Assembly (NCBI GenBank): GCA_038207085.1
Contig: JBBRAE010000007.1
Location: 64,655 to 128,654, forward strand
Length of the DNA stretch: 64,000 bases
Direction: 5' to 3'
Origin: Armatimonadota bacterium
GTDB taxonomy: Bacteria; Armatimonadota; UBA5829; DTLH01
The first letter of the stretch is position 1. Every line of letters starts with the position of its first letter. The notes beneath the pieces were generated by a model. That model worked only from the letters and a program-made list of their open reading frames with translations, had not been told where the DNA came from and did not search any database. Positions 1-64,000 of this stretch are shown here, piece by piece. The position numbers were made by a program, and so were the translations under genes.

Positions 1-2
1 CC

Positions 3-662
3 CTGGTGGAGTCCACAGTCGGCCTGTCCGATGTAAGAATTATCCGTAACGCGACCAACCAGGGCCACGCGCGTTCCCGAAACGCCGGAATAGAAGCCTC
101 CCAAACTGAACTACTGGCGTTTCTCGACCACGACGACATCTGGAAGGCCGATAAGCTCGAAAGGCAGATACAAAAGCTCGACGCAAGCCCTGACGCGGCT
201 ATGGTCTTCTGCGGTGTAGAAATATTCGGCCCCTGCGCTGGCAGGCTCTCGATAGATCAGTCGAAGATTCCGGAGCGCCCGAGCGTGTTTTGGTTCTGCT
301 ACCACGGAAACCACGTCATCACCGCGACTGCCGCGCTCGTGCGCAAATCGGCACTAATTGAGATTGGCATGTTCGACCCACGATACTCAACAAGCGATGA
401 CTTTGACGCATGGCTCAAGATACTCGAACTTCATCCGATAATCTATATGCCAGACAAGTTGGCGCGCTATCGGCTTCACTCTCAAAACGCCAACTACGGA
501 GTCGACAGATGGAACGACAGCACCCTGCTATTTTCGGTGTTTATCAGTTATTGGAAGAAAGCTCCTCTGCTAATTAAGGTAGGTTTAATCCCAAAACTAG
601 CCAAAAAGCTGATTGGTAAGGTATACTACAGTATGTACCGCCACCGACGATTCAAGGAATGA
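3..662 (+). CDS. Glycosyltransferase family 2 (5' end truncated by window edge)
   Basis: NQGHARSRNAGI...LAFLDHDD (GT2 DxD region); frame is open to the window start. Confidence 0.9.
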   Translation: MVESTVGLSDVRIIRNATNQGHARSRNAGIEASQTELLAFLDHDDIWKADKLERQIQKLDASPDAAMVFCGVEIFGPCAGRLSIDQSKIPERPSVFWFCYHGNHVITATAALVRKSALIEIGMFDPRYSTSDDFDAWLKILELHPIIYMPDKLARYRLHSQNANYGVDRWNDSTLLFSVFISYWKKAPLLIKVGLIPKLAKKLIGKVYYSMYRHRRFKE

Positions 663-794
663 GTGACGCTGATGCGAGGGGACATCGCATGTCAGACATC
701 CCGCCGATGCAGGAAGCATCCTCAGTGGCCGGCTCCTTGTCCCACAGACCGTTCGGGAACAAGTTCCCTCGTTCGGTCGTCACTTATATGGAAC

Positions 795-837
795 CTAACC
801 CGCATTATTCACAAGAAGCGTGAATAATGCGGGCTAA
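795..837. repeat. Dispersed palindromic repeat family, single-hairpin copy
   Basis: CTAACCCGCATTATTCAC-AAGAAGC-GTGAATAATGCGGGCTAA; related to copies at 31796, 36294 and 59612. Confidence 0.75.
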
Positions 838-859
838 TACATCAGTGGTGACTTGAGAT

Positions 860-3800
860 ATGACACGCAGGAGCCTTCTGCACTATGCGTCCACATACGT
901 TGTGATGACAGTGCTGGCGGGGTTAACACTTTTCCCCTCCGTAATACGTGCAGACACGCCTCCTGATACCGTCTCCGTCAGAGTCCCATTCGAAGACCTC
1001 CCCAAGCTTTCAACCGTTCATCCCATCGACAGAATCGACTATGACGCGTTTTCCGTGCTTCATGTGACCCGGCAAGAGCTTAACAAGCTTAAGTCGCTTA
1101 AAGTCCGCACGTCGGAGGAAAACTCAACCGGCGCAATCGGTCTTCCCAAACGCAAACAGGCTTTGTCGACCAGGGAAATGCCCACAAGAGAGGGGCTGAA
1201 CATAGTCCAGCTCGCCGGGCCGGTGAAAACCGAATGGATTCGTGAGATCGAGCAAACCGGGGCGAAGATCGTCTCCTACGTGCCGGACAACTCGTATCTC
1301 CTGTGGCTCAATGCTGCCTCAGTTAGGAATCTCGCCGTAAAACCTTTCATCAGGTGGCGCGCGCCGTATCTTCCCGCGAACAAAGTCAGCGCGAACCTAA
1401 CAGGGGCATCGGGCAAGACTACAATCGCTGTAAGCATATATGACGATGCCAGCGGCTCAACACTTCACTCGATAACAAAGCTCGGGGCATACCTCGTCGC
1501 CGATCCTGACTCACAGATGTACAACGGCATCTCAAGCGCGATCTTCATTGTCGATTGCAAGCTGATCGACAAGATCGCCGCTCTTCCCCACGTTCTTTAC
1601 ATCGACCGCACATCAACGGGTGTAGAGCTCGACGATGAGGTCGCGTGCCAGATCGCCGCTCACAACTACAACACGTCCGGTATCCCTACTGCCAGCCCGA
1701 ACTACAAAGACTGGTTATCAAGCATTGGTTTTGACGGCACGGGAACGACCGTTGCAGTAGTCGACAGCGGCTGCGACACCAATAACACATCGACCATGCA
1801 TCTCGACCTCCGCAGCCGCGTGCAGAGCGTGGTAAAGTACCTTGGCACCGACGACACCGACATTGCCGGGCACGGCACCCACGTGGCGGGAATCATCGCC
1901 GGCACCGCGGCAATCGGAACGACGGACTCCTCGGGTTTCCTCTACGGTCAGGGGGTCGCTCCAGGAAGCAGCCTTGTCATCCAGAACGCATCGGCCACAT
2001 TTTCGGTTTTTCCGCCGGTTAGCTGGGAAGTCATCACTCGTGATGCAACCAGACGCGGCGCGGTGATATCCAACAACAGTTGGTCACGCGACAACACCGT
2101 AAACTCCGGCTATACCAGCGTTTGCGCCACATTCGACGCCCTTGTGCGTGACTCAGATAACGGCACGGCGGGTCTACAGCCGCTTGCTATCGTATTTTCG
2201 ATCGGCAACCAAGGTCCAAACCCTGGCACGGTCGGCGCTCCCAAAGAGGCCAAGAATATTATCACCGTCGGCGCAAGTGAAAACTACCGCCCGGCGAACC
2301 CGCTCGGCAGCTCGTGCAGTGCGTCGAGCAATATCACCGGAGTGGCTGAACTCAGCAGCCGCGGCCCGTGCCTTGACGGCAGAATTGCTCCAACCGTAGT
2401 AGCCCCCGGCACCCAAATCGCTTCAACCGCATCGTCGGTCGCAAACTACACGGGGAACTGCCAGGCCTCAATCGACTCAAATTATGCGTGGATGAGCGGC
2501 ACGTCGATGGCGGCGCCGATGGTCTCCGGAGCGCTTGCTCTTGTGGACCAGTGGTGGCGCTCGGAACATAACAATCAGCACCCTAGCCCGGCGCTTTTCA
2601 AGGCGATCGTCGTCAACAGCGCCGTCGACCTCGCAGGGGGGCCAAACGGACGAGGTGGAACTCTCACCCATATCCCAAACAACGATCAGGGCTGGGGCCG
2701 CCTCGACACTTCGAACGCCATCGCCCCACCGAACACTTTCTATGAAGACCAGACCAACGTTTTTAGCCAGAGCGGACAGATCCGCCGGTACAGGGTGGAG
2801 ACAGTCGACACCAGCAAACCACTCAAGATCTCTCTTGTCTGGACTGACGCCCAGGGGCTCGCTGGTTCCCAGGCGTGGACAAACGATCTAGACCTGGTCG
2901 CCACTAAGTCAGGTAATACCTATCTCGGCAACGTCTTCTCAAACGGCGGGTCGACTACCGGTGGCTCCCGCGACTACAAGAACAACGTCGAATGCATCTA
3001 CGTCCAGAACCCATCGGGAGTGTACGAAATAAGCGTCGTAGCCGCCAACATCGCAGGCGACGCGATCCCCGGCAACTCCATTCCACTTGAGCAGGACTAC
3101 GCGCTGGTCATCCGAAACGGCAGAGTCGGCGGCACGGTCATTGAGCCCTACACCCCTGTTGTATCGTCCACACCCGCAGCGCCTGACCATTACACGGCGA
3201 ATCAGCCAAGTGGCTGGTCGGCGGCGGCTCTTCTGCCTGCTCCGGGAGGTGACAGCAACCTCGCGGTCTATATCGACCCAGGTTTTACATCCTCTCCAGC
3301 TACATCAGACGCTCCCGGCCAGGTGCTCGACTTCATCGCCGTCGACGGCAACAGGCCGGTCCCATCCATTCTGTATCCTCGCGTAAGCTCGGTTTTCGGC
3401 TCATCGGGTTACACTGTTGAGTGGGCCACAAAGACGGGCGATCTAGTTTCGGGGAGCACGGTGTATCAGAGTTTTGGAGCGTCGAACCTTATCAGAATGT
3501 GGGATATCTCGGTTGCGGGGTCAGCGAACTGCGGACTTCGCGTCGAACCGATATCCGGCGACCTAGACCTCGGAATCTGCGTTTTCGGATCGACAGCCGG
3601 TCAGCCTTCTACGTATTATCGGCTGAAATCCGGCGCACTTGCCAGGCTCGACCCTGCGGGGCCCTATACCGTCCAGACGTTGCTCTTCCAACTTCCAGCC
3701 GCTGGGCGTTACGGAGTTGCAGTGTGGAAAAACGGAGGAAGCGGAGACTACAGGGTTCTGTTTGACGACAGCGCGCCGACTTCTCTTGTCGTAACCCCGG

Positions 3801-4315
3801 CGTCGGCTTTCCCCACGAGCATAACCGAGCTTTCGGCGTCCTGGAGCGCATCCGACCCTGAAACCTCCATCATCAAATACGAGTATGCGATCGGCGCCAG
3901 CCCTGGCGCGACCGACGTCGTCGACTGGACGGACGCTGGCCTCGACACCAGTGTGACTCGAAGCGATCTCACTCTCAACTGGGAGGCTGACTACTACTTC
4001 ACCGTTCGGGCAACAAATGGCTTGGGGATGACAACCACGGCCTCAAGCGGCCCAATCAGGCCCGTTCACGGGGTCGAGACGATCAATGCAGCCAAAGCAG
4101 AAAACGACCCGACCATCGTGAAACTCACCGGCAAGAGCGTCACTGCGATCTACTCGGATCGGTTCTACATCGAAGAGACCAACAGGTCCGGTGGAATCAG
4201 GGTCAAGGGGATTTCGCCTGTGTCGGAGGGCCAAAAAGTAACCGTAGTCGGCCCGATCAAGACCGACTACGACGGCGAGCGATATATCGACCCGATCGAC
4301 ATAAAGATCTACTAA
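860..4315 (+). CDS. Secreted S8 (subtilisin-like) serine protease with C-terminal accessory domains
   Basis: Signal peptide; catalytic triad motifs VAVVDSG, GHGTHVAG, SGTSMAAP. Confidence 0.95.
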   Translation: MTRRSLLHYASTYVVMTVLAGLTLFPSVIRADTPPDTVSVRVPFEDLPKLSTVHPIDRIDYDAFSVLHVTRQELNKLKSLKVRTSEENSTGAIGLPKRKQALSTREMPTREGLNIVQLAGPVKTEWIREIEQTGAKIVSYVPDNSYLLWLNAASVRNLAVKPFIRWRAPYLPANKVSANLTGASGKTTIAVSIYDDASGSTLHSITKLGAYLVADPDSQMYNGISSAIFIVDCKLIDKIAALPHVLYIDRTSTGVELDDEVACQIAAHNYNTSGIPTASPNYKDWLSSIGFDGTGTTVAVVDSGCDTNNTSTMHLDLRSRVQSVVKYLGTDDTDIAGHGTHVAGIIAGTAAIGTTDSSGFLYGQGVAPGSSLVIQNASATFSVFPPVSWEVITRDATRRGAVISNNSWSRDNTVNSGYTSVCATFDALVRDSDNGTAGLQPLAIVFSIGNQGPNPGTVGAPKEAKNIITVGASENYRPANPLGSSCSASSNITGVAELSSRGPCLDGRIAPTVVAPGTQIASTASSVANYTGNCQASIDSNYAWMSGTSMAAPMVSGALALVDQWWRSEHNNQHPSPALFKAIVVNSAVDLAGGPNGRGGTLTHIPNNDQGWGRLDTSNAIAPPNTFYEDQTNVFSQSGQIRRYRVETVDTSKPLKISLVWTDAQGLAGSQAWTNDLDLVATKSGNTYLGNVFSNGGSTTGGSRDYKNNVECIYVQNPSGVYEISVVAANIAGDAIPGNSIPLEQDYALVIRNGRVGGTVIEPYTPVVSSTPAAPDHYTANQPSGWSAAALLPAPGGDSNLAVYIDPGFTSSPATSDAPGQVLDFIAVDGNRPVPSILYPRVSSVFGSSGYTVEWATKTGDLVSGSTVYQSFGASNLIRMWDISVAGSANCGLRVEPISGDLDLGICVFGSTAGQPSTYYRLKSGALARLDPAGPYTVQTLLFQLPAAGRYGVAVWKNGGSGDYRVLFDDSAPTSLVVTPASAFPTSITELSASWSASDPETSIIKYEYAIGASPGATDVVDWTDAGLDTSVTRSDLTLNWEADYYFTVRATNGLGMTTTASSGPIRPVHGVETINAAKAENDPTIVKLTGKSVTAIYSDRFYIEETNRSGGIRVKGISPVSEGQKVTVVGPIKTDYDGERYIDPIDIKIY

Positions 4316-5223
4316 AGCGGCATCCCGAAGAGCATCACGTCGAGCTCATCGCCAGCGTCAATCGCCTCCGTCCTCTCAGGAACGACTACCAGACAGTTCG
4401 CTTCGACCATATCCTTCATAGATCCACGCCCAAGCGTCCTCACGGCAAGGTGTCCGGCGACAAACGCTGCGACTCCGGGGAGAAACCCTCTGCGCTCCCA
4501 CCCCCAGCCAAGGCTCTCCGCGACCACTGCTCGCGCTTTCGTGTGCGCCCCGTAACGCCGCCCGAGCATCGCGACAAGAGCAGGCCGCACGCAGAGCTCA
4601 AAAGCAACCATCGCGCCGACTGGCTCCCCAGAAAGCACGAACACCGGCTTTCCGCCAAGCAGAGCAAAAGCGGTATCCGTACCGGGATCGATCGGCAACC
4701 CATCGAAAACAATCTCAGCCGACTCCCGAATCACTTCGCGCACGCAGTCGCGCTTGCCGTTTAGTGCACCACCTGCAACGACGATCAGGTCGCTCATCCG
4801 CGCGGTGTGAAGCGCCCTTCGGACCGATTCGACACTGTCTCCGGCGTGTGGAAGCTTGCCAAGATCGCAATCAGACGAAAACACGCGCCCAGCGAGGCTG
4901 TAGCGGTTTATATTTCGGAACTTGCCGTCTTCAACGGTTTCCAGGACATCGACAAACTCATCGCCCGTCGTGACAATCGACACCCTAGGCCGCCTGTGCA
5001 CGAGAATCCCCGCGCGACCGATCTCGGCGAGCATCCCCATCTCGGCTGCGCCAATCACCACACCGCGCTCGATCAAGACACGTCCGTCTTCCGAGACGAT
5101 TTCCTCGGCCAGAGTCCGTCCGGCGGTGTTTATGACCCCGGCCTTCTCAGTCTCTACCGTATGAACCGCCGAAACAATCGCCGATGTGGCGTCATCAAGT
5201 GAAATCAGGCTCTCTGTAAGCAT
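4312..5223 (-). CDS. moeA: MoeA/gephyrin-like molybdopterin protein, internally shortened
   Basis: GRTLAEEI, RRPRVSIVTTGDE and C-terminal ANCLVVVP motifs; 303 aa; no SAMDGYA segment. Confidence 0.7.
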   Translation of the reverse strand: MLTESLISLDDATSAIVSAVHTVETEKAGVINTAGRTLAEEIVSEDGRVLIERGVVIGAAEMGMLAEIGRAGILVHRRPRVSIVTTGDEFVDVLETVEDGKFRNINRYSLAGRVFSSDCDLGKLPHAGDSVESVRRALHTARMSDLIVVAGGALNGKRDCVREVIRESAEIVFDGLPIDPGTDTAFALLGGKPVFVLSGEPVGAMVAFELCVRPALVAMLGRRYGAHTKARAVVAESLGWGWERRGFLPGVAAFVAGHLAVRTLGRGSMKDMVEANCLVVVPERTEAIDAGDELDVMLFGMPL

Positions 5224-5304
5224 TCCAGTGTCCCCGCAATTTTGATTTTACAAGTATACCACACAACTCCTTTACTGATTATTTTGATTTTTATCCAATA
5301 GCAC

Positions 5305-5334
5305 TTGAAAACAGGGCTCCATAATGCGTATAAT
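5305..5334 (+). promoter_or_regulatory. Sigma70-type promoter of groESL
   Basis: TTGAAA-18 nt-TATAAT directly upstream of the CIRCE element. Confidence 0.7.
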
Positions 5335-5342
5335 CATACGGG

Positions 5343-5369
5343 TTAGCACTCAAACTGTTCGAGTGCTAA
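5343..5369 (+). promoter_or_regulatory. CIRCE element (HrcA operator)
   Basis: Perfect TTAGCACTC-N9-GAGTGCTAA upstream of groES. Confidence 0.97.
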
Positions 5370-5410
5370 CAAACCAGCTCTTACATACTTCACAGGAGGT
5401 GTATAGCAAC

Positions 5411-7350
<1,940 letters not shown>

Positions 7351-7371
7351 ACCGTTCGATAAAGAAACCAC

Positions 7372-7398
7372 AGGGGCGTCTTCGGACGCCCCTTTTTT
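7372..7398 (+). terminator. Intrinsic terminator of groESL
   Basis: AGGGGCGTC-TTCG-GACGCCCCT followed by a T run. Confidence 0.9.
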
Positions 7399-7434
7399 GT
7401 TGACCCCAGAGCCAAATACCAGGATAATATTGAA

Positions 7435-8589
7435 GTGAACAACGCCCGAGCAACCGAACCCTCAAAACTCTGGAATGCCGACTTCGTCCTGCTGTCGGTG
7501 TCGGCGCTCTTGTTCTACCTCAGCTTCTACCTGCTGCTTTCCGTACTGCCCGGCTATGTGAAGGAAATCGGCGGTGGAGCGCAGTCGGTTGGCTTTGTAA
7601 TGGGGGCATTCGCGCTTTCCTCGCTTGCCTGCCGCCCTATCATCGGACATTTGGTAGACAGAACCAGCAAGCGCCGCCTCGTAATTCTTGGGACAATAAT
7701 CTTCACCGGCGCTCCCCTGCTCTACTGGTACGCTCACTCGATGCCCGCGCTTATCGCTGTAAGAATTCTCCACGGCGCAGGGATCGCTCTGTTCACCACC
7801 GCAAGCACGACGATGGTAGCCGACCTTACGCCATCTGCACAAAGGGGTGAGGCGATGGGGATATTCGGCACGACGGCGAACATCGCTCTTGGCGTCGGCC
7901 CCTGGCTTGGAACCGCGCTCGTTTCCGGCAGCGGTTTCTTCGGTCTGTTCATAGCCGCTGCAATCATCGCAGCGGGGTCTGTGGTGACCGCCACACCGGT
8001 GAGAGACACCGCAAGGCTGCTTCACGCGCCTCAGCCGATTCGAGGCCTCAGTTCGCTCTTCAGCACCGAGGTGCTTGTTCCGTCAATCGGCATACTCGCG
8101 GTGATGCTAACCTACGCCCCGCTAATCACATTTCTGCCGCTCTACGCAGGCTACAAGACCGCGAGCCTCTTCTTTCTCATATACGCGATCACAGTAACCC
8201 TCGCACGCTCCATTGCCGGGAGGCTCTCGGACACCCATGGGCGGCGCGCGGTCATCCTGCCGGGGATCATCATAATGGCGGGAAGTATGGCGATCATCGC
8301 GCTGGTGCATGGGACAGTGGGGGTCATCATCTGCGCGGTCACTTACGCCCTTGGGATGGCGCTCGCCCAGCCCGCCCTCTATGCGATGGCGGTCGACCTC
8401 GTCACCCACAGCAGGCGTGGTGTCGCAATGGGGACATTCACCGCAGGCTTTGAGCTGGGAATCGGAGCCGGGGCGATAGCCGGAGGAGGGCTCGTCACGT
8501 CCGTCGGCTATGCCCCGATGTTTCTGATCGCGGGCGGAATCTGCGCCGCCTCTGCGATTCTGTTCGTGAAGAGGCAACCAGCGGGCTAG
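7435..8589 (+). CDS. MFS transporter
   Basis: About 12 hydrophobic segments; motif A-like GHLVDRTSKRR and GRLSDTHGRR. Confidence 0.9.
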   Translation: MNNARATEPSKLWNADFVLLSVSALLFYLSFYLLLSVLPGYVKEIGGGAQSVGFVMGAFALSSLACRPIIGHLVDRTSKRRLVILGTIIFTGAPLLYWYAHSMPALIAVRILHGAGIALFTTASTTMVADLTPSAQRGEAMGIFGTTANIALGVGPWLGTALVSGSGFFGLFIAAAIIAAGSVVTATPVRDTARLLHAPQPIRGLSSLFSTEVLVPSIGILAVMLTYAPLITFLPLYAGYKTASLFFLIYAITVTLARSIAGRLSDTHGRRAVILPGIIIMAGSMAIIALVHGTVGVIICAVTYALGMALAQPALYAMAVDLVTHSRRGVAMGTFTAGFELGIGAGAIAGGGLVTSVGYAPMFLIAGGICAASAILFVKRQPAG

Positions 8590-8825
8590 CCAAAGTGCCC
8601 GGAGTTAACCTCAATATAGGTCTTCCAGCGATCAGGCACTTTCTGTGCGGGAAAGATCGCGCTCACCGGGCAGACCGGTTCGCACGCGCCGCAGTCGATG
8701 CACTCATCGGGATTAATAAAGTACTGGTCCGAACCCTCGTCGGTATATATGCAATCGACGGGGCAGATGCGCGAGCACGCCCCCTCGTTGCTCAGCTTAC
8801 AAGGCTCACAGATGACATAAGTCAT
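8586..8825 (-). CDS. Ferredoxin (dicluster, 7Fe-like)
   Basis: CEPC...CSRICPVDC...CIDCGACEPVCP; GGAGGA RBS. Confidence 0.9.
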   Translation of the reverse strand: MTYVICEPCKLSNEGACSRICPVDCIYTDEGSDQYFINPDECIDCGACEPVCPVSAIFPAQKVPDRWKTYIEVNSGHFG

Positions 8826-8849
8826 TCGCCGACAGTTCCTCCAATTCGT

Positions 8850-8955
8850 ATCAACGGCGCTATCCGCGCCGTCTCTTAAAGGCTGGCGTTATGCGCCACC
8901 GGATCAACGGCGCTATCCGCGCCGTCTCTTAAAGGCTGGCGTTATGCGCCACCGG
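8850..8955. repeat. Perfect 53-bp tandem duplication; each unit holds two hairpins
   Basis: ATCAACGGCGCTATCCGCGCCGTCTCTTAAAGGCTGGCGTTATGCGCCACCGG at 8850-8902 and 8903-8955. Confidence 0.95.
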
Positions 8956-9135
8956 GTTCTGCAATCTCTTCGTGTACCCAATACGGATGAGCGACAAAAC
9001 ATGATTCCCTAGTGGGTCACTTGGCATGAAATCAGCCATTGTTGGGTTGTTGGGTGGCGATTTCCGAATCGTCACCCCCCAAGCTAAGACGGGATTTCCG
9101 AATCCCGAATGGCGTAATGCATGGCAATTGACCCA

Positions 9136-10296
9136 CTAGTACTGAACATCCACCCAGGTCTTCTTATCAGAGGACTCAAGCACGGCCTCGACCAGGGCGA
9201 TCTCCGCGTGGCCGTCGGCAAACGTTGGGAAGTCGGGCTTCTCACTTCGGAAGTCTTTACCGCTCAGGACGAACCCGTAGAAGCTCGCCATAAAGTTCTT
9301 CAGGCCATCGGGATATCCCTCGGGGTGACCGCCGGGATAAGTCGTATTGGCGCGCGCTGCGCTTGAGAGGATGGATGGGTCGCGCATCAACATCTGATTT
9401 GCGCCGTCGCGCCGCCCGATCCACAACCGCTCCACATCCTCCTGATCGAACGCATACGCCTCGGTCTCGCAGTCGATCTCATAGTAGAGCCTGTTCTTGC
9501 GCCCGGGGGAGACCTGGCAGACGGTAAACGTCCCGCGCGCGCCGCCGTCCATTTCAAAGAGCACCGTGCCATAGTCTTCGGTCGAGATCGACACCGGCTC
9601 GTAGTCCTCGGGGCTGAGCTCTTTGCCCGCGTAGGTCTCTATCGCCTTCTTAGGCTTCATCCGTGCCTTGTGTATCACCGCAAGGTCTGCGAAGACCCGC
9701 GTGAACTTCTGCCCTGTGAGAAACGCGATAAGATCGCACCAGTGGCTGCCAATATCGGCAACAGCGCGCGACTTTCCGCCAAACTCAGGCTCTATCCGCC
9801 AGTTGTAGTCGGTCGCAAGGAGCAGCCAGTCCTGAAGGTAGCTTCCTGTGATAACCTTGGGGCTCCCCGCTTCACCCGATGCGATCCTTGCCCGCACCTC
9901 CTGGTTTAGCGCATAGAACCTGTAGTTGAAGTTAACTGCGTTTGCCACTCCCGCCTCCGCGGCAAGACGAACGAGTTCTGCAGACTCATCCGAATTCATT
10001 GCAAGCGGCTTTTCACAGATCACTGCCTTGCCCGCCGAGATCGCCTCTTTTGCGAACTCGTAGTGCGTGGTGTTTGGAGTGCAGATGTGAACAACCTTGA
10101 TATCAGGGTCAGCAAGAAGCTCACGATAGTCCCCGTAGGCCTTCGGGATCGAAAGCGCCGCCGCTTTTGCCTCGGCAAGCTCTTGGTTCGCCTCCGCAAC
10201 CGCCGCTATTTCCACATAGCCCAGCCTGCGAACAGCATCGATATGCGCCGGGCCTATAAACCCGGTTCCGATGATACCGGACTTGATTTTTACCAT
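9136..10296 (-). CDS. Gfo/Idh/MocA family oxidoreductase
   Basis: GIIGTGFIG, CEKP, DIGSH; start moved to ATG 10296, which has a GGGAGGA RBS. Confidence 0.9.
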   Translation of the reverse strand: MVKIKSGIIGTGFIGPAHIDAVRRLGYVEIAAVAEANQELAEAKAAALSIPKAYGDYRELLADPDIKVVHICTPNTTHYEFAKEAISAGKAVICEKPLAMNSDESAELVRLAAEAGVANAVNFNYRFYALNQEVRARIASGEAGSPKVITGSYLQDWLLLATDYNWRIEPEFGGKSRAVADIGSHWCDLIAFLTGQKFTRVFADLAVIHKARMKPKKAIETYAGKELSPEDYEPVSISTEDYGTVLFEMDGGARGTFTVCQVSPGRKNRLYYEIDCETEAYAFDQEDVERLWIGRRDGANQMLMRDPSILSSAARANTTYPGGHPEGYPDGLKNFMASFYGFVLSGKDFRSEKPDFPTFADGHAEIALVEAVLESSDKKTWVDVQY

Positions 10297-10499
10297 AATG
10301 TCCTCCCAGTATTGTTTTAAACCAAGGTATACGTTCGCCGTTTGCTCCCTATCAACCTCCAACTCCCGGTAATGTTACTAGAATTTCAGTTTGCCGACCC
10401 ACTTTTGCGGATATATTGTCAATTGCCGCAGGAATTATCACGGTGAGTAGCGAAATAGAACATGAAGTCCGTTAACCGCTTAAAGGGGCAGGCAGAATT

Positions 10500-11747
10500 A
10501 TGCGCAGCGCTACAAAATATAATCCACGAATTCTTACGCCTTATAGCCCGGATGATCTTGCAGCTGAAATTGAGCTGGTGGGGGCTCACGAAGCCGGCAT
10601 CCACAGAATGCTTCCAAAGAGCCAGCACTACGTCATGAAACTCCACGCGGTAACTTCTGCAGTTGCACACGTGCTCAAGGAATCGTTCCTTGCATCCGGA
10701 GGTGACGCAGCCATCAGCCGCAAGATGATGACGGACCGCACCGAGGAAACTACCGACGCCATTTTGATCGGCAGCCGAAAGCATTTCAGCAACGCAGCAA
10801 GAGCGATCAGCCACGAAGAGATCGGTGGCCCCGAGCTTGCGTCCGAGATCGAAGGCGCAATCGCGGTCTACGAGTCCGGCCCACTCGTCCCTCCGCCGGA
10901 CGTTCCCATGGACCCTGATGTCCGCTGGATGCTCGACAGCCTTCTTGAGCGCACGCTGATTATGGGGATACTGAACATCACCCCTGACTCCTTCTCAGAC
11001 GGTGGCAAGTTTCTGAAACCCCAGATTGCAGTCAGACAGGCAATGCAGATGATCGAAGACGGCGCGGACATCATCGATATCGGTGGCGAGTCCACCCGCC
11101 CGGGAAGTGAGCCGGTCTCAGCCAAAGAAGAGATGCGACGCATCATCCCGGTGATCAAAGAACTCTCAGATAACATCGACCGCCCGATCTCAGTCGACAC
11201 CTACAAAGCCGAAACCGCACTTGCCGCAATTGAAGCAGGCGCCGCCATCATCAATGACATCAGCGGAATGTCGTTTGACCCGGACATGCGCCACGTTGCA
11301 GCCGAGAAGAAGTGCCCTATTATCCTAACCCACATCAAGGGTGAACCCCGCAACATGCAGCAGAACCCCACCTATACAGACGTAATGGGCGATATTCACG
11401 CCTACTTGCGTGAACGGATCGCTGATGCAGTGGAGGCCGGAGTCGATCAACACATGATAATCGTCGACCCAGGAATCGGGTTCGGTAAGACGGTCGAACA
11501 CAACCTCACCATTCTGCGCAGGCTAAGGGAGCTTCAAGGTATTGGGCGTCCTGTGCTTGTGGGGGTTTCGCGTAAGGCTACGATCGGTCACCTGCTTGAC
11601 GGAGCGCCTCCTGAGGAGCGAATCGAAGGCACGGCAGCCGCCGTCACTCTTTCCATCGCCGGCGGCGCGCACATCGTCCGAGTGCACGACGTAAAAGAGA
11701 TGGCCCGGGTGGCGAAAGTAACCGACGCGATAGTCCGCCACGGCTGA
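10500..11747 (+). CDS. folP: Dihydropteroate synthase with N-terminal extension
   Basis: MGILNITPDSFSDGG, GGESTRPG, DPGIGFGK, SRK, RVHDV. Confidence 0.95.
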   Translation: MRSATKYNPRILTPYSPDDLAAEIELVGAHEAGIHRMLPKSQHYVMKLHAVTSAVAHVLKESFLASGGDAAISRKMMTDRTEETTDAILIGSRKHFSNAARAISHEEIGGPELASEIEGAIAVYESGPLVPPPDVPMDPDVRWMLDSLLERTLIMGILNITPDSFSDGGKFLKPQIAVRQAMQMIEDGADIIDIGGESTRPGSEPVSAKEEMRRIIPVIKELSDNIDRPISVDTYKAETALAAIEAGAAIINDISGMSFDPDMRHVAAEKKCPIILTHIKGEPRNMQQNPTYTDVMGDIHAYLRERIADAVEAGVDQHMIIVDPGIGFGKTVEHNLTILRRLRELQGIGRPVLVGVSRKATIGHLLDGAPPEERIEGTAAAVTLSIAGGAHIVRVHDVKEMARVAKVTDAIVRHG

Positions 11748-11798
11748 TCGTGCGAAACTCGACCGCAGTTCCAAACGTGTCCAGAGCCGCCAAGTAGC

Positions 11799-12947
11799 CT
11801 ACACCCGGTCGGAGTGGCAGCGCCCGCAGTAGTCCTTTTTATCGTGACACTTGAAACACGCAGAACCCGCGTCAAAGCTTGCGCCCTTGCCTTTGTGGCC
11901 CATCATCCAACCATCGGGATGCGGCAGGTCGACCCCGTGGCAGGCGACGCAACTCGCGCGCGAATGGCACATATTGCAGCTTGCTCTGTCGACCACCGCG
12001 GCGCTTCCGTGCTCGGCCCCCCACGTCTTGCCGTGCGACGCGGGTTTGCCGGTACCCCTGCTGTGACACTTGCTGCAGGATCTCTTGTCGTGGCAGGAGT
12101 AGCATCCGGCGTTCGGTTTCGCGCCGTGGGTTCTCATCCAATTTGCGCCGTGGTTTGTCGGTCTCATATTCTTGTGGCAGTTTAGACAGAAGAGCCTGGT
12201 ATGGCACTCTCTACAGCTCTTCTCGCTCGTCCTCGCCTGCGCGCCGTGATTCACGACCCATTTACTCTTGTGCGACGTGGGCCTTGTCCCTCTGTGGCAT
12301 GAGGCGCAGTAGTTAGGCGTGTGGCACCTCACACAAACTCCCCGGTTCTTCTTAGCGACCGATGGATGTCTGCTCGGCCACGACTTGGGGTGCGGCATAA
12401 CCACTCCGTGGCAGGTCTGACACGTTCTGTCCGAGTGACACGCCCCGCAGGCGTTTTTCGGGTTCGAAGCCGATGGCCCATGACTCGTCTTCCACTTGCC
12501 TTTGTGACTCTGTGGAACAACTGTGCGGTGGCAGCTCATACAGAAGGGTTGTGCGTGACATGTCCGGCATGCCCGGGCCGCCGCAATCGCCGATCCCTTG
12601 TGGTTTCGTCCCCAGGCGGGAGATTTGTGCGACTCCGGCACCCGGTTCTGATGGCACCCGATGCAGAACTCTTCGGTGTGACACGTCCGGCACTTCTGGA
12701 GGTTCGAGATCGCTTCTTTCTGATGAACTTTGATAAAGTTCTGTGGGTGCATCTTATACAGAGCTTGACTGCTTGAGGGCTTCGCGGCAGGAGGACGACT
12801 CTTAGAAGAACTCGGCACACTCCAGGCTGTGACCGCCACCGCCAGCGCAATCACCACCGCCAGCCAGACGCGATGGGCCATATTTGCACTGTGAATTCCA
12901 GCACGGAGCGCGCCTATGATTTTGCGCCGAGTATGGCTTGGGTTCAA
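11799..12947 (-). CDS. Exported 16-heme cytochrome c built from 8 di-heme repeats
   Basis: 16 CxxCH motifs counted, arranged as CxxCH-x4/5-CxxCH pairs; hydrophobic N-terminal signal/anchor. Confidence 0.85.
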   Translation of the reverse strand: MNPSHTRRKIIGALRAGIHSANMAHRVWLAVVIALAVAVTAWSVPSSSKSRPPAAKPSSSQALYKMHPQNFIKVHQKEAISNLQKCRTCHTEEFCIGCHQNRVPESHKSPAWGRNHKGSAIAAARACRTCHAQPFCMSCHRTVVPQSHKGKWKTSHGPSASNPKNACGACHSDRTCQTCHGVVMPHPKSWPSRHPSVAKKNRGVCVRCHTPNYCASCHRGTRPTSHKSKWVVNHGAQARTSEKSCRECHTRLFCLNCHKNMRPTNHGANWMRTHGAKPNAGCYSCHDKRSCSKCHSRGTGKPASHGKTWGAEHGSAAVVDRASCNMCHSRASCVACHGVDLPHPDGWMMGHKGKGASFDAGSACFKCHDKKDYCGRCHSDRV

Positions 12948-12990
12948 ACGTCTTTCCTATTCTGCGGCTATGATGTGGCAGTTCTCAAAG

Positions 12991-13725
12991 TCAGGACTTA
13001 CTTGCCGGGGTCGTATCCTCAACCTGTTTCTGGGACTCGGCTTGGATAAGCCGCTCATACTCAAGCGGGTGATGGGCCTTCAATTCTTCTTCGGATATCT
13101 GTCCGTCTATCCAGACGCGGCTCATCGGGAAGCACTGCGGGTTCAGGTGAACGTGATAGCAGTGCCAGATGATGATCGCAAGAAACGCGAGGAGCGCTTC
13201 GTAACTGTGGACGACCTGCGCGACGTCGAGCACCCACTTTGGCAGCACAATCATCGCCTGGCCCTCAAACCACAGCACAAACCCGGTCACGATCATCACA
13301 ATCGAGCCCCACCCCATCGCCAGATACTCGAACTTCTCGATCCAGGTGTATCTGTCATACTTCGGCCCGGTGCGAGACAGCCCGAGGAAGAGCTTCATTT
13401 GACCGATCAGGTCGAACGCATCCTTGGGCTTCGGTACCATTGCCAAAAGCTCCTGACGCCCGCGCTTGGTGATAATCGACCAGCCGGCGTGGTAGATGCA
13501 GACGCCGATCAGCATCATCGCCGCGATCCTGTGGATCAGCCCGCGCACGGCCATCCCGCCCATCGATTTGACGATCAACTCCGACGCCGCCGCGTCGTGG
13601 TATCTAAGCGGAAGTCCAGTGACGACAAGCACGGTAAAGCTCGTCATCAGAACGATATGCTGCATCCGTTGGGAGCGCGTCAGTCTCTCAAAATAGCGCT
13701 GACCAGTCTTCTTTTGGCTGCCCAT
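12991..13725 (-). CDS. Membrane di-heme cytochrome b (FdnI/HyaC/CbcL-like b domain)
   Basis: RMQH...LVVTGLP, IHRIAA, YTWIEKFEY, VHSYEA...WHCYHVH; AGGAGA RBS before ATG 13725. Confidence 0.85.
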   Translation of the reverse strand: MGSQKKTGQRYFERLTRSQRMQHIVLMTSFTVLVVTGLPLRYHDAAASELIVKSMGGMAVRGLIHRIAAMMLIGVCIYHAGWSIITKRGRQELLAMVPKPKDAFDLIGQMKLFLGLSRTGPKYDRYTWIEKFEYLAMGWGSIVMIVTGFVLWFEGQAMIVLPKWVLDVAQVVHSYEALLAFLAIIIWHCYHVHLNPQCFPMSRVWIDGQISEEELKAHHPLEYERLIQAESQKQVEDTTPASKS

Positions 13726-13736
13726 GTGATATTCTC

Positions 13737-14987
13737 CTAGCCGTGCCCGCCGCGGTGTCGATACCTGTGGAGCAGGTCGAGCCCGATGTAACCGACGAAG
13801 CTCGCGATCATCCCGAACACAAAGAACCCGTATATCATCTTGACGAAATATATGAGCCTGTCGGTCTTCGTAGTTGGGACTACGTGGATATCGCCGCGCG
13901 CGAAGTTCAAGCCCGCTCCCGGGTGGCACTTGCCGCAGGTCTTCGGGAGGTTCTTCTTGTTCACGGCTGAGTGCGGGTTAGTCGAAGGCAAAATGTCGTG
14001 TGCCCCGTGGCATGTCGCGCAGTTTGCTACAGTCGTCTCGCCGTATTTGTTCGCAACCCCATGAAACGTGCCAACATACGATGTAAGCCTATCCGCCGCC
14101 AGCCCATATTTCTTCTGCAGTTGAACGTCCTCGTGGCACTTGGAGCATGTGCGAACGACGTGTGTAGAGCAAACGCTCGAATCGCGGGATCCGACCCTCT
14201 GTATCGAGTGCTCACCGTGGCAGTCCGTGCACACCGGCGCGTCTTTCACGCCCTTCCCCAGCGCCGTCCCGTGAACGCTCGAACTATACTGTTCCAGCTC
14301 CTTCGGGTGGCACATCCCGCACGTGTCGGGGACATTCCTGCGATTGGTCGAGGCCGCCAAGTCTTTCGCATCTCTTATATCGTGAGACCCGTGGCAATCT
14401 GTGCAGACTGCGGCCGAAAGCATCCCTTTTTCCTTCACAAGCCTGCCGTGGACACTGTGTTCGTAAAGATCTACCACTTGGCTCGATGACATATTGTGAC
14501 TTTTGGCGATCCGGGAGTCACTGTGGCACTTGCCGCATGTCGCCAACAGGTTCGCCCTGTTGGTTTGGGACGACGGGTCGCTCGACGCGCGCACATTGTG
14601 GTAGCCGTGGCAGTCCTTGCACGCCGGGGCGGCGGCGTCACCCTTGGCCGCAGCCTTGCCGTGAATGCTCGCGCCGTAGGCTGTCGCACCGTCGCTGTGG
14701 CATCGACCACACTGCACAGGCTCGACATCTGTCTTGTGGGGATAGGGCTGGTTGGTAAGATCCGTGTGGCAGTCAAGGCAGGAAAGCCCCGAGTGGACCG
14801 AAGCGTTATAGTGTGATGCGTCGACGGTAAGCGACAGCTCTTTTCCGTCCGGCCCCGTAGTCAAAAACCCTTTTGCGCTGTGGCACGTGAGGCATTCGGC
14901 AGTCGAGCTACCGTAGGCGCATGCACTGCCGATCAGCAGACAAAAAAGACAGTATACGACCATCCAAATCTTAACTTCGTGAAACAT
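13737..14987 (-). CDS. 11-heme cytochrome c with signal peptide and C-terminal TM anchor
   Basis: 11 CxxCH motifs counted; recurring SVHG motifs; C-terminal hydrophobic helix. Confidence 0.88.
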   Translation of the reverse strand: MFHEVKIWMVVYCLFCLLIGSACAYGSSTAECLTCHSAKGFLTTGPDGKELSLTVDASHYNASVHSGLSCLDCHTDLTNQPYPHKTDVEPVQCGRCHSDGATAYGASIHGKAAAKGDAAAPACKDCHGYHNVRASSDPSSQTNRANLLATCGKCHSDSRIAKSHNMSSSQVVDLYEHSVHGRLVKEKGMLSAAVCTDCHGSHDIRDAKDLAASTNRRNVPDTCGMCHPKELEQYSSSVHGTALGKGVKDAPVCTDCHGEHSIQRVGSRDSSVCSTHVVRTCSKCHEDVQLQKKYGLAADRLTSYVGTFHGVANKYGETTVANCATCHGAHDILPSTNPHSAVNKKNLPKTCGKCHPGAGLNFARGDIHVVPTTKTDRLIYFVKMIYGFFVFGMIASFVGYIGLDLLHRYRHRGGHG

Positions 14988-15182
14988 AGCGCGATCCAAT
15001 GTCCAAGTTTGCCCGCTTTTTCGTTACAAAGCACTACGGGACACGTCAGAACCCGGTGTAATTACAAGCTCTTCTACAGTCACTATAACGCGCCATTACC
15101 ACACATGTCAAGAGTTATTAAGCTTCCGAGCAGGTGTAAGGTCGCGTTTGCGCACGCGTGGCTTTTCCGCTAACATGTAGCT

Positions 15183-16865
15183 ATGTCAAGAAGTCTGATC
15201 GAAAAAGCCCAGAAGCTCCTCACCAGAGAAACAGGCGCCATCATCAAGCCGCACGGTGGCCGAATCCGGTTTGCCCTGGCCTTTCCGGGCACGTACCGCG
15301 TCGGAATGTCGTCGCTTGGGCTCCAGATCATCTACGGGATACTAAACGGCCTCCAAGGCGTGGTCTGCGAGCGCGCGTTTCTCCCTGATGCGCAGGACTC
15401 CAAGGAACTTGAACGTTCCCGCACCAGGCTCTTCAGCGTAGAGTCACAGACCCCGCTCGATGATTTTGACGTGATCGCCTTCTCTGTATCTTTCGAGCTC
15501 GATTACACAAACATCGTTCGCATTCTCGACCTTGCCGGAATCCCCGCATTGTCGTCAGAGCGCGACCAGAGCTACCCACTGATCATCGCGGGCGGCCCCT
15601 GTCCGACGTTTAACCCCGAACCGCTCGCCGATATAATCGACGCGTTCGCAATCGGTGACGGCGAGGAGATAGCGACAGACATAGCCCGGGCAATAGAGGA
15701 CTCGACCGGTGAAGACCGGGAAGCTCTCCTCGCTCGACTCGCCGCGATCCCCGGCGTCTACGTCCCCAGGTTCTACACCCCGATCTACGCCGAAGACGGC
15801 ACTATCACAGGCGTTACCGTAACCCCTCCCGCCCCAGAGAGAGTTACCCGCCGCATCACCCGTGACCTCGACAGCCAGCCGAACCGCACTGTCGTTCTTT
15901 CGCCGGATGCGGAGTTCTCCGACATGACGCTTGTTGAGGCGATGCGCGGCTGTATGCGCCAGTGCAGGTTCTGTGCGGCGGGCTATATCGGCCTTCCTCC
16001 GCGCCCAAGAAAGATTTCAGACCTTCCCCATGACGCCCGCGTCGGACTTGTCGGCTCCGCGGTCTTCGATCACCCCGAAGCGCTCGCAATTTGCCAGGGA
16101 TTATCCGACGATGACCGGGAGTTCTCCGTTTCGTCGATCAGAATCGAGAGCCTATCAAGTGAGCTTGCGGCTATGATGATCCGAGCGGGCCAGCGCACCT
16201 TCACCATCGCTCCCGAAGCCGGGACCGAGCGCCTGCGCCGCATCATCAACAAGTCTACAACCGACGACGAAGTGCTCGAAGCCGCACGCATCGCAATCGA
16301 TGCCGGAGCCGCCCGACTCAAGCTCTACTTTATGGTAGGACTCCCCGGCGAGCTCGACGAAGACATCGAGGCCATCCCCGCGCTCGCCCGATCCATCGCC
16401 AGCCGTCACCCCGGAGTGCGCATTCTGCTTTCAGTGAGCTGCTACGTCCCCAAGCCCGCCACCCCGTTCCAGTGGTGCGGAATGGCCGACACCAAGGCGC
16501 TTTCAGCCAAGCTCGCGCGGGTAAAGAAGCTGCTGTCGGGTGAAAGAAAGATCGAGTTTTCAAGCGAAAGCGCGCGAGAAGCCCACATCCAGGGATGGCT
16601 CGCCCGTGGCGACCGCAGGCTGGGCGAAGTGATAGTAAAAGCCGCGCGCGGGGAGAGTTCCTACGCCCGCGCCGCCCAAGAGCTAGACATCGACACCTCG
16701 TTTTTCGCAAACCGGACCCGCAGGGAAGACGAAACCCTCCCCTGGGACCACATCGACCTTGGAGTGAACCGCGAGTATCTTCGCAAGGAGTTCACCCGCG
16801 CCCTTGATGGTGCGCTGACCGTCCCGTGCCGGGTCGGGTCATGCGCCCGCTGCGGGGTCTGTTAG
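15183..16865 (+). CDS. B12-binding-like radical SAM protein
   Basis: RGCMRQCRFC (CxxxCxxC), APEAGTERLR, KLYFMVGLP, LPWDHI. Confidence 0.88.
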   Translation: MSRSLIEKAQKLLTRETGAIIKPHGGRIRFALAFPGTYRVGMSSLGLQIIYGILNGLQGVVCERAFLPDAQDSKELERSRTRLFSVESQTPLDDFDVIAFSVSFELDYTNIVRILDLAGIPALSSERDQSYPLIIAGGPCPTFNPEPLADIIDAFAIGDGEEIATDIARAIEDSTGEDREALLARLAAIPGVYVPRFYTPIYAEDGTITGVTVTPPAPERVTRRITRDLDSQPNRTVVLSPDAEFSDMTLVEAMRGCMRQCRFCAAGYIGLPPRPRKISDLPHDARVGLVGSAVFDHPEALAICQGLSDDDREFSVSSIRIESLSSELAAMMIRAGQRTFTIAPEAGTERLRRIINKSTTDDEVLEAARIAIDAGAARLKLYFMVGLPGELDEDIEAIPALARSIASRHPGVRILLSVSCYVPKPATPFQWCGMADTKALSAKLARVKKLLSGERKIEFSSESAREAHIQGWLARGDRRLGEVIVKAARGESSYARAAQELDIDTSFFANRTRREDETLPWDHIDLGVNREYLRKEFTRALDGALTVPCRVGSCARCGVC

Positions 16866-16877
16866 AAAGGCTTTGGG

Positions 16878-17705
16878 ATGGATCTAAAAAGCTGGTATAA
16901 GCTCAAAACCGGCAATACGACGATCTTAAAGGCGTGGAACCTCGAACGCGCGGGCCTCGTTGCCCACTGCTTCAGCACTCGCGTCGGAGGGTCGAGCGAG
17001 AGCCCGTTTGACACGATGAACCTCGGACTGCACGTCGGCGACGATCCCGCCACGGTAGTCGAGAACCGCTGCCGGCTCGTCCAGGCCGCAAAGCTTGACC
17101 CTTTGGGTATCACTACTGCAGAGCAGGTGCACGGATGCAGTGTGGCGATCATCAGCGCTGCCGACGCCGGTCGAGGCGCAGCCGCCTGCGCCGAATCGAT
17201 CCCCGCCGTCGACGCGCTGATCACAAACGTTCCCGGCCCCGTCCTTACACTCTTCTTCGCCGACTGCGTCCCGGTCTACCTGCTCGACCCGGTCCACCGA
17301 GCAATCGGGCTCGCTCACGCAGGCTGGAAAGGCACCGCTCTCAAAGTCGCGGCAGAGACACTTCAAGCGATGACCAATCACTTCGGCACAAGCCCCACGG
17401 ACTGCCTCGCCGCCATCGGCCCCGCAATAGGCAGGTGCTGCTACGACGTTTCCGCAGACGTAGCCATAAGAGTGCGAGAAGCATCCGGTGACGACCGCGT
17501 GATCGCCCGGGCCAACCAGGACACCTGGAGGCTCGACCTCAAACTGGCGAACTGGGCGACGCTTCGGGCATCGGGAATCCCCGAAGAGAATATCGCCGTA
17601 TCCCACCACTGCACCGCCTGCCACCCCCACGAGTTCTTCAGCTACCGACGCGACGGCAAAACAGGCAGAATGGCCGCCGTACTCAGCCTCCTGCCTATTC
17701 GTTAG
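16878..17705 (+). CDS. pgeF: PgeF/YfiH family purine nucleoside phosphorylase-like protein
   Basis: STRVGG, QVHG, ADCVP, HAGWKG, FFSYRR. Confidence 0.93.
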   Translation: MDLKSWYKLKTGNTTILKAWNLERAGLVAHCFSTRVGGSSESPFDTMNLGLHVGDDPATVVENRCRLVQAAKLDPLGITTAEQVHGCSVAIISAADAGRGAAACAESIPAVDALITNVPGPVLTLFFADCVPVYLLDPVHRAIGLAHAGWKGTALKVAAETLQAMTNHFGTSPTDCLAAIGPAIGRCCYDVSADVAIRVREASGDDRVIARANQDTWRLDLKLANWATLRASGIPEENIAVSHHCTACHPHEFFSYRRDGKTGRMAAVLSLLPIR

Positions 17706-17801
17706 CGTGCCGTGTGTTGGCAAGCGTTTATACGGGTAAGATAACCTCAGACGAGAGTATGAGAACTCTCTATATGCGACATTCACTGGGAGGTGACAGA
17801 A

Positions 17802-18086
17802 GTGAGTATATTAGCTTGGCTTATAGTGGGGCTTATAGCAGGTTTCCTTGCGCGGCTGGCGTTGCCCGGAAATGAACCTGGGCCTGGTGGGCTCTTAGGA
17901 GACCTGATTGCAGGTATAGTTGGTGCACTTGTGGGCGGCTGGATATTTAGATCGCTCGGCATCGGCAACGTGACAGGAGTAAACATAGGAAGCATCATCG
18001 TTGCCTTCATCGGTGCGGTGATTTTCCTTCTGGTATGGCGAGCCATAGCATCAAGAAGCGGAGGCTACGGCGCACGACCAATCTAA
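17802..18086 (+). CDS. GlsB/YeaQ/YmgE family small membrane protein
   Basis: WLIVGLIAGFLA...GIVGALVGG...AFIGAVIFL; GGAGG RBS before GTG 17802. Confidence 0.9.
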   Translation: MSILAWLIVGLIAGFLARLALPGNEPGPGGLLGDLIAGIVGALVGGWIFRSLGIGNVTGVNIGSIIVAFIGAVIFLLVWRAIASRSGGYGARPI

Positions 18087-18100
18087 CTATTTTAACGATC

Positions 18101-18133
18101 GGTACCGTGGCCGAATATATCGGCCACGGTACC
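18101..18133 (+). terminator. Strong hairpin after the glsB-like gene (probable terminator)
   Basis: GGTACCGTGGCCGA-ATATA-TCGGCCACGGTACC, perfect 14-bp stem; weak U tract. Confidence 0.55.
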
Positions 18134-18205
18134 CCCATTTCAAAACCAGTATTCACCCCAGCTAATAGAAACCACCTCATGCGGCATAATGATAATGTAA
18201 GACAC

Positions 18206-18300
18206 ACTACAACGAAAAATGGCAAACCCGCCGAAAGACGGGGACGCAAAGCCAACGGGCCTACGGGAGATTCCTATGGTTGCCAGGCTGCCGAAAGTAG
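18206..18300 (+). ncRNA. Cyclic di-GMP-I (GEMM) riboswitch aptamer
   Basis: GGCAAACCCG-CCGAAAGA-CGGGGACGCAAAGCC...CCTAC..TATGG...GCTGCCGA: GAAA tetraloop, 11-nt receptor-like motif, conserved ACGCAAAGC junction. Confidence 0.92.
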
Positions 18301-18538
18301 ACACACGCTTCTTCTTCAGGCGTCACCCAGGTGTACACAGGACGGTTGAAGAAGGCGCGGATCTAGCGGCAGTCTGGCAATTGCTATTTCTGGAGGATTT
18401 TCTCAAGATATATGCCCAACCGGGCTCAATAACTTAAGATGCTTTACTAACCTCCGCTTCCATTCCCGCTTCCCGCTTCCCAACTCCCGTGGCCTGCAGG
18501 GCTTTGAATAGAGGTTCTGTAGGAAATATTCCCATCTT

Positions 18539-18568
18539 GGAGGGCGCTAGTCGCCCTCCTCTTTTTTT
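18539..18568 (+). terminator. Intrinsic terminator (+ strand), convergent with actE
   Basis: GGAGGGCG-CTAGT-CGCCCTCC-TCTTTTTTT. Confidence 0.85.
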
Positions 18569-18575
18569 GTACCGA

Positions 18576-19067
18576 TTACGGACGCGAAGCGCCAAACGTG
18601 CGCACGTACATCACAATCGGCCACCGATGCTCCCGAGGCACCGTCTGCACCATCACCGGCTCGTGCCCCACCCCATAGAGCATAGAGTAGTAGAGCTGCC
18701 CATCGCTCAGCCCCTTTACTGAGTCAGAGGCAAGATTGGAGGGCTTAGGCACGTAGCTCTCACCGACCGGACCGTTGCCGTCGCCTTTTGAACCGTGGCA
18801 CATCAGGCAGTAGTAGCCGTAGAATATTCGTCCGTTTTCGAGATTTTCAGGTGTTTGGGGCAGTGGGTTCGATGCAAGATTCGCCTGTTCGAGCGTAAAT
18901 GCGACGACTCTACCATTTGTCGGCACCGTGCCGCCGGGCAGGTCGGGCATCTCCCTCTCATAGGGTTTGATCGACGGCTGGTCGTTCATATGCGGCCCAC
19001 AGGACGCGCAGAAAAGTCCAACTACACAGCAGAGCGTAATTTTGACGATTATTCTAACGTGGAGCAT
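18576..19067 (-). CDS. actE: Alternative complex III monoheme lipoprotein ActE
   Basis: Lipobox-like FCASC, MNDQPSIKPYE, PGGTVP, single CLMCH. Confidence 0.8.
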   Translation of the reverse strand: MLHVRIIVKITLCCVVGLFCASCGPHMNDQPSIKPYEREMPDLPGGTVPTNGRVVAFTLEQANLASNPLPQTPENLENGRIFYGYYCLMCHGSKGDGNGPVGESYVPKPSNLASDSVKGLSDGQLYYSMLYGVGHEPVMVQTVPREHRWPIVMYVRTFGASRP

Positions 19068-19347
19068 TCGCGCCTCCGCCCCTGAGCTTGGGAAGCTCGA
19101 TCTGATTCGCCGAAACATCGGGGTCGACGGGCTCAATCGTCAGAATCGACTGCCCCGGCACAAACGGCACAGTGCCATACTGCCAGTCTCGCCTCGCCTG
19201 CCGGTCTCCGATCAGCACGATGATCAGCACTATCCAAAACACCGTAAACGCGACCGTCAGCGCAGGCGAAAGCCACCCACCCACCCAGGTAGAGGGCCGC
19301 GTCAGATCCCGAGCTGTATCGTGGGATTCAGGTGGTCTCATGCTCAA
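19054..19347 (-). CDS. Small single-TM protein in the ACIII/cbb3 operon
   Basis: Overlaps both neighbours; one hydrophobic helix. Confidence 0.6.
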   Translation of the reverse strand: MSMRPPESHDTARDLTRPSTWVGGWLSPALTVAFTVFWIVLIIVLIGDRQARRDWQYGTVPFVPGQSILTIEPVDPDVSANQIELPKLRGGGANAPR

Positions 19348-19616
19348 TATGTGATCCCTCCCAACCAGATATATATAACGTAAAGCACAAGCGAAAGCGC
19401 GATGAATATGTAGAACGTTGTCATCACCGCAGGCACGCCGGGAATGACCTCGTGCAGGTCTCCGGGCAGATCGATCTCCGCAAGCTCATCTTCCTCCCTG
19501 CGCGTGTGCATGAAATACAGGCCGATGATCCACCACAAAGCAATCGCAATCCCCGTGACAATCGCGACGACGGCTATAACGTTTACAAAGAGCGGGTTCA
19601 GTTCCATATCTTCCAC
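19344..19616 (-). CDS. Small two-TM protein in the ACIII/cbb3 operon
   Basis: Overlaps both neighbours; two hydrophobic helices around an acidic loop. Confidence 0.65.
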   Translation of the reverse strand: MEDMELNPLFVNVIAVVAIVTGIAIALWWIIGLYFMHTRREEDELAEIDLPGDLHEVIPGVPAVMTTFYIFIALSLVLYVIYIWLGGITY

Positions 19617-19876
19617 CCACCTCCGGCGGCGACTCGCAGCATCAGAAAGACGAGCACCGCAAGCACAACAAATAGAAACACACTCGTGTATCTGTCGAAA
19701 ACCCCGGGTCTCTGCCCTTCCCGATCATCATCCAGGGGTTTGGCTGCGTTAAGCGCGATATACCTCCCCCGGTCGAGGTTCGAGAACTGTCCCGCGCGCA
19801 CCGCCCACACGAACCCCGCCGAAAACACCGTCACTCCAAATATCGCGTATAGCACCCACACCTCAAGGAAGCCCAT
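19598..19876 (-). CDS. ccoS: cbb3 oxidase maturation protein, CcoS-like
   Basis: FVWAVRAGQFSNLD matches the CcoS/FixS W-x4-GQF-x2-D pattern; extra C-terminal TM. Confidence 0.7.
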   Translation of the reverse strand: MGFLEVWVLYAIFGVTVFSAGFVWAVRAGQFSNLDRGRYIALNAAKPLDDDREGQRPGVFDRYTSVFLFVVLAVLVFLMLRVAAGGGWKIWN

Positions 19877-20885
19877 TTACGCCCCCCTGGTTCGCACCGA
19901 CAGGCCCCGGAACAGGCTTCGGAGTCGTCGGTATATTATACATTCCCTCATAGGAAGGCGGAATCGCGGGCGACAGCAGAAGGTCGTCGCGATAGTTGAT
20001 AAAGTTCACCATTACGTAGTTCCCGACGTCCCAAATCTTGGCCGACTCAAGGTCTTTCTTAAAGTAAGGCATAGCCGAGCCAGTGACCCCGTTCATGATC
20101 TGATAGTAAAGTATCCCGCCGATGTATTTACCATCTATCAAATGGCGCTTGAGCGTAGTAAAGTTCACTGGCCGCGGCTCAAGATAGGGCCACGCCGGCC
20201 CCATACCGTCGCCGACCGGCCCGTGGCACCCCAGACAATACTCCTGATATATATTCTCGCCTCGCGACACCGAAGCCTCGCTTGCAATGGTCTGAGATTG
20301 CATAATTCGCCACCCCTGAGGGATGCGCGAATGCAGCCACTTTATATTCTCATCAAAGCCGCGACGATACGCCGCGAGCGCCTCTGTCTTCCACCTGTAT
20401 TGCTCCACCATCCGCTCGTCCGCCCACGTCCCACCAAGGCTCTGAACGTACGAGGTCATCGCCCTGATACCGGCATTGCCTTCATAGGCGAACCTCGGCA
20501 TAAGCGACCTTGGCCGGGTCAACCTCGGGTTGACGAAGTGCGCGTAGTGCCAATCGTCGGAACGTTCGCCTCCGTCCTGCGAAAGGTCCGGCCCGGTGCG
20601 CTCACTTCCAAGCAGATGCGGACGCTGATCGTAGTAGTCCCCTGTTTGGGCGATACGCTCCGCGCCGAGTCCCCAGTCCTGAGACCTCACGTACTGCGAA
20701 TGACAATAAGTGCAGCCGTTAGCGATATATAGCGCGCGTCCACGAAGCTCAAGCTTGGTTGAACGCCTCCAGATGTTCGATGGCCGGTCATTGATGGAAT
20801 ACATGGGCCAGAGCACGGTCATCACAGTCGCCGCAATGATCACGAGCATGCTCCCGATAATAATTATCGCATCACTCTTTCTCAC
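19863..20885 (-). CDS. ccoO: cbb3-type oxidase subunit II (CcoO) fused to a second cytochrome c domain
   Basis: GCTYCHSQYVR, GSERTGPDL, WHYAHFVNPR, SLMP; second heme motif CLGCH. Confidence 0.88.
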   Translation of the reverse strand: MRKSDAIIIIGSMLVIIAATVMTVLWPMYSINDRPSNIWRRSTKLELRGRALYIANGCTYCHSQYVRSQDWGLGAERIAQTGDYYDQRPHLLGSERTGPDLSQDGGERSDDWHYAHFVNPRLTRPRSLMPRFAYEGNAGIRAMTSYVQSLGGTWADERMVEQYRWKTEALAAYRRGFDENIKWLHSRIPQGWRIMQSQTIASEASVSRGENIYQEYCLGCHGPVGDGMGPAWPYLEPRPVNFTTLKRHLIDGKYIGGILYYQIMNGVTGSAMPYFKKDLESAKIWDVGNYVMVNFINYRDDLLLSPAIPPSYEGMYNIPTTPKPVPGPVGANQGGVNGLP

Positions 20886-22249
20886 TCTTCGACCCGCTCT
20901 CCCTTGTAAAGCGTCATTATCACGTTAAAGAGGCCTATGACCGCGCCGGTGATGATAATCAGCCCCTCCATCAACCGAAGGGCCATATATGCCTTCATGG
21001 TCGGCAGCACCCGGTAGACTGTCTCGCCATTCAGCCAGTTCTGCCCCTGAATCAGCCCAGCGATAGTGAGCGTGACAAACATCCCGGTAAGCCCAAGAAG
21101 TATCAGCCAATACTGGATGTTCACCATCCGCTCGCTGTATATCCGTCGCCCCGTGACATACGGCAGCACGTAATAGAGCCCCGCAAGCGCGATAAATCCC
21201 GTAAACCCCAAAACGGCGATATGGGAGTGACCTATAACGAAGTTATTAAAATGCGTCACCCTCTGCACCGATGCAAGCGACTGAAGCGGCCCCTGCACGC
21301 AGACGATCGCGTACCATATAGACCCCACAAGCATCAGCTTCCCGGCAGGAAGCACCAGGAGCCTACTGAATCGCCCGCGCGAGGTGTACCACCAGTTCAC
21401 AAGCACCGTCGCGACCGGCAGCATCATCGCGTAGCTGTCGATCACCGACACGGTCTTGAGCCACGTCGGAATCGGCGCTTGAATCAGGTGATGGCCGCCG
21501 ATGTGGGTGTAAAACGCAAGAAGCGTCCAGAACCCGATGATACCAAGAAGCTGGCTATAAAGCGGCGCACGCACGATCCTCGGGATCATATAGTAGCCAA
21601 TCCCCACCGCAAGCGGCGTCACGAGCAGCCCAAAGACATTGTGCCCGTAGAACCAGAGAAATATCGCGTCGACAACCCCCGCCTCGCTTCCGGTCCCCGG
21701 ACGCCACATCACGTTCCCGAGCACATACATAAACGAGGTCCAAAGCACCGCGCCGACGAAATACCACGCCGAGACATAAAGCAGCGGCTCCCGCCTGCGA
21801 ACAATCGTCATTACAAAATTGATGCTAAGCAGAACGAAGGCGATCACGATCAACACGTCGACCGGCCAAATATATTCGGCGTACTCCCGACCCTGACTGT
21901 GCCCAAGTGCAAGCCCAACATCGCCGATGAGCACCGCCGCGTTCATAAAGAGCGCCGCCAGGTTCCCCATAGGCTCACTAAAGAGCTTCGTCCCGAGCAC
22001 CTTGGGCAAAATATAGATCGCCGACCCCAGCAGCATGATCACCACAAACCCAAAGAGCACAGTGTTGACGTGCACAGCCCTGATGCGACCGAACTCAAGC
22101 CAAGAGATATTGGCGAAGAAGTCCGGCGCAACAAGATGAATCGCGCTCCCAAGCCCGGAAATCGTCCCAACGACGAACCAAAACGCGCCGCTCACCAAAA
22201 ACGCCGCCGCGCTGCTATTTTCTCTCTCCCAAAACCGCCTCACAGGCAC
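20882..22249 (-). CDS. ccoN: cbb3-type (C-family) heme-copper oxidase subunit I
   Basis: FGRIRAVHVN, GREYAE, WFYGHNVFG, FYTHIGGHHL, IGHSHIAVLG. Confidence 0.93.
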   Translation of the reverse strand: MPVRRFWERENSSAAAFLVSGAFWFVVGTISGLGSAIHLVAPDFFANISWLEFGRIRAVHVNTVLFGFVVIMLLGSAIYILPKVLGTKLFSEPMGNLAALFMNAAVLIGDVGLALGHSQGREYAEYIWPVDVLIVIAFVLLSINFVMTIVRRREPLLYVSAWYFVGAVLWTSFMYVLGNVMWRPGTGSEAGVVDAIFLWFYGHNVFGLLVTPLAVGIGYYMIPRIVRAPLYSQLLGIIGFWTLLAFYTHIGGHHLIQAPIPTWLKTVSVIDSYAMMLPVATVLVNWWYTSRGRFSRLLVLPAGKLMLVGSIWYAIVCVQGPLQSLASVQRVTHFNNFVIGHSHIAVLGFTGFIALAGLYYVLPYVTGRRIYSERMVNIQYWLILLGLTGMFVTLTIAGLIQGQNWLNGETVYRVLPTMKAYMALRLMEGLIIITGAVIGLFNVIMTLYKGERVEE

Positions 22250-22287
22250 CTCAACACACTTTCACATCCCACAATAACCGTTCCCAC

Positions 22288-22314
22288 GTAGGGGCGGACC
22301 AATGTGTCCGCCCT
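22288..22314 (+). repeat. GTAG-type REP-like palindrome
   Basis: GTAGGGGCGGAC-CAATGT-GTCCGCCC between actA and ccoN. Confidence 0.55.
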
Positions 22315-22333
22315 TTCCCGGCGACGCTCAAAT

Positions 22334-22882
22334 CTACCAATGACAAGTATAACAACTAACCGAAAAGTTGTTCTTCCAATGACAGTCCACACAGAATCTC
22401 ATGCTGAACTGCTTCACGGTGCGCACCCGATCCATCGCCTTGATGTTACCGTGGCACACACTGCAGTCGAACCGTTTCCCCCACGATGTCGCGTTGGTCA
22501 GGTGCGCCTGATGGCTAAAATGCACAAAGTCCGGCACCCGGTTCACCCGCACCCACCTGATGGGTTTCTTGGTGTCATAACTCGCAAGCACATCCTTGAT
22601 CGGCCTCCACTGCGAGGCTATTACCTTATGGCAGAGCACGCACTTCTCCACGGGAGGAATCGCCGCGTTCGACGACCGAAGCGCCGAGTTGTGACAGAAG
22701 AAGCAGCTCATCTGCTTCGTCCCCGCGTGGACCCTGTGACTGAACGGCACCGGCTGCGACGGCCCGTAATGGTTCGCCCTGCCAAGCACAATCGCCGACG
22801 CCGCGATGATCGCCAAGAGCACAATCGCAATCACGACCACGATCCGAATCACAAGCTGCCTGCGTGGAAGATGGACGATCAA
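22334..22882 (-). CDS. actA: Alternative complex III pentaheme cytochrome ActA
   Basis: PSQPVPFSHRVHAG, five CxxCH, PIRWVRVNRVPDFVHFSH. Confidence 0.9.
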   Translation of the reverse strand: MIVHLPRRQLVIRIVVVIAIVLLAIIAASAIVLGRANHYGPSQPVPFSHRVHAGTKQMSCFFCHNSALRSSNAAIPPVEKCVLCHKVIASQWRPIKDVLASYDTKKPIRWVRVNRVPDFVHFSHQAHLTNATSWGKRFDCSVCHGNIKAMDRVRTVKQFSMRFCVDCHWKNNFSVSCYTCHW

Positions 22883-24081
22883 CTTATGACCTCCATCTTC
22901 TGACGCCCATGAAGCGCCTCATCAGCCGACGACACCGCCGGATACCGTGCCAAAAACGCCGTGACAGACAGAACAAACGCACCCAGGAAGAAAAGCACGC
23001 TAAACGCCGGTATGACACTTAGCGGCGAAACCGCAGATCCAACGACCGAGGGAGCCACCAGCACATATCTCTCGGCTGCGACCCCAAAGATCACAATGCC
23101 AGCCGTGACAGAAAGCCACTTCGGCGAATGCTTGAGTTCGCGGCTCTGGAGCATGATGAACGGAATCGCGTAGCCTACAAAAAACGCCGGCCAACCCACA
23201 TACGGCCACCCCCCTCTGTAGTATCGTTCGATGATAAAGAACGTCTCTTCGGGAATATTGCCATACCAGATCGTCAGATACTGAGCAAAGAAAAGCCCCA
23301 TAGAAAAGAGCGAAAACCCAAGCATCAGGTTCCCCATATCGTTGAAATGCTGAGGAGTGAGAAACCTCATCGCACCGAGTCGCGACCTGAGAAACGTCGC
23401 AAGTATCACAAGCCCCGCCATCCCCGCGTATATATTCGTGATCCAGATGTAGGGCGCAAACATGGTGCTGTACCACTCAGGCGAAAGCGACATAATGAAG
23501 TCGTAGGCAACAATCGAGGACGCCACCACATAGGTAAACACGCACGCGGTCCCGATCGCCGTAAGCCTCCATTGCCCCCTGTCCGAGAGCTCCTCACCGC
23601 CCTGTTTTCGAGCGTCTGCAACGAGAGTCCAGCGCACAAGAAGCGCAAAGAGCACCCCGAGCGCACCAAGAAGCACAATGTCCCGAATCACCATAAACGG
23701 CAGATTGAGCCACGCCTCTTTGTCATGCGCAGGCTCATGTAGCCAAGTCACCCAGCTGTGAGCTCCGACCAAAAGCAGCATCATAACAAAGAAACATACC
23801 GGCCAGAAGAATATCACCGAGTGCCCGATCCGGTTGACCACCGGCGTCCACTTCGCCTGCGCCACCCGAAACACCGCCGACCACGCAAGCATCCCGCTTG
23901 AGACGCCCATAAACACCACAAACCAGACTACAAGCCAAACCCACGTATCGACGGGCGCGACAAAGAACCCGACGACCGCCGCGACTATCCCCAAAACGAC
24001 AGCCACAATCGCCGCGAGTTTCAGTCCTCCGGGCACGGTGAACCGCGACTCCATCTGATCTGGGCTGGCCTCAATACTCAT
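22879..24081 (-). CDS. actF: Alternative complex III membrane subunit ActF
   Basis: DFIMSLSPEWYSTMF, QYLTIWYGNIPEE; NrfD-like paralogue. Confidence 0.85.
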   Translation of the reverse strand: MSIEASPDQMESRFTVPGGLKLAAIVAVVLGIVAAVVGFFVAPVDTWVWLVVWFVVFMGVSSGMLAWSAVFRVAQAKWTPVVNRIGHSVIFFWPVCFFVMMLLLVGAHSWVTWLHEPAHDKEAWLNLPFMVIRDIVLLGALGVLFALLVRWTLVADARKQGGEELSDRGQWRLTAIGTACVFTYVVASSIVAYDFIMSLSPEWYSTMFAPYIWITNIYAGMAGLVILATFLRSRLGAMRFLTPQHFNDMGNLMLGFSLFSMGLFFAQYLTIWYGNIPEETFFIIERYYRGGWPYVGWPAFFVGYAIPFIMLQSRELKHSPKWLSVTAGIVIFGVAAERYVLVAPSVVGSAVSPLSVIPAFSVLFFLGAFVLSVTAFLARYPAVSSADEALHGRQKMEVIS

Positions 24082-24640
24082 AGACTTCCACCGCTCCTGC
24101 GTTTCTAAGCAACTCCATAGTGCTTTCTACCTGCTCCGGCGCACACGACGCTCCTACTCCAAACAAATCGCCGCTGAACCTCGGGTCATACTCAGGCATC
24201 GCCTGACGCCCGAATATCAGCCGCGCATAGTAAAGGGTCGCAACAAACGCCGCAATCGCCCCCAGGAGTATCGTCCCTTCATAGGCGATGACCACATACG
24301 GCACGCGTGAGACCGGCGGCTTGCCGCCGACGATCAACTTATAGATGTTCGACGTCGCAACCGCCATATAGAAGAACAGACAAAGCCCAGTGATCGCCCC
24401 AACGGTGGCTACCCCTCGAACCGGGCTCACGTTTCTCCCTGTTAGTATCTCGACAACAGTCTCTTTAAAACTCCTGGGGATCATCCGAGCTGGCATCAGC
24501 GGCCCGAGTTCATCGAGATTCACCGGCCCATAGGCTTCATAGTCAGGAACCCCCGACACCTGAAGCGACCCGAGCGCCCGTTTGAACGCATCAAAGTCTT
24601 CGAACTTGCCGACCACTTTTCGAAGGACAACCGCCGTCAT
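24071..24640 (-). CDS. actD: Alternative complex III subunit ActD
   Basis: LIVGGKP...PYVVIAYEGTIL, YDPRFSGD. Confidence 0.85.
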   Translation of the reverse strand: MTAVVLRKVVGKFEDFDAFKRALGSLQVSGVPDYEAYGPVNLDELGPLMPARMIPRSFKETVVEILTGRNVSPVRGVATVGAITGLCLFFYMAVATSNIYKLIVGGKPPVSRVPYVVIAYEGTILLGAIAAFVATLYYARLIFGRQAMPEYDPRFSGDLFGVGASCAPEQVESTMELLRNAGAVEVYEY

Positions 24641-25968
24641 TCCTCTTCCATCCCTTCGAGCGCGACATCCTTCAGCTCACCCATCGGCACCGACGGGAAG
24701 AACTTCACAAACGACAGGAAAAGCAGCAGGAAGAGCCCAAGCGACCCAAGGCTGATGCACCCCTCAACCAGCCTGGGCGCATATATCCCCCACGACGACG
24801 GCACGAAGTTGTTCGCAAGCCCCCCGACGATAATCACAAACCGCTCGAACCACATCCCGACGTTGATCAGAATCCCAATGATAAACAGCCACGTCCAGTT
24901 GGTGCGAAGCTTCTTCCAGAAAAGCGTCATCGGCACAATGACGTTTAGGAACACCATCGCCCAATAGAACGGCCCGTACGGGCCCGTCGCGCGAATCACA
25001 TTGAACTGCCGCTCAAAGATATCGCCGCTGTACCAGGCCATAAACACCTCGACGATATAGGCGTAACCCACAATCGACCCAGTAAGAATGAGAAGCAGTG
25101 CCATCTGCTCAAAATAGTATAGCGAAAGAATCCTCTCAAGCTTGAGCACCTTCCTAAGGGGTATCAAAAGCGTAATCACCATCGCAAGTCCGGAGTGAAT
25201 CGCCCCTGCGACGAAGTACGGCGCAAATATCGTCGTGTGCCACCCGGGGTTGATCGACATCGCAAAGTCCCACGAGACAACGCTGTGCACGGATATTACC
25301 AGGGGTGTCGCAAGCGCCGCGAGCGCGAGATACCCCCGCGCGTAGTGCCTCCACTTGTCCCAACTCGGCGTCCACCCAAACGCGAGTATCGAATAGAGCT
25401 TCTTTCGCCACCCCTCAGACCTGTCACGCACCGTCCCAAGGTCAGGAATCAGCCCAAGGTAGAAGAAAAGCAGGCTCACAGTGAAGTAAGTAGTAACCGC
25501 GACCACGTCCCACACCAAAGGTGACTTGAAGTTCGGCCACAAATACCTCCAGTTCGGATACGGCAGTATCCAGTAAAACACCCAAACGCGCCCGAGGTGG
25601 ATCAGTGGGAAGAGCCCCGCTGTCATAATCGCAAAGAGCGTCATCGCCTCAGCCGCACGGTTGATCCCGTTGCGCCACTTGGTCCTGAAAAGAAACAGAA
25701 TCGCCGAAATGAGCGTCCCTGAGTGTGCAATTCCGATCCACCACACGAAGTTCGTGATGTATGTTCCCCACGAGACCGGCACGTTCAGCCCGGTGACCCC
25801 CATCCCGAGGAAATACTGCACAGCGTAGGCCGCGACGCCGATCACGAGCATCAGGAAGCACACCCCAAGCGTGATGAGATAACCCCTCGACGGCCTGTCG
25901 AGCGACCCTATTATCAGATCATCAATCTCGCGCAAGACTCCGTTTGCCACGTCAAATCTCCTCGACAA
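24637..25968 (-). CDS. actC: Alternative complex III quinol-oxidising NrfD-like subunit ActC
   Basis: NFVWWIGIAHSGTLISAIL, HLGRVW, SPLVWD, VHSVVSWDF, WHTTIFAPYFVAGAI. Confidence 0.95.
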   Translation of the reverse strand: MSRRFDVANGVLREIDDLIIGSLDRPSRGYLITLGVCFLMLVIGVAAYAVQYFLGMGVTGLNVPVSWGTYITNFVWWIGIAHSGTLISAILFLFRTKWRNGINRAAEAMTLFAIMTAGLFPLIHLGRVWVFYWILPYPNWRYLWPNFKSPLVWDVVAVTTYFTVSLLFFYLGLIPDLGTVRDRSEGWRKKLYSILAFGWTPSWDKWRHYARGYLALAALATPLVISVHSVVSWDFAMSINPGWHTTIFAPYFVAGAIHSGLAMVITLLIPLRKVLKLERILSLYYFEQMALLLILTGSIVGYAYIVEVFMAWYSGDIFERQFNVIRATGPYGPFYWAMVFLNVIVPMTLFWKKLRTNWTWLFIIGILINVGMWFERFVIIVGGLANNFVPSSWGIYAPRLVEGCISLGSLGLFLLLFLSFVKFFPSVPMGELKDVALEGMEEE

Positions 25969-28843
25969 TCCGCTTGAGATAGATCACCGCAGGCTTGGTG
26001 TTCAGCTTATGGAGCGCCTGATAGGCCCTTGGGTCGGTTCTGACGATCCGAGAAACCTCCGAGTGCGGGTCCATCAAGTCACCAAACGTATATACCCCAG
26101 TCGGGCACGTCTGCTGGCACGCTGTGACGACCTCCCCATCGCGAGGCTCCCGACCTTCTTTACGCGCACTGATCTCCGCCTCGCGAATGCGTTGGATGCA
26201 GAACGTGCACTTCTCCATAACGCCTCGGTCGCGCACGGTCACATCAGGGTTCAGCCTCCAGTTCATCGGCTCGGGCCAGGTATAATGGAACCAGTTAAAC
26301 CGCCGCACCTTGTAGGGGCAATTGTTCGCGCAGTAGCGAGTGCCGATGCAGCGATTGTAGACCTGCATATTGATGCCTTCATCGCTGTGTGCCGCCGCAA
26401 ATACCGGGCAAACCGATTCACATGGAGCCGCGTCGCAGTGCTGGCAGAGCATCGGGTCAAAGAGCACCGGCGCGGCCTTTTGCGACCAGTCGATGTATGA
26501 ATCGATCCGAAGCCACGTCATCTCCCGACCCCACCTCGCGTCCCGAGCGCCGACTACCGCGACGTTGTTTTCCACATAGCACGCCGCCACGCAAGCCTCG
26601 CAGCCGATGCACTTGTCAAGATCGACCACAAGAGCCCACCGGTGCTTATCGTGATCGTGTCCGGGCTGAAAGTCCTCGCGCCCGTAGCCTTGGGGAAGCG
26701 GCATAGCGATCTTGTCGCGCTTCTCAGACTTACCGAGCCCCGTTACCCGTGCGATCCCTCGCCCGTGCTGGTCCTGACTCCCTCGAAGCCGGTTGAGCAC
26801 CAGTGTCGCATCACCCGGCCCAACCCGCACAGTCTGGGCAAACGTCGGAGTCATCTTCCAGCCATTGGCTCCGACACCTTTGGCGAACCGCCCATACTCG
26901 GTGTGCCCCTGCCCGATCGGAATAGCGATCGTCCCCGGCGCGACCCCTTCCCAGACATAGACCGGAGCCTCATACTGCGAAGACAACACTGTCATCCCAC
27001 CGCCTTCGACATCCCTTGTAACCCGAACAACATCTTTGGTCACGACGCCGAGCTTCCTCGCGGTCTCCGGGTGCATCTCGACCCAGGAGCCCCAGACAGT
27101 GCGAACGACCGGCTCAGGAATCTCCTGCAGTGTCCTCTTGTTCGCGCTTCGACCATCGTAGAAGCAGACGTGAGGGAATGTGTAGAGCTTGAGCTCGTCC
27201 TTACCAGGCGAGAAGAAGTCGAGCCGAGGAGTCCCGGCACGAGCCGCAGCACGCAGCGCAACTTTGAACGCTGGCGGCCCAGGCGCAGACGCACCGGACG
27301 CAGCGGGAGGCACATTGGTAGTGCGTCCGACCATCGGGCGCACATTACGCGACGCGGGCGAAGGAGTCCACTTGCCTCCAACCTGAACAACCGCCTCCCA
27401 CGCAGGCGCAACCGCAGTGACCTCTCCTCCCAGAGCTATGGGAGCGCCCCAGCGCCTTCTCAAGAACTCATAGTAAGAAGCAGCTCCGAGATCAGCCCCA
27501 GCCCGGCGGGCAAGCTCCAGAAAAATGTCCCCGGCAGGCCGGGTGTCGAATATACGGCCCATAGTAGGCTGCATCACGTTCGAAACATCGGGGTAAGGTT
27601 GATAGTCGCCCCAGGACTCAAGAAAATGGTCGATCGGAAGCACCCAGTTGGCGATAGCAGCGGTCTCATCGTAGTAAGGCGACATGTTGACTATGTGGCG
27701 GACGTTCTTCGCCGCTTCGACAAAGGCTCCCCAATACGCAAAAGCGGGGTTCGCCTGGTGCACGATCAACACATCGATGTTGCCCGCGCCCATATCGGCC
27801 ACAAGCGCGTCCATATCCTCACTCGGCGACACAAGCGAGAGCGCATGCGGCCTGCCGGTGTCGACCAGCCCGCCCCCTCGCGCCGAGTTGATCGCCATCG
27901 CAGCCCGGGCCGAATAGGCGTCGCCCCCCGGAAGGGCGATAGGCCTCGAAGCCGCCGCAAGCGCCCGCCCAGCCGCTCGGATGTCGTCGGCGTCGATCCC
28001 AAGCCGCTTCGCCACGGCATCTGCCGTAAACCCGGAAGGCGCGCCGATCCCAGCCTCCGAGGCAATCGCATAAACGACAGCTGCCTCAGATCCCGCTGGC
28101 ACGATGATCCTAAGGTCCGCGCTCGCAGCCGTAGCCGAAACCCTCGGCCCGACGTACACGAACTTAGCCCGACGCCCGCCTCTTGCTTCGCGAACAGCCC
28201 CAAACTGCCACGCAAACTCGACGGGGGATATCCAAGTCTCAAGAAAATCCGCAGAAGATGAGAGTATGAAGTCGCTTCCGGCAATGTTGAACCACGGCAC
28301 AACCCCGCCAGTGACATTCTTAATAGCCGAGTAGTCTATCGGCTCATATACAACGACTCGACCTCCGAGCGACCCCGCGAACGAGCGCATCAGAGCGTCA
28401 AGCGACCCCGACTGAAGATCAGTCACAACCGCAACCCGCCCCCGAGCCTCCCGAATCGCCGTTCCAAGCTCTGAAAGTGCATCATCCCACTTCACGGAAG
28501 CGAGCCGCCTCGATTCCCCTCGCCGTTTCGGTCGTTTCAGCCTGTCGGGGTCATACAGCCCGTCGAGCGATGCCTGACCACGCACGCAGAGCCTTCCAAG
28601 CGCCACCGGCTGAAGCGGGTTCCCCTCGCACTTGACTGCATGCACCTCGCGCGTCCGCACTAGCATGCCGCACCCCGCAGGGCACTCTCTGCAGCTCGTC
28701 GCATACCACAGACTTGCTCCGGGGATTAGATCATCAGGCTGATGGATGAACGGGATGAGGTGCTCATACCCCGCCGCCGAGAGACTAAGTCCTCCCGCGA
28801 TCAGCCCCATTCCCTTCAGCAATTCACGACGTGTAAGAGGCAA
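25952..28843 (-). CDS. actB: Alternative complex III subunit ActB (molybdopterin-oxidoreductase-like plus Fe-S domain)
   Basis: Tat motif LTRRELLK; C-terminal CIGCEACVAAC, CQHCDAAPC, CIGTRYC, MEKCTFC; GGAGG RBS before TTG 28843. Confidence 0.92.
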   Translation of the reverse strand: MPLTRRELLKGMGLIAGGLSLSAAGYEHLIPFIHQPDDLIPGASLWYATSCRECPAGCGMLVRTREVHAVKCEGNPLQPVALGRLCVRGQASLDGLYDPDRLKRPKRRGESRRLASVKWDDALSELGTAIREARGRVAVVTDLQSGSLDALMRSFAGSLGGRVVVYEPIDYSAIKNVTGGVVPWFNIAGSDFILSSSADFLETWISPVEFAWQFGAVREARGGRRAKFVYVGPRVSATAASADLRIIVPAGSEAAVVYAIASEAGIGAPSGFTADAVAKRLGIDADDIRAAGRALAAASRPIALPGGDAYSARAAMAINSARGGGLVDTGRPHALSLVSPSEDMDALVADMGAGNIDVLIVHQANPAFAYWGAFVEAAKNVRHIVNMSPYYDETAAIANWVLPIDHFLESWGDYQPYPDVSNVMQPTMGRIFDTRPAGDIFLELARRAGADLGAASYYEFLRRRWGAPIALGGEVTAVAPAWEAVVQVGGKWTPSPASRNVRPMVGRTTNVPPAASGASAPGPPAFKVALRAAARAGTPRLDFFSPGKDELKLYTFPHVCFYDGRSANKRTLQEIPEPVVRTVWGSWVEMHPETARKLGVVTKDVVRVTRDVEGGGMTVLSSQYEAPVYVWEGVAPGTIAIPIGQGHTEYGRFAKGVGANGWKMTPTFAQTVRVGPGDATLVLNRLRGSQDQHGRGIARVTGLGKSEKRDKIAMPLPQGYGREDFQPGHDHDKHRWALVVDLDKCIGCEACVAACYVENNVAVVGARDARWGREMTWLRIDSYIDWSQKAAPVLFDPMLCQHCDAAPCESVCPVFAAAHSDEGINMQVYNRCIGTRYCANNCPYKVRRFNWFHYTWPEPMNWRLNPDVTVRDRGVMEKCTFCIQRIREAEISARKEGREPRDGEVVTACQQTCPTGVYTFGDLMDPHSEVSRIVRTDPRAYQALHKLNTKPAVIYLKRIVEEI

Positions 28844-29027
28844 CTTTCTGTGACCCTCCGAACTTGCACTATCCGACAAACACTGGTACCATGCCCACGT
28901 AGCAAGTATGCTTATCCGTAATAAGAGTATTCTATCCAGGCTCAACAATTCCTACACCTTTTAGCTAACTATTTTTCGGGGTATACTGTTCCGTATCAAT
29001 CGACCGACCATACGGAGGAAGTTACTT

Positions 29028-29747
29028 ATGTGGACTGCTTTTCTGATAGGCCTCGCGGCAGGACTGGCTAACACCGCCCACTGCCTCGGAATGTGCGGAG
29101 GATTCCCTCTGCATCTAGCAAAGCAATCGACCAGCGGACGCGGCGCGATGCGTCAGATGCTATTCCTAACAGGCAAAGCCTTCACATACATCTTTCTCGG
29201 CGCAATCGCCGGAGCGCTCGGCATGGTCCTCCTAAAGAACACCCCAGTTGCAGCGGCCGCCCCAGCGCTCAGGATTGCAACCGGCTCGCTCACAGTGCTC
29301 TTCGGGCTCTTGATGCTCGGAGTGAAGCTCCCTGCGATCAAGTCCCTCCAGGGAGTCGCCGATGCAGGAGTAGTCCGAAGTCTCTTCGGCGGCCTACTTA
29401 CCAACCCGAGCCCGACAGCCGCCTTCATCCTCGGCCTTGGCGTCGGCTTCCTCCCCTGCCCGCTCCCGATCGGCATGCTTCTTGTCGCAGCCACCTCGCA
29501 CAACATATTCGAGGGAATGGCGATAATGACCGGCGTCGGCCTCGGGACAGCTCCCGGGCTCCTTGCCGCAGGCGTCCTTGGTATTGGAATCGACCGCCGC
29601 TTCGCAAGATCAGGCGCAAGAGTCGCCGGAGTCGCAGTTATCTTGATCGGGCTCTTCACCCTCGGCAAAGCGACCGGCATCGTCAAGATGCAGCACCCGC
29701 CCGCCAAACACACGACCCCTTCCTGCTGTGGAGGGGCATCACATTGA
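29028..29747 (+). CDS. DsbD_2/TauE-like membrane protein (cbb3 maturation-associated)
   Basis: HCLGMCGG and GFLPC motifs; multiple TMs; next to ccoI. Confidence 0.8.
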   Translation: MWTAFLIGLAAGLANTAHCLGMCGGFPLHLAKQSTSGRGAMRQMLFLTGKAFTYIFLGAIAGALGMVLLKNTPVAAAAPALRIATGSLTVLFGLLMLGVKLPAIKSLQGVADAGVVRSLFGGLLTNPSPTAAFILGLGVGFLPCPLPIGMLLVAATSHNIFEGMAIMTGVGLGTAPGLLAAGVLGIGIDRRFARSGARVAGVAVILIGLFTLGKATGIVKMQHPPAKHTTPSCCGGASH

Positions 29748-31798
29748 CGACCAAACGCCGCGCCTGCGACTACTGCGGCCTCGTCTTCACAGGCACAGGG
29801 TACGGCGCAGGGGATCGCCACTACTGCTGCTGCGGCTGCTACCTCGCGGAACGCATAGTCGGCGATAAATCCGGCGACGGCATCGCCTCTTGGATTCTCA
29901 TAAGACTCGGCGTCGGCGCGTTTCTATCCATGAATGTGATGATGATCAGCCTGGTCCTCTACGCGAGCAATTCGGGCGAAATCGGAGCCGCAACCGTACG
30001 AGCGCTTCGCTGGATTATGCTCCTGCTCTCAACCCCGGCTGTGATCATCCAGGGCATCCCCTTTATTGCAGGCGCCACCAAGTCGCTCAGGCAGGCGAAA
30101 CTCAGCACCGATATGCTGATCGCCACCGGTTCGGTAGCCGCGTTCGCCGTAAGCGCCGCAAACGTCGTGCGCAACTCAGGAGAGGTCTACTTCGACACCG
30201 CGACGATGCTGCTTTTCATCGTGACGCTCGGTCGATTGATCGAAGCCGCCGCCAAGAACCGCACCTCCGCCTCCATCCGTGAACTCGTCGACCTAACCCC
30301 CGCAGTCGCACGTGTTATACGCGACGGCATCGAACAAGAAATCCCATCAAGCGAGGTGCGAGAAGGCGACCTGATGATCGTCCGCACCGGCGAACGCATC
30401 CCATCCGACGGCGAGATCGCCTCCGGCGAATGTCTGATCGAAGAATCAGCCTTCACCGGTGAGAGCCGCCCAAGGTCCGCGAGCCCCGGCGACCGTGTCT
30501 ACGGAGGAAGCGTCAACTGCGACGGTCTGATCGAGGTCCACGCGACCGCCGTTGGAGGCGAAACCCTGCTCTCACGAATCCACGACCTCGTCCACCAGGC
30601 CCAAACAGAGCGAGCGCCAATCGAGCGGCTGACCGAGCGAGTTTCGACCATATTCGTCCCCTTAATCTGGCTGATCACCATCTGCTGCGCCGCCTATTGG
30701 GCCTACTTCCGGGGAAATATCGAGCAGGCCGCCATGTCCTCCCTTGCCGTGCTCGTCGTAGCCTGCCCCTGCGCTCTTGGGCTCGCCACCCCGATGGCGA
30801 CGTGCATCGCAATCGGCAAAGCCGCGAGAGCCGGTGTCCTGATCAGGTCCGGCGAGGTGCTCGAAGCCCTTCCAGGTGTCACATGGGTCTTCTTCGACAA
30901 AACCGGCACGCTCACCGACAACAACCTCACCGTCACGGGCCTGCGGACGCTGCCCGGCGAGTCCGAGGCAGACGTATTGACCGCCGCCGCATCGCTTGAG
31001 TCTGCCTGCACCCATTCCATAGCCCGGGCGGTCGTAGCATTCGCAGGCTCCCGTGGACTAGCGCCAATCCCTGTCGAAAACTTCCGAGCGATCCCAGGCA
31101 GAGGCGTCACAGGAACAGTCAAAGACAAGAGCATAACGGTCGGCTCGCTCGCTCTCATTCGCGAGTCCCACCAAGTCTCACCAGCGCTGATCACAGACGA
31201 CGACCTGACGGCGACCTACATCGGCTGGGAGGGCCACGCGCGGGCATCGTTCACCCTCGCCGACACCCCGCGCCCAGAGTCAAGCCAGACCATCACAAGA
31301 CTCAACACGCTTGGCCTCCACTGCGCCCTGATCTCCGGCGATCAACCCGCACCGACTGCGAGAATCGCCCGCGACCTCGGTATCACCGATACCCGCGCCG
31401 AACTCACCCCCGAGCAGAAAGCTGATGCCGTCCGGGCTGCCAGAGACAGTGGAACAGGCTTGGTCGCAATGGTCGGGGACGGGATAAACGACGCTCCCGC
31501 GCTTGCCGAAGCCGATGTTGGCGTCGCCACCGGCACAGGCACGGACCTGGCCCGCGAGGCAAGCGATGTGACGCTTCTGGGGGACGACCTTTCGAGGATT
31601 CCGTGGACAATCGAGCTCGCGCGGAGAACCTATAGCGTCATCCGTCGCAACCTGTTCTGGGCGTTTTTCTACAACTGCATCGCCGTGGTGTTCGCGTTTT
31701 TCGGCTACGTGCATCCCCTGCTTGCCGCGTCCGCGATGGTCCTTAGCAGTTTCTTTGTTATCGGAAGCTCACTCTCGCTCCTGCGAGCCGACCCCTAG
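29744..31798 (+). CDS. ccoI: Heavy-metal (Cu) P1B-type ATPase, CcoI/FixI-like
   Basis: CDYC/CCCGC N-terminus, TGES, ACPCALGLA, DKTGT, GDGIND; TTG start 29744 overlaps the upstream stop. Confidence 0.9.
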   Translation: MTTKRRACDYCGLVFTGTGYGAGDRHYCCCGCYLAERIVGDKSGDGIASWILIRLGVGAFLSMNVMMISLVLYASNSGEIGAATVRALRWIMLLLSTPAVIIQGIPFIAGATKSLRQAKLSTDMLIATGSVAAFAVSAANVVRNSGEVYFDTATMLLFIVTLGRLIEAAAKNRTSASIRELVDLTPAVARVIRDGIEQEIPSSEVREGDLMIVRTGERIPSDGEIASGECLIEESAFTGESRPRSASPGDRVYGGSVNCDGLIEVHATAVGGETLLSRIHDLVHQAQTERAPIERLTERVSTIFVPLIWLITICCAAYWAYFRGNIEQAAMSSLAVLVVACPCALGLATPMATCIAIGKAARAGVLIRSGEVLEALPGVTWVFFDKTGTLTDNNLTVTGLRTLPGESEADVLTAAASLESACTHSIARAVVAFAGSRGLAPIPVENFRAIPGRGVTGTVKDKSITVGSLALIRESHQVSPALITDDDLTATYIGWEGHARASFTLADTPRPESSQTITRLNTLGLHCALISGDQPAPTARIARDLGITDTRAELTPEQKADAVRAARDSGTGLVAMVGDGINDAPALAEADVGVATGTGTDLAREASDVTLLGDDLSRIPWTIELARRTYSVIRRNLFWAFFYNCIAVVFAFFGYVHPLLAASAMVLSSFFVIGSSLSLLRADP

Positions 31799-31875
31799 CC
31801 CGCTTTATTCGTGAAGCGAATAAAGCTCTCGCTAGCAAAGCATTATTCACGCTCCTCGTGAATAATGCAGGCTAG
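31796..31875. repeat. Dispersed ~80-bp double-hairpin repeat
   Basis: TAGCCCGCTTTATTCGTGAAGCGAATAAAGC...GCATTATTCAC...GTGAATAATGCAGGCTAG. Confidence 0.85.
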
Positions 31876-33063
31876 AGCGATCTGGTTCCAGAGCTGTTTT
31901 CCAAATGGCGTCATCGGCCCGTTCTGATACTGGCTTGCCATCTGCCGAAGCACCTCCCGCGCAAGGTTGGCGTCTTTATACACGCTCCAGTAGCAGAGCG
32001 CCATTCGGTAAAGCGACATCTCAGCGTCAGAAGTCCCAATGAACTTGCCTGAGACGATGCGGTACACCTCAAGGGCACGGGTATACTGACCCGCTCGCTC
32101 CAGATTCCCCGCAAGGCGAATCAAATGAAGCGACCGATAGGTGTCCCACCGACCATTGATGTCGACAAGATAGTAGCCCACAAAGTCCGGGTCTTTGTCG
32201 ATCATCCCCGGCCCGGCTTTCGCCATCGCCTCATCGAGCATGGACATAGCATTGTGCTGCGCCGCGGGTCGAGCGAGGGCCCTCAGCAGCACGGGGTTTC
32301 CGGGGTCTTCATCCACCATCCCCATCAGCACGCTAAGCGGCAGATCGTTAGGGTCTTTGGTATCGGCTTGGATAGCTCTAACGTCCGAAACCGCGGCGCT
32401 GTCGCGTTTGACTCTATAGACAACACAAGCTGCGAGCCCGGCGATCGCACCGCCGACGTGGCAGAAGTGAGCGACCCCTCCGCCACCAAGCGACCGCATC
32501 AGAAACCCGTTCAGCACCTCAAGTGCGCAGAATCCGCCGAGCACCCAAATCGCCGCAACCTCCCACACCCCATACCATATCCAGATCAGCGGCCAGATGA
32601 AATACGCGACGCAGACCGTGCTCCACGAGTAGATAAACCAGTAAGCGCCGAACACTCCGAATATGCAGCCCGACGCGCCAATCAGATATGTGGGCTGTCC
32701 GTCCGGCCCCGTGCCGCTCATCACACCGTGCAAGAGAGCCCCCAAGAGCCCCGCAAGCAGATACAGCCCGAGATACTTCCCCGCCCCCAGCCTGTCCTCC
32801 ACCGGCGGCCCAAACACCCACAGCCCCACCATATTGGAGATAATGTGCGTTGGCCCGGCGTGCAAAAACGCCGAAGTGAGGATATTTATCGCAGGCGAGT
32901 TCCCAAGCGAGAACCCGTACGCCCGCATCACATCCTCACGAATCTGAAGCAGCGATTCAGTCGTGAAGATATACACGATCACATTAATCAGAATAATGCA
33001 GAGCGTAACATACGGAAAGTGCTTTATTGGGTTTTTAACGCGAAACGGAAACAGAAAGAACAA
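31843..33063 (-). CDS. Rhomboid intramembrane protease with C-terminal TPR-like domain
   Basis: SAFLHAG..HIISNM, IGASG, AHFCHVGG; helical C-terminal region. Confidence 0.88.
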   Translation of the reverse strand: MFFLFPFRVKNPIKHFPYVTLCIILINVIVYIFTTESLLQIREDVMRAYGFSLGNSPAINILTSAFLHAGPTHIISNMVGLWVFGPPVEDRLGAGKYLGLYLLAGLLGALLHGVMSGTGPDGQPTYLIGASGCIFGVFGAYWFIYSWSTVCVAYFIWPLIWIWYGVWEVAAIWVLGGFCALEVLNGFLMRSLGGGGVAHFCHVGGAIAGLAACVVYRVKRDSAAVSDVRAIQADTKDPNDLPLSVLMGMVDEDPGNPVLLRALARPAAQHNAMSMLDEAMAKAGPGMIDKDPDFVGYYLVDINGRWDTYRSLHLIRLAGNLERAGQYTRALEVYRIVSGKFIGTSDAEMSLYRMALCYWSVYKDANLAREVLRQMASQYQNGPMTPFGKQLWNQIALACIIHEERE

Positions 33064-33114
33064 GCCGCCCTACACCCTCTCATGCACCAAGTGTAACACT
33101 TCGATTACGGACAG

Positions 33115-33260
33115 CCACAGCCCTTCCAACTACTGCTGCGTTGCAACAGGTGTCCGAGGAACACCCGAGCATCCCACTATTCGTCCCAATCCTCAGCCCA
33201 ACTACTGCTGCGTTGCAACCGTCAAGACAGAGGTTCATTTTGAGATCGAAAACCTCAGCC
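33115..33260 (-). CRISPR. Mini CRISPR-like array: 8-nt repeat remnant, 33-nt spacer, 29-nt repeat, 43-nt spacer, 33-nt degenerate repeat
   Basis: Minus strand: GGCTGAGG (33260-33253); GTTGCAACGCAGCAGTAGTTGGGCTGAGG (33219-33191); GTTGCAACGCAGCAGTAGTTGGAAGGGCTGTGG (33147-33115); unique sequence between them; next to a RuvC nuclease gene. Confidence 0.75.
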
Positions 33261-33345
33261 TGTTCAGGGTCCGGCACATCTGTGTTCACGCGAACCGCCA
33301 GTAATTGCGCCACACGAATACTGTCCGCGCAGTCCTGCTTGTCAA

Positions 33346-33541
33346 TGGGCGCATGCAGCCTTAGTTGCGCTGTTCCCGCTGCAGCGGGAAACAATGGTTC
33401 CGCCCGCAGTACCCGTTCAAAGGTATGGTTTCCCGACAGACTAGCTGTCTTCCGAAATACCACAGAGCGGCATGACGACGACAATGGGACGAGCTCCCGA
33501 CGCCGTAGCTTCGGGCAGCCTCCTGCCGCCGGTATGCGGAG
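33346..33541 (-). ncRNA. Candidate tracrRNA/scaffold RNA with anti-repeat
   Basis: Minus-strand CAGCGCAACTAAGGCTGCATGC (33372-33351) is complementary to the repeat at 18 of 23 aligned positions; several hairpins (e.g. TTCCCGCTGCAGCGGGAA); boundaries uncertain. Confidence 0.55.
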
Positions 33542-35002
33542 CTAGTCCGCACACATCTGTTGAGCAAATTCTTGCCAGGTTCTATTCTTAGCTGATTTGT
33601 TCTTCTTCTTTACTTCTCGACATTCCTGCATGTAGAGATATTTTCGACCGATATTAATCGCCGCAACCTCGTCTGAGTTCTCGTGCTCGAAGCTGCACGT
33701 AACGCAGTGGAACTTGAACCGAGTGACCGCACCCCCCGCCCTCACCAAACGGTTTCGCTTGTCGACGCATCCGCAATTTGGACAGGTTTGGCTCGTATAC
33801 GCCGCTCCGACCTCGTAAACCGGGACACCAGCAGCCTTGCATTTGTACAGAATGACTTCTCGAAATGTGCCGTAGGTGTTCGACTTCCGCCCGTGGTTAC
33901 TCGGCGATTTGCTCGCAGACGAATTGGCCCTGCGCATGTTGGACAAATCCTCGATCACTACAACACTCTCATTCTGCCGCGCAAGGGTGAGTATGTTGTT
34001 AACAGTGATATGAACGATCTCTTTATTAATTCGCTTGTATCTAAACCTGTAATGCCCCCCATTCGCCTGGGCTTTGGCGGTCTTCTGAGTAATGCTCTTG
34101 ATCTGATCCACATGCAGCCCGTTGACGCTCACTGATTCCAGCAGTTCGCCGCTTGTGGTTAATACAGAGGCTGCCGCAATTCGCTTCTTGCCGAGATCGA
34201 CACCAATAATAGTACGAGCCGGAGCAGATTTTCGTTCTGGAATCTCAAATGTGACATAGAGAAAGAACCGCCCGTCGCGCTCGACGACCCGGCCAGTCGC
34301 AGGCCGATATGTCTCCAACTTCCTCTGAAGCCATTTGTTCATTGCCAGCGGAAAGAGTCTACAAGGCTTCTTACGCGCAACCACTCGATCTTTAGTTCCA
34401 ACGATCACCAAATCATCTGAAGCGGGTGAAAAACCTGAGTTGCCGGATTCAATGTACAGCCCCGCAAAGTAGTTTCCACTAGCGGACCTCGCAATATAGA
34501 ACCCCTTCTCCTTTTTGTAGTAGTAGAAGTCCAGCGGCAGGTATTCGGACTTCTTGCCACAGCCGGACACCAGCCCTGAAAGTGTTGAATACTCCATTTC
34601 CGAAGTCGCTACATGACCGTTAAGCGTAAAGTCATCCAGCAACGCGGGTAAGTCATCTTCTCCGACGACACGGCCCGTTGGAAAACCCGGATCAAAATCT
34701 TCCTGTTTGAGCGCAAAATAGGACTTAAGTTGCGAATCCAACGAGCGATACACGGCGTGTTTCATCGTCGGCTCCATAAGATGAAGCTCCGGTATCGTTT
34801 TCAGATTGTCATATACCCACTGAGTAAGACGTTTCTTGCCTTCGACCCCGTTAATAATCTCCTCAAGCTCATCTGCACAACCGGCAGCCATTTTCAAGAA
34901 ACCGGCTACCGTCGTAGTCCACAGTTCCATCGCCGTCTTAAGAGCCCTACCCTTTTCACCGCGCGTCTGCAATAGCTCAAATGCGTAGGTTTGAAATGAC
35001 AT
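33542..35002 (-). CDS. TnpB/Cas12f-like RNA-guided RuvC nuclease (486 aa)
   Basis: RuvC-I IIGVDLG, RuvC-II VVVIEDL, Zn ribbon YTSQTCPNCG...HCVTC, RuvC-III NSDEVAAINI. Confidence 0.9.
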   Translation of the reverse strand: MSFQTYAFELLQTRGEKGRALKTAMELWTTTVAGFLKMAAGCADELEEIINGVEGKKRLTQWVYDNLKTIPELHLMEPTMKHAVYRSLDSQLKSYFALKQEDFDPGFPTGRVVGEDDLPALLDDFTLNGHVATSEMEYSTLSGLVSGCGKKSEYLPLDFYYYKKEKGFYIARSASGNYFAGLYIESGNSGFSPASDDLVIVGTKDRVVARKKPCRLFPLAMNKWLQRKLETYRPATGRVVERDGRFFLYVTFEIPERKSAPARTIIGVDLGKKRIAAASVLTTSGELLESVSVNGLHVDQIKSITQKTAKAQANGGHYRFRYKRINKEIVHITVNNILTLARQNESVVVIEDLSNMRRANSSASKSPSNHGRKSNTYGTFREVILYKCKAAGVPVYEVGAAYTSQTCPNCGCVDKRNRLVRAGGAVTRFKFHCVTCSFEHENSDEVAAINIGRKYLYMQECREVKKKNKSAKNRTWQEFAQQMCAD

Positions 35003-35086
35003 AGTGTCAGCGCCCCCTTCAATACCGGCAGATTACCGTATATGGCGTATCCTTGATTAGTTGCCGGCAAGCCTGCCCGCTATAAT

Positions 35087-35116
35087 ACTGTAATACAGTT
35101 GCCCAAGCATTGTCAA
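35087..35116 (-). promoter_or_regulatory. Putative sigma70 promoter of the nuclease gene with an overlapping palindrome
   Basis: Minus strand TTGACA-18 nt-TACAGT; palindrome ACTGTA-T-TACAGT (35087-35099) covers the -10. Confidence 0.45.
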
Positions 35117-35148
35117 TTGTAAGACTGGACACCTGTCACCTTGTTGCA

Positions 35149-36183
35149 TCATCGCACCCACACAACATTCCCTGCAATCTCTACCTCAACATCCAGAAAC
35201 TTCTGCACCGTCCAGACGTTGGTTCGTAGATGCTCGGTGATCTCTTCGGCTGAGAACTCGCTCTCGCCATCGGCAAGCGCGGCTGGGACGATGAGTTGAT
35301 CGGCCATGTGCTTGTCGAGCGCCGCGCCCGAACCGTGCCAGGCCAAAAACTCCTCAGCCGCCTCGTGTCCCACCTTCTCAGCTCGTTTCCCAAGCGCCCC
35401 GAGCGAGGTGAACCCCGCCTTCACATCCCCCGCGCTGTAGAGCACAAAGGCAACTGTCCCCTTACCCGGCGACGGGTACTCGGTCGTTTCCCCCACACAC
35501 TCGATCCCCGCCTCCCGAAGCCGCTCAGCAACCGAGGAAAGCTGCCGGTCAGCGATCGACATCGGCAGGTTCGACACAGCCGAAGTCACGTGCACACTCC
35601 CCTCGGGTCTGTCGACGAGGCGAAGCGGACGAAGCGAAGTCGCGGGCAATATCTCCACATCGATCTGTCCACCACCTATTGGGTAGTACCCGGCCTTCAC
35701 CACTCGGTAATGCGTCAGCACGCCCATTCGCGAGAGCACCGGGAGATAGACATCGTCGACATAGTTGGAGTTCGGACTCATCGGCACATGCGTTCCGCCG
35801 CGGATCGTCACGCGCGAGCGTTTGTCCGTAAGGGCAAGCGGCAAGAGCACGGTCTGAAGTATCAGGTTGACAGCCCCCGCGGACGCTTTGATGTCAGAGA
35901 CGTCGAAGCGATAATCCCCCGCTTGCGTCTTCCCGGGGCGAAACTCAAGCGTCCCGCTCCCAATGGAGTCGCCGGAGAGACTTCCATCGCAAATATCGGC
36001 AACCGCGCGGGCAGCGGTGATGTGCTGGGGTTGAAGCCCCGGCCTCACGCGCCCAGCCCTGATGCGCTCGATCCTGACAGGCCGCCCGAGAATAGCCGAA
36101 AGCGAGAGACTGGTGCGCAGAATCTGCCCGCCGCCCTCGCCGTAGCTTCCATCTATAACAAGAACCTCGCCTCTTGCAGTCAA
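35149..36183 (-). CDS. rtcA: RNA 3'-terminal phosphate cyclase
   Basis: DGSYGEGGGQILR, PGLQPQH, GGTHVP, GYYPIGGG, HMADQL, ITEHLRTN. Confidence 0.95.
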   Translation of the reverse strand: MTARGEVLVIDGSYGEGGGQILRTSLSLSAILGRPVRIERIRAGRVRPGLQPQHITAARAVADICDGSLSGDSIGSGTLEFRPGKTQAGDYRFDVSDIKASAGAVNLILQTVLLPLALTDKRSRVTIRGGTHVPMSPNSNYVDDVYLPVLSRMGVLTHYRVVKAGYYPIGGGQIDVEILPATSLRPLRLVDRPEGSVHVTSAVSNLPMSIADRQLSSVAERLREAGIECVGETTEYPSPGKGTVAFVLYSAGDVKAGFTSLGALGKRAEKVGHEAAEEFLAWHGSGAALDKHMADQLIVPAALADGESEFSAEEITEHLRTNVWTVQKFLDVEVEIAGNVVWVR

Positions 36184-36293
36184 ATCCGTCCACCTTTCCG
36201 GAATAGTATAGAAAACTTCCCGGAAAGGCTTCGGATATCCTGCCTGTGTCGCTATCCGCGCCAGCCCATTCGCGGGCCAAAGGTTGCTGCGGG

Positions 36294-36374
36294 TTAGCCC
36301 GCTTTATTCGTGAAGCGAATAAAGCTCTTGCTAAGAGAGCATCATTCACGCTTCACGTGAATAATGCGGGTTAG
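36294..36374. repeat. Dispersed ~80-bp double-hairpin repeat
   Basis: TTAGCCCGCTTTATTCGTGAAGCGAATAAAGCTCTTGCTAAGAGAGCATCATTCACGCTTCACGTGAATAATGCGGGTTAG. Confidence 0.85.
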
Positions 36375-37447
36375 CGAGTATTCTCTTTGAACTGCATGTC
36401 GAGCGGCATTTCCTTCAGCATGACGGTCGCGCTAACGCGTTTTCCGTCGCGAATCAGGCTGACCTCCATGCTGTCGCCGACGTGCTTGTCACGCAGCTGT
36501 TTTTGAAGATCGCCGCCGTCCTCGATGGACGTGCCGTTAGCCTTGACGATGATATCGCCCTTCCTGATCCCCGCTTGCTCGGCGGGGCCACTCCTGACGA
36601 CATCGGCGACGATCACCCCTCGGGCCGCAGACAGTTTGAACACTCGCGCGACCCCTGGAGTCACGTCGCCATAGCTGATCCCGATCCAGGGCACGATCAC
36701 CCGCCCATAAGCGAGCACGTCACTGATCACCGTCTGCGCCGTGTTGATCGGCACGGCGAATCCTACACCCTGACCTCCGCCCCCACCGACAAGAGCGGTG
36801 TTGAGCCCAATCACCCGCCCGCCGGAGTCGAGAAGCGGCCCACCAGAGTTGCCGGGGTTGATCTCGGCATCGGTCTGAATCAGGTTCATAAGCGCCGATC
36901 CCCCACCGGGGATGCTCCGATTGAGCGCGCTCACCACACCGACCGTCACTGTCCGTTCGAACCCGTATGGGTTGCCAATCGCGATCGCCATCTGCCCCAC
37001 CTGCAGCGCATCGGAGTCCCCAAGCGTCGCCGTCGGCAAATTGGTGGCGCTCACTTTGAGCACAGCCAGATCGACCCGTGGATCCCCGCCAAGCGCCTTT
37101 GCCGAATATTCGCGACCGCTTGAGAGTGTAACTTTGATAGACTTCGCCCCTTCGACGACGTGGTTGTTCGTGAGAATGTATCCGTCCGGCCTCAAAATGA
37201 CTCCGGACCCGATAGCGGTGCCGTCTGAGGTCTCCGCGGCAAGCGCGACTACACTCGGACCAATATTCCGAGCGATATCGATGACTCGCTGCTCGTTTGT
37301 CAGAAGCACTGCCCCTCCCGCGCCTACGGGAGGACCACTGACGGCCGCCGTTCGTATAACTGATGGCCCAGACAGGTAACCCGCGAGAAACAGGACAAGC
37401 ACTACGGTACCTGATCGGACCTTTCCAAATGTCTCAGTTTTCATCAC
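36371..37447 (-). CDS. HtrA/DegP-like S1C serine protease with PDZ domain
   Basis: TNNHVV, DLAVLK, IQTDAEINPGNSGGPL, C-terminal PDZ. Confidence 0.95.
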   Translation of the reverse strand: MMKTETFGKVRSGTVVLVLFLAGYLSGPSVIRTAAVSGPPVGAGGAVLLTNEQRVIDIARNIGPSVVALAAETSDGTAIGSGVILRPDGYILTNNHVVEGAKSIKVTLSSGREYSAKALGGDPRVDLAVLKVSATNLPTATLGDSDALQVGQMAIAIGNPYGFERTVTVGVVSALNRSIPGGGSALMNLIQTDAEINPGNSGGPLLDSGGRVIGLNTALVGGGGGQGVGFAVPINTAQTVISDVLAYGRVIVPWIGISYGDVTPGVARVFKLSAARGVIVADVVRSGPAEQAGIRKGDIIVKANGTSIEDGGDLQKQLRDKHVGDSMEVSLIRDGKRVSATVMLKEMPLDMQFKENTR

Positions 37448-37545
37448 CTGATTCCCCCCGTGGGAGAATTAAAGGCAACCCCCCCGGCCTGCCTTCAATA
37501 GTTAGTTACCCATTTTGTGAAAACTGAGATACGAATAATTTGAAG

Positions 37546-38892
37546 TTACTTGCCAATGCAGAAATCGCTGAAGATTCGCTCGACGAGATCATCCGAAGCT
37601 GTATCCCCTGTGATCTCCCCAAGGCTGGCTCTAGCGGCTACAAGATCAATCGGCCAAAGGTCCATCGATGCGCTGAGTTCCACGCCCTCTATAACCCGAT
37701 GCAGGCTCTCCGCCGCCGACACAAGCGCCTGACGATGCCTGATATTGCCGACAAACACCCCTTCGGAGGGCCCACCACGAAGCGCCGCCTCGGCGATTCT
37801 ATCCTCAAGCGCCTCGATCCCCTCCCCGGTCTTGGTCGACACCCTCACCCACGCGGCGTCGATGGCCGCAGCCGCAATATCAATCTTGTTAGCGACAACA
37901 ATGGCCCCACCTCCGGCTCGCGCAAGAATCTCCCTGTCTTCGTCCGTCACCCCAGTTGAAGCGTCAAACACCACAAGCACGATCTCCGCCGCCGCCATCG
38001 CCCGCTCAGTGAGCTCCACCCCAATACGCTCAACCTCGTCCGAAGTCTCACGCAAGCCCGCCGTATCGGTCGCGACAACCGGAATACCCCGAATGTTAAC
38101 GGTCTCTTCGATGGTATCGCGCGTAGTCCCCGGGACCGGTGTAACGATCGCCCGAGCCTCGCGAAGAAGCGCGTTCAGCAGGCTAGACTTGCCGACGTTC
38201 GGTCTGCCCACGATCGCAAGGCTTATCCCCTCCCGGTATACTCTGCCCCGCTCGCTCGACTCAATCAGCCGCTCGATCTCACGGACATGCCCCCGAACTT
38301 CCGACGAAATAACCGCGTCGTCGGGCTCCTCTACGTCATCTGGAAAATCGATTGACGCCTCGATCCGCGCAAGTATCGACAAGATCCCAGTGGCAACCTC
38401 CGAAACCCTGAGCGAAAGCTCTCCCCCAAGCTGCCGAAGCGCCAGCCTCTGAGCCTGATCGGTGCGCGCCCGGATGATATCGTTCACAGCCTCGGCCTGC
38501 GCAAGGTCGATTCGCCCGTTTAGAAAAGCCCTTTTGGTAAACTCCCCCGGCCCCGCTGGAGATGCGCCAGCGGCAAACACCGCCCCAAGCACCCGACGAA
38601 GCGTCACCGACCCACCGTGGCACGATATCTCGACTACATCCTCACCAGTATAGCTCCGAGGCCCCCGAAAGACGGTCACAAGCACGTCGTCGATCACCTC
38701 GCCCGACGCCGAGTCAACAAGCTCCCCGTGGTGCGCGCTGTGCGAGACAAACCCCTCGACGCCGCCAAACACCCGTCCAGCCACCAAAAACGCCTCCGGC
38801 CCGCTAAGACGAACGACACCAATCCCCGCCGGTCCAACCGCCGTCGCAATCGCCGCTACCGTATCTGTAAGAGGTTCTCGATATTCACCCAT
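37546..38892 (-). CDS. mnmE: tRNA modification GTPase MnmE
   Basis: GEFTKRAFLNG, GRPNVGKSS, GTTRD, DTAG, FCIGK C-terminus. Confidence 0.97.
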   Translation of the reverse strand: MGEYREPLTDTVAAIATAVGPAGIGVVRLSGPEAFLVAGRVFGGVEGFVSHSAHHGELVDSASGEVIDDVLVTVFRGPRSYTGEDVVEISCHGGSVTLRRVLGAVFAAGASPAGPGEFTKRAFLNGRIDLAQAEAVNDIIRARTDQAQRLALRQLGGELSLRVSEVATGILSILARIEASIDFPDDVEEPDDAVISSEVRGHVREIERLIESSERGRVYREGISLAIVGRPNVGKSSLLNALLREARAIVTPVPGTTRDTIEETVNIRGIPVVATDTAGLRETSDEVERIGVELTERAMAAAEIVLVVFDASTGVTDEDREILARAGGGAIVVANKIDIAAAAIDAAWVRVSTKTGEGIEALEDRIAEAALRGGPSEGVFVGNIRHRQALVSAAESLHRVIEGVELSASMDLWPIDLVAARASLGEITGDTASDDLVERIFSDFCIGK

Positions 38893-38958
38893 GACAATTA
38901 CCAAAGCCCGGCGGTATTACCCGCCGGGCCGATATTTCTTTATAATTATTACTCTTGC

Positions 38959-39606
38959 CTATTTCCGAGGAGAAATCACCACGTGGCGCTGGTCCCCAAC
39001 GCCTTCGCTGTAGGTGACGACGCCCGGATCGTCCGCAAGCGCAACGTGGATGATCCTGCGGTCTCTTGCCGACTGCGGATCAAGCACAGCCTCTTCGTTG
39101 TGCTCCTTAACCGCCGCCGCAAGGTCCGTAGCCATAGTCTCAAGGGTCTTCTGATGCCTGTCGCGGTAGCCTTCGGCGTCGAGCACGATTCGCACCCTTC
39201 GCGGGTCGACCCTGTTGATCGCAACCGCCATAAGATACTGCAGCGCATCGATCGTCTGTCCGTGCCGTCCAATCAGCCGTCCAAGGTCTTCGGACGCCCC
39301 CTGAATATCGATCGAAATCTCGTCGTCGGTCTCAGAAACGATCACCGGACGAGCATCGAACTCCATCGCGTCGAGAATCTTGGTCAGAAGCTCTGAGATA
39401 TACGTGCCGTTCTCACTTTTGGCTTCAGCATCTCCACCGGCGATAGTCGCCTTGATTTTGACTTCGCTCTGTCCCAGTCCAAAGAGGCCTTTTGAGCCTT
39501 CGTCGATCACTTCGGACTGCACCTGCTCCACAGACACTCCAAGCTGCTCCGCCGCAGCCTCAATGGCCTCTTCGACAGTCTTACCAGTTGTTTCAATCCA
39601 GTTCAT
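38959..39606 (-). CDS. jag: RNA-binding protein Jag/EloR (Jag_N, KH, R3H)
   Basis: GKTVEEAI, LIGRHGQTIDALQ, RRIIH. Confidence 0.95.
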   Translation of the reverse strand: MNWIETTGKTVEEAIEAAAEQLGVSVEQVQSEVIDEGSKGLFGLGQSEVKIKATIAGGDAEAKSENGTYISELLTKILDAMEFDARPVIVSETDDEISIDIQGASEDLGRLIGRHGQTIDALQYLMAVAINRVDPRRVRIVLDAEGYRDRHQKTLETMATDLAAAVKEHNEEAVLDPQSARDRRIIHVALADDPGVVTYSEGVGDQRHVVISPRK

Positions 39607-39645
39607 GAGGATGGTCCTCCAATTAACTCTGATATCGCCCGGTGA

Positions 39646-40986
39646 CTACCGGCGGCGTCTGCGCCTGCGGGCTACCCGCTGTCCCGTCGTCGAGTCTGCA
39701 GCAACCGGAGCAGCCGCTTGCTCGGCAGTTGGCCCGCCGTGGATGATATGATACTGCTGCCAAGTGGTCAGCACGTTAAATATGAACCAATAGAACACGA
39801 ACGCCGACGGGAACCCTCCGATGATAAAGAAGAACATCACCGGCATCATAATCGACATCATCTTCTGCTGTTCGGCCTGCGTCGGGTCAACAATGGAAAT
39901 CCGCTGTGACACGATCATACTCGCCGTATAAAGAAGCAGCAGGATCAGGTCCGGCTCGGCAAGGTTCTTACCTGTCACCCAGATGGGCGACTGCACAAGC
40001 CAGGTCCAACTCCACTTGTGAACCAGCGGCTCCCAGCCAATCCAAAGGAACGTCCCTTGTGCAAAATGTATTTCATAGGACTGGATCATCGCGTAGACTG
40101 CAAGAAGCACCGGAAACTGTGCAAGAAGCGGCAGGCAGCCCATCAGCGGGTTGATGCCGTGCTCCTTGTAGAGGTCCATGGTCCTTTTGCCGATCTCGGC
40201 CTGATCCCCCTTGTGCTTCTCCTGAATCTCCTTGATCAGCGGAGAAATCTTCTGCATCTCCTTCATGCTCTTGAACTGAGCCTTGGTAAGTGGAGTAATC
40301 AGAATCTTTACTATCACCGCGACGAGCACCAGGGCAAACCAGTAGCTGAAAGCCGGTTTGGCTCCAGTGAGATTCACAAGAAAATCGATTATCTGATAAC
40401 GCAGCATGCCCCTGTTCGTGTCGTCAAGACGCGTCTCGACCCGCTGCTGATAAACGACCGCCTGCTGGACAGCTGAGGAGACCCGAGTGGCTTCTTCAGG
40501 TGTATAGACATCCACAAGCTCAGTCTTTGACCGAGGGAACTCCTGGGCGATCTGCTTAAACGTCTCCCGTGCGCTTTTGTCGTTTTGAACAGAAACCTTC
40601 TTGGACGACAAACCGAACCAGGCAGACTCCACTTTGGTATTGGAAAACTGCTTTTTGAAAGGCTGATCGGTTGTCGTGCCGATCGGCATCCCCGCGAGAA
40701 TCTTTGCCTTGGCAAGCTTCGCTTCAGCTACTTCAACACTTGGGAATGCGCCCCTGCCGGAGGGTTTCCCCTCTTTTATAGCCTCATCATAGCGCTTGAT
40801 AGCGCTCTTGAACTTCTCAGCCTGTTCCACATTGTTATTGGACTTCTGGGCTTCGATAGCGACCTTATTACCGTCCTCAAGCGCTCTAGCAGCCTTTGGG
40901 ATGCCGGCGAAGACGATACTGGGGATGATAAATATCGCAAATATTGCGACCGCCAGTGCGGCGAATGAAGATTTGGATAGTCTCAT
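39646..40986 (-). CDS. yidC: Membrane protein insertase YidC
   Basis: SMKEMQKISP, LYKEHGINPLMGCLP, FYW; position in the rnpA-yidD cluster. Confidence 0.92.
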   Translation of the reverse strand: MRLSKSSFAALAVAIFAIFIIPSIVFAGIPKAARALEDGNKVAIEAQKSNNNVEQAEKFKSAIKRYDEAIKEGKPSGRGAFPSVEVAEAKLAKAKILAGMPIGTTTDQPFKKQFSNTKVESAWFGLSSKKVSVQNDKSARETFKQIAQEFPRSKTELVDVYTPEEATRVSSAVQQAVVYQQRVETRLDDTNRGMLRYQIIDFLVNLTGAKPAFSYWFALVLVAVIVKILITPLTKAQFKSMKEMQKISPLIKEIQEKHKGDQAEIGKRTMDLYKEHGINPLMGCLPLLAQFPVLLAVYAMIQSYEIHFAQGTFLWIGWEPLVHKWSWTWLVQSPIWVTGKNLAEPDLILLLLYTASMIVSQRISIVDPTQAEQQKMMSIMMPVMFFFIIGGFPSAFVFYWFIFNVLTTWQQYHIIHGGPTAEQAAAPVAADSTTGQRVARRRRRRR

Positions 40987-40989
40987 AGG

Positions 40990-41202
40990 TTACCGAACGG
41001 GATCCTCTCCACCGGGCGCCCAAGGATGACATCGCGCGATGCGCGCAAGCCCCATCCACGTCCCCTTAAGTGGTCCGTATTTCTCGATGGCCTGAGCGGT
41101 GTACTCCGAGCAAGTTGGGATGTATCTGCAAGTCCTCGGCCAAAAACGCTTCGAAGCCTGCTGATACACCTGCCTGATAATAAACACCATCACGCGACGC
41201 AT
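40990..41202 (-). CDS. yidD: Membrane protein insertion efficiency factor YidD
   Basis: [10 protein letters not shown]...[16 protein letters not shown]. Confidence 0.95.
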
Positions 41203-41564
41203 CAGTTATCACACTCTCTTTGAACTCGGATCGCTCCGGCTCGCATGAGAAGTTTCTGCACATCCCGAAAAACGTCGGCAAAAGACCTGCCCGCTACGGC
41301 ACGCCTTGCGACCACGACAATATCGGCGCTACCGGTAATGTGTGGAAGCAGCGCCCGCGCGGCTTCTCTCATCAGCCTCTTGGCACGATTTCTGTATACG
41401 GCTCCCCCGACTTTTTTTCCGGCAGTAAACCCAACTCGTAATCGGGTACCACCAGGCCTGGGTAGTACGTACACAACAACGAGGTCCGTCGCAAACGACC
41501 TTCCTCGTCCATATACAGCCTTAAAGCATCTGTTATCTTTGAGCCGCGCGTGCGCAGGCAGCAT
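41202..41564 (-). CDS. rnpA: RNase P protein component
   Basis: [23 protein letters not shown] (RNR motif). Confidence 0.95.
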
Positions 41565-41588
41565 TTCGCCGTAATCCTTAGGCGGTGC

Positions 41589-41723
41589 TTAGACCGTGAG
41601 CTTCCAGCGGCCCTTTTCTCGACGGGAAGCCACAACCTTGCGACCACCCTTGGTGGACATCCGGCTCATGAACCCGTGGACACGCTTTCGCCTTCTAACT
41701 TTGGGTTGAAAAGTTTGTTTCAT
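41589..41723 (-). CDS. rpmH: 50S ribosomal protein L34
   Basis: [44 protein letters not shown]. Confidence 0.97.
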
Positions 41724-41840
41724 ACTACTCCAAAACCCCCTTAACCAGCAGATTATACCACAACCAAACCGGGTGTTACAATACCGATACAGCACAAAAT
41801 TGCAGAGATGTTGAATTATAACAATTATCTCAACACGATC

Positions 41841-41864
41841 GTGCCGAGTCTCTCGACTCGGCAC
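41841..41864. terminator. Hairpin downstream of herA
   Basis: GTGCCGAGTC-TCTC-GACTCGGCAC, perfect 10-bp stem. Confidence 0.45.
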
Positions 41865-41902
41865 GCACATCTCAAGGGTCTACAGACCCGCCGACATTGC
41901 AC

Positions 41903-43879
41903 CTAATAAGCAAACGGATCATCCGTATCCGGCACAGGAATAACATCAAGCGACGGTCTGCTAGACGGCCCCTGCGCCACATTCGCTTTCTTGCGAATAC
42001 ACCTTCTAAAGAACGCCGCCGGGTCGGTCGGTCGGTTCTGCACGGTCTGATTAAGCGCCCGAATAATCTCATCCTCGTCGCCCCCGACCGAGCTTATCAC
42101 GTCCCGCACCATAACACGCGTAAGCGTATCATCCAGGCGCGACAGATGCATATACACTGCCTCATCAAGCGGCAGATCCGGCTGCGGAGGGAACATTTTG
42201 ACCCCATCCGGCCCACGAAGCACGTTCGGCCGCGGGAACTTTACAAATATCGGCTGCGAGAAGTGCGGATGACGAAGCATAAGCTGCCCCTTGGAAAGCG
42301 TCGCAAGCTTCTCCTTGGTCGCCGCCGTCAGCACCTGATACCCCGGTGTCGAGAGCTCGTCCATGTCCATTCGTCCGTAGATACATGTCGCGCTGTTCCC
42401 GACGACGCGCTTGTGCACCTGGCTCCTGAACTGCTGCGCAGAGAAGAGCACGAGCCCGAGATACCGCCCTCGCTCGGAGATATCAAGCAATGTCTGCTTC
42501 AGATAGGTGTCCTGCCCGTCCGACGGCGCGTACTTGTTCAACTCGTCAACGACCACCACCACATGCTCCACCCCAAGCGTCTTCTTCTCAAGCATCTCAC
42601 GAAGCTGGCTGACGACGCGTGTAAACACAAGGTCCTGCGCCTGCGGGTCGACGTTCGCGACATCGACTACATAGACCGTTCTGTCGCGAAACTCCCCCCA
42701 GGGCAGGTCACAAGTCGTCTCATCGGGACTTATCAGCCCACGGTAGCGCGTTACGAGGTTACTCAGACGATTGTAGACTTTTCGAATCGTCGCATAGTGG
42801 TGAGTCTTCCACTCCTGAAGCCCGCGCTCTTCCATCTCTTTTAATACACTGTCGAACCACTCATTAAGCTCCGTGAAGTTGCGCACAGTGAGCTTCTTGT
42901 GCCCGACCTCAATCGTCTGGTCGACCACGCGCTGATTAATGTACTGAATCAGCGCGTCCGCCTTCGCATCCACATCATCACGATTGAGCACCACCTCGGT
43001 ATACTTCATAATCTCTTTCAAGCCCCATGATAGCGGCTGAACGTTCTTTGACAGGTGCTCATTGGTCCTAAGCGTGTTTAAGTTTACCCGGTCAGACTTA
43101 TACGGCGCGAAGTATTCGACCTTCTCAAAGGCCGTCATCGGGATATTCATGCGCTCGTACATCTCTCGGTCACGGTCCGGGAGCGGCTGCATGTTGAACT
43201 CCGAGTAAAGCCCGGCGCGCGGGTCATCTTCCCCTACCCCAGCGGGCAGGTCAAGAAAGAGCATATCCGGCCCTTTGACGTTGAAGCAGACGACCGCGAT
43301 ATCTTTCTTGAAGTGCGCGAAGATGCTCGTAAGCACAAACTCAATGGAGCTCGTCTTGGTCGCAAGTCCAGACACACCCGTAAGGTTCATGTGCGCCGCC
43401 TCGGGACCTAGCAGAAAGTCCGCATCAAGAAAAACGGGCGAAAGCTGTTCACCGTTCTGATAGAGCCCGACCGGGATTCCCGAAGTCTCCTGAAAAGTCT
43501 CCATCCGAAGGGCGCGGCTGACCGCTTCGTCGTCGGCAAGAAACACCGGCCCAACTGGCACAGGCTGGAGCGGTTCTTCAGGCTCTACACGAAGCACCGC
43601 CGCCGAATAGCACCTGATCTCAGGACGAAGCGTCGCAGGCTCGGTCGCGGGGTCGCCCTCGGCTGCGATATAGTCGTGCAGCGCCGAAGCGAGGTCCGTA
43701 TAGCCGAAACCCTCGACGACCACGCCGTAGATGTCTTTATCGGCCACCCGCACGTGCACAAGCGTGCCGATGCCGACCGGCGAGTCCATCGGCGTCCAGA
43801 AGTTAAAACTGTACGCCGTGTTCGGCTTGTTTTCGGTCGCTATGACTTTTCCGACCTGAATAGGTTCGCTCAACTCCAT
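41903..43879 (-). CDS. herA: HerA-like (FtsK/HerA superfamily) ATPase
   Basis: HAS-barrel-like N-terminus, variant Walker A GVSGLATKTS, Walker B VVVVDE, RGRYLG...AQQ. Confidence 0.85.
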   Translation of the reverse strand: MELSEPIQVGKVIATENKPNTAYSFNFWTPMDSPVGIGTLVHVRVADKDIYGVVVEGFGYTDLASALHDYIAAEGDPATEPATLRPEIRCYSAAVLRVEPEEPLQPVPVGPVFLADDEAVSRALRMETFQETSGIPVGLYQNGEQLSPVFLDADFLLGPEAAHMNLTGVSGLATKTSSIEFVLTSIFAHFKKDIAVVCFNVKGPDMLFLDLPAGVGEDDPRAGLYSEFNMQPLPDRDREMYERMNIPMTAFEKVEYFAPYKSDRVNLNTLRTNEHLSKNVQPLSWGLKEIMKYTEVVLNRDDVDAKADALIQYINQRVVDQTIEVGHKKLTVRNFTELNEWFDSVLKEMEERGLQEWKTHHYATIRKVYNRLSNLVTRYRGLISPDETTCDLPWGEFRDRTVYVVDVANVDPQAQDLVFTRVVSQLREMLEKKTLGVEHVVVVVDELNKYAPSDGQDTYLKQTLLDISERGRYLGLVLFSAQQFRSQVHKRVVGNSATCIYGRMDMDELSTPGYQVLTAATKEKLATLSKGQLMLRHPHFSQPIFVKFPRPNVLRGPDGVKMFPPQPDLPLDEAVYMHLSRLDDTLTRVMVRDVISSVGGDEDEIIRALNQTVQNRPTDPAAFFRRCIRKKANVAQGPSSRPSLDVIPVPDTDDPFAY

Positions 43880-43903
43880 CCTCCGATGTCCACTAGTCTC
43901 AAA

Positions 43904-44938
43904 TTACCACCCCGAAAGCTCTCTGAATGCAGGCCAGCCAAGCTCTGGATAGAACTGGTGCCCCTCGTCGCCCATCACAAGCCTGCACTTATCGGGCGCT
44001 CCCGCAGCCCCGTAGATGTTCTCGATCACGGCAAAAGTCTTGCGGGTAGCATCTTCTGGAAAGATGCCGTCTTTCTTCCCCGCAACAATCACCATCGGCC
44101 TCGGCGCGATCAGGACCGAGAGGTCTTCCATCTCAAAATAGCGCAGTATGCCTGGAATATAGTTGCAAAAGCAGTGATCGTAGGGCCATATCGACTCATC
44201 AAATCGCGCAATGCTGCACGAGGGCATCGCGACCTTGACTCTCGGCTCAACGCACGCCGCGTAGTAGGTCACCGTCCCGCCACCGGAGTTCCCCATAAGC
44301 CCGATCTTCTCAGAATCGATCTCTGCAAAGCCTTCGAGCACGTCAATCGCCCGGCTGACGTCCCACACGCGCTCGCCGATCATAGTCCGGCCCAGCATCA
44401 GCGCAAGCGACGAAGCGTGCGCGCAGAGCTGCTCAGGGTCGTGAATCTCTTTTGGACGCCCGTCCTTACGCTCACCGAAGCACCTCTGCTCCATCACAAG
44501 CGCGGCATACCCTTCGGCCACAGCTTGAAGCGCAAAGTCGCGCCCACCTTCGAGAAAATAGCGCTCGTCCTCGGTTTTCACCCGTCCAAGGGAAAGATGC
44601 ATCCCCGGAGAATGCCCTTGCAGACAGATCACAACAGGAAACGGCCCGTCTCCCACCTTTGGAACGAGCAGATGGCACGGCACATCCGCCCTCGGCTCCG
44701 ACGCAAATACTAATCGAATCTCACGAAAAGTCTTGTGATCCGTCTCCGACTCAATCCTCACATTCGGCTCGACCTTCTCAGGCATAACCCCAAGAAGCTC
44801 CCGAAGCTTCGCCCCTGCTTCCGCACGCCAAGTGTCAAAATCCCTCGAAGGGTCAAACGCAAGCAGTCGCTCAGAGTTCGCGAGCATATAGTCGTGACAA
44901 GTCTCAGGAAATAACTCTTTCGATCTCTCGGTAATCAT
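43904..44938 (-). CDS. Alpha/beta hydrolase (acetylxylan esterase/dienelactone hydrolase-like)
   Basis: GNSGGG nucleophile elbow, LIAPRP, C-terminal GH. Confidence 0.85.
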   Translation of the reverse strand: MITERSKELFPETCHDYMLANSERLLAFDPSRDFDTWRAEAGAKLRELLGVMPEKVEPNVRIESETDHKTFREIRLVFASEPRADVPCHLLVPKVGDGPFPVVICLQGHSPGMHLSLGRVKTEDERYFLEGGRDFALQAVAEGYAALVMEQRCFGERKDGRPKEIHDPEQLCAHASSLALMLGRTMIGERVWDVSRAIDVLEGFAEIDSEKIGLMGNSGGGTVTYYAACVEPRVKVAMPSCSIARFDESIWPYDHCFCNYIPGILRYFEMEDLSVLIAPRPMVIVAGKKDGIFPEDATRKTFAVIENIYGAAGAPDKCRLVMGDEGHQFYPELGWPAFRELSGW

Positions 44939-44993
44939 GACTCTTGAATCTCCGTGTAGTGGCCAGTCGCCGCGCCGGCCTTTTGTGCTGAAC

Positions 44994-46010
44994 TCATCCA
45001 ATCCCCGCAAGCGCCGACTCGATCATCACCCGACTCGGCGCAATGCTCTTCAAATATTGCTCGCAGTCGCGAATGGGGTAGATCATCCTGTCCCACCGCC
45101 CGTCCGGCAGCGCAAGCGGGGCGCGCTCACCGAGGAGCCACTGCGAAATCTCGTCAGCCATCTCGACCATCTCAGGCCTGGCTGCAGCCTCAACTCTGAT
45201 AAGCCCAAAATATACATCGCGCCCGGCGTTTGGGTGCAGCCTGAGATACCAGCTGTAGACCGGCGACCACTCCCTGCCCTTGGGCTCAAACACGCTCGAG
45301 CGCTCACCGACCTTGAGCGAAAGCACTTTCATCTGGTCCATTGTCTCAAAATACTGCGTCTGGTGGCTCTTCACGACCCCGACGATCCGTGGGTGCTCTC
45401 GGGTCTTGACGCTCCCCGTGATCGAGCCGTCCCAAAGCATCCACTCATCAGGAGAACACCGCTCGGTCCAAGTCTCCGCAAGCTGATACTCAAGCTTCGC
45501 CCGGTCATTGCTGATCGCCTGCTGGGCGGCGAGCTTGATCTGCGCCGGGTGTGCCGAAGCCGGGTCGAGCTTGCCCTTCGCCCACTCATCGACATCCCTG
45601 ATATCGATCCCTGAGCTTCTCATCCCCTCGCAGCTGGCGTGGGTTGTGGGATAGTATAGGTTTTCGCGTGATTCTTTGATAAACGTACACATCAGCCGGT
45701 CATCGCCCCGGCGGCGAATCACCGCGCCGATAAACCCATACACAAGAGGAAGCATTGAGAAGTAACACGGCACATGAGTCCGCTGGGTCCCATCGAGGAA
45801 GTAACAGAAGCGGGGCTTCACAGGCGCTCCGACCGAACTCGTGCGCATCGTCCCGTCGCCTTCGACCACCCGTGCGCTGCTTACGGTCGGCTCGGCCTGA
45901 GAAAGAGACGCCGAATCATCATCCCCGTACGGCCCCTGCTGGCGCACGACGTGGAACATCCCGGCCTCGGGCTGGCTTTTCAGATATTCGGCAAACTTCT
46001 TGAGCAGCAC
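44994..46010 (-). CDS. nurA: NurA-like nuclease
   Basis: FLDGTQR, LWDGSI, VGVVKSH, PIRDCEQYL; lies upstream of herA. Confidence 0.7.
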   Translation of the reverse strand: MLLKKFAEYLKSQPEAGMFHVVRQQGPYGDDDSASLSQAEPTVSSARVVEGDGTMRTSSVGAPVKPRFCYFLDGTQRTHVPCYFSMLPLVYGFIGAVIRRRGDDRLMCTFIKESRENLYYPTTHASCEGMRSSGIDIRDVDEWAKGKLDPASAHPAQIKLAAQQAISNDRAKLEYQLAETWTERCSPDEWMLWDGSITGSVKTREHPRIVGVVKSHQTQYFETMDQMKVLSLKVGERSSVFEPKGREWSPVYSWYLRLHPNAGRDVYFGLIRVEAAARPEMVEMADEISQWLLGERAPLALPDGRWDRMIYPIRDCEQYLKSIAPSRVMIESALAGIG

Positions 46011-46079
46011 TTCTCGACTCCTGACAGATTGCTTGGGTTACACAATCGTACCACGAGCGGCAGTCAGTGTCAACGACTC

Positions 46080-47327
46080 TTACAGCCCAAAGAGCGGCCC
46101 AATCAGGCAGATAAGGCTGAAGATCAGCAGGCAGATAGCCATAAACCACACGGCCATATTGTAGATTGGCCCGTTGGTGTAATCCCCCATCACCCGCTTG
46201 TTGTTGATCAGCTTCAGCATAAAATACAGAATAATCGGCAGAAGCATGCCGTTTACGACCTGCGAGATGATCATCGCCCGAATCGGGTCGAAACCAGGCC
46301 AAAGAGCCACCCCCGCGCCGATCACAATCGCCGAAGTAAATATCCCGTAGAACGCCGGGGCTTCCCGCCATCGCCTGCTGATCCCGATCTCAAAGCCGAA
46401 CGCCTCGGTAAACGTGTAAGCGGTCGAGAGCGGCAGCACCGCCGCGGCAAGAAGCGATGCGGCGAACAGTCCAACAGCAAATAGCAGCGTCGCCCACTTC
46501 CCTGCAAGCGGCCTAAGCGCCTGTGCGAGCTCCCTGGCCCCACTCTCGTCTGTCCACGGTCTGTGCCCATAGTAGATAGCCGTCGCCGCCGCAATTATAA
46601 TAAAAAACGACACCAAATCCGTCAAAAACGACCCGACGAACACGTCGACCTTCTGGTAGACGTAGTCTCGAACGTTGATCCCTTTGTCCACCACCGTCGC
46701 CTGCAGGAAAAACTGCATCCAGGGGGTAATCGTCGTTCCGATGACCGCAATAATCAGATACAGATACTTGATCACCTCGTCGAGCGTAAGCGGCTTGATG
46801 TCCGGTGCGAGGCTGGGATGTGAAATGGCTTGACTGACCAGACCCCAATCGGGCTTTGCGAGGAATCCGGAGATGATGTAAGTGCCATAGAGCAGCGCAA
46901 GCGCGAGAAACACACGCTCGACTGTCTTGAAGCTGCCCCGGACAACCAGAAACCAGACGAAGACCGCGGCAAGAGGCACACTTATATAGCGGTTGATCCC
47001 AAGAAGCTCGGTGCTCGCGGTGATACCGGCAAACTCAGCGATCGTGGTCGCGATGTTAGCTATAAGAAGCACTGAAAGTGCGAAAAGCGTCCAGCGGACG
47101 CCGAAGTTCTCTCGGATAAGCTCGCCCAGGCCCTTTTGGGTGACTGCGCCCATCCGGGCGGCCATCTCCTGAACCATCGCAAGAACGAGGGTGATCACCA
47201 CGATCACCCACAGGAGTTGGAAGCCGTACTTAGCCCCCGCTATGGAGTACGTAGCGATGCCACCGGCATCGTTGTCTGCAGCAGACGTAATGATGCCAGG
47301 CCCCAGGACCACCAGGAAGGCCAGCAA
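46080..47327 (-). CDS. NRAMP-family divalent metal transporter (NRMT/Mg-type motif)
   Basis: GPGIITSAADNDAGG (not the DPGN of MntH), GTTITPWMQFF; start codon uncertain. Confidence 0.88.
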   Translation of the reverse strand: MLAFLVVLGPGIITSAADNDAGGIATYSIAGAKYGFQLLWVIVVITLVLAMVQEMAARMGAVTQKGLGELIRENFGVRWTLFALSVLLIANIATTIAEFAGITASTELLGINRYISVPLAAVFVWFLVVRGSFKTVERVFLALALLYGTYIISGFLAKPDWGLVSQAISHPSLAPDIKPLTLDEVIKYLYLIIAVIGTTITPWMQFFLQATVVDKGINVRDYVYQKVDVFVGSFLTDLVSFFIIIAAATAIYYGHRPWTDESGARELAQALRPLAGKWATLLFAVGLFAASLLAAAVLPLSTAYTFTEAFGFEIGISRRWREAPAFYGIFTSAIVIGAGVALWPGFDPIRAMIISQVVNGMLLPIILYFMLKLINNKRVMGDYTNGPIYNMAVWFMAICLLIFSLICLIGPLFGL

Positions 47328-47363
47328 ACCCTTGCGACTTATCCGCCTGATCAGACTCCTCCA

Positions 47364-48608
47364 TTACCTCGACCATAACCTCGGTAAGCGACGACGCCAT
47401 TCCTCAGGAAGAACCTTCTCAAAGGCATCGTCGATAGTAACAATTCCCTGCATCCTGTTCTCGTCGTCCACGACGGGAAGAGCAAGCAGACTATAATCCT
47501 CCATAGACTGCGCGATGTCTTGAATCGTCGCGCTGACGTGGACGTGAATGACGTGTTTGACGGCAAACTCACCAACCGGCGTATCCGGCTGAGCGATGAT
47601 GAGGTCACGCAGCGATATGACCCCCACCAGCCTCTCGTTTTCGTCCAGTGCAAATATATAGTAAATCGTCTCCGCCTCAGGCCCTACTTCCCTCAGGTAG
47701 TTGATCACCTGATCGGCAGTCATCTCAGGCTTGACGGCGATAAACTCGGTCGTCATAAGCCCACCGGCGGTCTCGTCTTCGTATTCCAGGAGCTCTTTAA
47801 CGTCTTCGGCGTCCTCGGGCTCCATTTCGCTCAAAATTTCGTCGCGGCGGTCGGCAGGAAGGTCACCGAGAACGTCGGCGGCCTCGTCCGGGTCCATCTC
47901 CTCAAGGATATCGGCGGCGCGCTCTTCATCGAGGCTATCGACGACGGAAGCCTGCACAGCCGGGTCCATCTCAGGAAGCGTTTCAGCCGCAGTCTCGACA
48001 TCCATCGACTCAAAAAGCTCCGTCCGCTGCGCCGGGTCAAGATCGTCGATAATCTTCGCCATATCGGCGGGATGCAGGTGCTCAAGCTTCCCCTTGAGGC
48101 GAATTCTCCCAGTGGAGCGATCAAAAGTCTCTACGTCTGTCCATGATATGATATGCACGTGCGGACGCCAGCGCAGTCGACGGGTCAAGCGGTCGAGCGC
48201 GACCTCCAGGCCAAGCCGTCGCAGCAGCCCGCGCATCCCCGTGTCGACCCCAACAAGAAACAGAAGCCCGTTCGACATCTCCAGGCGCACATCGTTCACC
48301 CGAACGACCCTGTAGTCGTGAATGTCTACGATCTGCTTGTCGAGCAGGTCCTGTTTAAGATAAATATCCTCATCACCGGGCTTATAAGCCGGTATATCGT
48401 CCTTAGCGACAGAGAGCCTGAGTTCTCGCTCGACGATATCGACCAGGTTCCAGGGCACTGAGATCGTCTCGTTCCTCGCAGTAGAGACGACAGCAGCCGT
48501 CACCACGGGAAACTGCGATCCAGGCGTTACGATGAGGTCAGAGATCGACCCGACCATCTCCCCCGCGGAGTCATCCACAGTCCAATTTATCATTTCAGAC
48601 AAAAACAT
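47364..48608 (-). CDS. MgtE-like soluble protein (PRC-barrel, MgtE_N, CBS pair) without TM domain
   Basis: DLLDKQIVD, LHPADMA, YEDETAGGLMTTE, CBS motifs. Confidence 0.88.
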   Translation of the reverse strand: MFLSEMINWTVDDSAGEMVGSISDLIVTPGSQFPVVTAAVVSTARNETISVPWNLVDIVERELRLSVAKDDIPAYKPGDEDIYLKQDLLDKQIVDIHDYRVVRVNDVRLEMSNGLLFLVGVDTGMRGLLRRLGLEVALDRLTRRLRWRPHVHIISWTDVETFDRSTGRIRLKGKLEHLHPADMAKIIDDLDPAQRTELFESMDVETAAETLPEMDPAVQASVVDSLDEERAADILEEMDPDEAADVLGDLPADRRDEILSEMEPEDAEDVKELLEYEDETAGGLMTTEFIAVKPEMTADQVINYLREVGPEAETIYYIFALDENERLVGVISLRDLIIAQPDTPVGEFAVKHVIHVHVSATIQDIAQSMEDYSLLALPVVDDENRMQGIVTIDDAFEKVLPEEWRRRLPRLWSR

Positions 48609-49055
48609 TGCTTAATTCACACCAGTGTCGGATCAACTAGAATCAGTAATATTGGTAGTCGTTGCATCGAAGCCTCTGCACACGAAACCCCCGTCGGGGC
48701 GTCAGTGAAAATGAGTTAAGCGTGCACCCAGTGTTATGCGCAATTTCCAAGCTCAAACCGCAGACATACTTTACGCTCTGAGAGGCCAAATGTCAAGCCT
48801 GAGTGCCGACCTAAGAGCCCGTGTAAGCAGGCACAAACAACAATTATATGAAAGCGCGGCGTGAAATTTAGTTGACAATCACCTCCTAACGTGGTATCAA
48901 TGCAGTGTGGGAGAGTCGGATGATCGCCAAGGTCTCGAGAAACTTGATCTTCCGGCAATCCCACACTACTTCTATACCTCGCTTAATATCCCCACGCCCT
49001 TGACGATGCCCCCGGCAACTGTTACAGTGATCGTACGCAAACCTCGGAGGTCACC

Positions 49056-50447
49056 TTGATCACAATGAAACGTAGTGCTCTAACTCTTGCCCTGGTAAGC
49101 CTTTGTGCAACGGCAGCGCTCGCCACTGTCAAACCTCATGCTCTTTTCTCAAACGATGCTATACTCCAGCAAGGGATGCCCGTCCCGGTGTGGGGCACAG
49201 CGAACGACGGTGAAAAGGTCACAGTTGAGTTCAAGGAACAAACGGTCTCAACTGTCGCAGCAGGCGGCAGGTGGATGGTGAAACTCCAGCCTATGAAGGC
49301 AGCCGGGCCGTCTGTCATGAAGATTTCCGGCACCAACACCATTGAGATCAAGAATGTTCAGATCGGCGAGGTCTGGGTATGCAGCGGGCAATCGAATATG
49401 GATTGGCCGCTCCGGCAGACAGTGGGCGGAGAAGACGCATGTGAATCGAGCACGGATATTGGTGTCAGCCTTTTCCGGGTGCCCAACGTGAAAAAGAGTG
49501 TGCCAGCGAGAGACATTGCAGCCACTTGGCAAAACTGCAACGCGGATACCAGTGCACGCTTTTCCGCAGTTGGCTACTACTTCGGTCGAGAACTCAGGAA
49601 GTCGCTTGGCGTTCCGATCGGTCTGATCCACTGCGCTTGGGGAGGAAGTCCTGCACAGGCATGGACAAGCAAGGTCGATATCAAGGCCAATCCCCAGCTT
49701 TCGGGGTATCTCGACACGTCCAGCACGATGTACAACGGTATGGTCCGCCCGATGCAGCCGTTTGCTATCCGCGGAGTCATCTGGTACCAGGGTGAGTCAA
49801 ACGCTGGAGACGCCTGGTACTACAGGACGCTTTTCCCAACGATGATCAGCTGCTGGCGCAAGGACTGGGGACAGGGGGACTTCCCGTTCCTGTTCGTGCA
49901 GCTTGCACCATATATGAAGATTGTCACAGAACCAACGGAGAGCAACTGGGCAGAGCTTCGAGAGGCCCAGCTTATGACGACCAAGACCGTCCCGAACACC
50001 GCAATGGCCGTCATCACCGATGTCGGCGATGAAAACGACATCCACCCCCAGCAAAAAGAGCCCGTTGGCTCAAGACTCGCTCTCGCCGCTCGCGCGATGG
50101 TCTACGGTCAGAAGGTCGAGTACCGCTCCCCTACATACAAGTCGCTCAAGATCGACAACAACCGCGCCATCGTAAGCTTTAGTGACGCCCGAGGCGGGCT
50201 CGTCCTAAAGGGCGATAGGGTAACGGAGTTCACTATCTGCGGGCCTGACCACAAGTTCTACAACGCCGACGCGACAATCAAAGGCAACCAGGTAGTCGTT
50301 TCAAGCCCAAGCGTGGCCCACCCCGTCGCAGTCCGCTACGGCTGGGCGAACTACCCGCTTGTGAACCTGTACAGCAAGGCCAATCTCCCTGCATCGCCGT
50401 TCAGGACAGACGACTTCCTGATCACTACCGCGCCAAAGCCGGAGTAA
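49056..50447 (+). CDS. Sialate O-acetylesterase (SASA) family secreted esterase
   Basis: GEVWVCSGQSNM, WYQGESN, DIHP, VRYGW. Confidence 0.92.
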   Translation: MITMKRSALTLALVSLCATAALATVKPHALFSNDAILQQGMPVPVWGTANDGEKVTVEFKEQTVSTVAAGGRWMVKLQPMKAAGPSVMKISGTNTIEIKNVQIGEVWVCSGQSNMDWPLRQTVGGEDACESSTDIGVSLFRVPNVKKSVPARDIAATWQNCNADTSARFSAVGYYFGRELRKSLGVPIGLIHCAWGGSPAQAWTSKVDIKANPQLSGYLDTSSTMYNGMVRPMQPFAIRGVIWYQGESNAGDAWYYRTLFPTMISCWRKDWGQGDFPFLFVQLAPYMKIVTEPTESNWAELREAQLMTTKTVPNTAMAVITDVGDENDIHPQQKEPVGSRLALAARAMVYGQKVEYRSPTYKSLKIDNNRAIVSFSDARGGLVLKGDRVTEFTICGPDHKFYNADATIKGNQVVVSSPSVAHPVAVRYGWANYPLVNLYSKANLPASPFRTDDFLITTAPKPE

Positions 50448-50451
50448 CAAC

Positions 50452-51777
50452 ATGAAAGTCCGTATCATCCTCATCTCTCTGTTGATCGCCGCAAGCTGCG
50501 GGATGGCTCACGGCATCCCGCGCCGAGCGGTCTCGCTTCGGGTGCTCCAGTCGACTTTGAAGTCAGGCGGCTCCGAGCAGGCGATGAGGATGTGCGGCAT
50601 CACCAAAATATCAGGCTACATAGTAGACCCTGGCACACACGACATTATCCTATTCGGCGAGGTCGACAAATCGCTTCCCGCGCTCAACTTCGACGACTTC
50701 GTGGTGGCTCTTAGAAACGCCTGGTATGTCTACGGCCAGACAAGGGGCAACACCCGCTATTACTCGGCCCCAGGCTGCTCAATCGACCCGATCCCCAACA
50801 CACTGCGCGAACTCGCGGGCGCAAGCAACAAAATATCACAAGCCACCACGCCAGAAGAACGCGCCACAGCCATCCAGACATGGAAAGCCATCGGGCACAA
50901 GCCCCAAAACGTGCGAGTGATGGGGGTTCCCTTTGACTCCCGCTTCGCCCGCGTAATGGTCGACGCCGATTTCTATATGAAGCGCCTGGCAAACGGCACC
51001 GTCAGCCTCCAAATCAACGGTTTCCAGAGCATGACTGAAATGCTTCTGGGTCAAGCGCGCCTTGCTATGGCAAGCGGTGAGTCGGTCGACACCGGCCAGA
51101 CCATGAACCGGTTCTGGTTCTGCCCCGGCGACACGACGTTCTCTGGCGAAGACGGCGTAGTAGCCCTTCGCACCTGCCCCGTGAAGCTCCTAACCGAAGA
51201 GCAGTTCCTCTCGACTAGCGGCGTCGAGGGCTACGGCCGCCCGAACCCCACCGCCCAGCGCTTCGCCGACGGATTCACGCTGCACTACAAAGAGATCAGC
51301 GCCGCCCGGCCAATCTACCACGAACTCCAGGGCCTCTTCCGCCTCGCCGCGATCGCCCGGCTGATGAAAGACGAACGCGCCGCTGAGACATCGGGCTTCG
51401 ACATGCGTTACCTGCTCTACAACCGCCCAGTCGCCGTCACTCCCGTAAGCCGCGCCGTAACCGGCCTCGCCGACTTCCAGGAGCTCACCGATGACCGGCG
51501 AGTAGGCGAGGAAATCCACACATCGTTCTACTGGCACATGACATGCGGCGGGGTCAGTATGGACATTCGACCAAGACGCGTCGCGACCAAACCCAAACGC
51601 GCCCTAACCCAGGCCAGCACACAAACCGCCAATCCAAAGGCCACGGGCAATCCCAAGCGAACCCACACGCTCCGCGCAAGTTCGCCCGCACCCAGGCCCA
51701 CAGGAGTAAAGAGAGCTGTCCTAAACGCCCGCAAGTCCGGCAACGCCCTCTACTGGGACGTTCCGGAAGTCGACTGA
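50452..51777 (+). CDS. Secreted hypothetical protein, DUF1598-like
   Basis: Signal peptide; PGCSIDP, FARVMVDADFYMKR, RFWF (family recalled from memory). Confidence 0.55.
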   Translation: MKVRIILISLLIAASCGMAHGIPRRAVSLRVLQSTLKSGGSEQAMRMCGITKISGYIVDPGTHDIILFGEVDKSLPALNFDDFVVALRNAWYVYGQTRGNTRYYSAPGCSIDPIPNTLRELAGASNKISQATTPEERATAIQTWKAIGHKPQNVRVMGVPFDSRFARVMVDADFYMKRLANGTVSLQINGFQSMTEMLLGQARLAMASGESVDTGQTMNRFWFCPGDTTFSGEDGVVALRTCPVKLLTEEQFLSTSGVEGYGRPNPTAQRFADGFTLHYKEISAARPIYHELQGLFRLAAIARLMKDERAAETSGFDMRYLLYNRPVAVTPVSRAVTGLADFQELTDDRRVGEEIHTSFYWHMTCGGVSMDIRPRRVATKPKRALTQASTQTANPKATGNPKRTHTLRASSPAPRPTGVKRAVLNARKSGNALYWDVPEVD

Positions 51778-51802
51778 GCCACCGAAACGCCCGTTCGACA
51801 GC

Positions 51803-51832
51803 TTGACAATCAGACGTTATCTGATATAAAAT
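51803..51832 (+). promoter_or_regulatory. Sigma70 promoter of the tRNA gene
   Basis: TTGACA-18 nt-TAAAAT just upstream of the tRNA. Confidence 0.7.
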
Positions 51833-51844
51833 GTTTGTTGTTAT

Positions 51845-51919
51845 GCCCTCGTAGCTCAGTGGATAGAGCACCGGCCTCCGAAGCCGGTGGCGGAGGTTCG
51901 ATCCCTCTCGAGGGCGCCA
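51845..51919 (+). tRNA. tRNA-Arg(CCG)
   Basis: GCCCTCG acceptor stem, D-arm TAGCTCAGTGGATAGAGC, anticodon stem CCGGC-CTCCGAA-GCCGG, GGTTCGA T-loop, encoded CCA. Confidence 0.97.
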
Positions 51920-52053
51920 TAATTGAGAGTCTTCGGGCCCCAGGTTGGGGCCTTTCCATTGTCTACCAACAAGGATAGCTCCAGCCCCGACGCTACCCGT
52001 GTGTCGCGAATAATGTCACGAAACTCTGACGACCGAACGACAACAATAAGCAC

Positions 52054-53184
52054 ATGGTAGACACATTCGAGACAATTATATACCGCCAGAAACAGGCGCT
52101 CCATTCGTGGAAGACTTCGATCGTCCCCGACGCGGGGCTACTCACGCCTGAGATAGAAGATCAGGTATGGGAACTCCTCGTGCTGTGCGCCGACAACCTC
52201 AAGTCGCCGTCTCTGGACACCGACGAAGAGATTTCGCGAGTCGCCTATGATCTCGGCGTTGAGCTTCTACCGAAAGCCGACATCCGCAAGATCAACTCCA
52301 TATTTCGCGACAAACTGATCGATGCAGTCCTCCGGCACGTAAAGACCGACGACACCGCCCTAAAGCAAATGATCCACTTCGCAAACCTCGTCTCGGACGC
52401 CTTCGCGGACGCGAGTTCTGACCGGCTGCGAAGAACAATCAGCCGCCAGCGGACCCTGCGCCTCGCCGAAGAGCTCCACATGGCAAAAGCGATCCAGGAG
52501 AAACTGCTCCCGAAGAGTATCCCGCACATACCCGGGTTCCAGGTCGCGGGACGGGTTATCCCCGCCTTTGAGGTCGGAGGCGACTACTGGAGCGTCAAAT
52601 ACTACCCGGACGACAACCGCGTCACGATGAAGCTCGCCGACATATCCGGCCACGGCATAGCGGCTGCGACGCTCGTCGCAGCGGTAAAGTTCATCTCAGG
52701 TGGCTATTACCGAGCCGCAAGCACCGCGCACGAGGTGATAGAGCGAACCAACAGAGTACTCGTGATGGAGACCCCGGTCGAGATACTCGTCACGATGGTC
52801 TACGCCTGGCTTTATCCCGACACCCGGGAGATCGAGGTCGTCAACTCAGGCCACACCCCTGTCTTTATCTGCCGGGAGAACACATGCGAGGATATACCGG
52901 TCACCGGCCCGGTTCTCGGCGTCGCGATCACGGAGTACGGCGAGCACAAGTATCAACTCAACACTGGGGACATATTCTTTGTAGGCTCGGACGGAATCAC
53001 CGAAGCTGGGGCAGGCGAGGCATTTGGTGAAGCTCGGCTGAAAGAGGTTGTTGTTGCGAACAAAGACAAAACTGCCGACGAGATCGCCGATGCTGTGATC
53101 GAAGCCGTCACAAGCTACGCTGGGCAGCCCCACGACGATGTTTCGCTTGTAGTGCTGAAGGCAGTCGATGCGCCAACTGGTTAG
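52054..53184 (+). CDS. PP2C/SpoIIE (RsbU-like) phosphatase with N-terminal sensor domain
   Basis: AKAIQEKLLP, VGGDY, ADISGHG, SDGITE, DDVS. Confidence 0.92.
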   Translation: MVDTFETIIYRQKQALHSWKTSIVPDAGLLTPEIEDQVWELLVLCADNLKSPSLDTDEEISRVAYDLGVELLPKADIRKINSIFRDKLIDAVLRHVKTDDTALKQMIHFANLVSDAFADASSDRLRRTISRQRTLRLAEELHMAKAIQEKLLPKSIPHIPGFQVAGRVIPAFEVGGDYWSVKYYPDDNRVTMKLADISGHGIAAATLVAAVKFISGGYYRAASTAHEVIERTNRVLVMETPVEILVTMVYAWLYPDTREIEVVNSGHTPVFICRENTCEDIPVTGPVLGVAITEYGEHKYQLNTGDIFFVGSDGITEAGAGEAFGEARLKEVVVANKDKTADEIADAVIEAVTSYAGQPHDDVSLVVLKAVDAPTG

Positions 53185-54100
53185 CCTGGTTCTCGCTCTC
53201 ACACTAATCTCCGGGCTTGCGTTCGCACAAGGGCCCAGACTCACGGCAATCGTCCACACAGAGCATTTCATAGTCCACTGCGAGCCGAACATGGCAAACA
53301 CCGCCGAGATCATCGCAAGCGACAGCGAATACTGGATAGGCGATATATCCCGCCGCCTCGACGCCCGAAGCTACCTCAAGCCCAGAATCCCGATGTTCAT
53401 CTACCGCAACCAGGGGGATTTCGAGAAGGCGACGGGGCAGCACAGACCGGGCATGGTCCTCGGGCGTGCCTCGTCTGAAGGTTATGTGGAGCTTGACGCG
53501 TCCGGCATATTCGCGCCCGCGCAGCAGATCGCAGGTCACGAGATAACCCACGTCCTGATCTTCAGAATCCTCGCGCCTGACCCAATGAGCCTCCCGCTTT
53601 GGGCAAACGAGGGTATCGCCAAATATATGACCGACGACTGGTCCCAGTCCGACCGCGATCTGCTCGCCGAAGCAACGATCGCAGGCGACTTGCTGCCACT
53701 CCAGTCCATCTCCCGGCAGTTCCCCGACGGCCAGGCGCAGAGCCTCGCCTACGCGCAGGGCGCGTCAGCGATCAAGTTTCTCACAGACCGCTGGGGCGAA
53801 AAATCAATCGCCAAACTAGTCCACGCGACCGCCAAAACAGGCTCTTTTGATCGAGCGATGCGAAACACAACAGGTCTGACCACCAAGCAGTTCGAGCAGC
53901 AGTGGCAAACAAGCATCGAAGGCCGCTTCGGCATCGCGAAGATACTCCGAATCGCCCGAATCATCACCGCAATCGCAATGCCCCTTCTAATTATCCTGGC
54001 CTACCTCAATTCCCGGCGCAAACGCAGGCGCGCACTCGAACGCTACAGACTCGAAGAGTGGGAGGAAGCCAACTGGAGAGATTGGGGAGGAACACCTTGA
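53168..54100 (+). CDS. Membrane-anchored gluzincin (peptidase MA-like) metallopeptidase
   Basis: HEITH...PLWANEGIA; signal peptide and C-terminal TM. Confidence 0.8.
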   Translation: MRQLVSLVLALTLISGLAFAQGPRLTAIVHTEHFIVHCEPNMANTAEIIASDSEYWIGDISRRLDARSYLKPRIPMFIYRNQGDFEKATGQHRPGMVLGRASSEGYVELDASGIFAPAQQIAGHEITHVLIFRILAPDPMSLPLWANEGIAKYMTDDWSQSDRDLLAEATIAGDLLPLQSISRQFPDGQAQSLAYAQGASAIKFLTDRWGEKSIAKLVHATAKTGSFDRAMRNTTGLTTKQFEQQWQTSIEGRFGIAKILRIARIITAIAMPLLIILAYLNSRRKRRRALERYRLEEWEEANWRDWGGTP

Positions 54101-54479
54101 CGCGCCACGTCCCACAAAACCGCCGATACACCATGCTTGGAAAAAGGTGTCTTGGAAGCAACTTAACTGTGCCGCGTAGACGTGACAGAGCGCTGTGTCT
54201 CGAACACCGGGACACGCACTTCTGACGTGGCTATTTGTTTAGGAACTCAGGCTATGACGGGCACGACCGCAAAGCCTAACTGCATCGCTTTCTTGTGCAG
54301 GAGCGATATCTGTCGCTTGTGGTATTTCTCGTCGTGTGCCCGTTCACCCATTTCGACGTAGGAAATAAGGGGAAATAAGGGGACTGAGCCCTTTTCCGCA
54401 CAGCCGTCGATTCACCGGCCACAACCCCTTTTCGTGTCCTTCGCGCCGTTTCGTGCCCTTCGTGGTTCAAAAAGCCCCG

Positions 54480-55286
54480 TCAGTGATAGTAATTCTGCCG
54501 ATTCTGCTCCATATCGACCACGGTATCAAACTCCATCTGCCGAAGCGCCATCGTACCAGCGTAACTAAGCACAAACCCCCGCTCGGCGATCGCCATTTCG
54601 GGGTCGCGAATCAGCTTTGCGTGGAAGAGCCCATCGTCCTCGGCGAGCATCGCTATCTGACGAAGCTGCAGCCCATCGAGCACCATCACCGCCTGTCCGG
54701 CGGCCTCTGACATCTCGCCGTCGGGCTCCATCTCGATCACGCGGGTAAACTCCTCGATCGCCCGCGCGCAGTCGCCCTTCTGCTGAAGCAGCACCGCCCG
54801 CTTGAAGTGGTTCGTGGAGTCAGTCGGGTTCAGATGAATAAGCTTGGTCGTGATCCGAAGCGCCTTGTCAAAATATCCCTGCTGAAGATACGCGAGCCCG
54901 AGCACGTCAAGCGCGAGCACGCTCTTCGGCTGGCTTTTCAGTATGCGCTGGCACTCCACAATCGCCGCATCGAGCCTGCCGTACTCGATGTACATCTGCA
55001 AGAGCGCCTCCTGACAAGCCGAATCTTCCGGGTCGAGCTCACACGCACGCTTGACCGCCTCAAGCGCTGGCTCGATCATATGCTGGGCGCGATAGAGTTC
55101 GGCAAGCATCAGGCAGTAGCTAGCCTTATCCGGCGCGATCTCCATCGCCTTTTGCAGCGACTCGATAGCCTCAGGATACTGTCCCCCCCGCTCAAGCTGC
55201 CGCGCGCGCCTGATATAGGCCGACTCACGTCCCCTGCGACCTGCATTTCCTGCGTTATCCGTCTGTCCATCACGTGCTATGGTCAT
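54480..55286 (-). CDS. Tetratricopeptide repeat protein
   Basis: Repeated TPR-like helices (A..L..G.Y..A...). Confidence 0.85.
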   Translation of the reverse strand: MTIARDGQTDNAGNAGRRGRESAYIRRARQLERGGQYPEAIESLQKAMEIAPDKASYCLMLAELYRAQHMIEPALEAVKRACELDPEDSACQEALLQMYIEYGRLDAAIVECQRILKSQPKSVLALDVLGLAYLQQGYFDKALRITTKLIHLNPTDSTNHFKRAVLLQQKGDCARAIEEFTRVIEMEPDGEMSEAAGQAVMVLDGLQLRQIAMLAEDDGLFHAKLIRDPEMAIAERGFVLSYAGTMALRQMEFDTVVDMEQNRQNYYH

Positions 55287-56338
55287 CTATTCTCCCGCGC
55301 AAGTGGAAGCGCAACAGGCTTCCCGGTCCTTGCCGATTCATATATCGCGAGCACAAGCTCGACTGCGTTTCTAGCCTCTTCACCCGTAACAAGCGGGTCA
55401 CGGTCTTCACGTATCGCCCGCACCAGGTCTTCCACCTGCGCTGTGTGCCCAGCAATAGCGACCGAAGTCGGCGCAGACCACGCCGTCCCAAGCTTGATAT
55501 CAACCCCGCCGTCCCCGGTCTCGCTTGCGTCGTCTTCGCCCGGAACGCTCCACTCAACGATCCTCTCGCCTTCGATTCGGATCATCCCCAACTCCCCGTG
55601 GAACTCCATCCTGTGCTCCATCGGAGGGGTAACGACGGTCGTTCCCTCGATCACCCCAAGCGCGCCGCTTTTGAACTTTACCACGGCAACCGCGGTGTCT
55701 TCCACTTCAATATTCCGTACAAGATTGTCAGCGTAAGCAAACACGCTCTCGACCGGCCCCATAGTCCAGAGTAGCACGTCGAGCATATGAACGCCCTGGT
55801 TCATAAGCGCCCCGCCGCCGTCAAGCGCCCATGTGCCTCGCCAGTCCGCGGAGTCATAATACTCCTGCCCCCGGTGGTATTTCAGATACGCGTCGCCGAT
55901 CAGCATCCGCCCGAGTTTCCCTGACTGAACCGTCCGGCTAACCCTGTTCCAAAGCTGCGAAGCCCTTCTCTGAAAGATAACCTCAAGCTTGACACCTGAC
56001 TGCCGGCACGCGCGAATCATCCCGTCCATCGCGCCGACCGATACGTCCATAGGCTTCTCTGAAAGCACGTGCTTACCCGCCCTGGCCGCCTCGACTGCGA
56101 TCTCGGAGTGTATCCCCGAAGGCGTGCAGATCGTCACCGCGTCAACCTCGGAGTCCGCAAGCAAATCCCGATAGTCGATATACGCGCGAACCCCGTCCCG
56201 TGCAAGCTTCTCCGCCTTCTCGGGAACGCAGTCACAGACCGCAACAAGCTTCGCGCCCTCGGCTGCCTCGATCGCCCCAACGTGCCACGGCGCAATGACA
56301 CCACACCCGATAACTCCGAACCTGACCTCGTCTGCCAA
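55283..56338 (-). CDS. Gfo/Idh/MocA family oxidoreductase
   Basis: GVIGCGVI, SEKP, WRGTWALDGGGALMNQGVH. Confidence 0.92.
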   Translation of the reverse strand: MADEVRFGVIGCGVIAPWHVGAIEAAEGAKLVAVCDCVPEKAEKLARDGVRAYIDYRDLLADSEVDAVTICTPSGIHSEIAVEAARAGKHVLSEKPMDVSVGAMDGMIRACRQSGVKLEVIFQRRASQLWNRVSRTVQSGKLGRMLIGDAYLKYHRGQEYYDSADWRGTWALDGGGALMNQGVHMLDVLLWTMGPVESVFAYADNLVRNIEVEDTAVAVVKFKSGALGVIEGTTVVTPPMEHRMEFHGELGMIRIEGERIVEWSVPGEDDASETGDGGVDIKLGTAWSAPTSVAIAGHTAQVEDLVRAIREDRDPLVTGEEARNAVELVLAIYESARTGKPVALPLARENR

Positions 56339-56414
56339 AACTTACCTTCCGACCTATTTGGAGTGCGGCATCTCGATGCCACTTTGTCTAATTCCGACTG
56401 TGTCTATATATCTA

Positions 56415-57494
56415 TTATATCCGAAATTCCACATCTATGTGCTTAGCCGCGTACATTCCAGCAAGCTTATCAGCAAGAGACCGCATCCCCGGGGCTTCGG
56501 TGTAGTAGTGGCTGGCATCGATCACCGCAAGCCCAAGCGCATCTGCCCCGAGCATATCGTGATGCCCCACATCCCCCGTCACATAAACGTCAGCCCCGGC
56601 GGCTTTCGCATCCCGAATAAGCGACCGTCCCGAGCCTCCACAGAGCGCCACGGTCCGAATAACTCTATCCACGTCCCCAATCATCCGAGTTTCAGTGTAC
56701 CCAAGCGACTCCTCAACGACCCCGCGAAACTCCCGAAGCGTCATGGCGCGCTCAAGCGTCCCCACCCTGCCGTAGCCATGCCCCAAGGGCGTGTTCTCAA
56801 GCGCGACGATATCATAGGCGACCTCTTCATAGGGATGCACCCCGAGCATCGAGCTAACAACACTCTCAAGCTTCCACTCCGGCACAATCATCTCCAGCCG
56901 AAACTCGCGCGCCTCCTCAAGCCGCCCCACCTCTCCAACATAGGGGTCAGCCCCCGCAAGCGGCAGAAACGTCCCCATCCCCGCCGACCTGAAACTGCAG
57001 TGCGAATACTTGCCGATGTGCCCAGCTCCGGCCTCCGCCATCGCGTCGCGCACCGCGTCGCAAGACTCCTCAGGCACATACACAACGAGCTTCATCAGCC
57101 TCTCAGGCCGCCGAACAGCAAGCAGCCGAGTCTCCCGCACACCGAGCCGATCGGCCAAAACATCGTTTATCCCGCCCTCGGCTGCGTCGTAGTTGGTGTG
57201 CATCACATAAGCCGCCGTCCCCCCGGAGATGAGCCGCACGAGTATATCGGCCAACGGATCCCCAGTCGCAAGCGAAGCAACGGGCGTAAATATCAGAGGA
57301 TGATGCAGCACGAGAAGCTCAGCTCCCGAGTCGACCGCGAAGTCGACAACCGCCCGGGTAGGGTCAACCGCACAGACGATGCGCGAGACTTCTCTTTCTG
57401 AGTCCCCGACCTGCAGCCCGATCTTGTCCCCTTCGTCGGCCAATACCGCAGGAGCAATCACTTCCAAATCTCTTATAATATCCCTGATCTTCAA
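56415..57494 (-). CDS. Nif3-like dinuclear metal protein (YqfO-type with PII-like insert)
   Basis: GLQVG, HHPLIF, HTNYD, HPYEEVAYD, TGD, HYYTE. Confidence 0.93.
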   Translation of the reverse strand: MKIRDIIRDLEVIAPAVLADEGDKIGLQVGDSEREVSRIVCAVDPTRAVVDFAVDSGAELLVLHHPLIFTPVASLATGDPLADILVRLISGGTAAYVMHTNYDAAEGGINDVLADRLGVRETRLLAVRRPERLMKLVVYVPEESCDAVRDAMAEAGAGHIGKYSHCSFRSAGMGTFLPLAGADPYVGEVGRLEEAREFRLEMIVPEWKLESVVSSMLGVHPYEEVAYDIVALENTPLGHGYGRVGTLERAMTLREFRGVVEESLGYTETRMIGDVDRVIRTVALCGGSGRSLIRDAKAAGADVYVTGDVGHHDMLGADALGLAVIDASHYYTEAPGMRSLADKLAGMYAAKHIDVEFRI

Positions 57495-57621
57495 ACTAAC
57501 TCACCTCGATTGACCATTAGCGATTAGCCTCGTGTTTTCCTCCCCAAACCCGTCGCAAACATTAGCCCCCAGATAACTTGCGTGAAATCTCCCTGTAGCT
57601 TCATATGCCTACAATACAGAT

Positions 57622-58389
57622 ATGAGTATTCACAAACAACTTACAAGGAGTTCATCAGGAATGATCAACCACCCCTCCGGCACCTCCGCGCTCTATCGCC
57701 TCGGCGTAGCGCTAGGCAATCTCGCATCCATCACACAAAAAACCGTGGTATCCGACCATTTCTCATCTTTCAGCGAGGAGAACTGGGGCCCTACGGATTT
57801 TGAAGACAGTTGCGGCACCCCTCAGGAGACAACCATCTGCCAAATCGACGACAGGTGCGTCCTTCGTATGCGCAGCAATATATCCACCAACGAGCGCAGA
57901 GGTTTCAGCAGCACCCGCACGTTCCTCCCACCAAAGATCCGCGTCGAGGTGGACTTCAAGCCACTTAGCGGCATCAACGGGCTGATGGAGCTATGGCTAA
58001 CAGACCGCCAGGGCTGGAACTACGTCGGTATCGGTGTGTATGGGGCGAATCTCGGTCTCAGCCGCGAAGTGGCTTCCTACTGCAGCATCGAGGAACCCGC
58101 AATCGCCGCTTACAACTGCTGGGACTACGGACGCTGGTACCGTCTGGCGATAGAGGGCGATCAAAGACGCACATCCGTAGCACTGCGCACCGCCGACGAC
58201 TCCGATGTCTGGGCCCACACTTACCCTTGGACACTCGCCGACCTAGGATCATGCTTCCGGGTAAACCTGACCCAGTGCATGAACGAGTCGCGCGCGGGCA
58301 TCTGGAAAGCTGAAAGCGCAATCGACCGCGTTTCGATTTCAGCCTGCCCTGCCAGAGTCCCGGCAATGACGCCTGTTTCCGCGCGTTAG
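57622..58389 (+). CDS. Hypothetical protein (beta-rich, lectin/jelly-roll-like by eye)
   Basis: Long ORF filling the gap; ATG 57661 with an AAGGAG RBS is an alternative start. Confidence 0.5.
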   Translation: MSIHKQLTRSSSGMINHPSGTSALYRLGVALGNLASITQKTVVSDHFSSFSEENWGPTDFEDSCGTPQETTICQIDDRCVLRMRSNISTNERRGFSSTRTFLPPKIRVEVDFKPLSGINGLMELWLTDRQGWNYVGIGVYGANLGLSREVASYCSIEEPAIAAYNCWDYGRWYRLAIEGDQRRTSVALRTADDSDVWAHTYPWTLADLGSCFRVNLTQCMNESRAGIWKAESAIDRVSISACPARVPAMTPVSAR

Positions 58390-58454
58390 ACATGAAAAAT
58401 TAGCTCCGCTCGCCTCGTTTCCCCTCGAACTAGCCGGGGTACACCATATAATGG

Positions 58455-59288
58455 ATGCTCGAAATGGAGAAGTCGATGGAAAAGAAGCGGGTAGTATTCG
58501 CTATTGTTGGTGTTTTCGTCATTGTGTCTGGACTTTTGATCGCCCTCCTCATCGCCCAGAATGTGCTCGCCGCACCGAGCCTTTCGGTAGACTGGCCAAG
58601 CGATGAACAGATCATTCAGGGTGAGACATATATCTTCAGCTGGACCGCGACCGGCCTCGCCCGCGTCAAGATCACCACAACAGGCGACCTGACCGATATC
58701 CCAGAGCACGACCGTGGGCAGTTTCGCTACGTAATAACCGACAGTCCCGGCTCCGGCAGCGCAAGCTGGAAAGCGCCGTTTCTTGACACCATCACCTTTA
58801 AAATCACGGCACGAGGCTTCAATCGAGATGGCAAAGAAGTAGCGAGCGATGAGCAAACCTACACCTTCCGCCCGTCGCTTCTGAAAGACCGCCACGACGA
58901 CGGAATCTACATCGACGTCCGCGACGAGACCCGCCAGCGGCTGTATGTATTAAGGGGCGACAAGCTTACCCACGCCTACCTCACATCAGGCTCGCGTAAC
59001 AGCGATTACTACCCCAGAAACGTCCACCCCGATAAGCCCCACGACCACGACGGCGTCTTCAGCGTGCTCGACAATCACGAGGTATGGCACTCCAAGCTCT
59101 TTGACGTGGACATGTACTGGGCGATGCGCTATTGGAACGGTCACTTCATCCACGGCACGTACCCAAACGAGTACAGCAAACTCGGCAGACCCGCAAGTTC
59201 CGGCTGTAACCGTTTGGAGAAAGAACAGGCAAAAGAACTCTACGACATGACCCCTGTCGGCACCCGAGTTGAGATCATAGCCAAGTAA
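58455..59288 (+). CDS. L,D-transpeptidase (YkuD family)
   Basis: FIHGT...LGRPASSGCNRL...TPVGTRV; N-terminal TM. Confidence 0.88.
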   Translation: MLEMEKSMEKKRVVFAIVGVFVIVSGLLIALLIAQNVLAAPSLSVDWPSDEQIIQGETYIFSWTATGLARVKITTTGDLTDIPEHDRGQFRYVITDSPGSGSASWKAPFLDTITFKITARGFNRDGKEVASDEQTYTFRPSLLKDRHDDGIYIDVRDETRQRLYVLRGDKLTHAYLTSGSRNSDYYPRNVHPDKPHDHDGVFSVLDNHEVWHSKLFDVDMYWAMRYWNGHFIHGTYPNEYSKLGRPASSGCNRLEKEQAKELYDMTPVGTRVEIIAK

Positions 59289-59357
59289 TCATGTCATGTG
59301 GGAGTCGCAGATCCCCGTGGAATACCCCCATGATAACCATATAGGGGGTGATCTCAC

Positions 59358-59615
59358 GTGGAAGGGCCAAACATCAAGGCTATCTGTTTTTCAATGATAG
59401 TATTCTGTCTGTTTGCAGTACTTGGAATGGCAATTATGAAGATCAACACCGCTGCCAGTCAGCCGCCGGACTCCCGGACCGCCGGGCAAAAGATCGACGC
59501 GCTTGAGTCGTCCTCCGGCATGCAGTCCTCCAGCGCGAAGGGCTTCATAAACAACGAGCGTTCCCGCCGAGCGGCAACGAAAGCAGCCGAAGACGCGGCT
59601 TTCGGAGTCCGCTAA
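59358..59615 (+). CDS. Small membrane-anchored hypothetical protein
   Basis: GGGGGTGA RBS, GTG start, N-terminal hydrophobic helix. Confidence 0.55.
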   Translation: MEGPNIKAICFSMIVFCLFAVLGMAIMKINTAASQPPDSRTAGQKIDALESSSGMQSSSAKGFINNERSRRAATKAAEDAAFGVR

Positions 59616-59692
59616 CTCGCTTTATTCACACTTCTCGTGAATAACGCTCCGTTAGCAAGAGCTTTATTCGCTTCACGAATAAAGCGGGCTAA
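59612..59692. repeat. Dispersed ~80-bp double-hairpin repeat (inverted relative to the 36294 copy)
   Basis: Reverse complement TTAGCCCGCTTTATTCGTGAAGCGAATAAAGCTCTTGCTAACGGAGCGTTATTCACGAGAAGTGTGAATAAAGCGAGTTAG. Confidence 0.85.
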
Positions 59693-59825
59693 TGTGGACG
59701 GCTGGCCTGGCGGTCGGAATCAGCACCCTCCGACCCCCAAGCCAGCCGCCCTCATCCCACCCACCGCACAAACCCCTGTTCGCAAGCTTGGCTTAGACCC
59801 ACGGCAATGGTATAATTACTCCACT

Positions 59826-62435
59826 ATGGCTGCAAAAGTTACTCCAATGGTCGCGCAGTACCGGGCTGTCAAAGAGCAGTATCCCGATACGATAGTTATG
59901 TTTCGTATGGGAGACTTCTACGAGATGTTCGGGGACGACGCCGTTACGGCGGCGCGCGAGCTTGAGATAGTCCTCACATCCCGGGACACGGGAACGGTCG
60001 GCAAGCTCCCGATGTGCGGTGTGCCGCATCACTCGGTAGAGCGCTACATCGCCCGTATGATCTCGCGCGGCTACCGGGTAGCGATGTGCGATCAGATCGA
60101 GGACCCCAAGAAGGCCAAAGGAATCGTAAAACGCGCCGTAACCCGGGTCATTACCCCCGGCACCGTCATGGAAGACGGCATGCTCGACGCCCGCAGCAAC
60201 AACTATCTTACAGCCGTAATCCCCGACGATGGTCTGGTCGGAATCGCGGCGGTCGACATCTCAACCGGAGAGTTCGCCGTCACAGAGATTCAGGGCCGCG
60301 ACTCCGTAACCCGTTTCCTGGAAGAGATCGTCCGCCTGACTCCCCGCGAGTGCCTGGTGCGCGAGATCGACCAGGACCTGCAAGAGCCGATCAAATCCGC
60401 AAGCGGCGGCTATGTGACCTTGATCGAAGGCTCGCTCGACTACGTCCAGCCCGCCAAAGACCGGCTGCAAACCCACTTCGGCACAAGTTCGCTTCGTGGT
60501 TTTGGCTGCGAGAATATGATCGTCGGCCTTGAAGCCGCCGCGATGGTGCTGGATTACCTAAAGCGCACCAACGGCCCCGCGCTCCAGCACATAACATCTA
60601 TCGCGACCTACTCAACATCAGGCTTTATGGTTCTCGACCCACCCGCGCGGCGCAACCTCGAGCTCACCCACTCCATGTCCGGCGACGGCAAAGGCAAGAG
60701 CCTGCTCTCGACGCTGGACCGCACCCGCACCTCTATGGGCGGGCGCTTGATCCGCAGGTGGCTCGACCAGCCACTCCTTGACGTGCCCACCATCATACGC
60801 CGTCAGGAAGCAGTAGAAGAACTCTACAGAAACGCGCTGCTCCGAGGCGACCTGCGTGAGGTCCTCCGAGATATCCAGGACATGGAACGCCTGATGAGCC
60901 GCATAGTGATAGGAAGCGCAAACGCCCGCGACCTCGTGGCTCTCGCCGTCTCTCTTGAGGCGCTCCCGCGTGTAAAGTCGACGCTTGACCCTGCCGCCTC
61001 CCCTGCCCTGCGCGACCTCGCTGAGTCGATCGACTCGCTCGACCACGTAAGCGAGATCATCCGAACCGCAATCAGCGACGACCCGCCCGCACACCTGCGC
61101 GACGGAGGGATGATCCGCAAAGGCTATAACGGAGAGCTGGATTTCCTGCGAAGCGCAGCAACTGACGGACGCGACTGGATCACGAACCTGGAAGCCTCCG
61201 AGCGCGAGCGCACCGGCATAAAGAACATGAAAGTCGGCTATAACTCCGTCTTCGGCTACTACATCGAAGTCTCCAAAGCCAACCAGGCGCTCGTGCCAGA
61301 ATATTATATAAGAAAGCAAACCACGGTCAACGCCGAGCGCTACATCACGCCCGAGCTCAAAGAATACGAAGCCCGGGTCCTCGGAGCCGACGAAAAAGCC
61401 GTAGAGCTCGAGCATACCCTCTTTGCCGAAGTCCGCGAGCGCGTAGCCGACGAAGCCCGCGCCGTTGGCCGTGTCGCCAAATCGGTTTCCGAGCTGGACG
61501 TTCTCGCGTCTCTGGCCGAAGTCGCCGCCGCAAACGCCTACATCCGCCCGGTGATCGATGACGAAGAAGAGATCATCATCCGAAACGGTCGCCACCCCGT
61601 AGTCGAGCAGTTCCTGGTAGACACGATGTTCGTCCCAAACGACACTTTGCTCAACTGCGAAAGCGACCAGCTACTGATCATCACCGGCCCCAACATGGCA
61701 GGAAAGTCGACGTATCTGCGCCAAGTCGCCTTAATCGTCTTGATGGCCCAGATTGGGAGCATGGTCCCGGCTGACGAGGCCAAAATCGGCGTAGTGGACA
61801 GAATCTTCACCCGAGTAGGCGCGCATGATGAACTCGCAAGCGGCCAGAGCACGTTCATGGTCGAGATGAACGAGACCGCGAACATACTAAACAACGCCAC
61901 GCGCCGCAGCCTCATCGTTCTCGATGAAATAGGCCGCGGCACATCCACCTACGACGGCCTCTCTATCGCCTGGGCCGTCGCCGAGCAGATCAAATCAATC
62001 GGCGCAAAGACCCTTTTCGCAACGCACTACCATCACCTAAACGAGCTTGAAAAGCAGATGCAGGGCGTCAAAAACTACCGCATCGCCGTAAAAGAAGAGG
62101 CCGATCGCATCGTGTGGCTCCGCAAGATCATGCCCGGCGGCACCGACCGAAGCTACGGCATAGAAGTCGCGCGTCTCGCAGGCCTCCCCCACGAAGTAAT
62201 CGAACGCGCCGCCGAGATCCTGGCCGACTTCGAGCGTAACGACGGTGGCAACAAGCTGGTAGACAAGAAGAAGTCCGTAGCCGCCAAAACCAAAAAGCTC
62301 CAGCTAACCATGTTCGAAGCCGAACGCCACCCCGTAGTCGACGAGCTGGAAAAACTCGACCTGTCGACGATGTCGCCAATAGAAGCGCTGGTAAAGCTAG
62401 ACCAAATGCAGAAGCGGGTGAAGCATCCTCAGTAG
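59826..62435 (+). CDS. mutS: DNA mismatch repair protein MutS
   Basis: TPMVAQY, GDFYE, TGPNMAGKST, STFMVEM, DEIGRGTS, SYGIEVA; start moved to ATG 59826. Confidence 0.98.
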   Translation: MAAKVTPMVAQYRAVKEQYPDTIVMFRMGDFYEMFGDDAVTAARELEIVLTSRDTGTVGKLPMCGVPHHSVERYIARMISRGYRVAMCDQIEDPKKAKGIVKRAVTRVITPGTVMEDGMLDARSNNYLTAVIPDDGLVGIAAVDISTGEFAVTEIQGRDSVTRFLEEIVRLTPRECLVREIDQDLQEPIKSASGGYVTLIEGSLDYVQPAKDRLQTHFGTSSLRGFGCENMIVGLEAAAMVLDYLKRTNGPALQHITSIATYSTSGFMVLDPPARRNLELTHSMSGDGKGKSLLSTLDRTRTSMGGRLIRRWLDQPLLDVPTIIRRQEAVEELYRNALLRGDLREVLRDIQDMERLMSRIVIGSANARDLVALAVSLEALPRVKSTLDPAASPALRDLAESIDSLDHVSEIIRTAISDDPPAHLRDGGMIRKGYNGELDFLRSAATDGRDWITNLEASERERTGIKNMKVGYNSVFGYYIEVSKANQALVPEYYIRKQTTVNAERYITPELKEYEARVLGADEKAVELEHTLFAEVRERVADEARAVGRVAKSVSELDVLASLAEVAAANAYIRPVIDDEEEIIIRNGRHPVVEQFLVDTMFVPNDTLLNCESDQLLIITGPNMAGKSTYLRQVALIVLMAQIGSMVPADEAKIGVVDRIFTRVGAHDELASGQSTFMVEMNETANILNNATRRSLIVLDEIGRGTSTYDGLSIAWAVAEQIKSIGAKTLFATHYHHLNELEKQMQGVKNYRIAVKEEADRIVWLRKIMPGGTDRSYGIEVARLAGLPHEVIERAAEILADFERNDGGNKLVDKKKSVAAKTKKLQLTMFEAERHPVVDELEKLDLSTMSPIEALVKLDQMQKRVKHPQ

Positions 62436-62696
62436 ATGGTTCTGAGCGTTCTATGCTTCGACTCACTCTTTTGAGCAGAAGCTCTCAAAACCGGTCCAAA
62501 GGCCGAGCTTGTTGACAACCGCCTCACACATTACCGCTGAGCACGATTTCCACGCCCAAAATGGCACAAGCCCCGGTTTTCGCATTCCTGGAGCTTCTGG
62601 TAGAAAGAAACGTTCTTTTCAGTTGTGTGGTGGAGGAATTGTTACCTCCGCAAAAAGTGACGGCAGTTTTCTCTCAAGTCCAAAAGACCACCGCAA

Positions 62697-63416
62697 CTAG
62701 ACGCGAGCAACCGCGAAATGCTCTTCCTTGAACTTGGAGAAGTAATACATTATTGAACGCTCAGCGATGTCCCTCATTACATCATACATCTCATCAACTG
62801 TCCACTTCTCGCAGCGAAAGTAGAAACTACCTCTGTTGAACTTCCCTCCTTCTTCGTTGTGAAGGCAGGTCTTGTTCAGTTCACCAAACATTGCCATAGT
62901 GCTTACTCTATCCAGGATGGAAGAGCTTGGATCGAAATCACAGCCATAACCGAAGCACACGAACGGAAAAATGGATTCGCGCATTAGGGCTGTCCGCAGC
63001 CCGATAAGGTTCTTGCCCAGCCTCTCTATAGCATTACCTCTTGCCTGCTTGGCTTTCCCTTCTTGGACACGCATATCGTTAGTACCCTGGTTCTTCGCCT
63101 CAGCTATAAGAATCGGATAGCTGAGCGGATCTCCGCGTCGTGCCTGGATATAAAGAATGCCACCATCAGGCCTTATCGAACTACTTTGGAAGTGATGGTG
63201 AAACTCCGCCTCTGGATAACTGTGCTTCAGCTCACCGACAATGTCTTTGAGTAACCATTGCTTCTCGTGGACAAGCGTTATCTTCTGTCCGAACTTAAGC
63301 GTCAAGTATGCCACAACCATCTGCAGAGCCTTGATGACATCACTCTCCTGCTTCTGCGATGTCACATTAATAACCATACCAGCGTGGATATCGCGCAGTT
63401 GGTGCTTTCTAGCCAT
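62697..63416 (-). CDS. EcoRI-family type II restriction endonuclease
   Basis: SIRPDGGI...IAEAKNQG (PD-(D/E)xK) and GNAIER, which match EcoRI catalytic and recognition motifs. Confidence 0.8.
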   Translation of the reverse strand: MARKHQLRDIHAGMVINVTSQKQESDVIKALQMVVAYLTLKFGQKITLVHEKQWLLKDIVGELKHSYPEAEFHHHFQSSSIRPDGGILYIQARRGDPLSYPILIAEAKNQGTNDMRVQEGKAKQARGNAIERLGKNLIGLRTALMRESIFPFVCFGYGCDFDPSSSILDRVSTMAMFGELNKTCLHNEEGGKFNRGSFYFRCEKWTVDEMYDVMRDIAERSIMYYFSKFKEEHFAVARV

Positions 63417-63418
63417 TG

Positions 63419-64000
63419 CTATGTCTCTCCAAACAACATTAACTGGTTTTTGCTCGAGTACTGAGATTCGGGGTGGGACTGAAGTGCGTCTTTCTCAGTC
63501 GCCAGTATCTTGGCCATCAGTTCGTCCACCGATGATCGGCTCTCGCCTTGCGTATCTACAACTACAATGACCTCTACATTCATAGGCTTCCTAGAGAAGC
63601 GTTGGGTGCTAACGCGGTAGCGCTTATACTCACACATCTCGATGCGGACAGAGCCCCGTTCCGCATTAGCACGAAGTAGATCTTCCAATGGTATAGTGCC
63701 GTCAGTACTGTAACTGGTCATAATGAAACGGGCATTAAGGGCTTGTATAAGCTTTCGATAAGCATTCACTGCTTCGCCCTTGTAGTTGTAGGCGCTACGC
63801 CGCTCTGTGCGCCAGTCCATCCGTATGGCTGACTTTGTGCCGGGTGTGATCGTCTTGCTCAACCCAGGCTTATCCCACAATGTGACAGAGTTCAGGACGT
63901 GGTAATTGCTGCCGTAGGGGTGCTGATTATATGGCGGGTCTAGGTATGCAACGTCCACAATGCTTTCCAGCTCTTCCGCGACCCTTAGAGCGTCGCCACA
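63419..64000 (-). CDS. N6-adenine DNA methyltransferase (D12/Dam-like), 5' end beyond window
   Basis: VAYLDPPYNQHPY; frame open to the window edge; directly upstream of the REase. Confidence 0.85.
   Translation of the reverse strand, partial: CGDALRVAEELESIVDVAYLDPPYNQHPYGSNYHVLNSVTLWDKPGLSKTITPGTKSAIRMDWRTERRSAYNYKGEAVNAYRKLIQALNARFIMTSYSTDGTIPLEDLLRANAERGSVRIEMCEYKRYRVSTQRFSRKPMNVEVIVVVDTQGESRSSVDELMAKILATEKDALQSHPESQYSSKNQLMLFGET

Follow-up and report, generated by a model that had tools for sequence, protein, structure and literature searches.

The region analysed here, within a window of 64 kb (the whole stretch of Armatimonadota DNA under study, 64,000 nucleotides), is very probably a miniature Cas12f-like CRISPR-Cas locus of type V, an effector module that stands alone. 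The locus belongs to a rare, unnamed branch of a kind of system that is already known. On a single strand, the nuclease gene is followed by a tracr-like RNA abutting its stop codon, a leader and a minimal array. A preliminary description made from the DNA letters had proposed a type V-F-like system built on a compact RNA-guided nuclease, and this proposal is upheld by the arrays of the relatives, the co-varying anti-repeats and a predicted fold nearest to that of Cas12f1. The features of the module are the following:

35087-35116, minus strand: promoter-like site 5' of the nuclease gene, TTGACA, 18 nt, TACAGT (consensus scan, 10 of 12 positions)
33542-35002, minus strand: cas12f-like gene, 486 aa (ORF call, Pfam, alignments, AlphaFold2/Foldseek)
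33346-33541, minus strand: putative tracr-like RNA gene of ~200 nt, structured and conserved, starting directly 3' of the stop codon
33485-33490, minus strand: anti-repeat 1, GTCCCA, the complement of TGGGAC, with which the repeat ends on its 3' side
33350-33372, minus strand: anti-repeat 2, CAGCGCAACTAAGGCTGCATGCG, complementary to nt 3-26 of the repeat
33220-33345, minus strand: leader separating the tracr-like RNA from the array, with a conserved motif CATTGACAAGC...GCTGCGCGGAC at its start (alignment)
33183-33219, minus strand: CRISPR repeat 1, intact, 37 nt, homologous to the 37-nt repeats of loci L001, L002 and L003
33148-33182, minus strand: single spacer of 35 nt, within the range of the relatives' spacers (33-39 nt)
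33111-33147, minus strand: terminal repeat, its first 22 nt as in repeat 1, its last 15 nt degenerate

A Cas12f1-like_TNB domain (62.9 bits, residues 377-451) and a RuvC_1 domain (32.2 bits, residues 262-355) are recognized by Pfam in the 486-aa protein, while the OrfB_IS605 domain present in TnpB matches is absent from it. The RuvC D-E-D triad is formed by D269 (GVDLG), E351 (VIEDLS) and D444 (NSDEV), and the CxxC..CxxC zinc ribbon by C407, C410, C433 and C436; the triad and the four cysteines are invariant in six of six family members as well as in all 39 rows of a wider alignment. An open reading frame of this length, with three RuvC acidic residues and a zinc ribbon, had been noted at the outset and is borne out by the ORF scan, Pfam and the alignments. 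The protein accordingly displays what defines a type V effector, namely a single RuvC-like domain with a D-E-D triad and a zinc-ribbon (TNB) insert. With 486 aa against 489-504 aa in its relatives, it lies inside the miniature range of Cas12f, and 113 of the 118 columns in which the other five family members do not vary are conserved in it, as in members with long arrays. Regarding expression of the gene, the promoter consensus scan yielded three sites in the region against 1.7 expected; the candidate at 35087-35116 is weak, and the DNA upstream of the nuclease gene is not conserved among the relatives.

The AlphaFold2 model of the protein (pLDDT 87.3) was compared with the PDB using Foldseek. 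The first matches are AsCas12f 7wju (E 2.5e-18), 8j3r, 8dzj and 8j12 together with OsCas12f 9nzs (TM by target 0.54-0.60), and the first 10 ranks comprise six AsCas12f chains, two OsCas12f and two PlmCasX, with Cas12f E-values from 2.5e-18 to 1.2e-15. TnpB structures rank later (8iaz at 1.1e-11, 8h1j at 4.3e-11; TM by target 0.42-0.47). The predicted fold is nearest to the solved Cas12f1 proteins (AsCas12f, OsCas12f), ahead of TnpB, with TM-scores that are only moderate (0.46-0.60). A profile built from the 39-row alignment also places Cas12f ahead of TnpB; it scores 132 bits against OsCas12f (9nzq), 59.5 against Cas12n (9j09), 58 against ISDra2 TnpB and 39 against LaTranC (9jfq). Similarity to the solved Cas12f structures at the sequence level is limited to the C-terminal half, the N-terminal half being without a match, and a second sequence search with the 39-row profile returned no further named Cas12 relatives.

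Curated models place the protein below their cut-offs. The best PADLOC models are Cas12f (93.7 and 91.2 bits), aligning with residues 225-458 only. The NCBIfam Cas12f2 model, which covers subtype V-F2 only, gives 89.9 bits against a cut-off of 450 that none of 25 relatives reaches. The top NCBIfam match is guided_TnpB, a model spanning only the shared RuvC half, with 98.7 bits against a cut-off of 100 that is passed by 9 of the 25 relatives. As a lead only, look-alikes in the ESM Atlas include a cluster named Cas12f1 (score 0.97).

Besides the query, six full-length relatives with 38-71% identity were found among billions of predicted proteins. All four that could be placed in genome records, from Armatimonadota MAGs, have a CRISPR array located after a conserved non-coding stretch of ~200 nt. 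These arrays lie downstream on the same strand and have homologous repeats, five in L001, 15 in L002, at least six in L003 (where the contig ends) and six in L005. In a TRF scan of 67 loci, an adjacent array was detected in six, namely these four and L004 and L010, which harbor more distant, near-full-length relatives; among the 61 other loci, which carry short TnpB-like matches or, in L006, an N-terminal fragment, none has an adjacent array. The spacers are unrelated between loci, the best ungapped match among 38 inter-repeat stretches covering 20 positions and involving a 107-nt stretch that contains a missed repeat. The conserved link with an array and the locus-specific spacers that typify type V systems are thus both found in this family. 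The preliminary description had advised searching homologous loci for the repeat with different spacers, and had held that homologues bearing IS605/IS607 ends and no repeats, or spacers conserved across homologues, would speak against its reading; what is found in the four relatives from genome records is arrays in every case, with spacers that differ between loci.

In a tree of 43 self-chosen rows (seven family members, 22 distant relatives and 14 TnpBs), the family forms a clade (SH-aLRT 99). Its neighbour is a distant array-linked group (support 83), and the TnpBs sampled lie separately (support 100); as the rows hold no named Cas12 references, assignment to a subtype is beyond the reach of this tree.

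The ~200-nt stretch following the gene matches, from its sequence, what is expected of a tracrRNA, with co-varying anti-repeats and stems carrying compensatory changes. Among the five loci, mean column identity reaches 73% in this stretch against 49% upstream of the nuclease gene, and the consensus fold has 51 pairs, 12 of which show compensatory changes. In this fold 95.9% of cells are paired, compared with 38-50% when the partners are slid, and in shuffles the observed values were reached in 0 of 500 on four of five measures and in 1 of 500 on the fifth; these statistics come from five related sequences, which also served to derive the fold. A covariance model of the putative RNA, run on the window and 67 loci (1.2 Mb), matches its five training sequences with 110-222 bits, the next best score being 18 bits, and L004, L006 and L010 are without a match. 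The clade, with seven members, has its own RNA scaffold, which was found beside no other examined locus. An Rfam scan of 32900-35300 gave noise only (mir-2774, 18.3 bits against a gathering score of 51).

Anti-repeat 1 co-varies with the 3' end of the repeat, as GTCCCA/TGGGAC in the window, L002 and L003, GTTTCA/TGAAAC in L001 and GTCTCAA/TTGAGAC in L005. Pairing of anti-repeat 2 with the repeat is predicted by RNAduplex at -29.4 kcal/mol for the window, and cognate pairs elsewhere range from -24.6 to -31.7 kcal/mol. The best-pairing tracr-like RNA is the cognate one for three of five repeats, those of the divergent loci L001, L003 and L005; for the repeats of the window and L002, the cognate RNA comes within 1.6 kcal/mol of the best partner; as the repeats of these two loci are near-identical, their non-cognate pairings are no less stable than the cognate ones. 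When co-folding is left unconstrained, anti-repeat 1 pairs partly with the 5' end of the spacer, not with the repeat alone. A tracrRNA situated between effector and array and pairing with the repeat, by which type V-F is recognized, is therefore present at the sequence level only. The leader at 33220-33345 may serve as promoter of the pre-crRNA; the promoter scanner made no call in it. Three open reading frames overlie this non-coding stretch (33080-33484 minus, 33141-33545 plus, 33361-33567 minus); they lack family matches and cross repeats and spacers, and for this reason they were not taken as genes.

It can tentatively be asked whether the Armatimonadota clade represents a type V lineage not yet described, which gained its array independently of the characterized Cas12f1-3, with the window locus in a near-minimal state between single-guide OMEGA and arrayed CRISPR; this is possible but rather unlikely. 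Under that reading, the scaffold would abut the stop codon like the omega RNA of TnpB, yet be split into a tracr-like RNA and a repeat. Concerning the earlier suggestion of a new Cas12f clade or a TnpB-to-Cas12 intermediate, a small distinct clade lying below curated cut-offs is indeed found, but arrays-only miniature type V lineages have already been catalogued in large numbers according to PMC10691335.

The array itself had been described as holding two spacers. Two exact 22-nt copies of GTTGCAACGCAGCAGTAGTTGG do occur, at 33126-33147 and 33198-33219, spaced 72 nt apart, and none of 100 shuffles of the window had two matches to the 22-nt repeat with 3 mismatches allowed. Comparison with homologous loci, however, extends the repeat unit to 37 nt (GTTGCAACGCAGCAGTAGTTGGGCTGAGGATTGGGAC, 33219 to 33183), and the second copy is degenerate past nt 22; the array therefore consists of an intact repeat, one 35-nt spacer and a degenerate terminal repeat, in which TGGGAC, the partner of anti-repeat 1, is missing. 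Degenerate distal repeats also occur in L001 and L002. The non-coding DNA reported downstream of the gene is present, but it measures 322 nt from the stop codon to the first repeat (33541 to 33220) instead of ~280 nt. The 8-nt repeat remnant also reported there corresponds to GGCTGAGG (33253-33260 minus), the sole repeat 8-mer found elsewhere in 32950-35150; since about two such matches are expected by chance, it carries no weight.

No second copy of the spacer was found in the 64-kb window, nor a full-length match in phage and plasmid collections. The array of L002 gave chance-level partial matches only against phages, and no target was found for the 40 spacers of seven arrays in the 1.2 Mb of the window and loci. 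Considering that the protospacer searches returned only partial matches of 13-23 nt, at chance level, a PAM is not inferable from them.

Such a minimal array could be what is left of a larger Cas12f-like CRISPR locus that has shrunk to a single spacer with a broken terminal repeat and no longer provides immunity. The single spacer, the degeneration of the terminal repeat over 15 of 37 nt, the absence of adaptation genes from the 64 kb and the lack of a spacer target in the window, phages and plasmids would fit this decay. It is nevertheless improbable, as the open reading frame is full-length with all catalytic and zinc ligands and as many family-invariant columns (113 of 118) as in relatives with 5-15 repeats, the tracr-like RNA and its two anti-repeats are undamaged and continue to fit the intact repeat, and degenerate distal repeats also end the working-looking arrays of L001 and L002.

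The preliminary account of the surroundings holds up. The module lies between rtcA (35149-36183; PF01137, 266.6 bits) and a rhomboid gene (31843-33063; PF01694, 92.6 bits), both matched by Pfam, and its lower GC is confirmed, at 0.49-0.55 in the 500-nt windows of 32750-35249 against 0.57-0.64 in most flanking ones. The reported absence of cas1, cas2, cas4 and tnpA was also reproduced, with no match to Cas1, Cas2, Cas4, Y1-transposase or serine-recombinase families among the window ORFs scanned (51 of the 53 non-overlapping ones of at least 90 aa, the other two being the nuclease gene and an antisense ORF, the latter scanned separately). Transposase families are likewise absent from 20 ORFs in the 10-kb flanks of L002 and L005. 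The nuclease gene and its module are single copy in the 64-kb window. Five genes neighbouring the module in the window are all absent from seven related loci, the neighbours differing in each genome, and neither an insertion boundary nor an empty site could be delimited. The module looks horizontally acquired. A perfect 10-nt inverted repeat brackets it (33146-33155 and 35127-35136); as chance alone would give about 2.5 such pairs in 2.3 kb, it was not taken as a transposon end.

One fixed guide and the lack of an adaptation module would also suit a domesticated effector, in which the spacer directs the nuclease, or mere binding, to one host or mobile-element sequence in a non-adaptive role (e.g., regulation or element exclusion), and exaptation of Cas12f relatives with minimized arrays is documented (PMC10691335; PMC13472631). 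Such a role is quite improbable here. The triad is intact, whereas it is lost in the exapted lineages described in PMC10691335; close relatives have ordinary multi-spacer arrays with diverse spacers; no partner gene is conserved, neighbours differing at every locus; and the spacer has no self-match within the 64-kb window. The idea that the gene encodes the TnpB of an IS200/IS605 or IS607 element, with an omega or right-end RNA and repeats that are coincidental or features of transposon ends, is largely refuted and extremely improbable. In its favour, public records name the relatives 'transposase' or 'IS605 OrfB family transposase', guided_TnpB is the top NCBIfam match just below its cut-off, and no array follows the gene of a 26%-identical relative on a Pseudoalteromonas plasmid. 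Against it, the gene is present once in the window, tnpA is absent from the window and from the 10-kb flanks of L002 and L005, all four full-length relatives from genome records have true arrays whose spacers differ, Cas12f is closer than TnpB in both fold and profile, and the OrfB_IS605 domain is missing.

In the preferred reading as a Cas12f-like CRISPR-Cas module, the array transcript would pair with the tracr-like RNA through the two anti-repeat segments, one binding the 5' and middle part of the repeat and the other its last six bases beside the spacer. The protein would bind this dual RNA, the spacer would find complementary DNA next to a PAM, and the target DNA would presumably be cut by the single RuvC site. 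The module carries one guide only in this genome; as adaptation genes are absent from the 64 kb, its specificity would be fixed, unless Cas1-Cas2 is supplied from elsewhere. RNA transcription and processing, DNA cleavage, the oligomeric state and a defence function are all presumptive.

Compact RNA-guided nucleases (<500 aa) are wanted as genome editors for small delivery vectors, and novel PAMs and guide scaffolds may come with each divergent lineage. Public records mislabel this family 'transposase', curated Cas12f models miss it, and array finders that need three repeats would miss the array of the window. Taken together, the five loci offer a ready design for a guide scaffold, with tracr-like RNA boundaries, two anti-repeats and a repeat. 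While the current picture of type V origins is unchanged by the locus, it is a further instance of how arrays-only type V modules move from one chromosomal setting to another, unrelated one.

Among known systems, Casδ was considered along with a letter on Cas12 mining (PMC12721324, PMC13674389); Casδ, with 867-936 aa, is not a relevant comparison. With TnpB (ISDra2 8h1j/8exa, ISFba1 8iaz), the module shares the RuvC/zinc-ribbon core and a guide-scaffold RNA immediately 3' of the gene. It differs in having a protein ~80 aa longer and a guide divided between a tracr-like RNA and a repeat-spacer array, and in being single copy without tnpA or ends; fold and profile matches are also weaker than to Cas12f. 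Neither a multi-copy transposon with tnpA or ends (51 window ORFs, 20 flank ORFs) nor a one-guide omega RNA without an array, both marks of TnpB/OMEGA systems, was found, the arrays of the relatives having 5-15 repeats. Cas12n (V-U4) and TranC are similarly compact, array-only, tracrRNA-using and close to TnpB. TranC clade 20, with a mean of 513 aa and 3-12 repeats of 36-38 bp, resembles the window family when compared by its description (bioRxiv 10.64898/2026.03.27.714800). However, the profile scores against Cas12n (59.5 bits, 9j09) and LaTranC (39 bits, 9jfq) are far below that of Cas12f (132 bits), and the tracr-like RNA lies after the ORF in the window, not inside it.

The closest likeness is to AsCas12f and OsCas12f of type V-F1 (7wju, 8j12, 8dzj, 9nzq/9nzs), which are also miniature (422-433 aa against 486) and have the RuvC and zinc-ribbon C-terminal half, giving the best profile and fold matches of anything solved. 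The order of effector, tracrRNA and array on one strand, a long multi-stem tracr (or tracr-like) RNA with anti-repeats, 37-nt repeats and the lack of adaptation genes are common to both. The differences are the 15-18% identity in structural alignments, with TM-scores of 0.46-0.60, and the N-terminal half of the window protein, which is without a sequence-level match. The protein also differs from the Cas12f group in scoring below the Cas12f2 cut-off and in its host phylum, Armatimonadota. Cas12f effectors are described as having ~400-700 aa and a function defined by their homodimer state (PMC13186708). In Cas12f, an asymmetric homodimer acts on one guide RNA, and dsDNA is cleaved in a PAM- and guide-dependent manner.

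The greater Cas12f branch and the candidate subtypes V-U6 to V-U45 are presented by Altae-Tran et al. 2023 (PMC10691335) as TnpB-derived and consistently array-linked, not linked to Cas1/Cas2/Cas4, with short arrays downstream of the effector, many groups being metagenome-only. In the supplementary file of that source, which has no member listing, the strings 'Armatimonad' and 'JACPPP' are absent. The window module is of the same TnpB-derived kind, with a short array 3' of the effector and no Cas1/Cas2/Cas4, as set out for these groups in PMC10691335. Its kind is one already known, that of the heterogeneous type V-F / V-U group of arrays-only systems, in which the array lies downstream of the effector.

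The module lies on the minus strand and joins a Cas12f-like nuclease gene, a tracr-like RNA stretch and a CRISPR array in the following order.

35002 to 33542, minus strand: nuclease ORF, encoding 486 aa
33490 to 33485, minus strand: anti-repeat 1, GTCCCA, pairing with the repeat end TGGGAC
33372 to 33350, minus strand: anti-repeat 2, pairing with repeat nt 3-26
33219 to 33183, minus strand: CRISPR repeat, 37 nt, GTTGCAACGCAGCAGTAGTTGGGCTGAGGATTGGGAC, as read against the repeats of the related loci L001-L003
33182 to 33148, minus strand: spacer, 35 nt, directly after the intact repeat

The RuvC acidic residues (D269, E351 and D444) and the four zinc-ribbon cysteines, described from the outset as an apparently intact triad and a CxxC..CxxC ribbon, are all present in the window protein and are invariant in all rows of the family alignment (6/6) and of a wider alignment (39/39). 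Of the 118 columns invariant in five other members of the family (the window protein and its six full-length relatives), 113 are kept in the window protein, as many as in members with long arrays; the nuclease gene therefore does not look decayed. Its Pfam matches are Cas12f1-like_TNB (62.9 bits) and RuvC_1 (32.2 bits). The top two NCBIfam models, guided_TnpB (98.7 bits, cut-off 100) and Cas12f2 (89.9 bits, cut-off 450), cover residues 225-458 only, and the best PDB sequence matches, Cas12f-type chains (8j3r, E 3.6e-9), are likewise limited to the C-terminal half. Among 25 relatives, none reaches the Cas12f2 cut-off and nine pass that of the broad guided_TnpB model, while the best PADLOC models for the window protein are Cas12f.

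In structural comparison, too, the protein is nearest to Cas12f. When an AlphaFold2 model made from the 39-row alignment (pLDDT 87.3, pTM 0.71) is compared with the PDB by Foldseek, AsCas12f (7wju 2.5e-18, then 8j3r, 8dzj, 8j12 and 8j1j) and OsCas12f (9nzs, 9nzq) come first, with TM by target of 0.54-0.60; CasX, CnCas12f1, SpCas12f1 and Un1Cas12f1 follow, and TnpB appears later still (ISFba1 1.1e-11, ISDra2 4.3e-11; TM 0.42-0.47). For the predicted fold, solved Cas12f structures thus outrank TnpB. A profile of the wider alignment, run against solved structures, scores OsCas12f 9nzq at 132 bits, AsCas12f at 119, Cas12n 9j09 at 59.5, ISDra2 TnpB at 58 and LaTranC at 39. In a tree of 43 hand-chosen rows, none of them a named Cas12 reference, the family groups as a clade (SH-aLRT 99) next to the distant array-linked group and separate from the 14 sampled TnpBs.

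The family is small. Among 5.8 billion proteins, a word-indexed search retrieved only five full-length relatives (71, 67, 67, 38 and 39% identity), beyond which scores fall to TnpB-like proteins matching the C-terminal half only. HMMER, run exhaustively over 1.84 billion cluster representatives, produced 6 hits under 1e-30 and 274 under 1e-10; it added one member, P0121 (41% identity), and its fringe consists of proteins of 440-600 aa with 26-33% identity to the window protein. When one genome per species was scanned, 67 loci were obtained, four of which, all from Armatimonadota MAGs, carry a full-length relative (L001, L002 and L003, 64-67% identity; L005, 37%). The preliminary description had named homologues without repeats and with IS605/IS607 ends as evidence against a CRISPR module; all four relatives instead have a same-strand array 290-360 nt past the stop codon, with 5 repeats in L001, 15 in L002, at least 6 in L003, where the contig end interrupts the array, and 6 in L005. 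Across the 67 loci, a TRF scan found an array beside the match in six, namely these four and the more distant L004 (Alphaproteobacteria, 27% identity) and L010 (Solibacter, 26%), and none at the other 61.

In L004 (225-2306) and L010 (9437-11814), longer ORFs of 575 and 589 aa abut their arrays without the ~300-nt gap, a layout reminiscent of Cas12n, whose tracrRNA sits within the 3' end of the ORF; their spacers are 29-30 nt. The MAG of L005 holds a second match (L006, 10001-10618) to residues 1-195 only, at 33% identity and with no array nearby; it represents either a fragment from the N-terminal end or a second copy that has diverged. On the Pseudoalteromonas spongiae plasmid NZ_CP023400.1, a relative annotated as a TnpB family protein (L068, 3971-5437; 26% identity, 93% query coverage) adjoins conjugation genes; it has no downstream array, and a 60-nt tandem repeat (2.5 copies) lies ~300 nt upstream of its gene.

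In the window, 322 nt separate the stop codon from the first repeat on the same strand. They hold no credible gene, and no family match was found for the three mechanical ORFs within them. Across the five loci (the window, L001, L002, L003 and L005), the first ~200 nt past the stop codon show 73% mean column identity vs 49% upstream of the gene, which is not conserved. Two segments of this stretch are complementary to the repeat and both vary along with it: anti-repeat 1 and the repeat end read GTCCCA/TGGGAC in the window, L002 and L003, GTTTCA/TGAAAC in L001 and GTCTCAA/TTGAGAC in L005, and the cognate duplexes of anti-repeat 2 have energies of -24.6 to -31.7 kcal/mol. Of the five repeats, three (L001, L003, L005) pair best with their own tracr in a 5 x 5 cross-test; those of the window and L002 cross-pair within 1.6 kcal/mol because their repeats are nearly identical. 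Of the 51 pairs in an RNAalifold consensus, 12 show compensatory changes, and 95.9% of cells are paired on that consensus vs 38-50% with slid partners. Observed values were reached by 0/500 shuffles on four of five measures and by 1/500 on the fifth (further pair types), statistics that concern five sequences only and a structure derived from the same five. At the sequence level, the ~200-nt non-coding stretch thus behaves like a tracrRNA gene, in line with the tracr-like RNA of the preliminary description. It has no Rfam match, and in 1.2 Mb searched its covariance model matched the five training loci and nothing else.

Directly past this stretch, a conserved motif CATTGACAAGC...GCTGCGCGGAC that includes a TTGACA hexamer (33320-33346, minus strand) occurs in the same place in L001, L002 and L003; it may serve as promoter for transcription of the array or form the 3' end of the tracr-like RNA, and a promoter scanner made no call there. 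In an unconstrained co-fold of the window RNAs, anti-repeat 1 pairs partly with the spacer 5' end, onto which it is pulled by the likeness of the first 12 nt of the spacer, GAATAGTGGGAT (33171-33182, minus strand), to the last 12 nt of the repeat, GAGGATTGGGAC (8/12 positions).

Two exact 22-nt copies, 72 nt apart, lie downstream of the nuclease gene on the same strand, and 0/100 shuffles of the window contained two 22-nt matches. The repeats of L001-L003 are 37 nt long and homologous to that of the window; read against them, the terminal copy matches only the first 22 nt, so that the locus has one 35-nt spacer between an intact repeat and a partial copy, not the two spacers of the preliminary description. 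Otherwise that description was of a real finding, rightly interpreted in its essentials. Distal repeats are degenerate in L001 and L002 as well, which fits a leader on the nuclease-gene side of the array. Spacers of the relatives (33-39 nt) bracket the window's in length, and spacers are unrelated between loci, not conserved as would be expected of something other than spacers.

The absence of adaptation genes and transposase reported for the window was borne out: none of the 51 ORFs scanned matched Cas1, Cas2, Cas4 or a transposase, nor did any of 20 ORFs in the flanks of L002 and L005 match these families. Likewise, the module, placed between rtcA and a rhomboid gene and noted as poorer in GC, has 49-55% GC vs mostly 57-64% in the flanks. 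This lower GC, the absence of five neighbouring window genes from seven related loci and the unconserved upstream DNA suggest that the three parts are mobile as one unit. Gene and module are each single copy in the window, and no insertion boundary or empty site could be delimited. A perfect 10-nt inverted repeat, ACAGGTGTCC/GGACACCTGT (33146-33155, 35127-35136), brackets the module, with ~2.5 such pairs expected by chance in 2.3 kb. A mnmE, jag, yidC, rnpA, rpmH cluster, typically sited near the replication origin, lies 2.4 kb away (37546-41870, minus strand), so the module is in a core chromosomal neighbourhood. Elsewhere, the window holds a 53-nt unit duplicated in perfect tandem (8850-8955; 2.0 copies, 100% match) just past an MFS transporter gene, multihaem cytochrome genes (11799-14999), an operon resembling alternative complex III (ActD, NrfD-like, molybdopterin/Fe-S subunit) with a COX1 gene (20882-28948, minus strand) and an EcoRI-like restriction endonuclease ORF (PF02963, 53.8 bits) adjoining, at the window edge, a D12-class N6-adenine methyltransferase fragment (62697-63958, minus strand), probably a type II restriction-modification pair.

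If the module works in the Cas12f mode outlined in PMC13186708, the two anti-repeats would pair the tracr-like RNA with the repeat-spacer transcript into a dual guide. The nuclease would bind to it and, on recognising a PAM, cleave complementary double-stranded DNA with a single RuvC site. Anatomy, conservation and co-variation are all that is observed directly; RNA transcription and processing, the PAM, cleavage and the oligomeric state are presumed. Because one spacer and no adaptation genes are in view, the specificity of the window locus can only be fixed.

The practical interest lies in the nuclease being compact and its guide scaffold well delimited; the conceptual surprise is modest. 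In the Cas12-type literature found, Armatimonadota reportedly figure only with the 860-aa Casπ. No mention of a Cas12f-sized effector in this phylum was found in the portions of the literature searched, which is no proof that the family is unpublished. The survey of Altae-Tran et al. (2023, PMC10691335) describes a heterogeneous 'greater Cas12f branch', array-linked only, without Cas1, Cas2 or Cas4 and with the array nearly always downstream of the effector gene, as well as short arrays in lineages recently derived from TnpB and 40 further candidate groups (V-U6 to V-U45). A 2026 preprint (10.64898/2026.03.27.714800) adds many compact Cas12f, Cas12n and TranC clades of similar sizes and repeat lengths. 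The family fits this array-only compact type V kind, the numbered groups being compared by description only, and the locus adds to a known kind of system a new member that is rare and mis-annotated.

Follow-up and report, generated by a model that had tools for sequence, protein, structure and literature searches.

A predicted tracrRNA with two covarying anti-repeats beside a rare miniature Cas12f-like nuclease of Armatimonadota

Comparison of five homologous loci shows a conserved, predicted RNA scaffold between a Cas12f/TnpB-like nuclease gene and a CRISPR array of an Armatimonadota bacterium, with five stems, a long anti-repeat at its 3' end and a 6-nt short anti-repeat in its interior. The locus lies in a window of 64,000 nt, the whole stretch of DNA analysed here (GCA_038207085.1, contig JBBRAE010000007.1, positions 64,655-128,654 of the forward strand), and positions below are those of the window. 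Very probably, minus-strand positions 33552 to 33348 (~205 nt) encode the tracrRNA of a miniature, stand-alone CRISPR system of type V (Cas12f-like); its strand, its ends and its existence as a separate RNA are inferred from conservation across the five loci and from their consensus fold. We observed the features expected of a Cas12f-type tracrRNA, namely a position beside effector and array, a long anti-repeat kept through sequence change, and a short pseudoknot pairing. A first-pass annotation of this DNA had proposed a split guide (tracrRNA plus crRNA) instead of a one-piece omega/reRNA, and our comparison supports that proposal, as all five loci combine an array with a cognate anti-repeat of 16-22 bp and a covarying RNA. 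The comparison set consists of the window and four homologous Armatimonadota loci (L005, L007, L008 and L009), four of the five sequences being close kin.

The nuclease gene (P0001, 33542..35002, minus strand), identified from its open reading frame and Pfam matches, encodes 486 aa and has a candidate sigma-70-type promoter upstream, TTGACA-18-TACAGT (35087..35116, minus strand), which scores 10/12 in a consensus scan and is a pattern match only. Beyond the proposed tracrRNA, the same strand carries a CRISPR leader conserved among the homologues (33220..33347) and an intact 37-nt repeat, GTTGCAACGCAGCAGTAGTTGGGCTGAGGATTGGGAC (33219->33183), with length and ends as in L005, L007 and L008. The array reading then gives a sole spacer of 35 nt (33182->33148) and a degenerate terminal repeat (33111..33147, minus strand), which keeps only the first 22 nt, identical to those of the intact copy, and has lost the 3' end including UGGGAC. 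No cas1, cas2 or cas4 gene adjoins the nuclease or the array in the window, where the Pfam-recognised neighbours (P-type ATPase, rhomboid protease, RtcA, HtrA-like protease and MnmE) are unrelated housekeeping genes. An 80-nt direct repeat brackets the locus (31796-31875 and 36295-36374) and was considered as a pair of element ends; we ruled this out, since the repeat occurs throughout the genome, with 43 matches.

All five nuclease-bearing genomes share the same cassette, made up of a nuclease of ~490 aa, a conserved non-coding stretch of ~205 nt, a leader and a CRISPR array, which lies at an equal distance downstream in every locus. The arrays hold 2, 5, 6, 6 and about 14 repeat copies; repeats are 37 nt long in L005 (5 copies), L007 (about 14) and L008 (6), and 30 nt long in L009 (6 copies), whose nuclease is 39% identical to that of the window. 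The gene neighbourhoods differ in each of the five loci, those outside the window containing, by Pfam, GrpE and PNPOx; no recognised family; PGI; and LacI with an efflux protein. Since the neighbours vary from locus to locus, the cassette is the conserved unit and RtcA is incidental, and its candidacy as a functional partner was dropped. Among 14 neighbouring open reading frames Pfam detected no transposase family, 2 of them matching no family at all.

The 486-aa protein matches Cas12f1-like_TNB, a zinc ribbon (E 3.1e-17), and RuvC_1 (E 8.4e-08) in Pfam, with PF07282 and PF18516 both above cut-off. The RuvC triad (D269, E351, D444) and the zinc ribbon (C407/C410/C433/C436) are invariant across 24 relatives, so that the protein combines the miniature size (about 400-700 aa), the D-E-D triad and the CxxC...CxxC ribbon expected of Cas12f. 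NCBIfam is less decisive: the top model is guided_TnpB at 98.7 bits, below its cut-off of 100, followed by NF049972 (Cas12f2), the sole Cas12f model that matches, which is not passed (89.9 bits vs a cut-off of 450), and IS200_TnpB (42.8 bits vs 425). In a profile search the nearest solved proteins were AsCas12f (E 4.7e-17), OsCas12f (5.3e-16) and Un1Cas12f (1e-14), with ISDra2 TnpB (2e-05) and Cas12n (9j09, 1.5e-05) as weaker relatives; the sequence alignment to Cas12f is limited to the C-terminal half (about residues 207-457). No Pfam family covers the N-terminal ~230 residues, and a search of the ESM Atlas with the N-terminal 235 residues returned just unnamed or unrelated small-domain clusters. 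Foldseek placed AsCas12f at rank 1 (E 2.8e-13, TM 0.40/0.45) and LaTranC (9jfq) at rank 38, with TM values to Cas12f proteins of 0.40-0.46, all on a weak query model (mean pLDDT 62.6).

The nuclease is rare. A relative search that scored 8000 candidates out of 5.8 billion proteins yielded 188 with E <= 1e-05, among them five full-length relatives (identities 71, 67, 67, 38 and 39%), the remaining matches being TnpBs that align to the C-terminal half; the named records of its relatives are all Armatimonadota MAGs. The gene is single-copy in its genome and present in 5 of 36 genomes of the host's order, and in a sample of the phylum 6 of 401 genomes match, the sixth with the C-terminal part only. 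Profile search of 1.84 billion representatives recovered 76 proteins at E <= 1e-30, many of them full-length singletons of 460-560 aa, which at the level of sequence similarity shows a wider but thinly populated family; none of the ten of these relatives that were looked up carried an informative name. Scanning metagenomes with the family alignment found distant TnpB-like loci only (80 kept of 490), 26-35% identical over the C-terminal half, and the DNA motif of the tracrRNA recovered just 4 known loci in genome contigs and none in viral contigs.

RNAalifold predicted 60 pairs in 8 helices over the five loci, 16 of the pairs with compensatory changes. Paired cells reach 96.5%, compared with 89.2% in shuffles, and the 16 compensatory pairs compare with 5.4 +/- 1.8, none of 500 shuffles reaching the observed values; when the partners were slid by 1-3 columns, the compensatory pairs dropped to 1-4. 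Both controls are inflated, because the tested structure was taken from the same five-sequence alignment. Covariation across homologues, a check put forward in the first-pass annotation, is what the 16 compensatory pairs amount to, and both anti-repeats change together with their own repeat. Four invariant G-U pairs (columns 32:83, 35:80, 41:69 and 97:156) are compatible with the nuclease-sense (minus) strand only, and single-base indels between close homologues exclude a conserved open reading frame in the non-coding stretch. Between 30000 and 38000, Rfam at E <= 1 gave no match in the tracrRNA region, its lone hit being an unrelated snoRNA model elsewhere (E 0.84). A covariance model of the tracrRNA, applied to the 36 genomes of the order, found one site in each of the five nuclease-bearing genomes and none in the other 31; since the five hits are its own training sequences, only the absence in the 31 is informative.

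The predicted RNA opens, at its 5' side, with a hairpin across the stop codon of the nuclease gene (stem 0, 33534..33552, minus strand; TAG at 33544-33542). This helix 1 has 9 pairs, 4 of them changed on both sides, and is 100% paired; its covariation includes a synonymous Cys codon. Among conserved residues, identical codons are used at 4/9 in the last 20 codons compared with 30/226 in the rest of the gene. Although these codon numbers are small, the two observations suggest that the tracrRNA starts inside the nuclease ORF, as omega RNAs do, and its 5' end may lie further inside. Stem 1 (CGGCGGCA/UGUCGUCG, 33476..33531, minus strand), with 8 invariant pairs in helix 2, carries an inner hairpin and encloses the short anti-repeat; helix 3 adds 15 pairs, 6 of them compensatory. 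The predicted stem 2 domain (33400..33470, minus strand; helices 4-7) consists of a long-range helix around a GACAG/CUGUC hairpin and an ACCU/GGGU helix. Four of the 11 pairs of its helix 4 are compensatory, its helix 7 holds CCUU and is 100% paired, and the GACAG hairpin (33426-33440) is invariant in four loci and absent from L009. Stem 3 is a hairpin, UUCCCGCUGCAGCGGGAA (33373..33390, minus strand; TTCCCGCTGCAGCGGGAA at 33373-33390), immediately 5' of the long anti-repeat, with 6 pairs in helix 8 and one compensatory change from G-C to A-U, in L005. Both hairpins that had been noted from the window sequence, at 33373-33390 and 33426-33440, are thus present. Consensus scans detected neither a promoter nor a terminator of the tracrRNA in the window, L007 or L008.

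At its 3' end, the long anti-repeat (33351..33372, minus strand) is predicted from duplex energies and homologues to pair with nucleotides 3-26 of the repeat. The match that had first drawn attention to it was borne out: with one gap, 18 of 23 positions agree between plus strand 33351-33372 (GCATGCAGCCTTAGTTGCGCTG) and the repeat segment GCAACGCAGCAGTAGTTGGGCTG in minus sense. In the window, the best duplex that repeat nt 1-27 form with the 218-nt region comprises 19 bp at -30.0 kcal/mol; 23 of 1000 dinucleotide shuffles reach this energy, as do 6 of the 1160 other tiles of 218 nt in the window. Co-folding of minus-strand 33541-33346 with a 29-nt repeat, as the first-pass annotation had advised, gave the expected result: none of 300 shuffled repeats (mean -8.6, s.d. 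3.0) and none of 300 shuffles of the 22-nt anti-repeat alone (mean -9.0, s.d. 2.1) attained the observed gain of -16.8 kcal/mol. The window-only duplex is modestly to clearly beyond chance, and the comparative evidence across homologues settles the question.

Cognate duplexes sit at the equivalent place in all five loci, even where the sequences differ completely, with 22 bp and -25.2 kcal/mol in L005, 20 bp and -32.3 in L007, 21 bp and -31.7 in L008, and 16 bp and -27.3 in L009. Non-cognate anti-repeats reach only -8.0 to -18.8 kcal/mol on the repeats of L005, L008 and L009. Among the close loci (the window, L007 and partly L008 and L005), cross-pairing is about as good as cognate pairing: the window anti-repeat scores -31.4 on the L007 repeat, slightly better than its own -30.0, the L008 anti-repeat scores -33.9 on that repeat vs its own -31.7, and the L005 anti-repeat scores -24.8 on the window repeat, nearly its own -25.2. 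Between the window and L008, four pairs of the duplex have changed on both sides and are still paired.

A second contact emerged when alignment columns were scanned for a partner of the last six nucleotides of the repeat. Column 71 of the tracrRNA alignment (33490-33485) gave 30/30 Watson-Crick pairs over the five loci, the next-best column reaching 22/30. The pairing occurs in three states, GUCCCA:UGGGAC (three loci), GUUUCA:UGAAAC (L005) and GUCUCA:UGAGAC (L009), a case of perfect covariation. In the window, a single base separates the short anti-repeat GUCCCA (33485..33490, minus strand) from the 3' arm of stem 1. The predicted partner of GUCCCA is the terminal UGGGAC of the repeat, beside the guide and immediately 5' of the spacer. 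Because the short pairing would cross stem 1, it is predicted by topology to form a pseudoknot. RNAalifold offers a competing arrangement, in which part of GUCCCA is paired within the tracrRNA (columns 38-40/72-74) and which shows one-sided G-U changes only.

Pairing with the repeat in two segments, one of them a short pseudoknot, had been anticipated, and that part of the expectation stands with GUCCCA:UGGGAC; its placement at CCTTT:GAGG does not. The minus-sense CCTTT (33423-33419) and GAGG pair at 17/20 positions, a score tied with another column, with zero compensatory changes, and the L007 repeat reads GCGG opposite an unchanged CCTTT, the CCUU of the predicted RNA belonging instead to an internal helix. 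The repeat had also been read as 29 nt long; it is 37 nt (33219->33183), and the shorter reading explains why the 3' end of the repeat was missed. The further claim that the locus gives a direct single-guide RNA design survives in part: the parts now listed permit such a design, yet an sgRNA built from the 29-nt repeat, which lacks the last bases, would miss the pseudoknot strand.

Whether the window locus itself is active is a separate matter from whether the family has a tracrRNA. It is possible, though in our judgement improbable, that the tracrRNA is real for the family and that the window locus is decaying or idle, its array having shrunk to one spacer with little or no defence. The terminal repeat lacks the pseudoknot strand, the homologues hold 5 to about 14 repeats, and the spacer has no detectable target: it matched nothing in the phage collection and, with up to 3 mismatches allowed, nothing elsewhere in the genome. 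Against decay, the open reading frame is intact with all catalytic and zinc-binding residues present, the tracrRNA helices and both anti-repeats are intact, and one repeat-spacer unit suffices for one functional crRNA; short arrays are, moreover, reported as typical of TnpB-proximal type V subtypes in the available part of PMC10691335. The array region of L007 also gave no match in phages or plasmids, and its matches in the five genomes all fell outside the spacers. We noticed that one of these is to the repeat and flanks in the window array and that the others fall in a repetitive element and a conserved gene past the end of the array. A match to the repeat at 19/22 positions inside the asd gene has mRNA sense and fades past 22 nt, and was treated as chance, for which our own estimate of the expectation is ~0.02 per genome. 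At the start of the leader stand a conserved TTGACA (33345-33340) and the motif CUGCGCGGAC; consensus scans found no full promoter in the leader, the TTGACA being without a convincing -10 box.

A one-piece scaffold of TnpB type, in which an omega/reRNA-like molecule carries its own guide, the array is separate and incidental, and no pairing in trans is needed, would account for some of what we see, and we regard it as very unlikely. The scaffold sequence takes in the last codons of the nuclease gene and continues past its 3' end, as in the omega RNAs of IS200/IS605 elements; its predicted pseudoknot is adjacent to the guide and beside stem 1, as described for omega RNA in the portion of PMC10097598 available; repeats and leader look borrowed from a type I-C array; and guided_TnpB is the best NCBIfam model (98.7 bits), here again under its 100-bit cut-off. 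According to the accessible text of PMC10278001, TnpB can cut its guide RNA from its own mRNA. In contrast to omega RNAs, scaffold and guide are here predicted to reside on two base-paired RNAs, with the guide supplied by a CRISPR array with a leader, and an incidental array leaves unexplained why both anti-repeat segments change with each own repeat and why the array lies at the same downstream distance in 5/5 loci. GUCCCA, furthermore, has no Watson-Crick partner in cis. Unlike TnpB genes of IS200/IS605 or IS607 elements, the gene is single-copy, with a different neighbourhood in each of the five loci and no transposase family returned by Pfam for the 14 adjacent ORFs, and so lacks the marks of a mobile element. 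That the region is just a structured 3' UTR or a set of DNA-level leader signals with no guide role, the 18/23 match being a decayed inverted repeat copy, is likewise hardly credible: it would fit the modest window-only statistic, the lack of a tracrRNA promoter or terminator in the scans and the fact that the RNA is so far predicted from sequence, whereas a relic would not hold 16-22 bp to repeats diverged beyond recognition (L005, L009), and neither a second covarying 6-bp contact nor an 8-helix fold with 16 compensatory pairs, built like a Cas12f/TnpB guide scaffold in size and layout, would be expected of it.

The dual-guide tracrRNA reading places the system closest to Cas12f1 (V-F; AsCas12f, Un1Cas12f1). 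Common to both are a miniature RuvC plus zinc-ribbon effector, a tracrRNA (predicted in the window) that has several stems and a length of ~200 nt, a long repeat:anti-repeat stem interrupted by an internal mismatch, and a 6-bp short repeat:anti-repeat beside the guide, which in the window is predicted to form a pseudoknot. By sequence and by fold, the window nuclease is matched best by Cas12f proteins. Short repeat:anti-repeat pairings of 5-7 bp are found in Cas12b, f1, g and l (PMC11246509). The available portion of PMC10097598 equates the omega-RNA pseudoknot with R:AR-1 of Cas12f and R:AR-2 with omega-RNA stem 4 (also given as stem 5), and proposes there that omega RNA was split into tracrRNA and crRNA. 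Differences from Cas12f1 are that the window nuclease aligns by sequence in its C-terminal half only and fails the Cas12f2 model, that the RNA has no Rfam match and is predicted to begin inside the ORF, and that the repeats are type I-C-like. By this comparison, the window system would work like a Cas12f dual guide, yet it fails the lone matching curated Cas12f model.

Cas12n (V-N), TranC (the 'transposon-CRISPR intermediates') and the V-U6 to V-U45 candidate subtypes resemble the window system in that their effectors, about 400-550 aa long and derived from TnpB, stand alone, use a tracrRNA, and have an array downstream but none of cas1, cas2 and cas4 next to them. As far as the accessible text of bioRxiv 10.64898/2026.03.27.714800 goes, the Cas12n tracrRNA also overlaps the ORF, and the available part of PMC13565253, citing Jin et al. 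(Cell 2025), puts forward a division of omega RNA into tracrRNA and crRNA. Similarity of the window nuclease to Cas12n (9j09, E 1.5e-05) and LaTranC (9jfq, Foldseek rank 38) is weak. Published accounts list about 50 independent Cas12 origins and 40 V-U candidate groups, as given in part of PMC10691335, and, in the available parts of bioRxiv 10.64898/2026.03.27.714800 and PMC13565253, numbered TranC clades. In the literature covered, which extends to these papers and not to the numbered V-U and TranC member lists, we found no description of this clade; the text of one PNAS supplement gave no hit for MCX6345279, JAPLCU, JACPPP or Armatimonad, and the sole Armatimonadetes type V entry found, within the accessible part of PMC11641405, is an 860-aa Cas12l/CasPi.

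In operation, the tracrRNA would derive from the 3' part of the transcript of the nuclease gene, starting in the last codons, in keeping with the scans that found no promoter of its own, and the array would be transcribed separately from the leader. The tracrRNA:pre-crRNA duplex would then be trimmed to repeat-spacer units, and the 486-aa RuvC/zinc-ribbon nuclease may bind the dual RNA and cut spacer-complementary DNA next to a PAM. The predicted pseudoknot would lie on the guide-proximal side, as it typically does in the guide RNAs of Cas12f and TnpB. The probable source of new spacers is a type I-C Cas1-Cas2-Cas4 module elsewhere in the genome.

This last step concerns a type I-C system (Cas3, Cas5d, Csd1, Cas7, Cas4, Cas1, Cas2) that the genome carries on another contig (C62). 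Its array has 37-nt repeats with a period of 72 nt, equal to the 37 + 35 of the window. The type V repeats of the four close loci and the I-C repeats of three genomes of the order are alike at 17-23 of 37 positions, concentrated in the first and last ten bases, a likeness matched by 0 to 149 of 20000 shuffles. The type V and I-C leaders share collinear motifs, CTGCGCGGAC (the best, E 0.016), GTTCGCG, GCGTGAACA and ACAGATGTG. As repeat ends, length, period and leader motifs all resemble the type I-C array, these comparisons suggest that the type V spacers are acquired in trans and that the array is of I-C ancestry. A bolder and decidedly tentative extension is that array capture gave rise to a type V system in this clade, recently and independently: a TnpB/Cas12f-like gene, its guide scaffold still beginning within its own ORF, would have gained a copy of an I-C leader and array, and its omega-like RNA, on evolving complementarity to the I-C-type repeat, would have become the tracrRNA. 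The ends recognised by Cas1-Cas2 (GTTGCA..., ...GAGGATTGAAAC) would have been kept, doubling as the pseudoknot strand, and the I-C adaptation module would still supply spacers in trans.

The dual-guide design is ordinary for this enzyme class; the bacterial lineage that carries it is rare and undescribed. What this work adds is a complete list of parts, validated by comparison, for a very rare nuclease of 486 aa: the nuclease itself, the predicted tracrRNA, both anti-repeats, the 37-nt repeat and the spacer side. The list allows direct design and testing of a working single-guide RNA. Correcting the repeat to 37 nt keeps the pseudoknot strand in such a design; with the 29-nt reading it would have been lost. 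The start of the predicted tracrRNA within the nuclease ORF bears on how omega RNA split into tracrRNA and crRNA, and the I-C-like repeat ends and leader bear on the spacer supply of stand-alone type V arrays. If array capture were true, it would be a natural case of insertion next to a pre-existing array, a route that has been discussed for Cas12 origins but is undocumented.

In the last ~20 nuclease codons (window 33542-33600, minus strand), synonymous-site conservation across four homologues is unusually high, with identical codons at 4/9 versus 30/226 elsewhere, a pattern that fits a putative RNA element overlapping the coding sequence.

The homologous Armatimonadota loci differ in the composition of the proposed tracrRNA. 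At L005, an additional 18-nt hairpin lies 5' of stem 3 (L005 about 4620-4640), while at L009 the tracrRNA has no GACAG hairpin and the repeat is 30 nt long. Judging from these two loci, module changes are tolerated in the predicted tracr scaffold. Two of the leaders also carry internal repetition: a ~20-nt unit (ATGAGCTGC..GATCTTA) occurs three times in tandem in the L005 leader (about 4770-4830), and GGGCTGTGCT is present twice in that of L007.

The window's genome encodes a complete type I-C system comprising Cas3, Cas5d, Csd1, Cas7, Cas4, Cas1 and Cas2 (contig C62; locus L101, 915-8707), the array of which has a 37-nt repeat and a period of 72 nt. The type I-C array resembles the type V array of the window in its repeat ends and leader motifs. 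Elsewhere in this genome, nt 1-22 of the window's CRISPR repeat match contig C13 (G000:C13:45919-45940; locus L003, about 1501-1522) at 19/22 positions, on the sense strand of the codons for the N-terminal Rossmann motif of an aspartate-semialdehyde-dehydrogenase-like ORF. The resemblance is confined to those 22 nt, and we regard it as chance.

An 80-nt element consisting of two hairpins, one with a 10-bp and the other with a 12-bp stem, is found on both sides of the locus, at window 31796-31875 and 36295-36374, with 89% identity. It is an intergenic repeat with 43 matches across the window's genome, 41 of which are near full length at 93-100% identity, and its copies often lie directly 3' of stop codons; the element looks REP- or MITE-like.

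A 211-aa open frame in the L009 genome (L011; G293:C318:15271-15882) is a second, short ORF with 34% identity restricted to nuclease residues 2-194, and may represent a copy, either free-standing or truncated, of the N-terminal region specific to this family. More distantly, P0130 of Motilimonas eburnea (locus L114) is a wider-family member with 25% identity, and directly upstream of its start codon lies a CRISPR-like array (L114 2045-2501) of 8 units with a 60-nt period and about 28 nt conserved per unit. Linkage to arrays may recur in the wider nuclease family.
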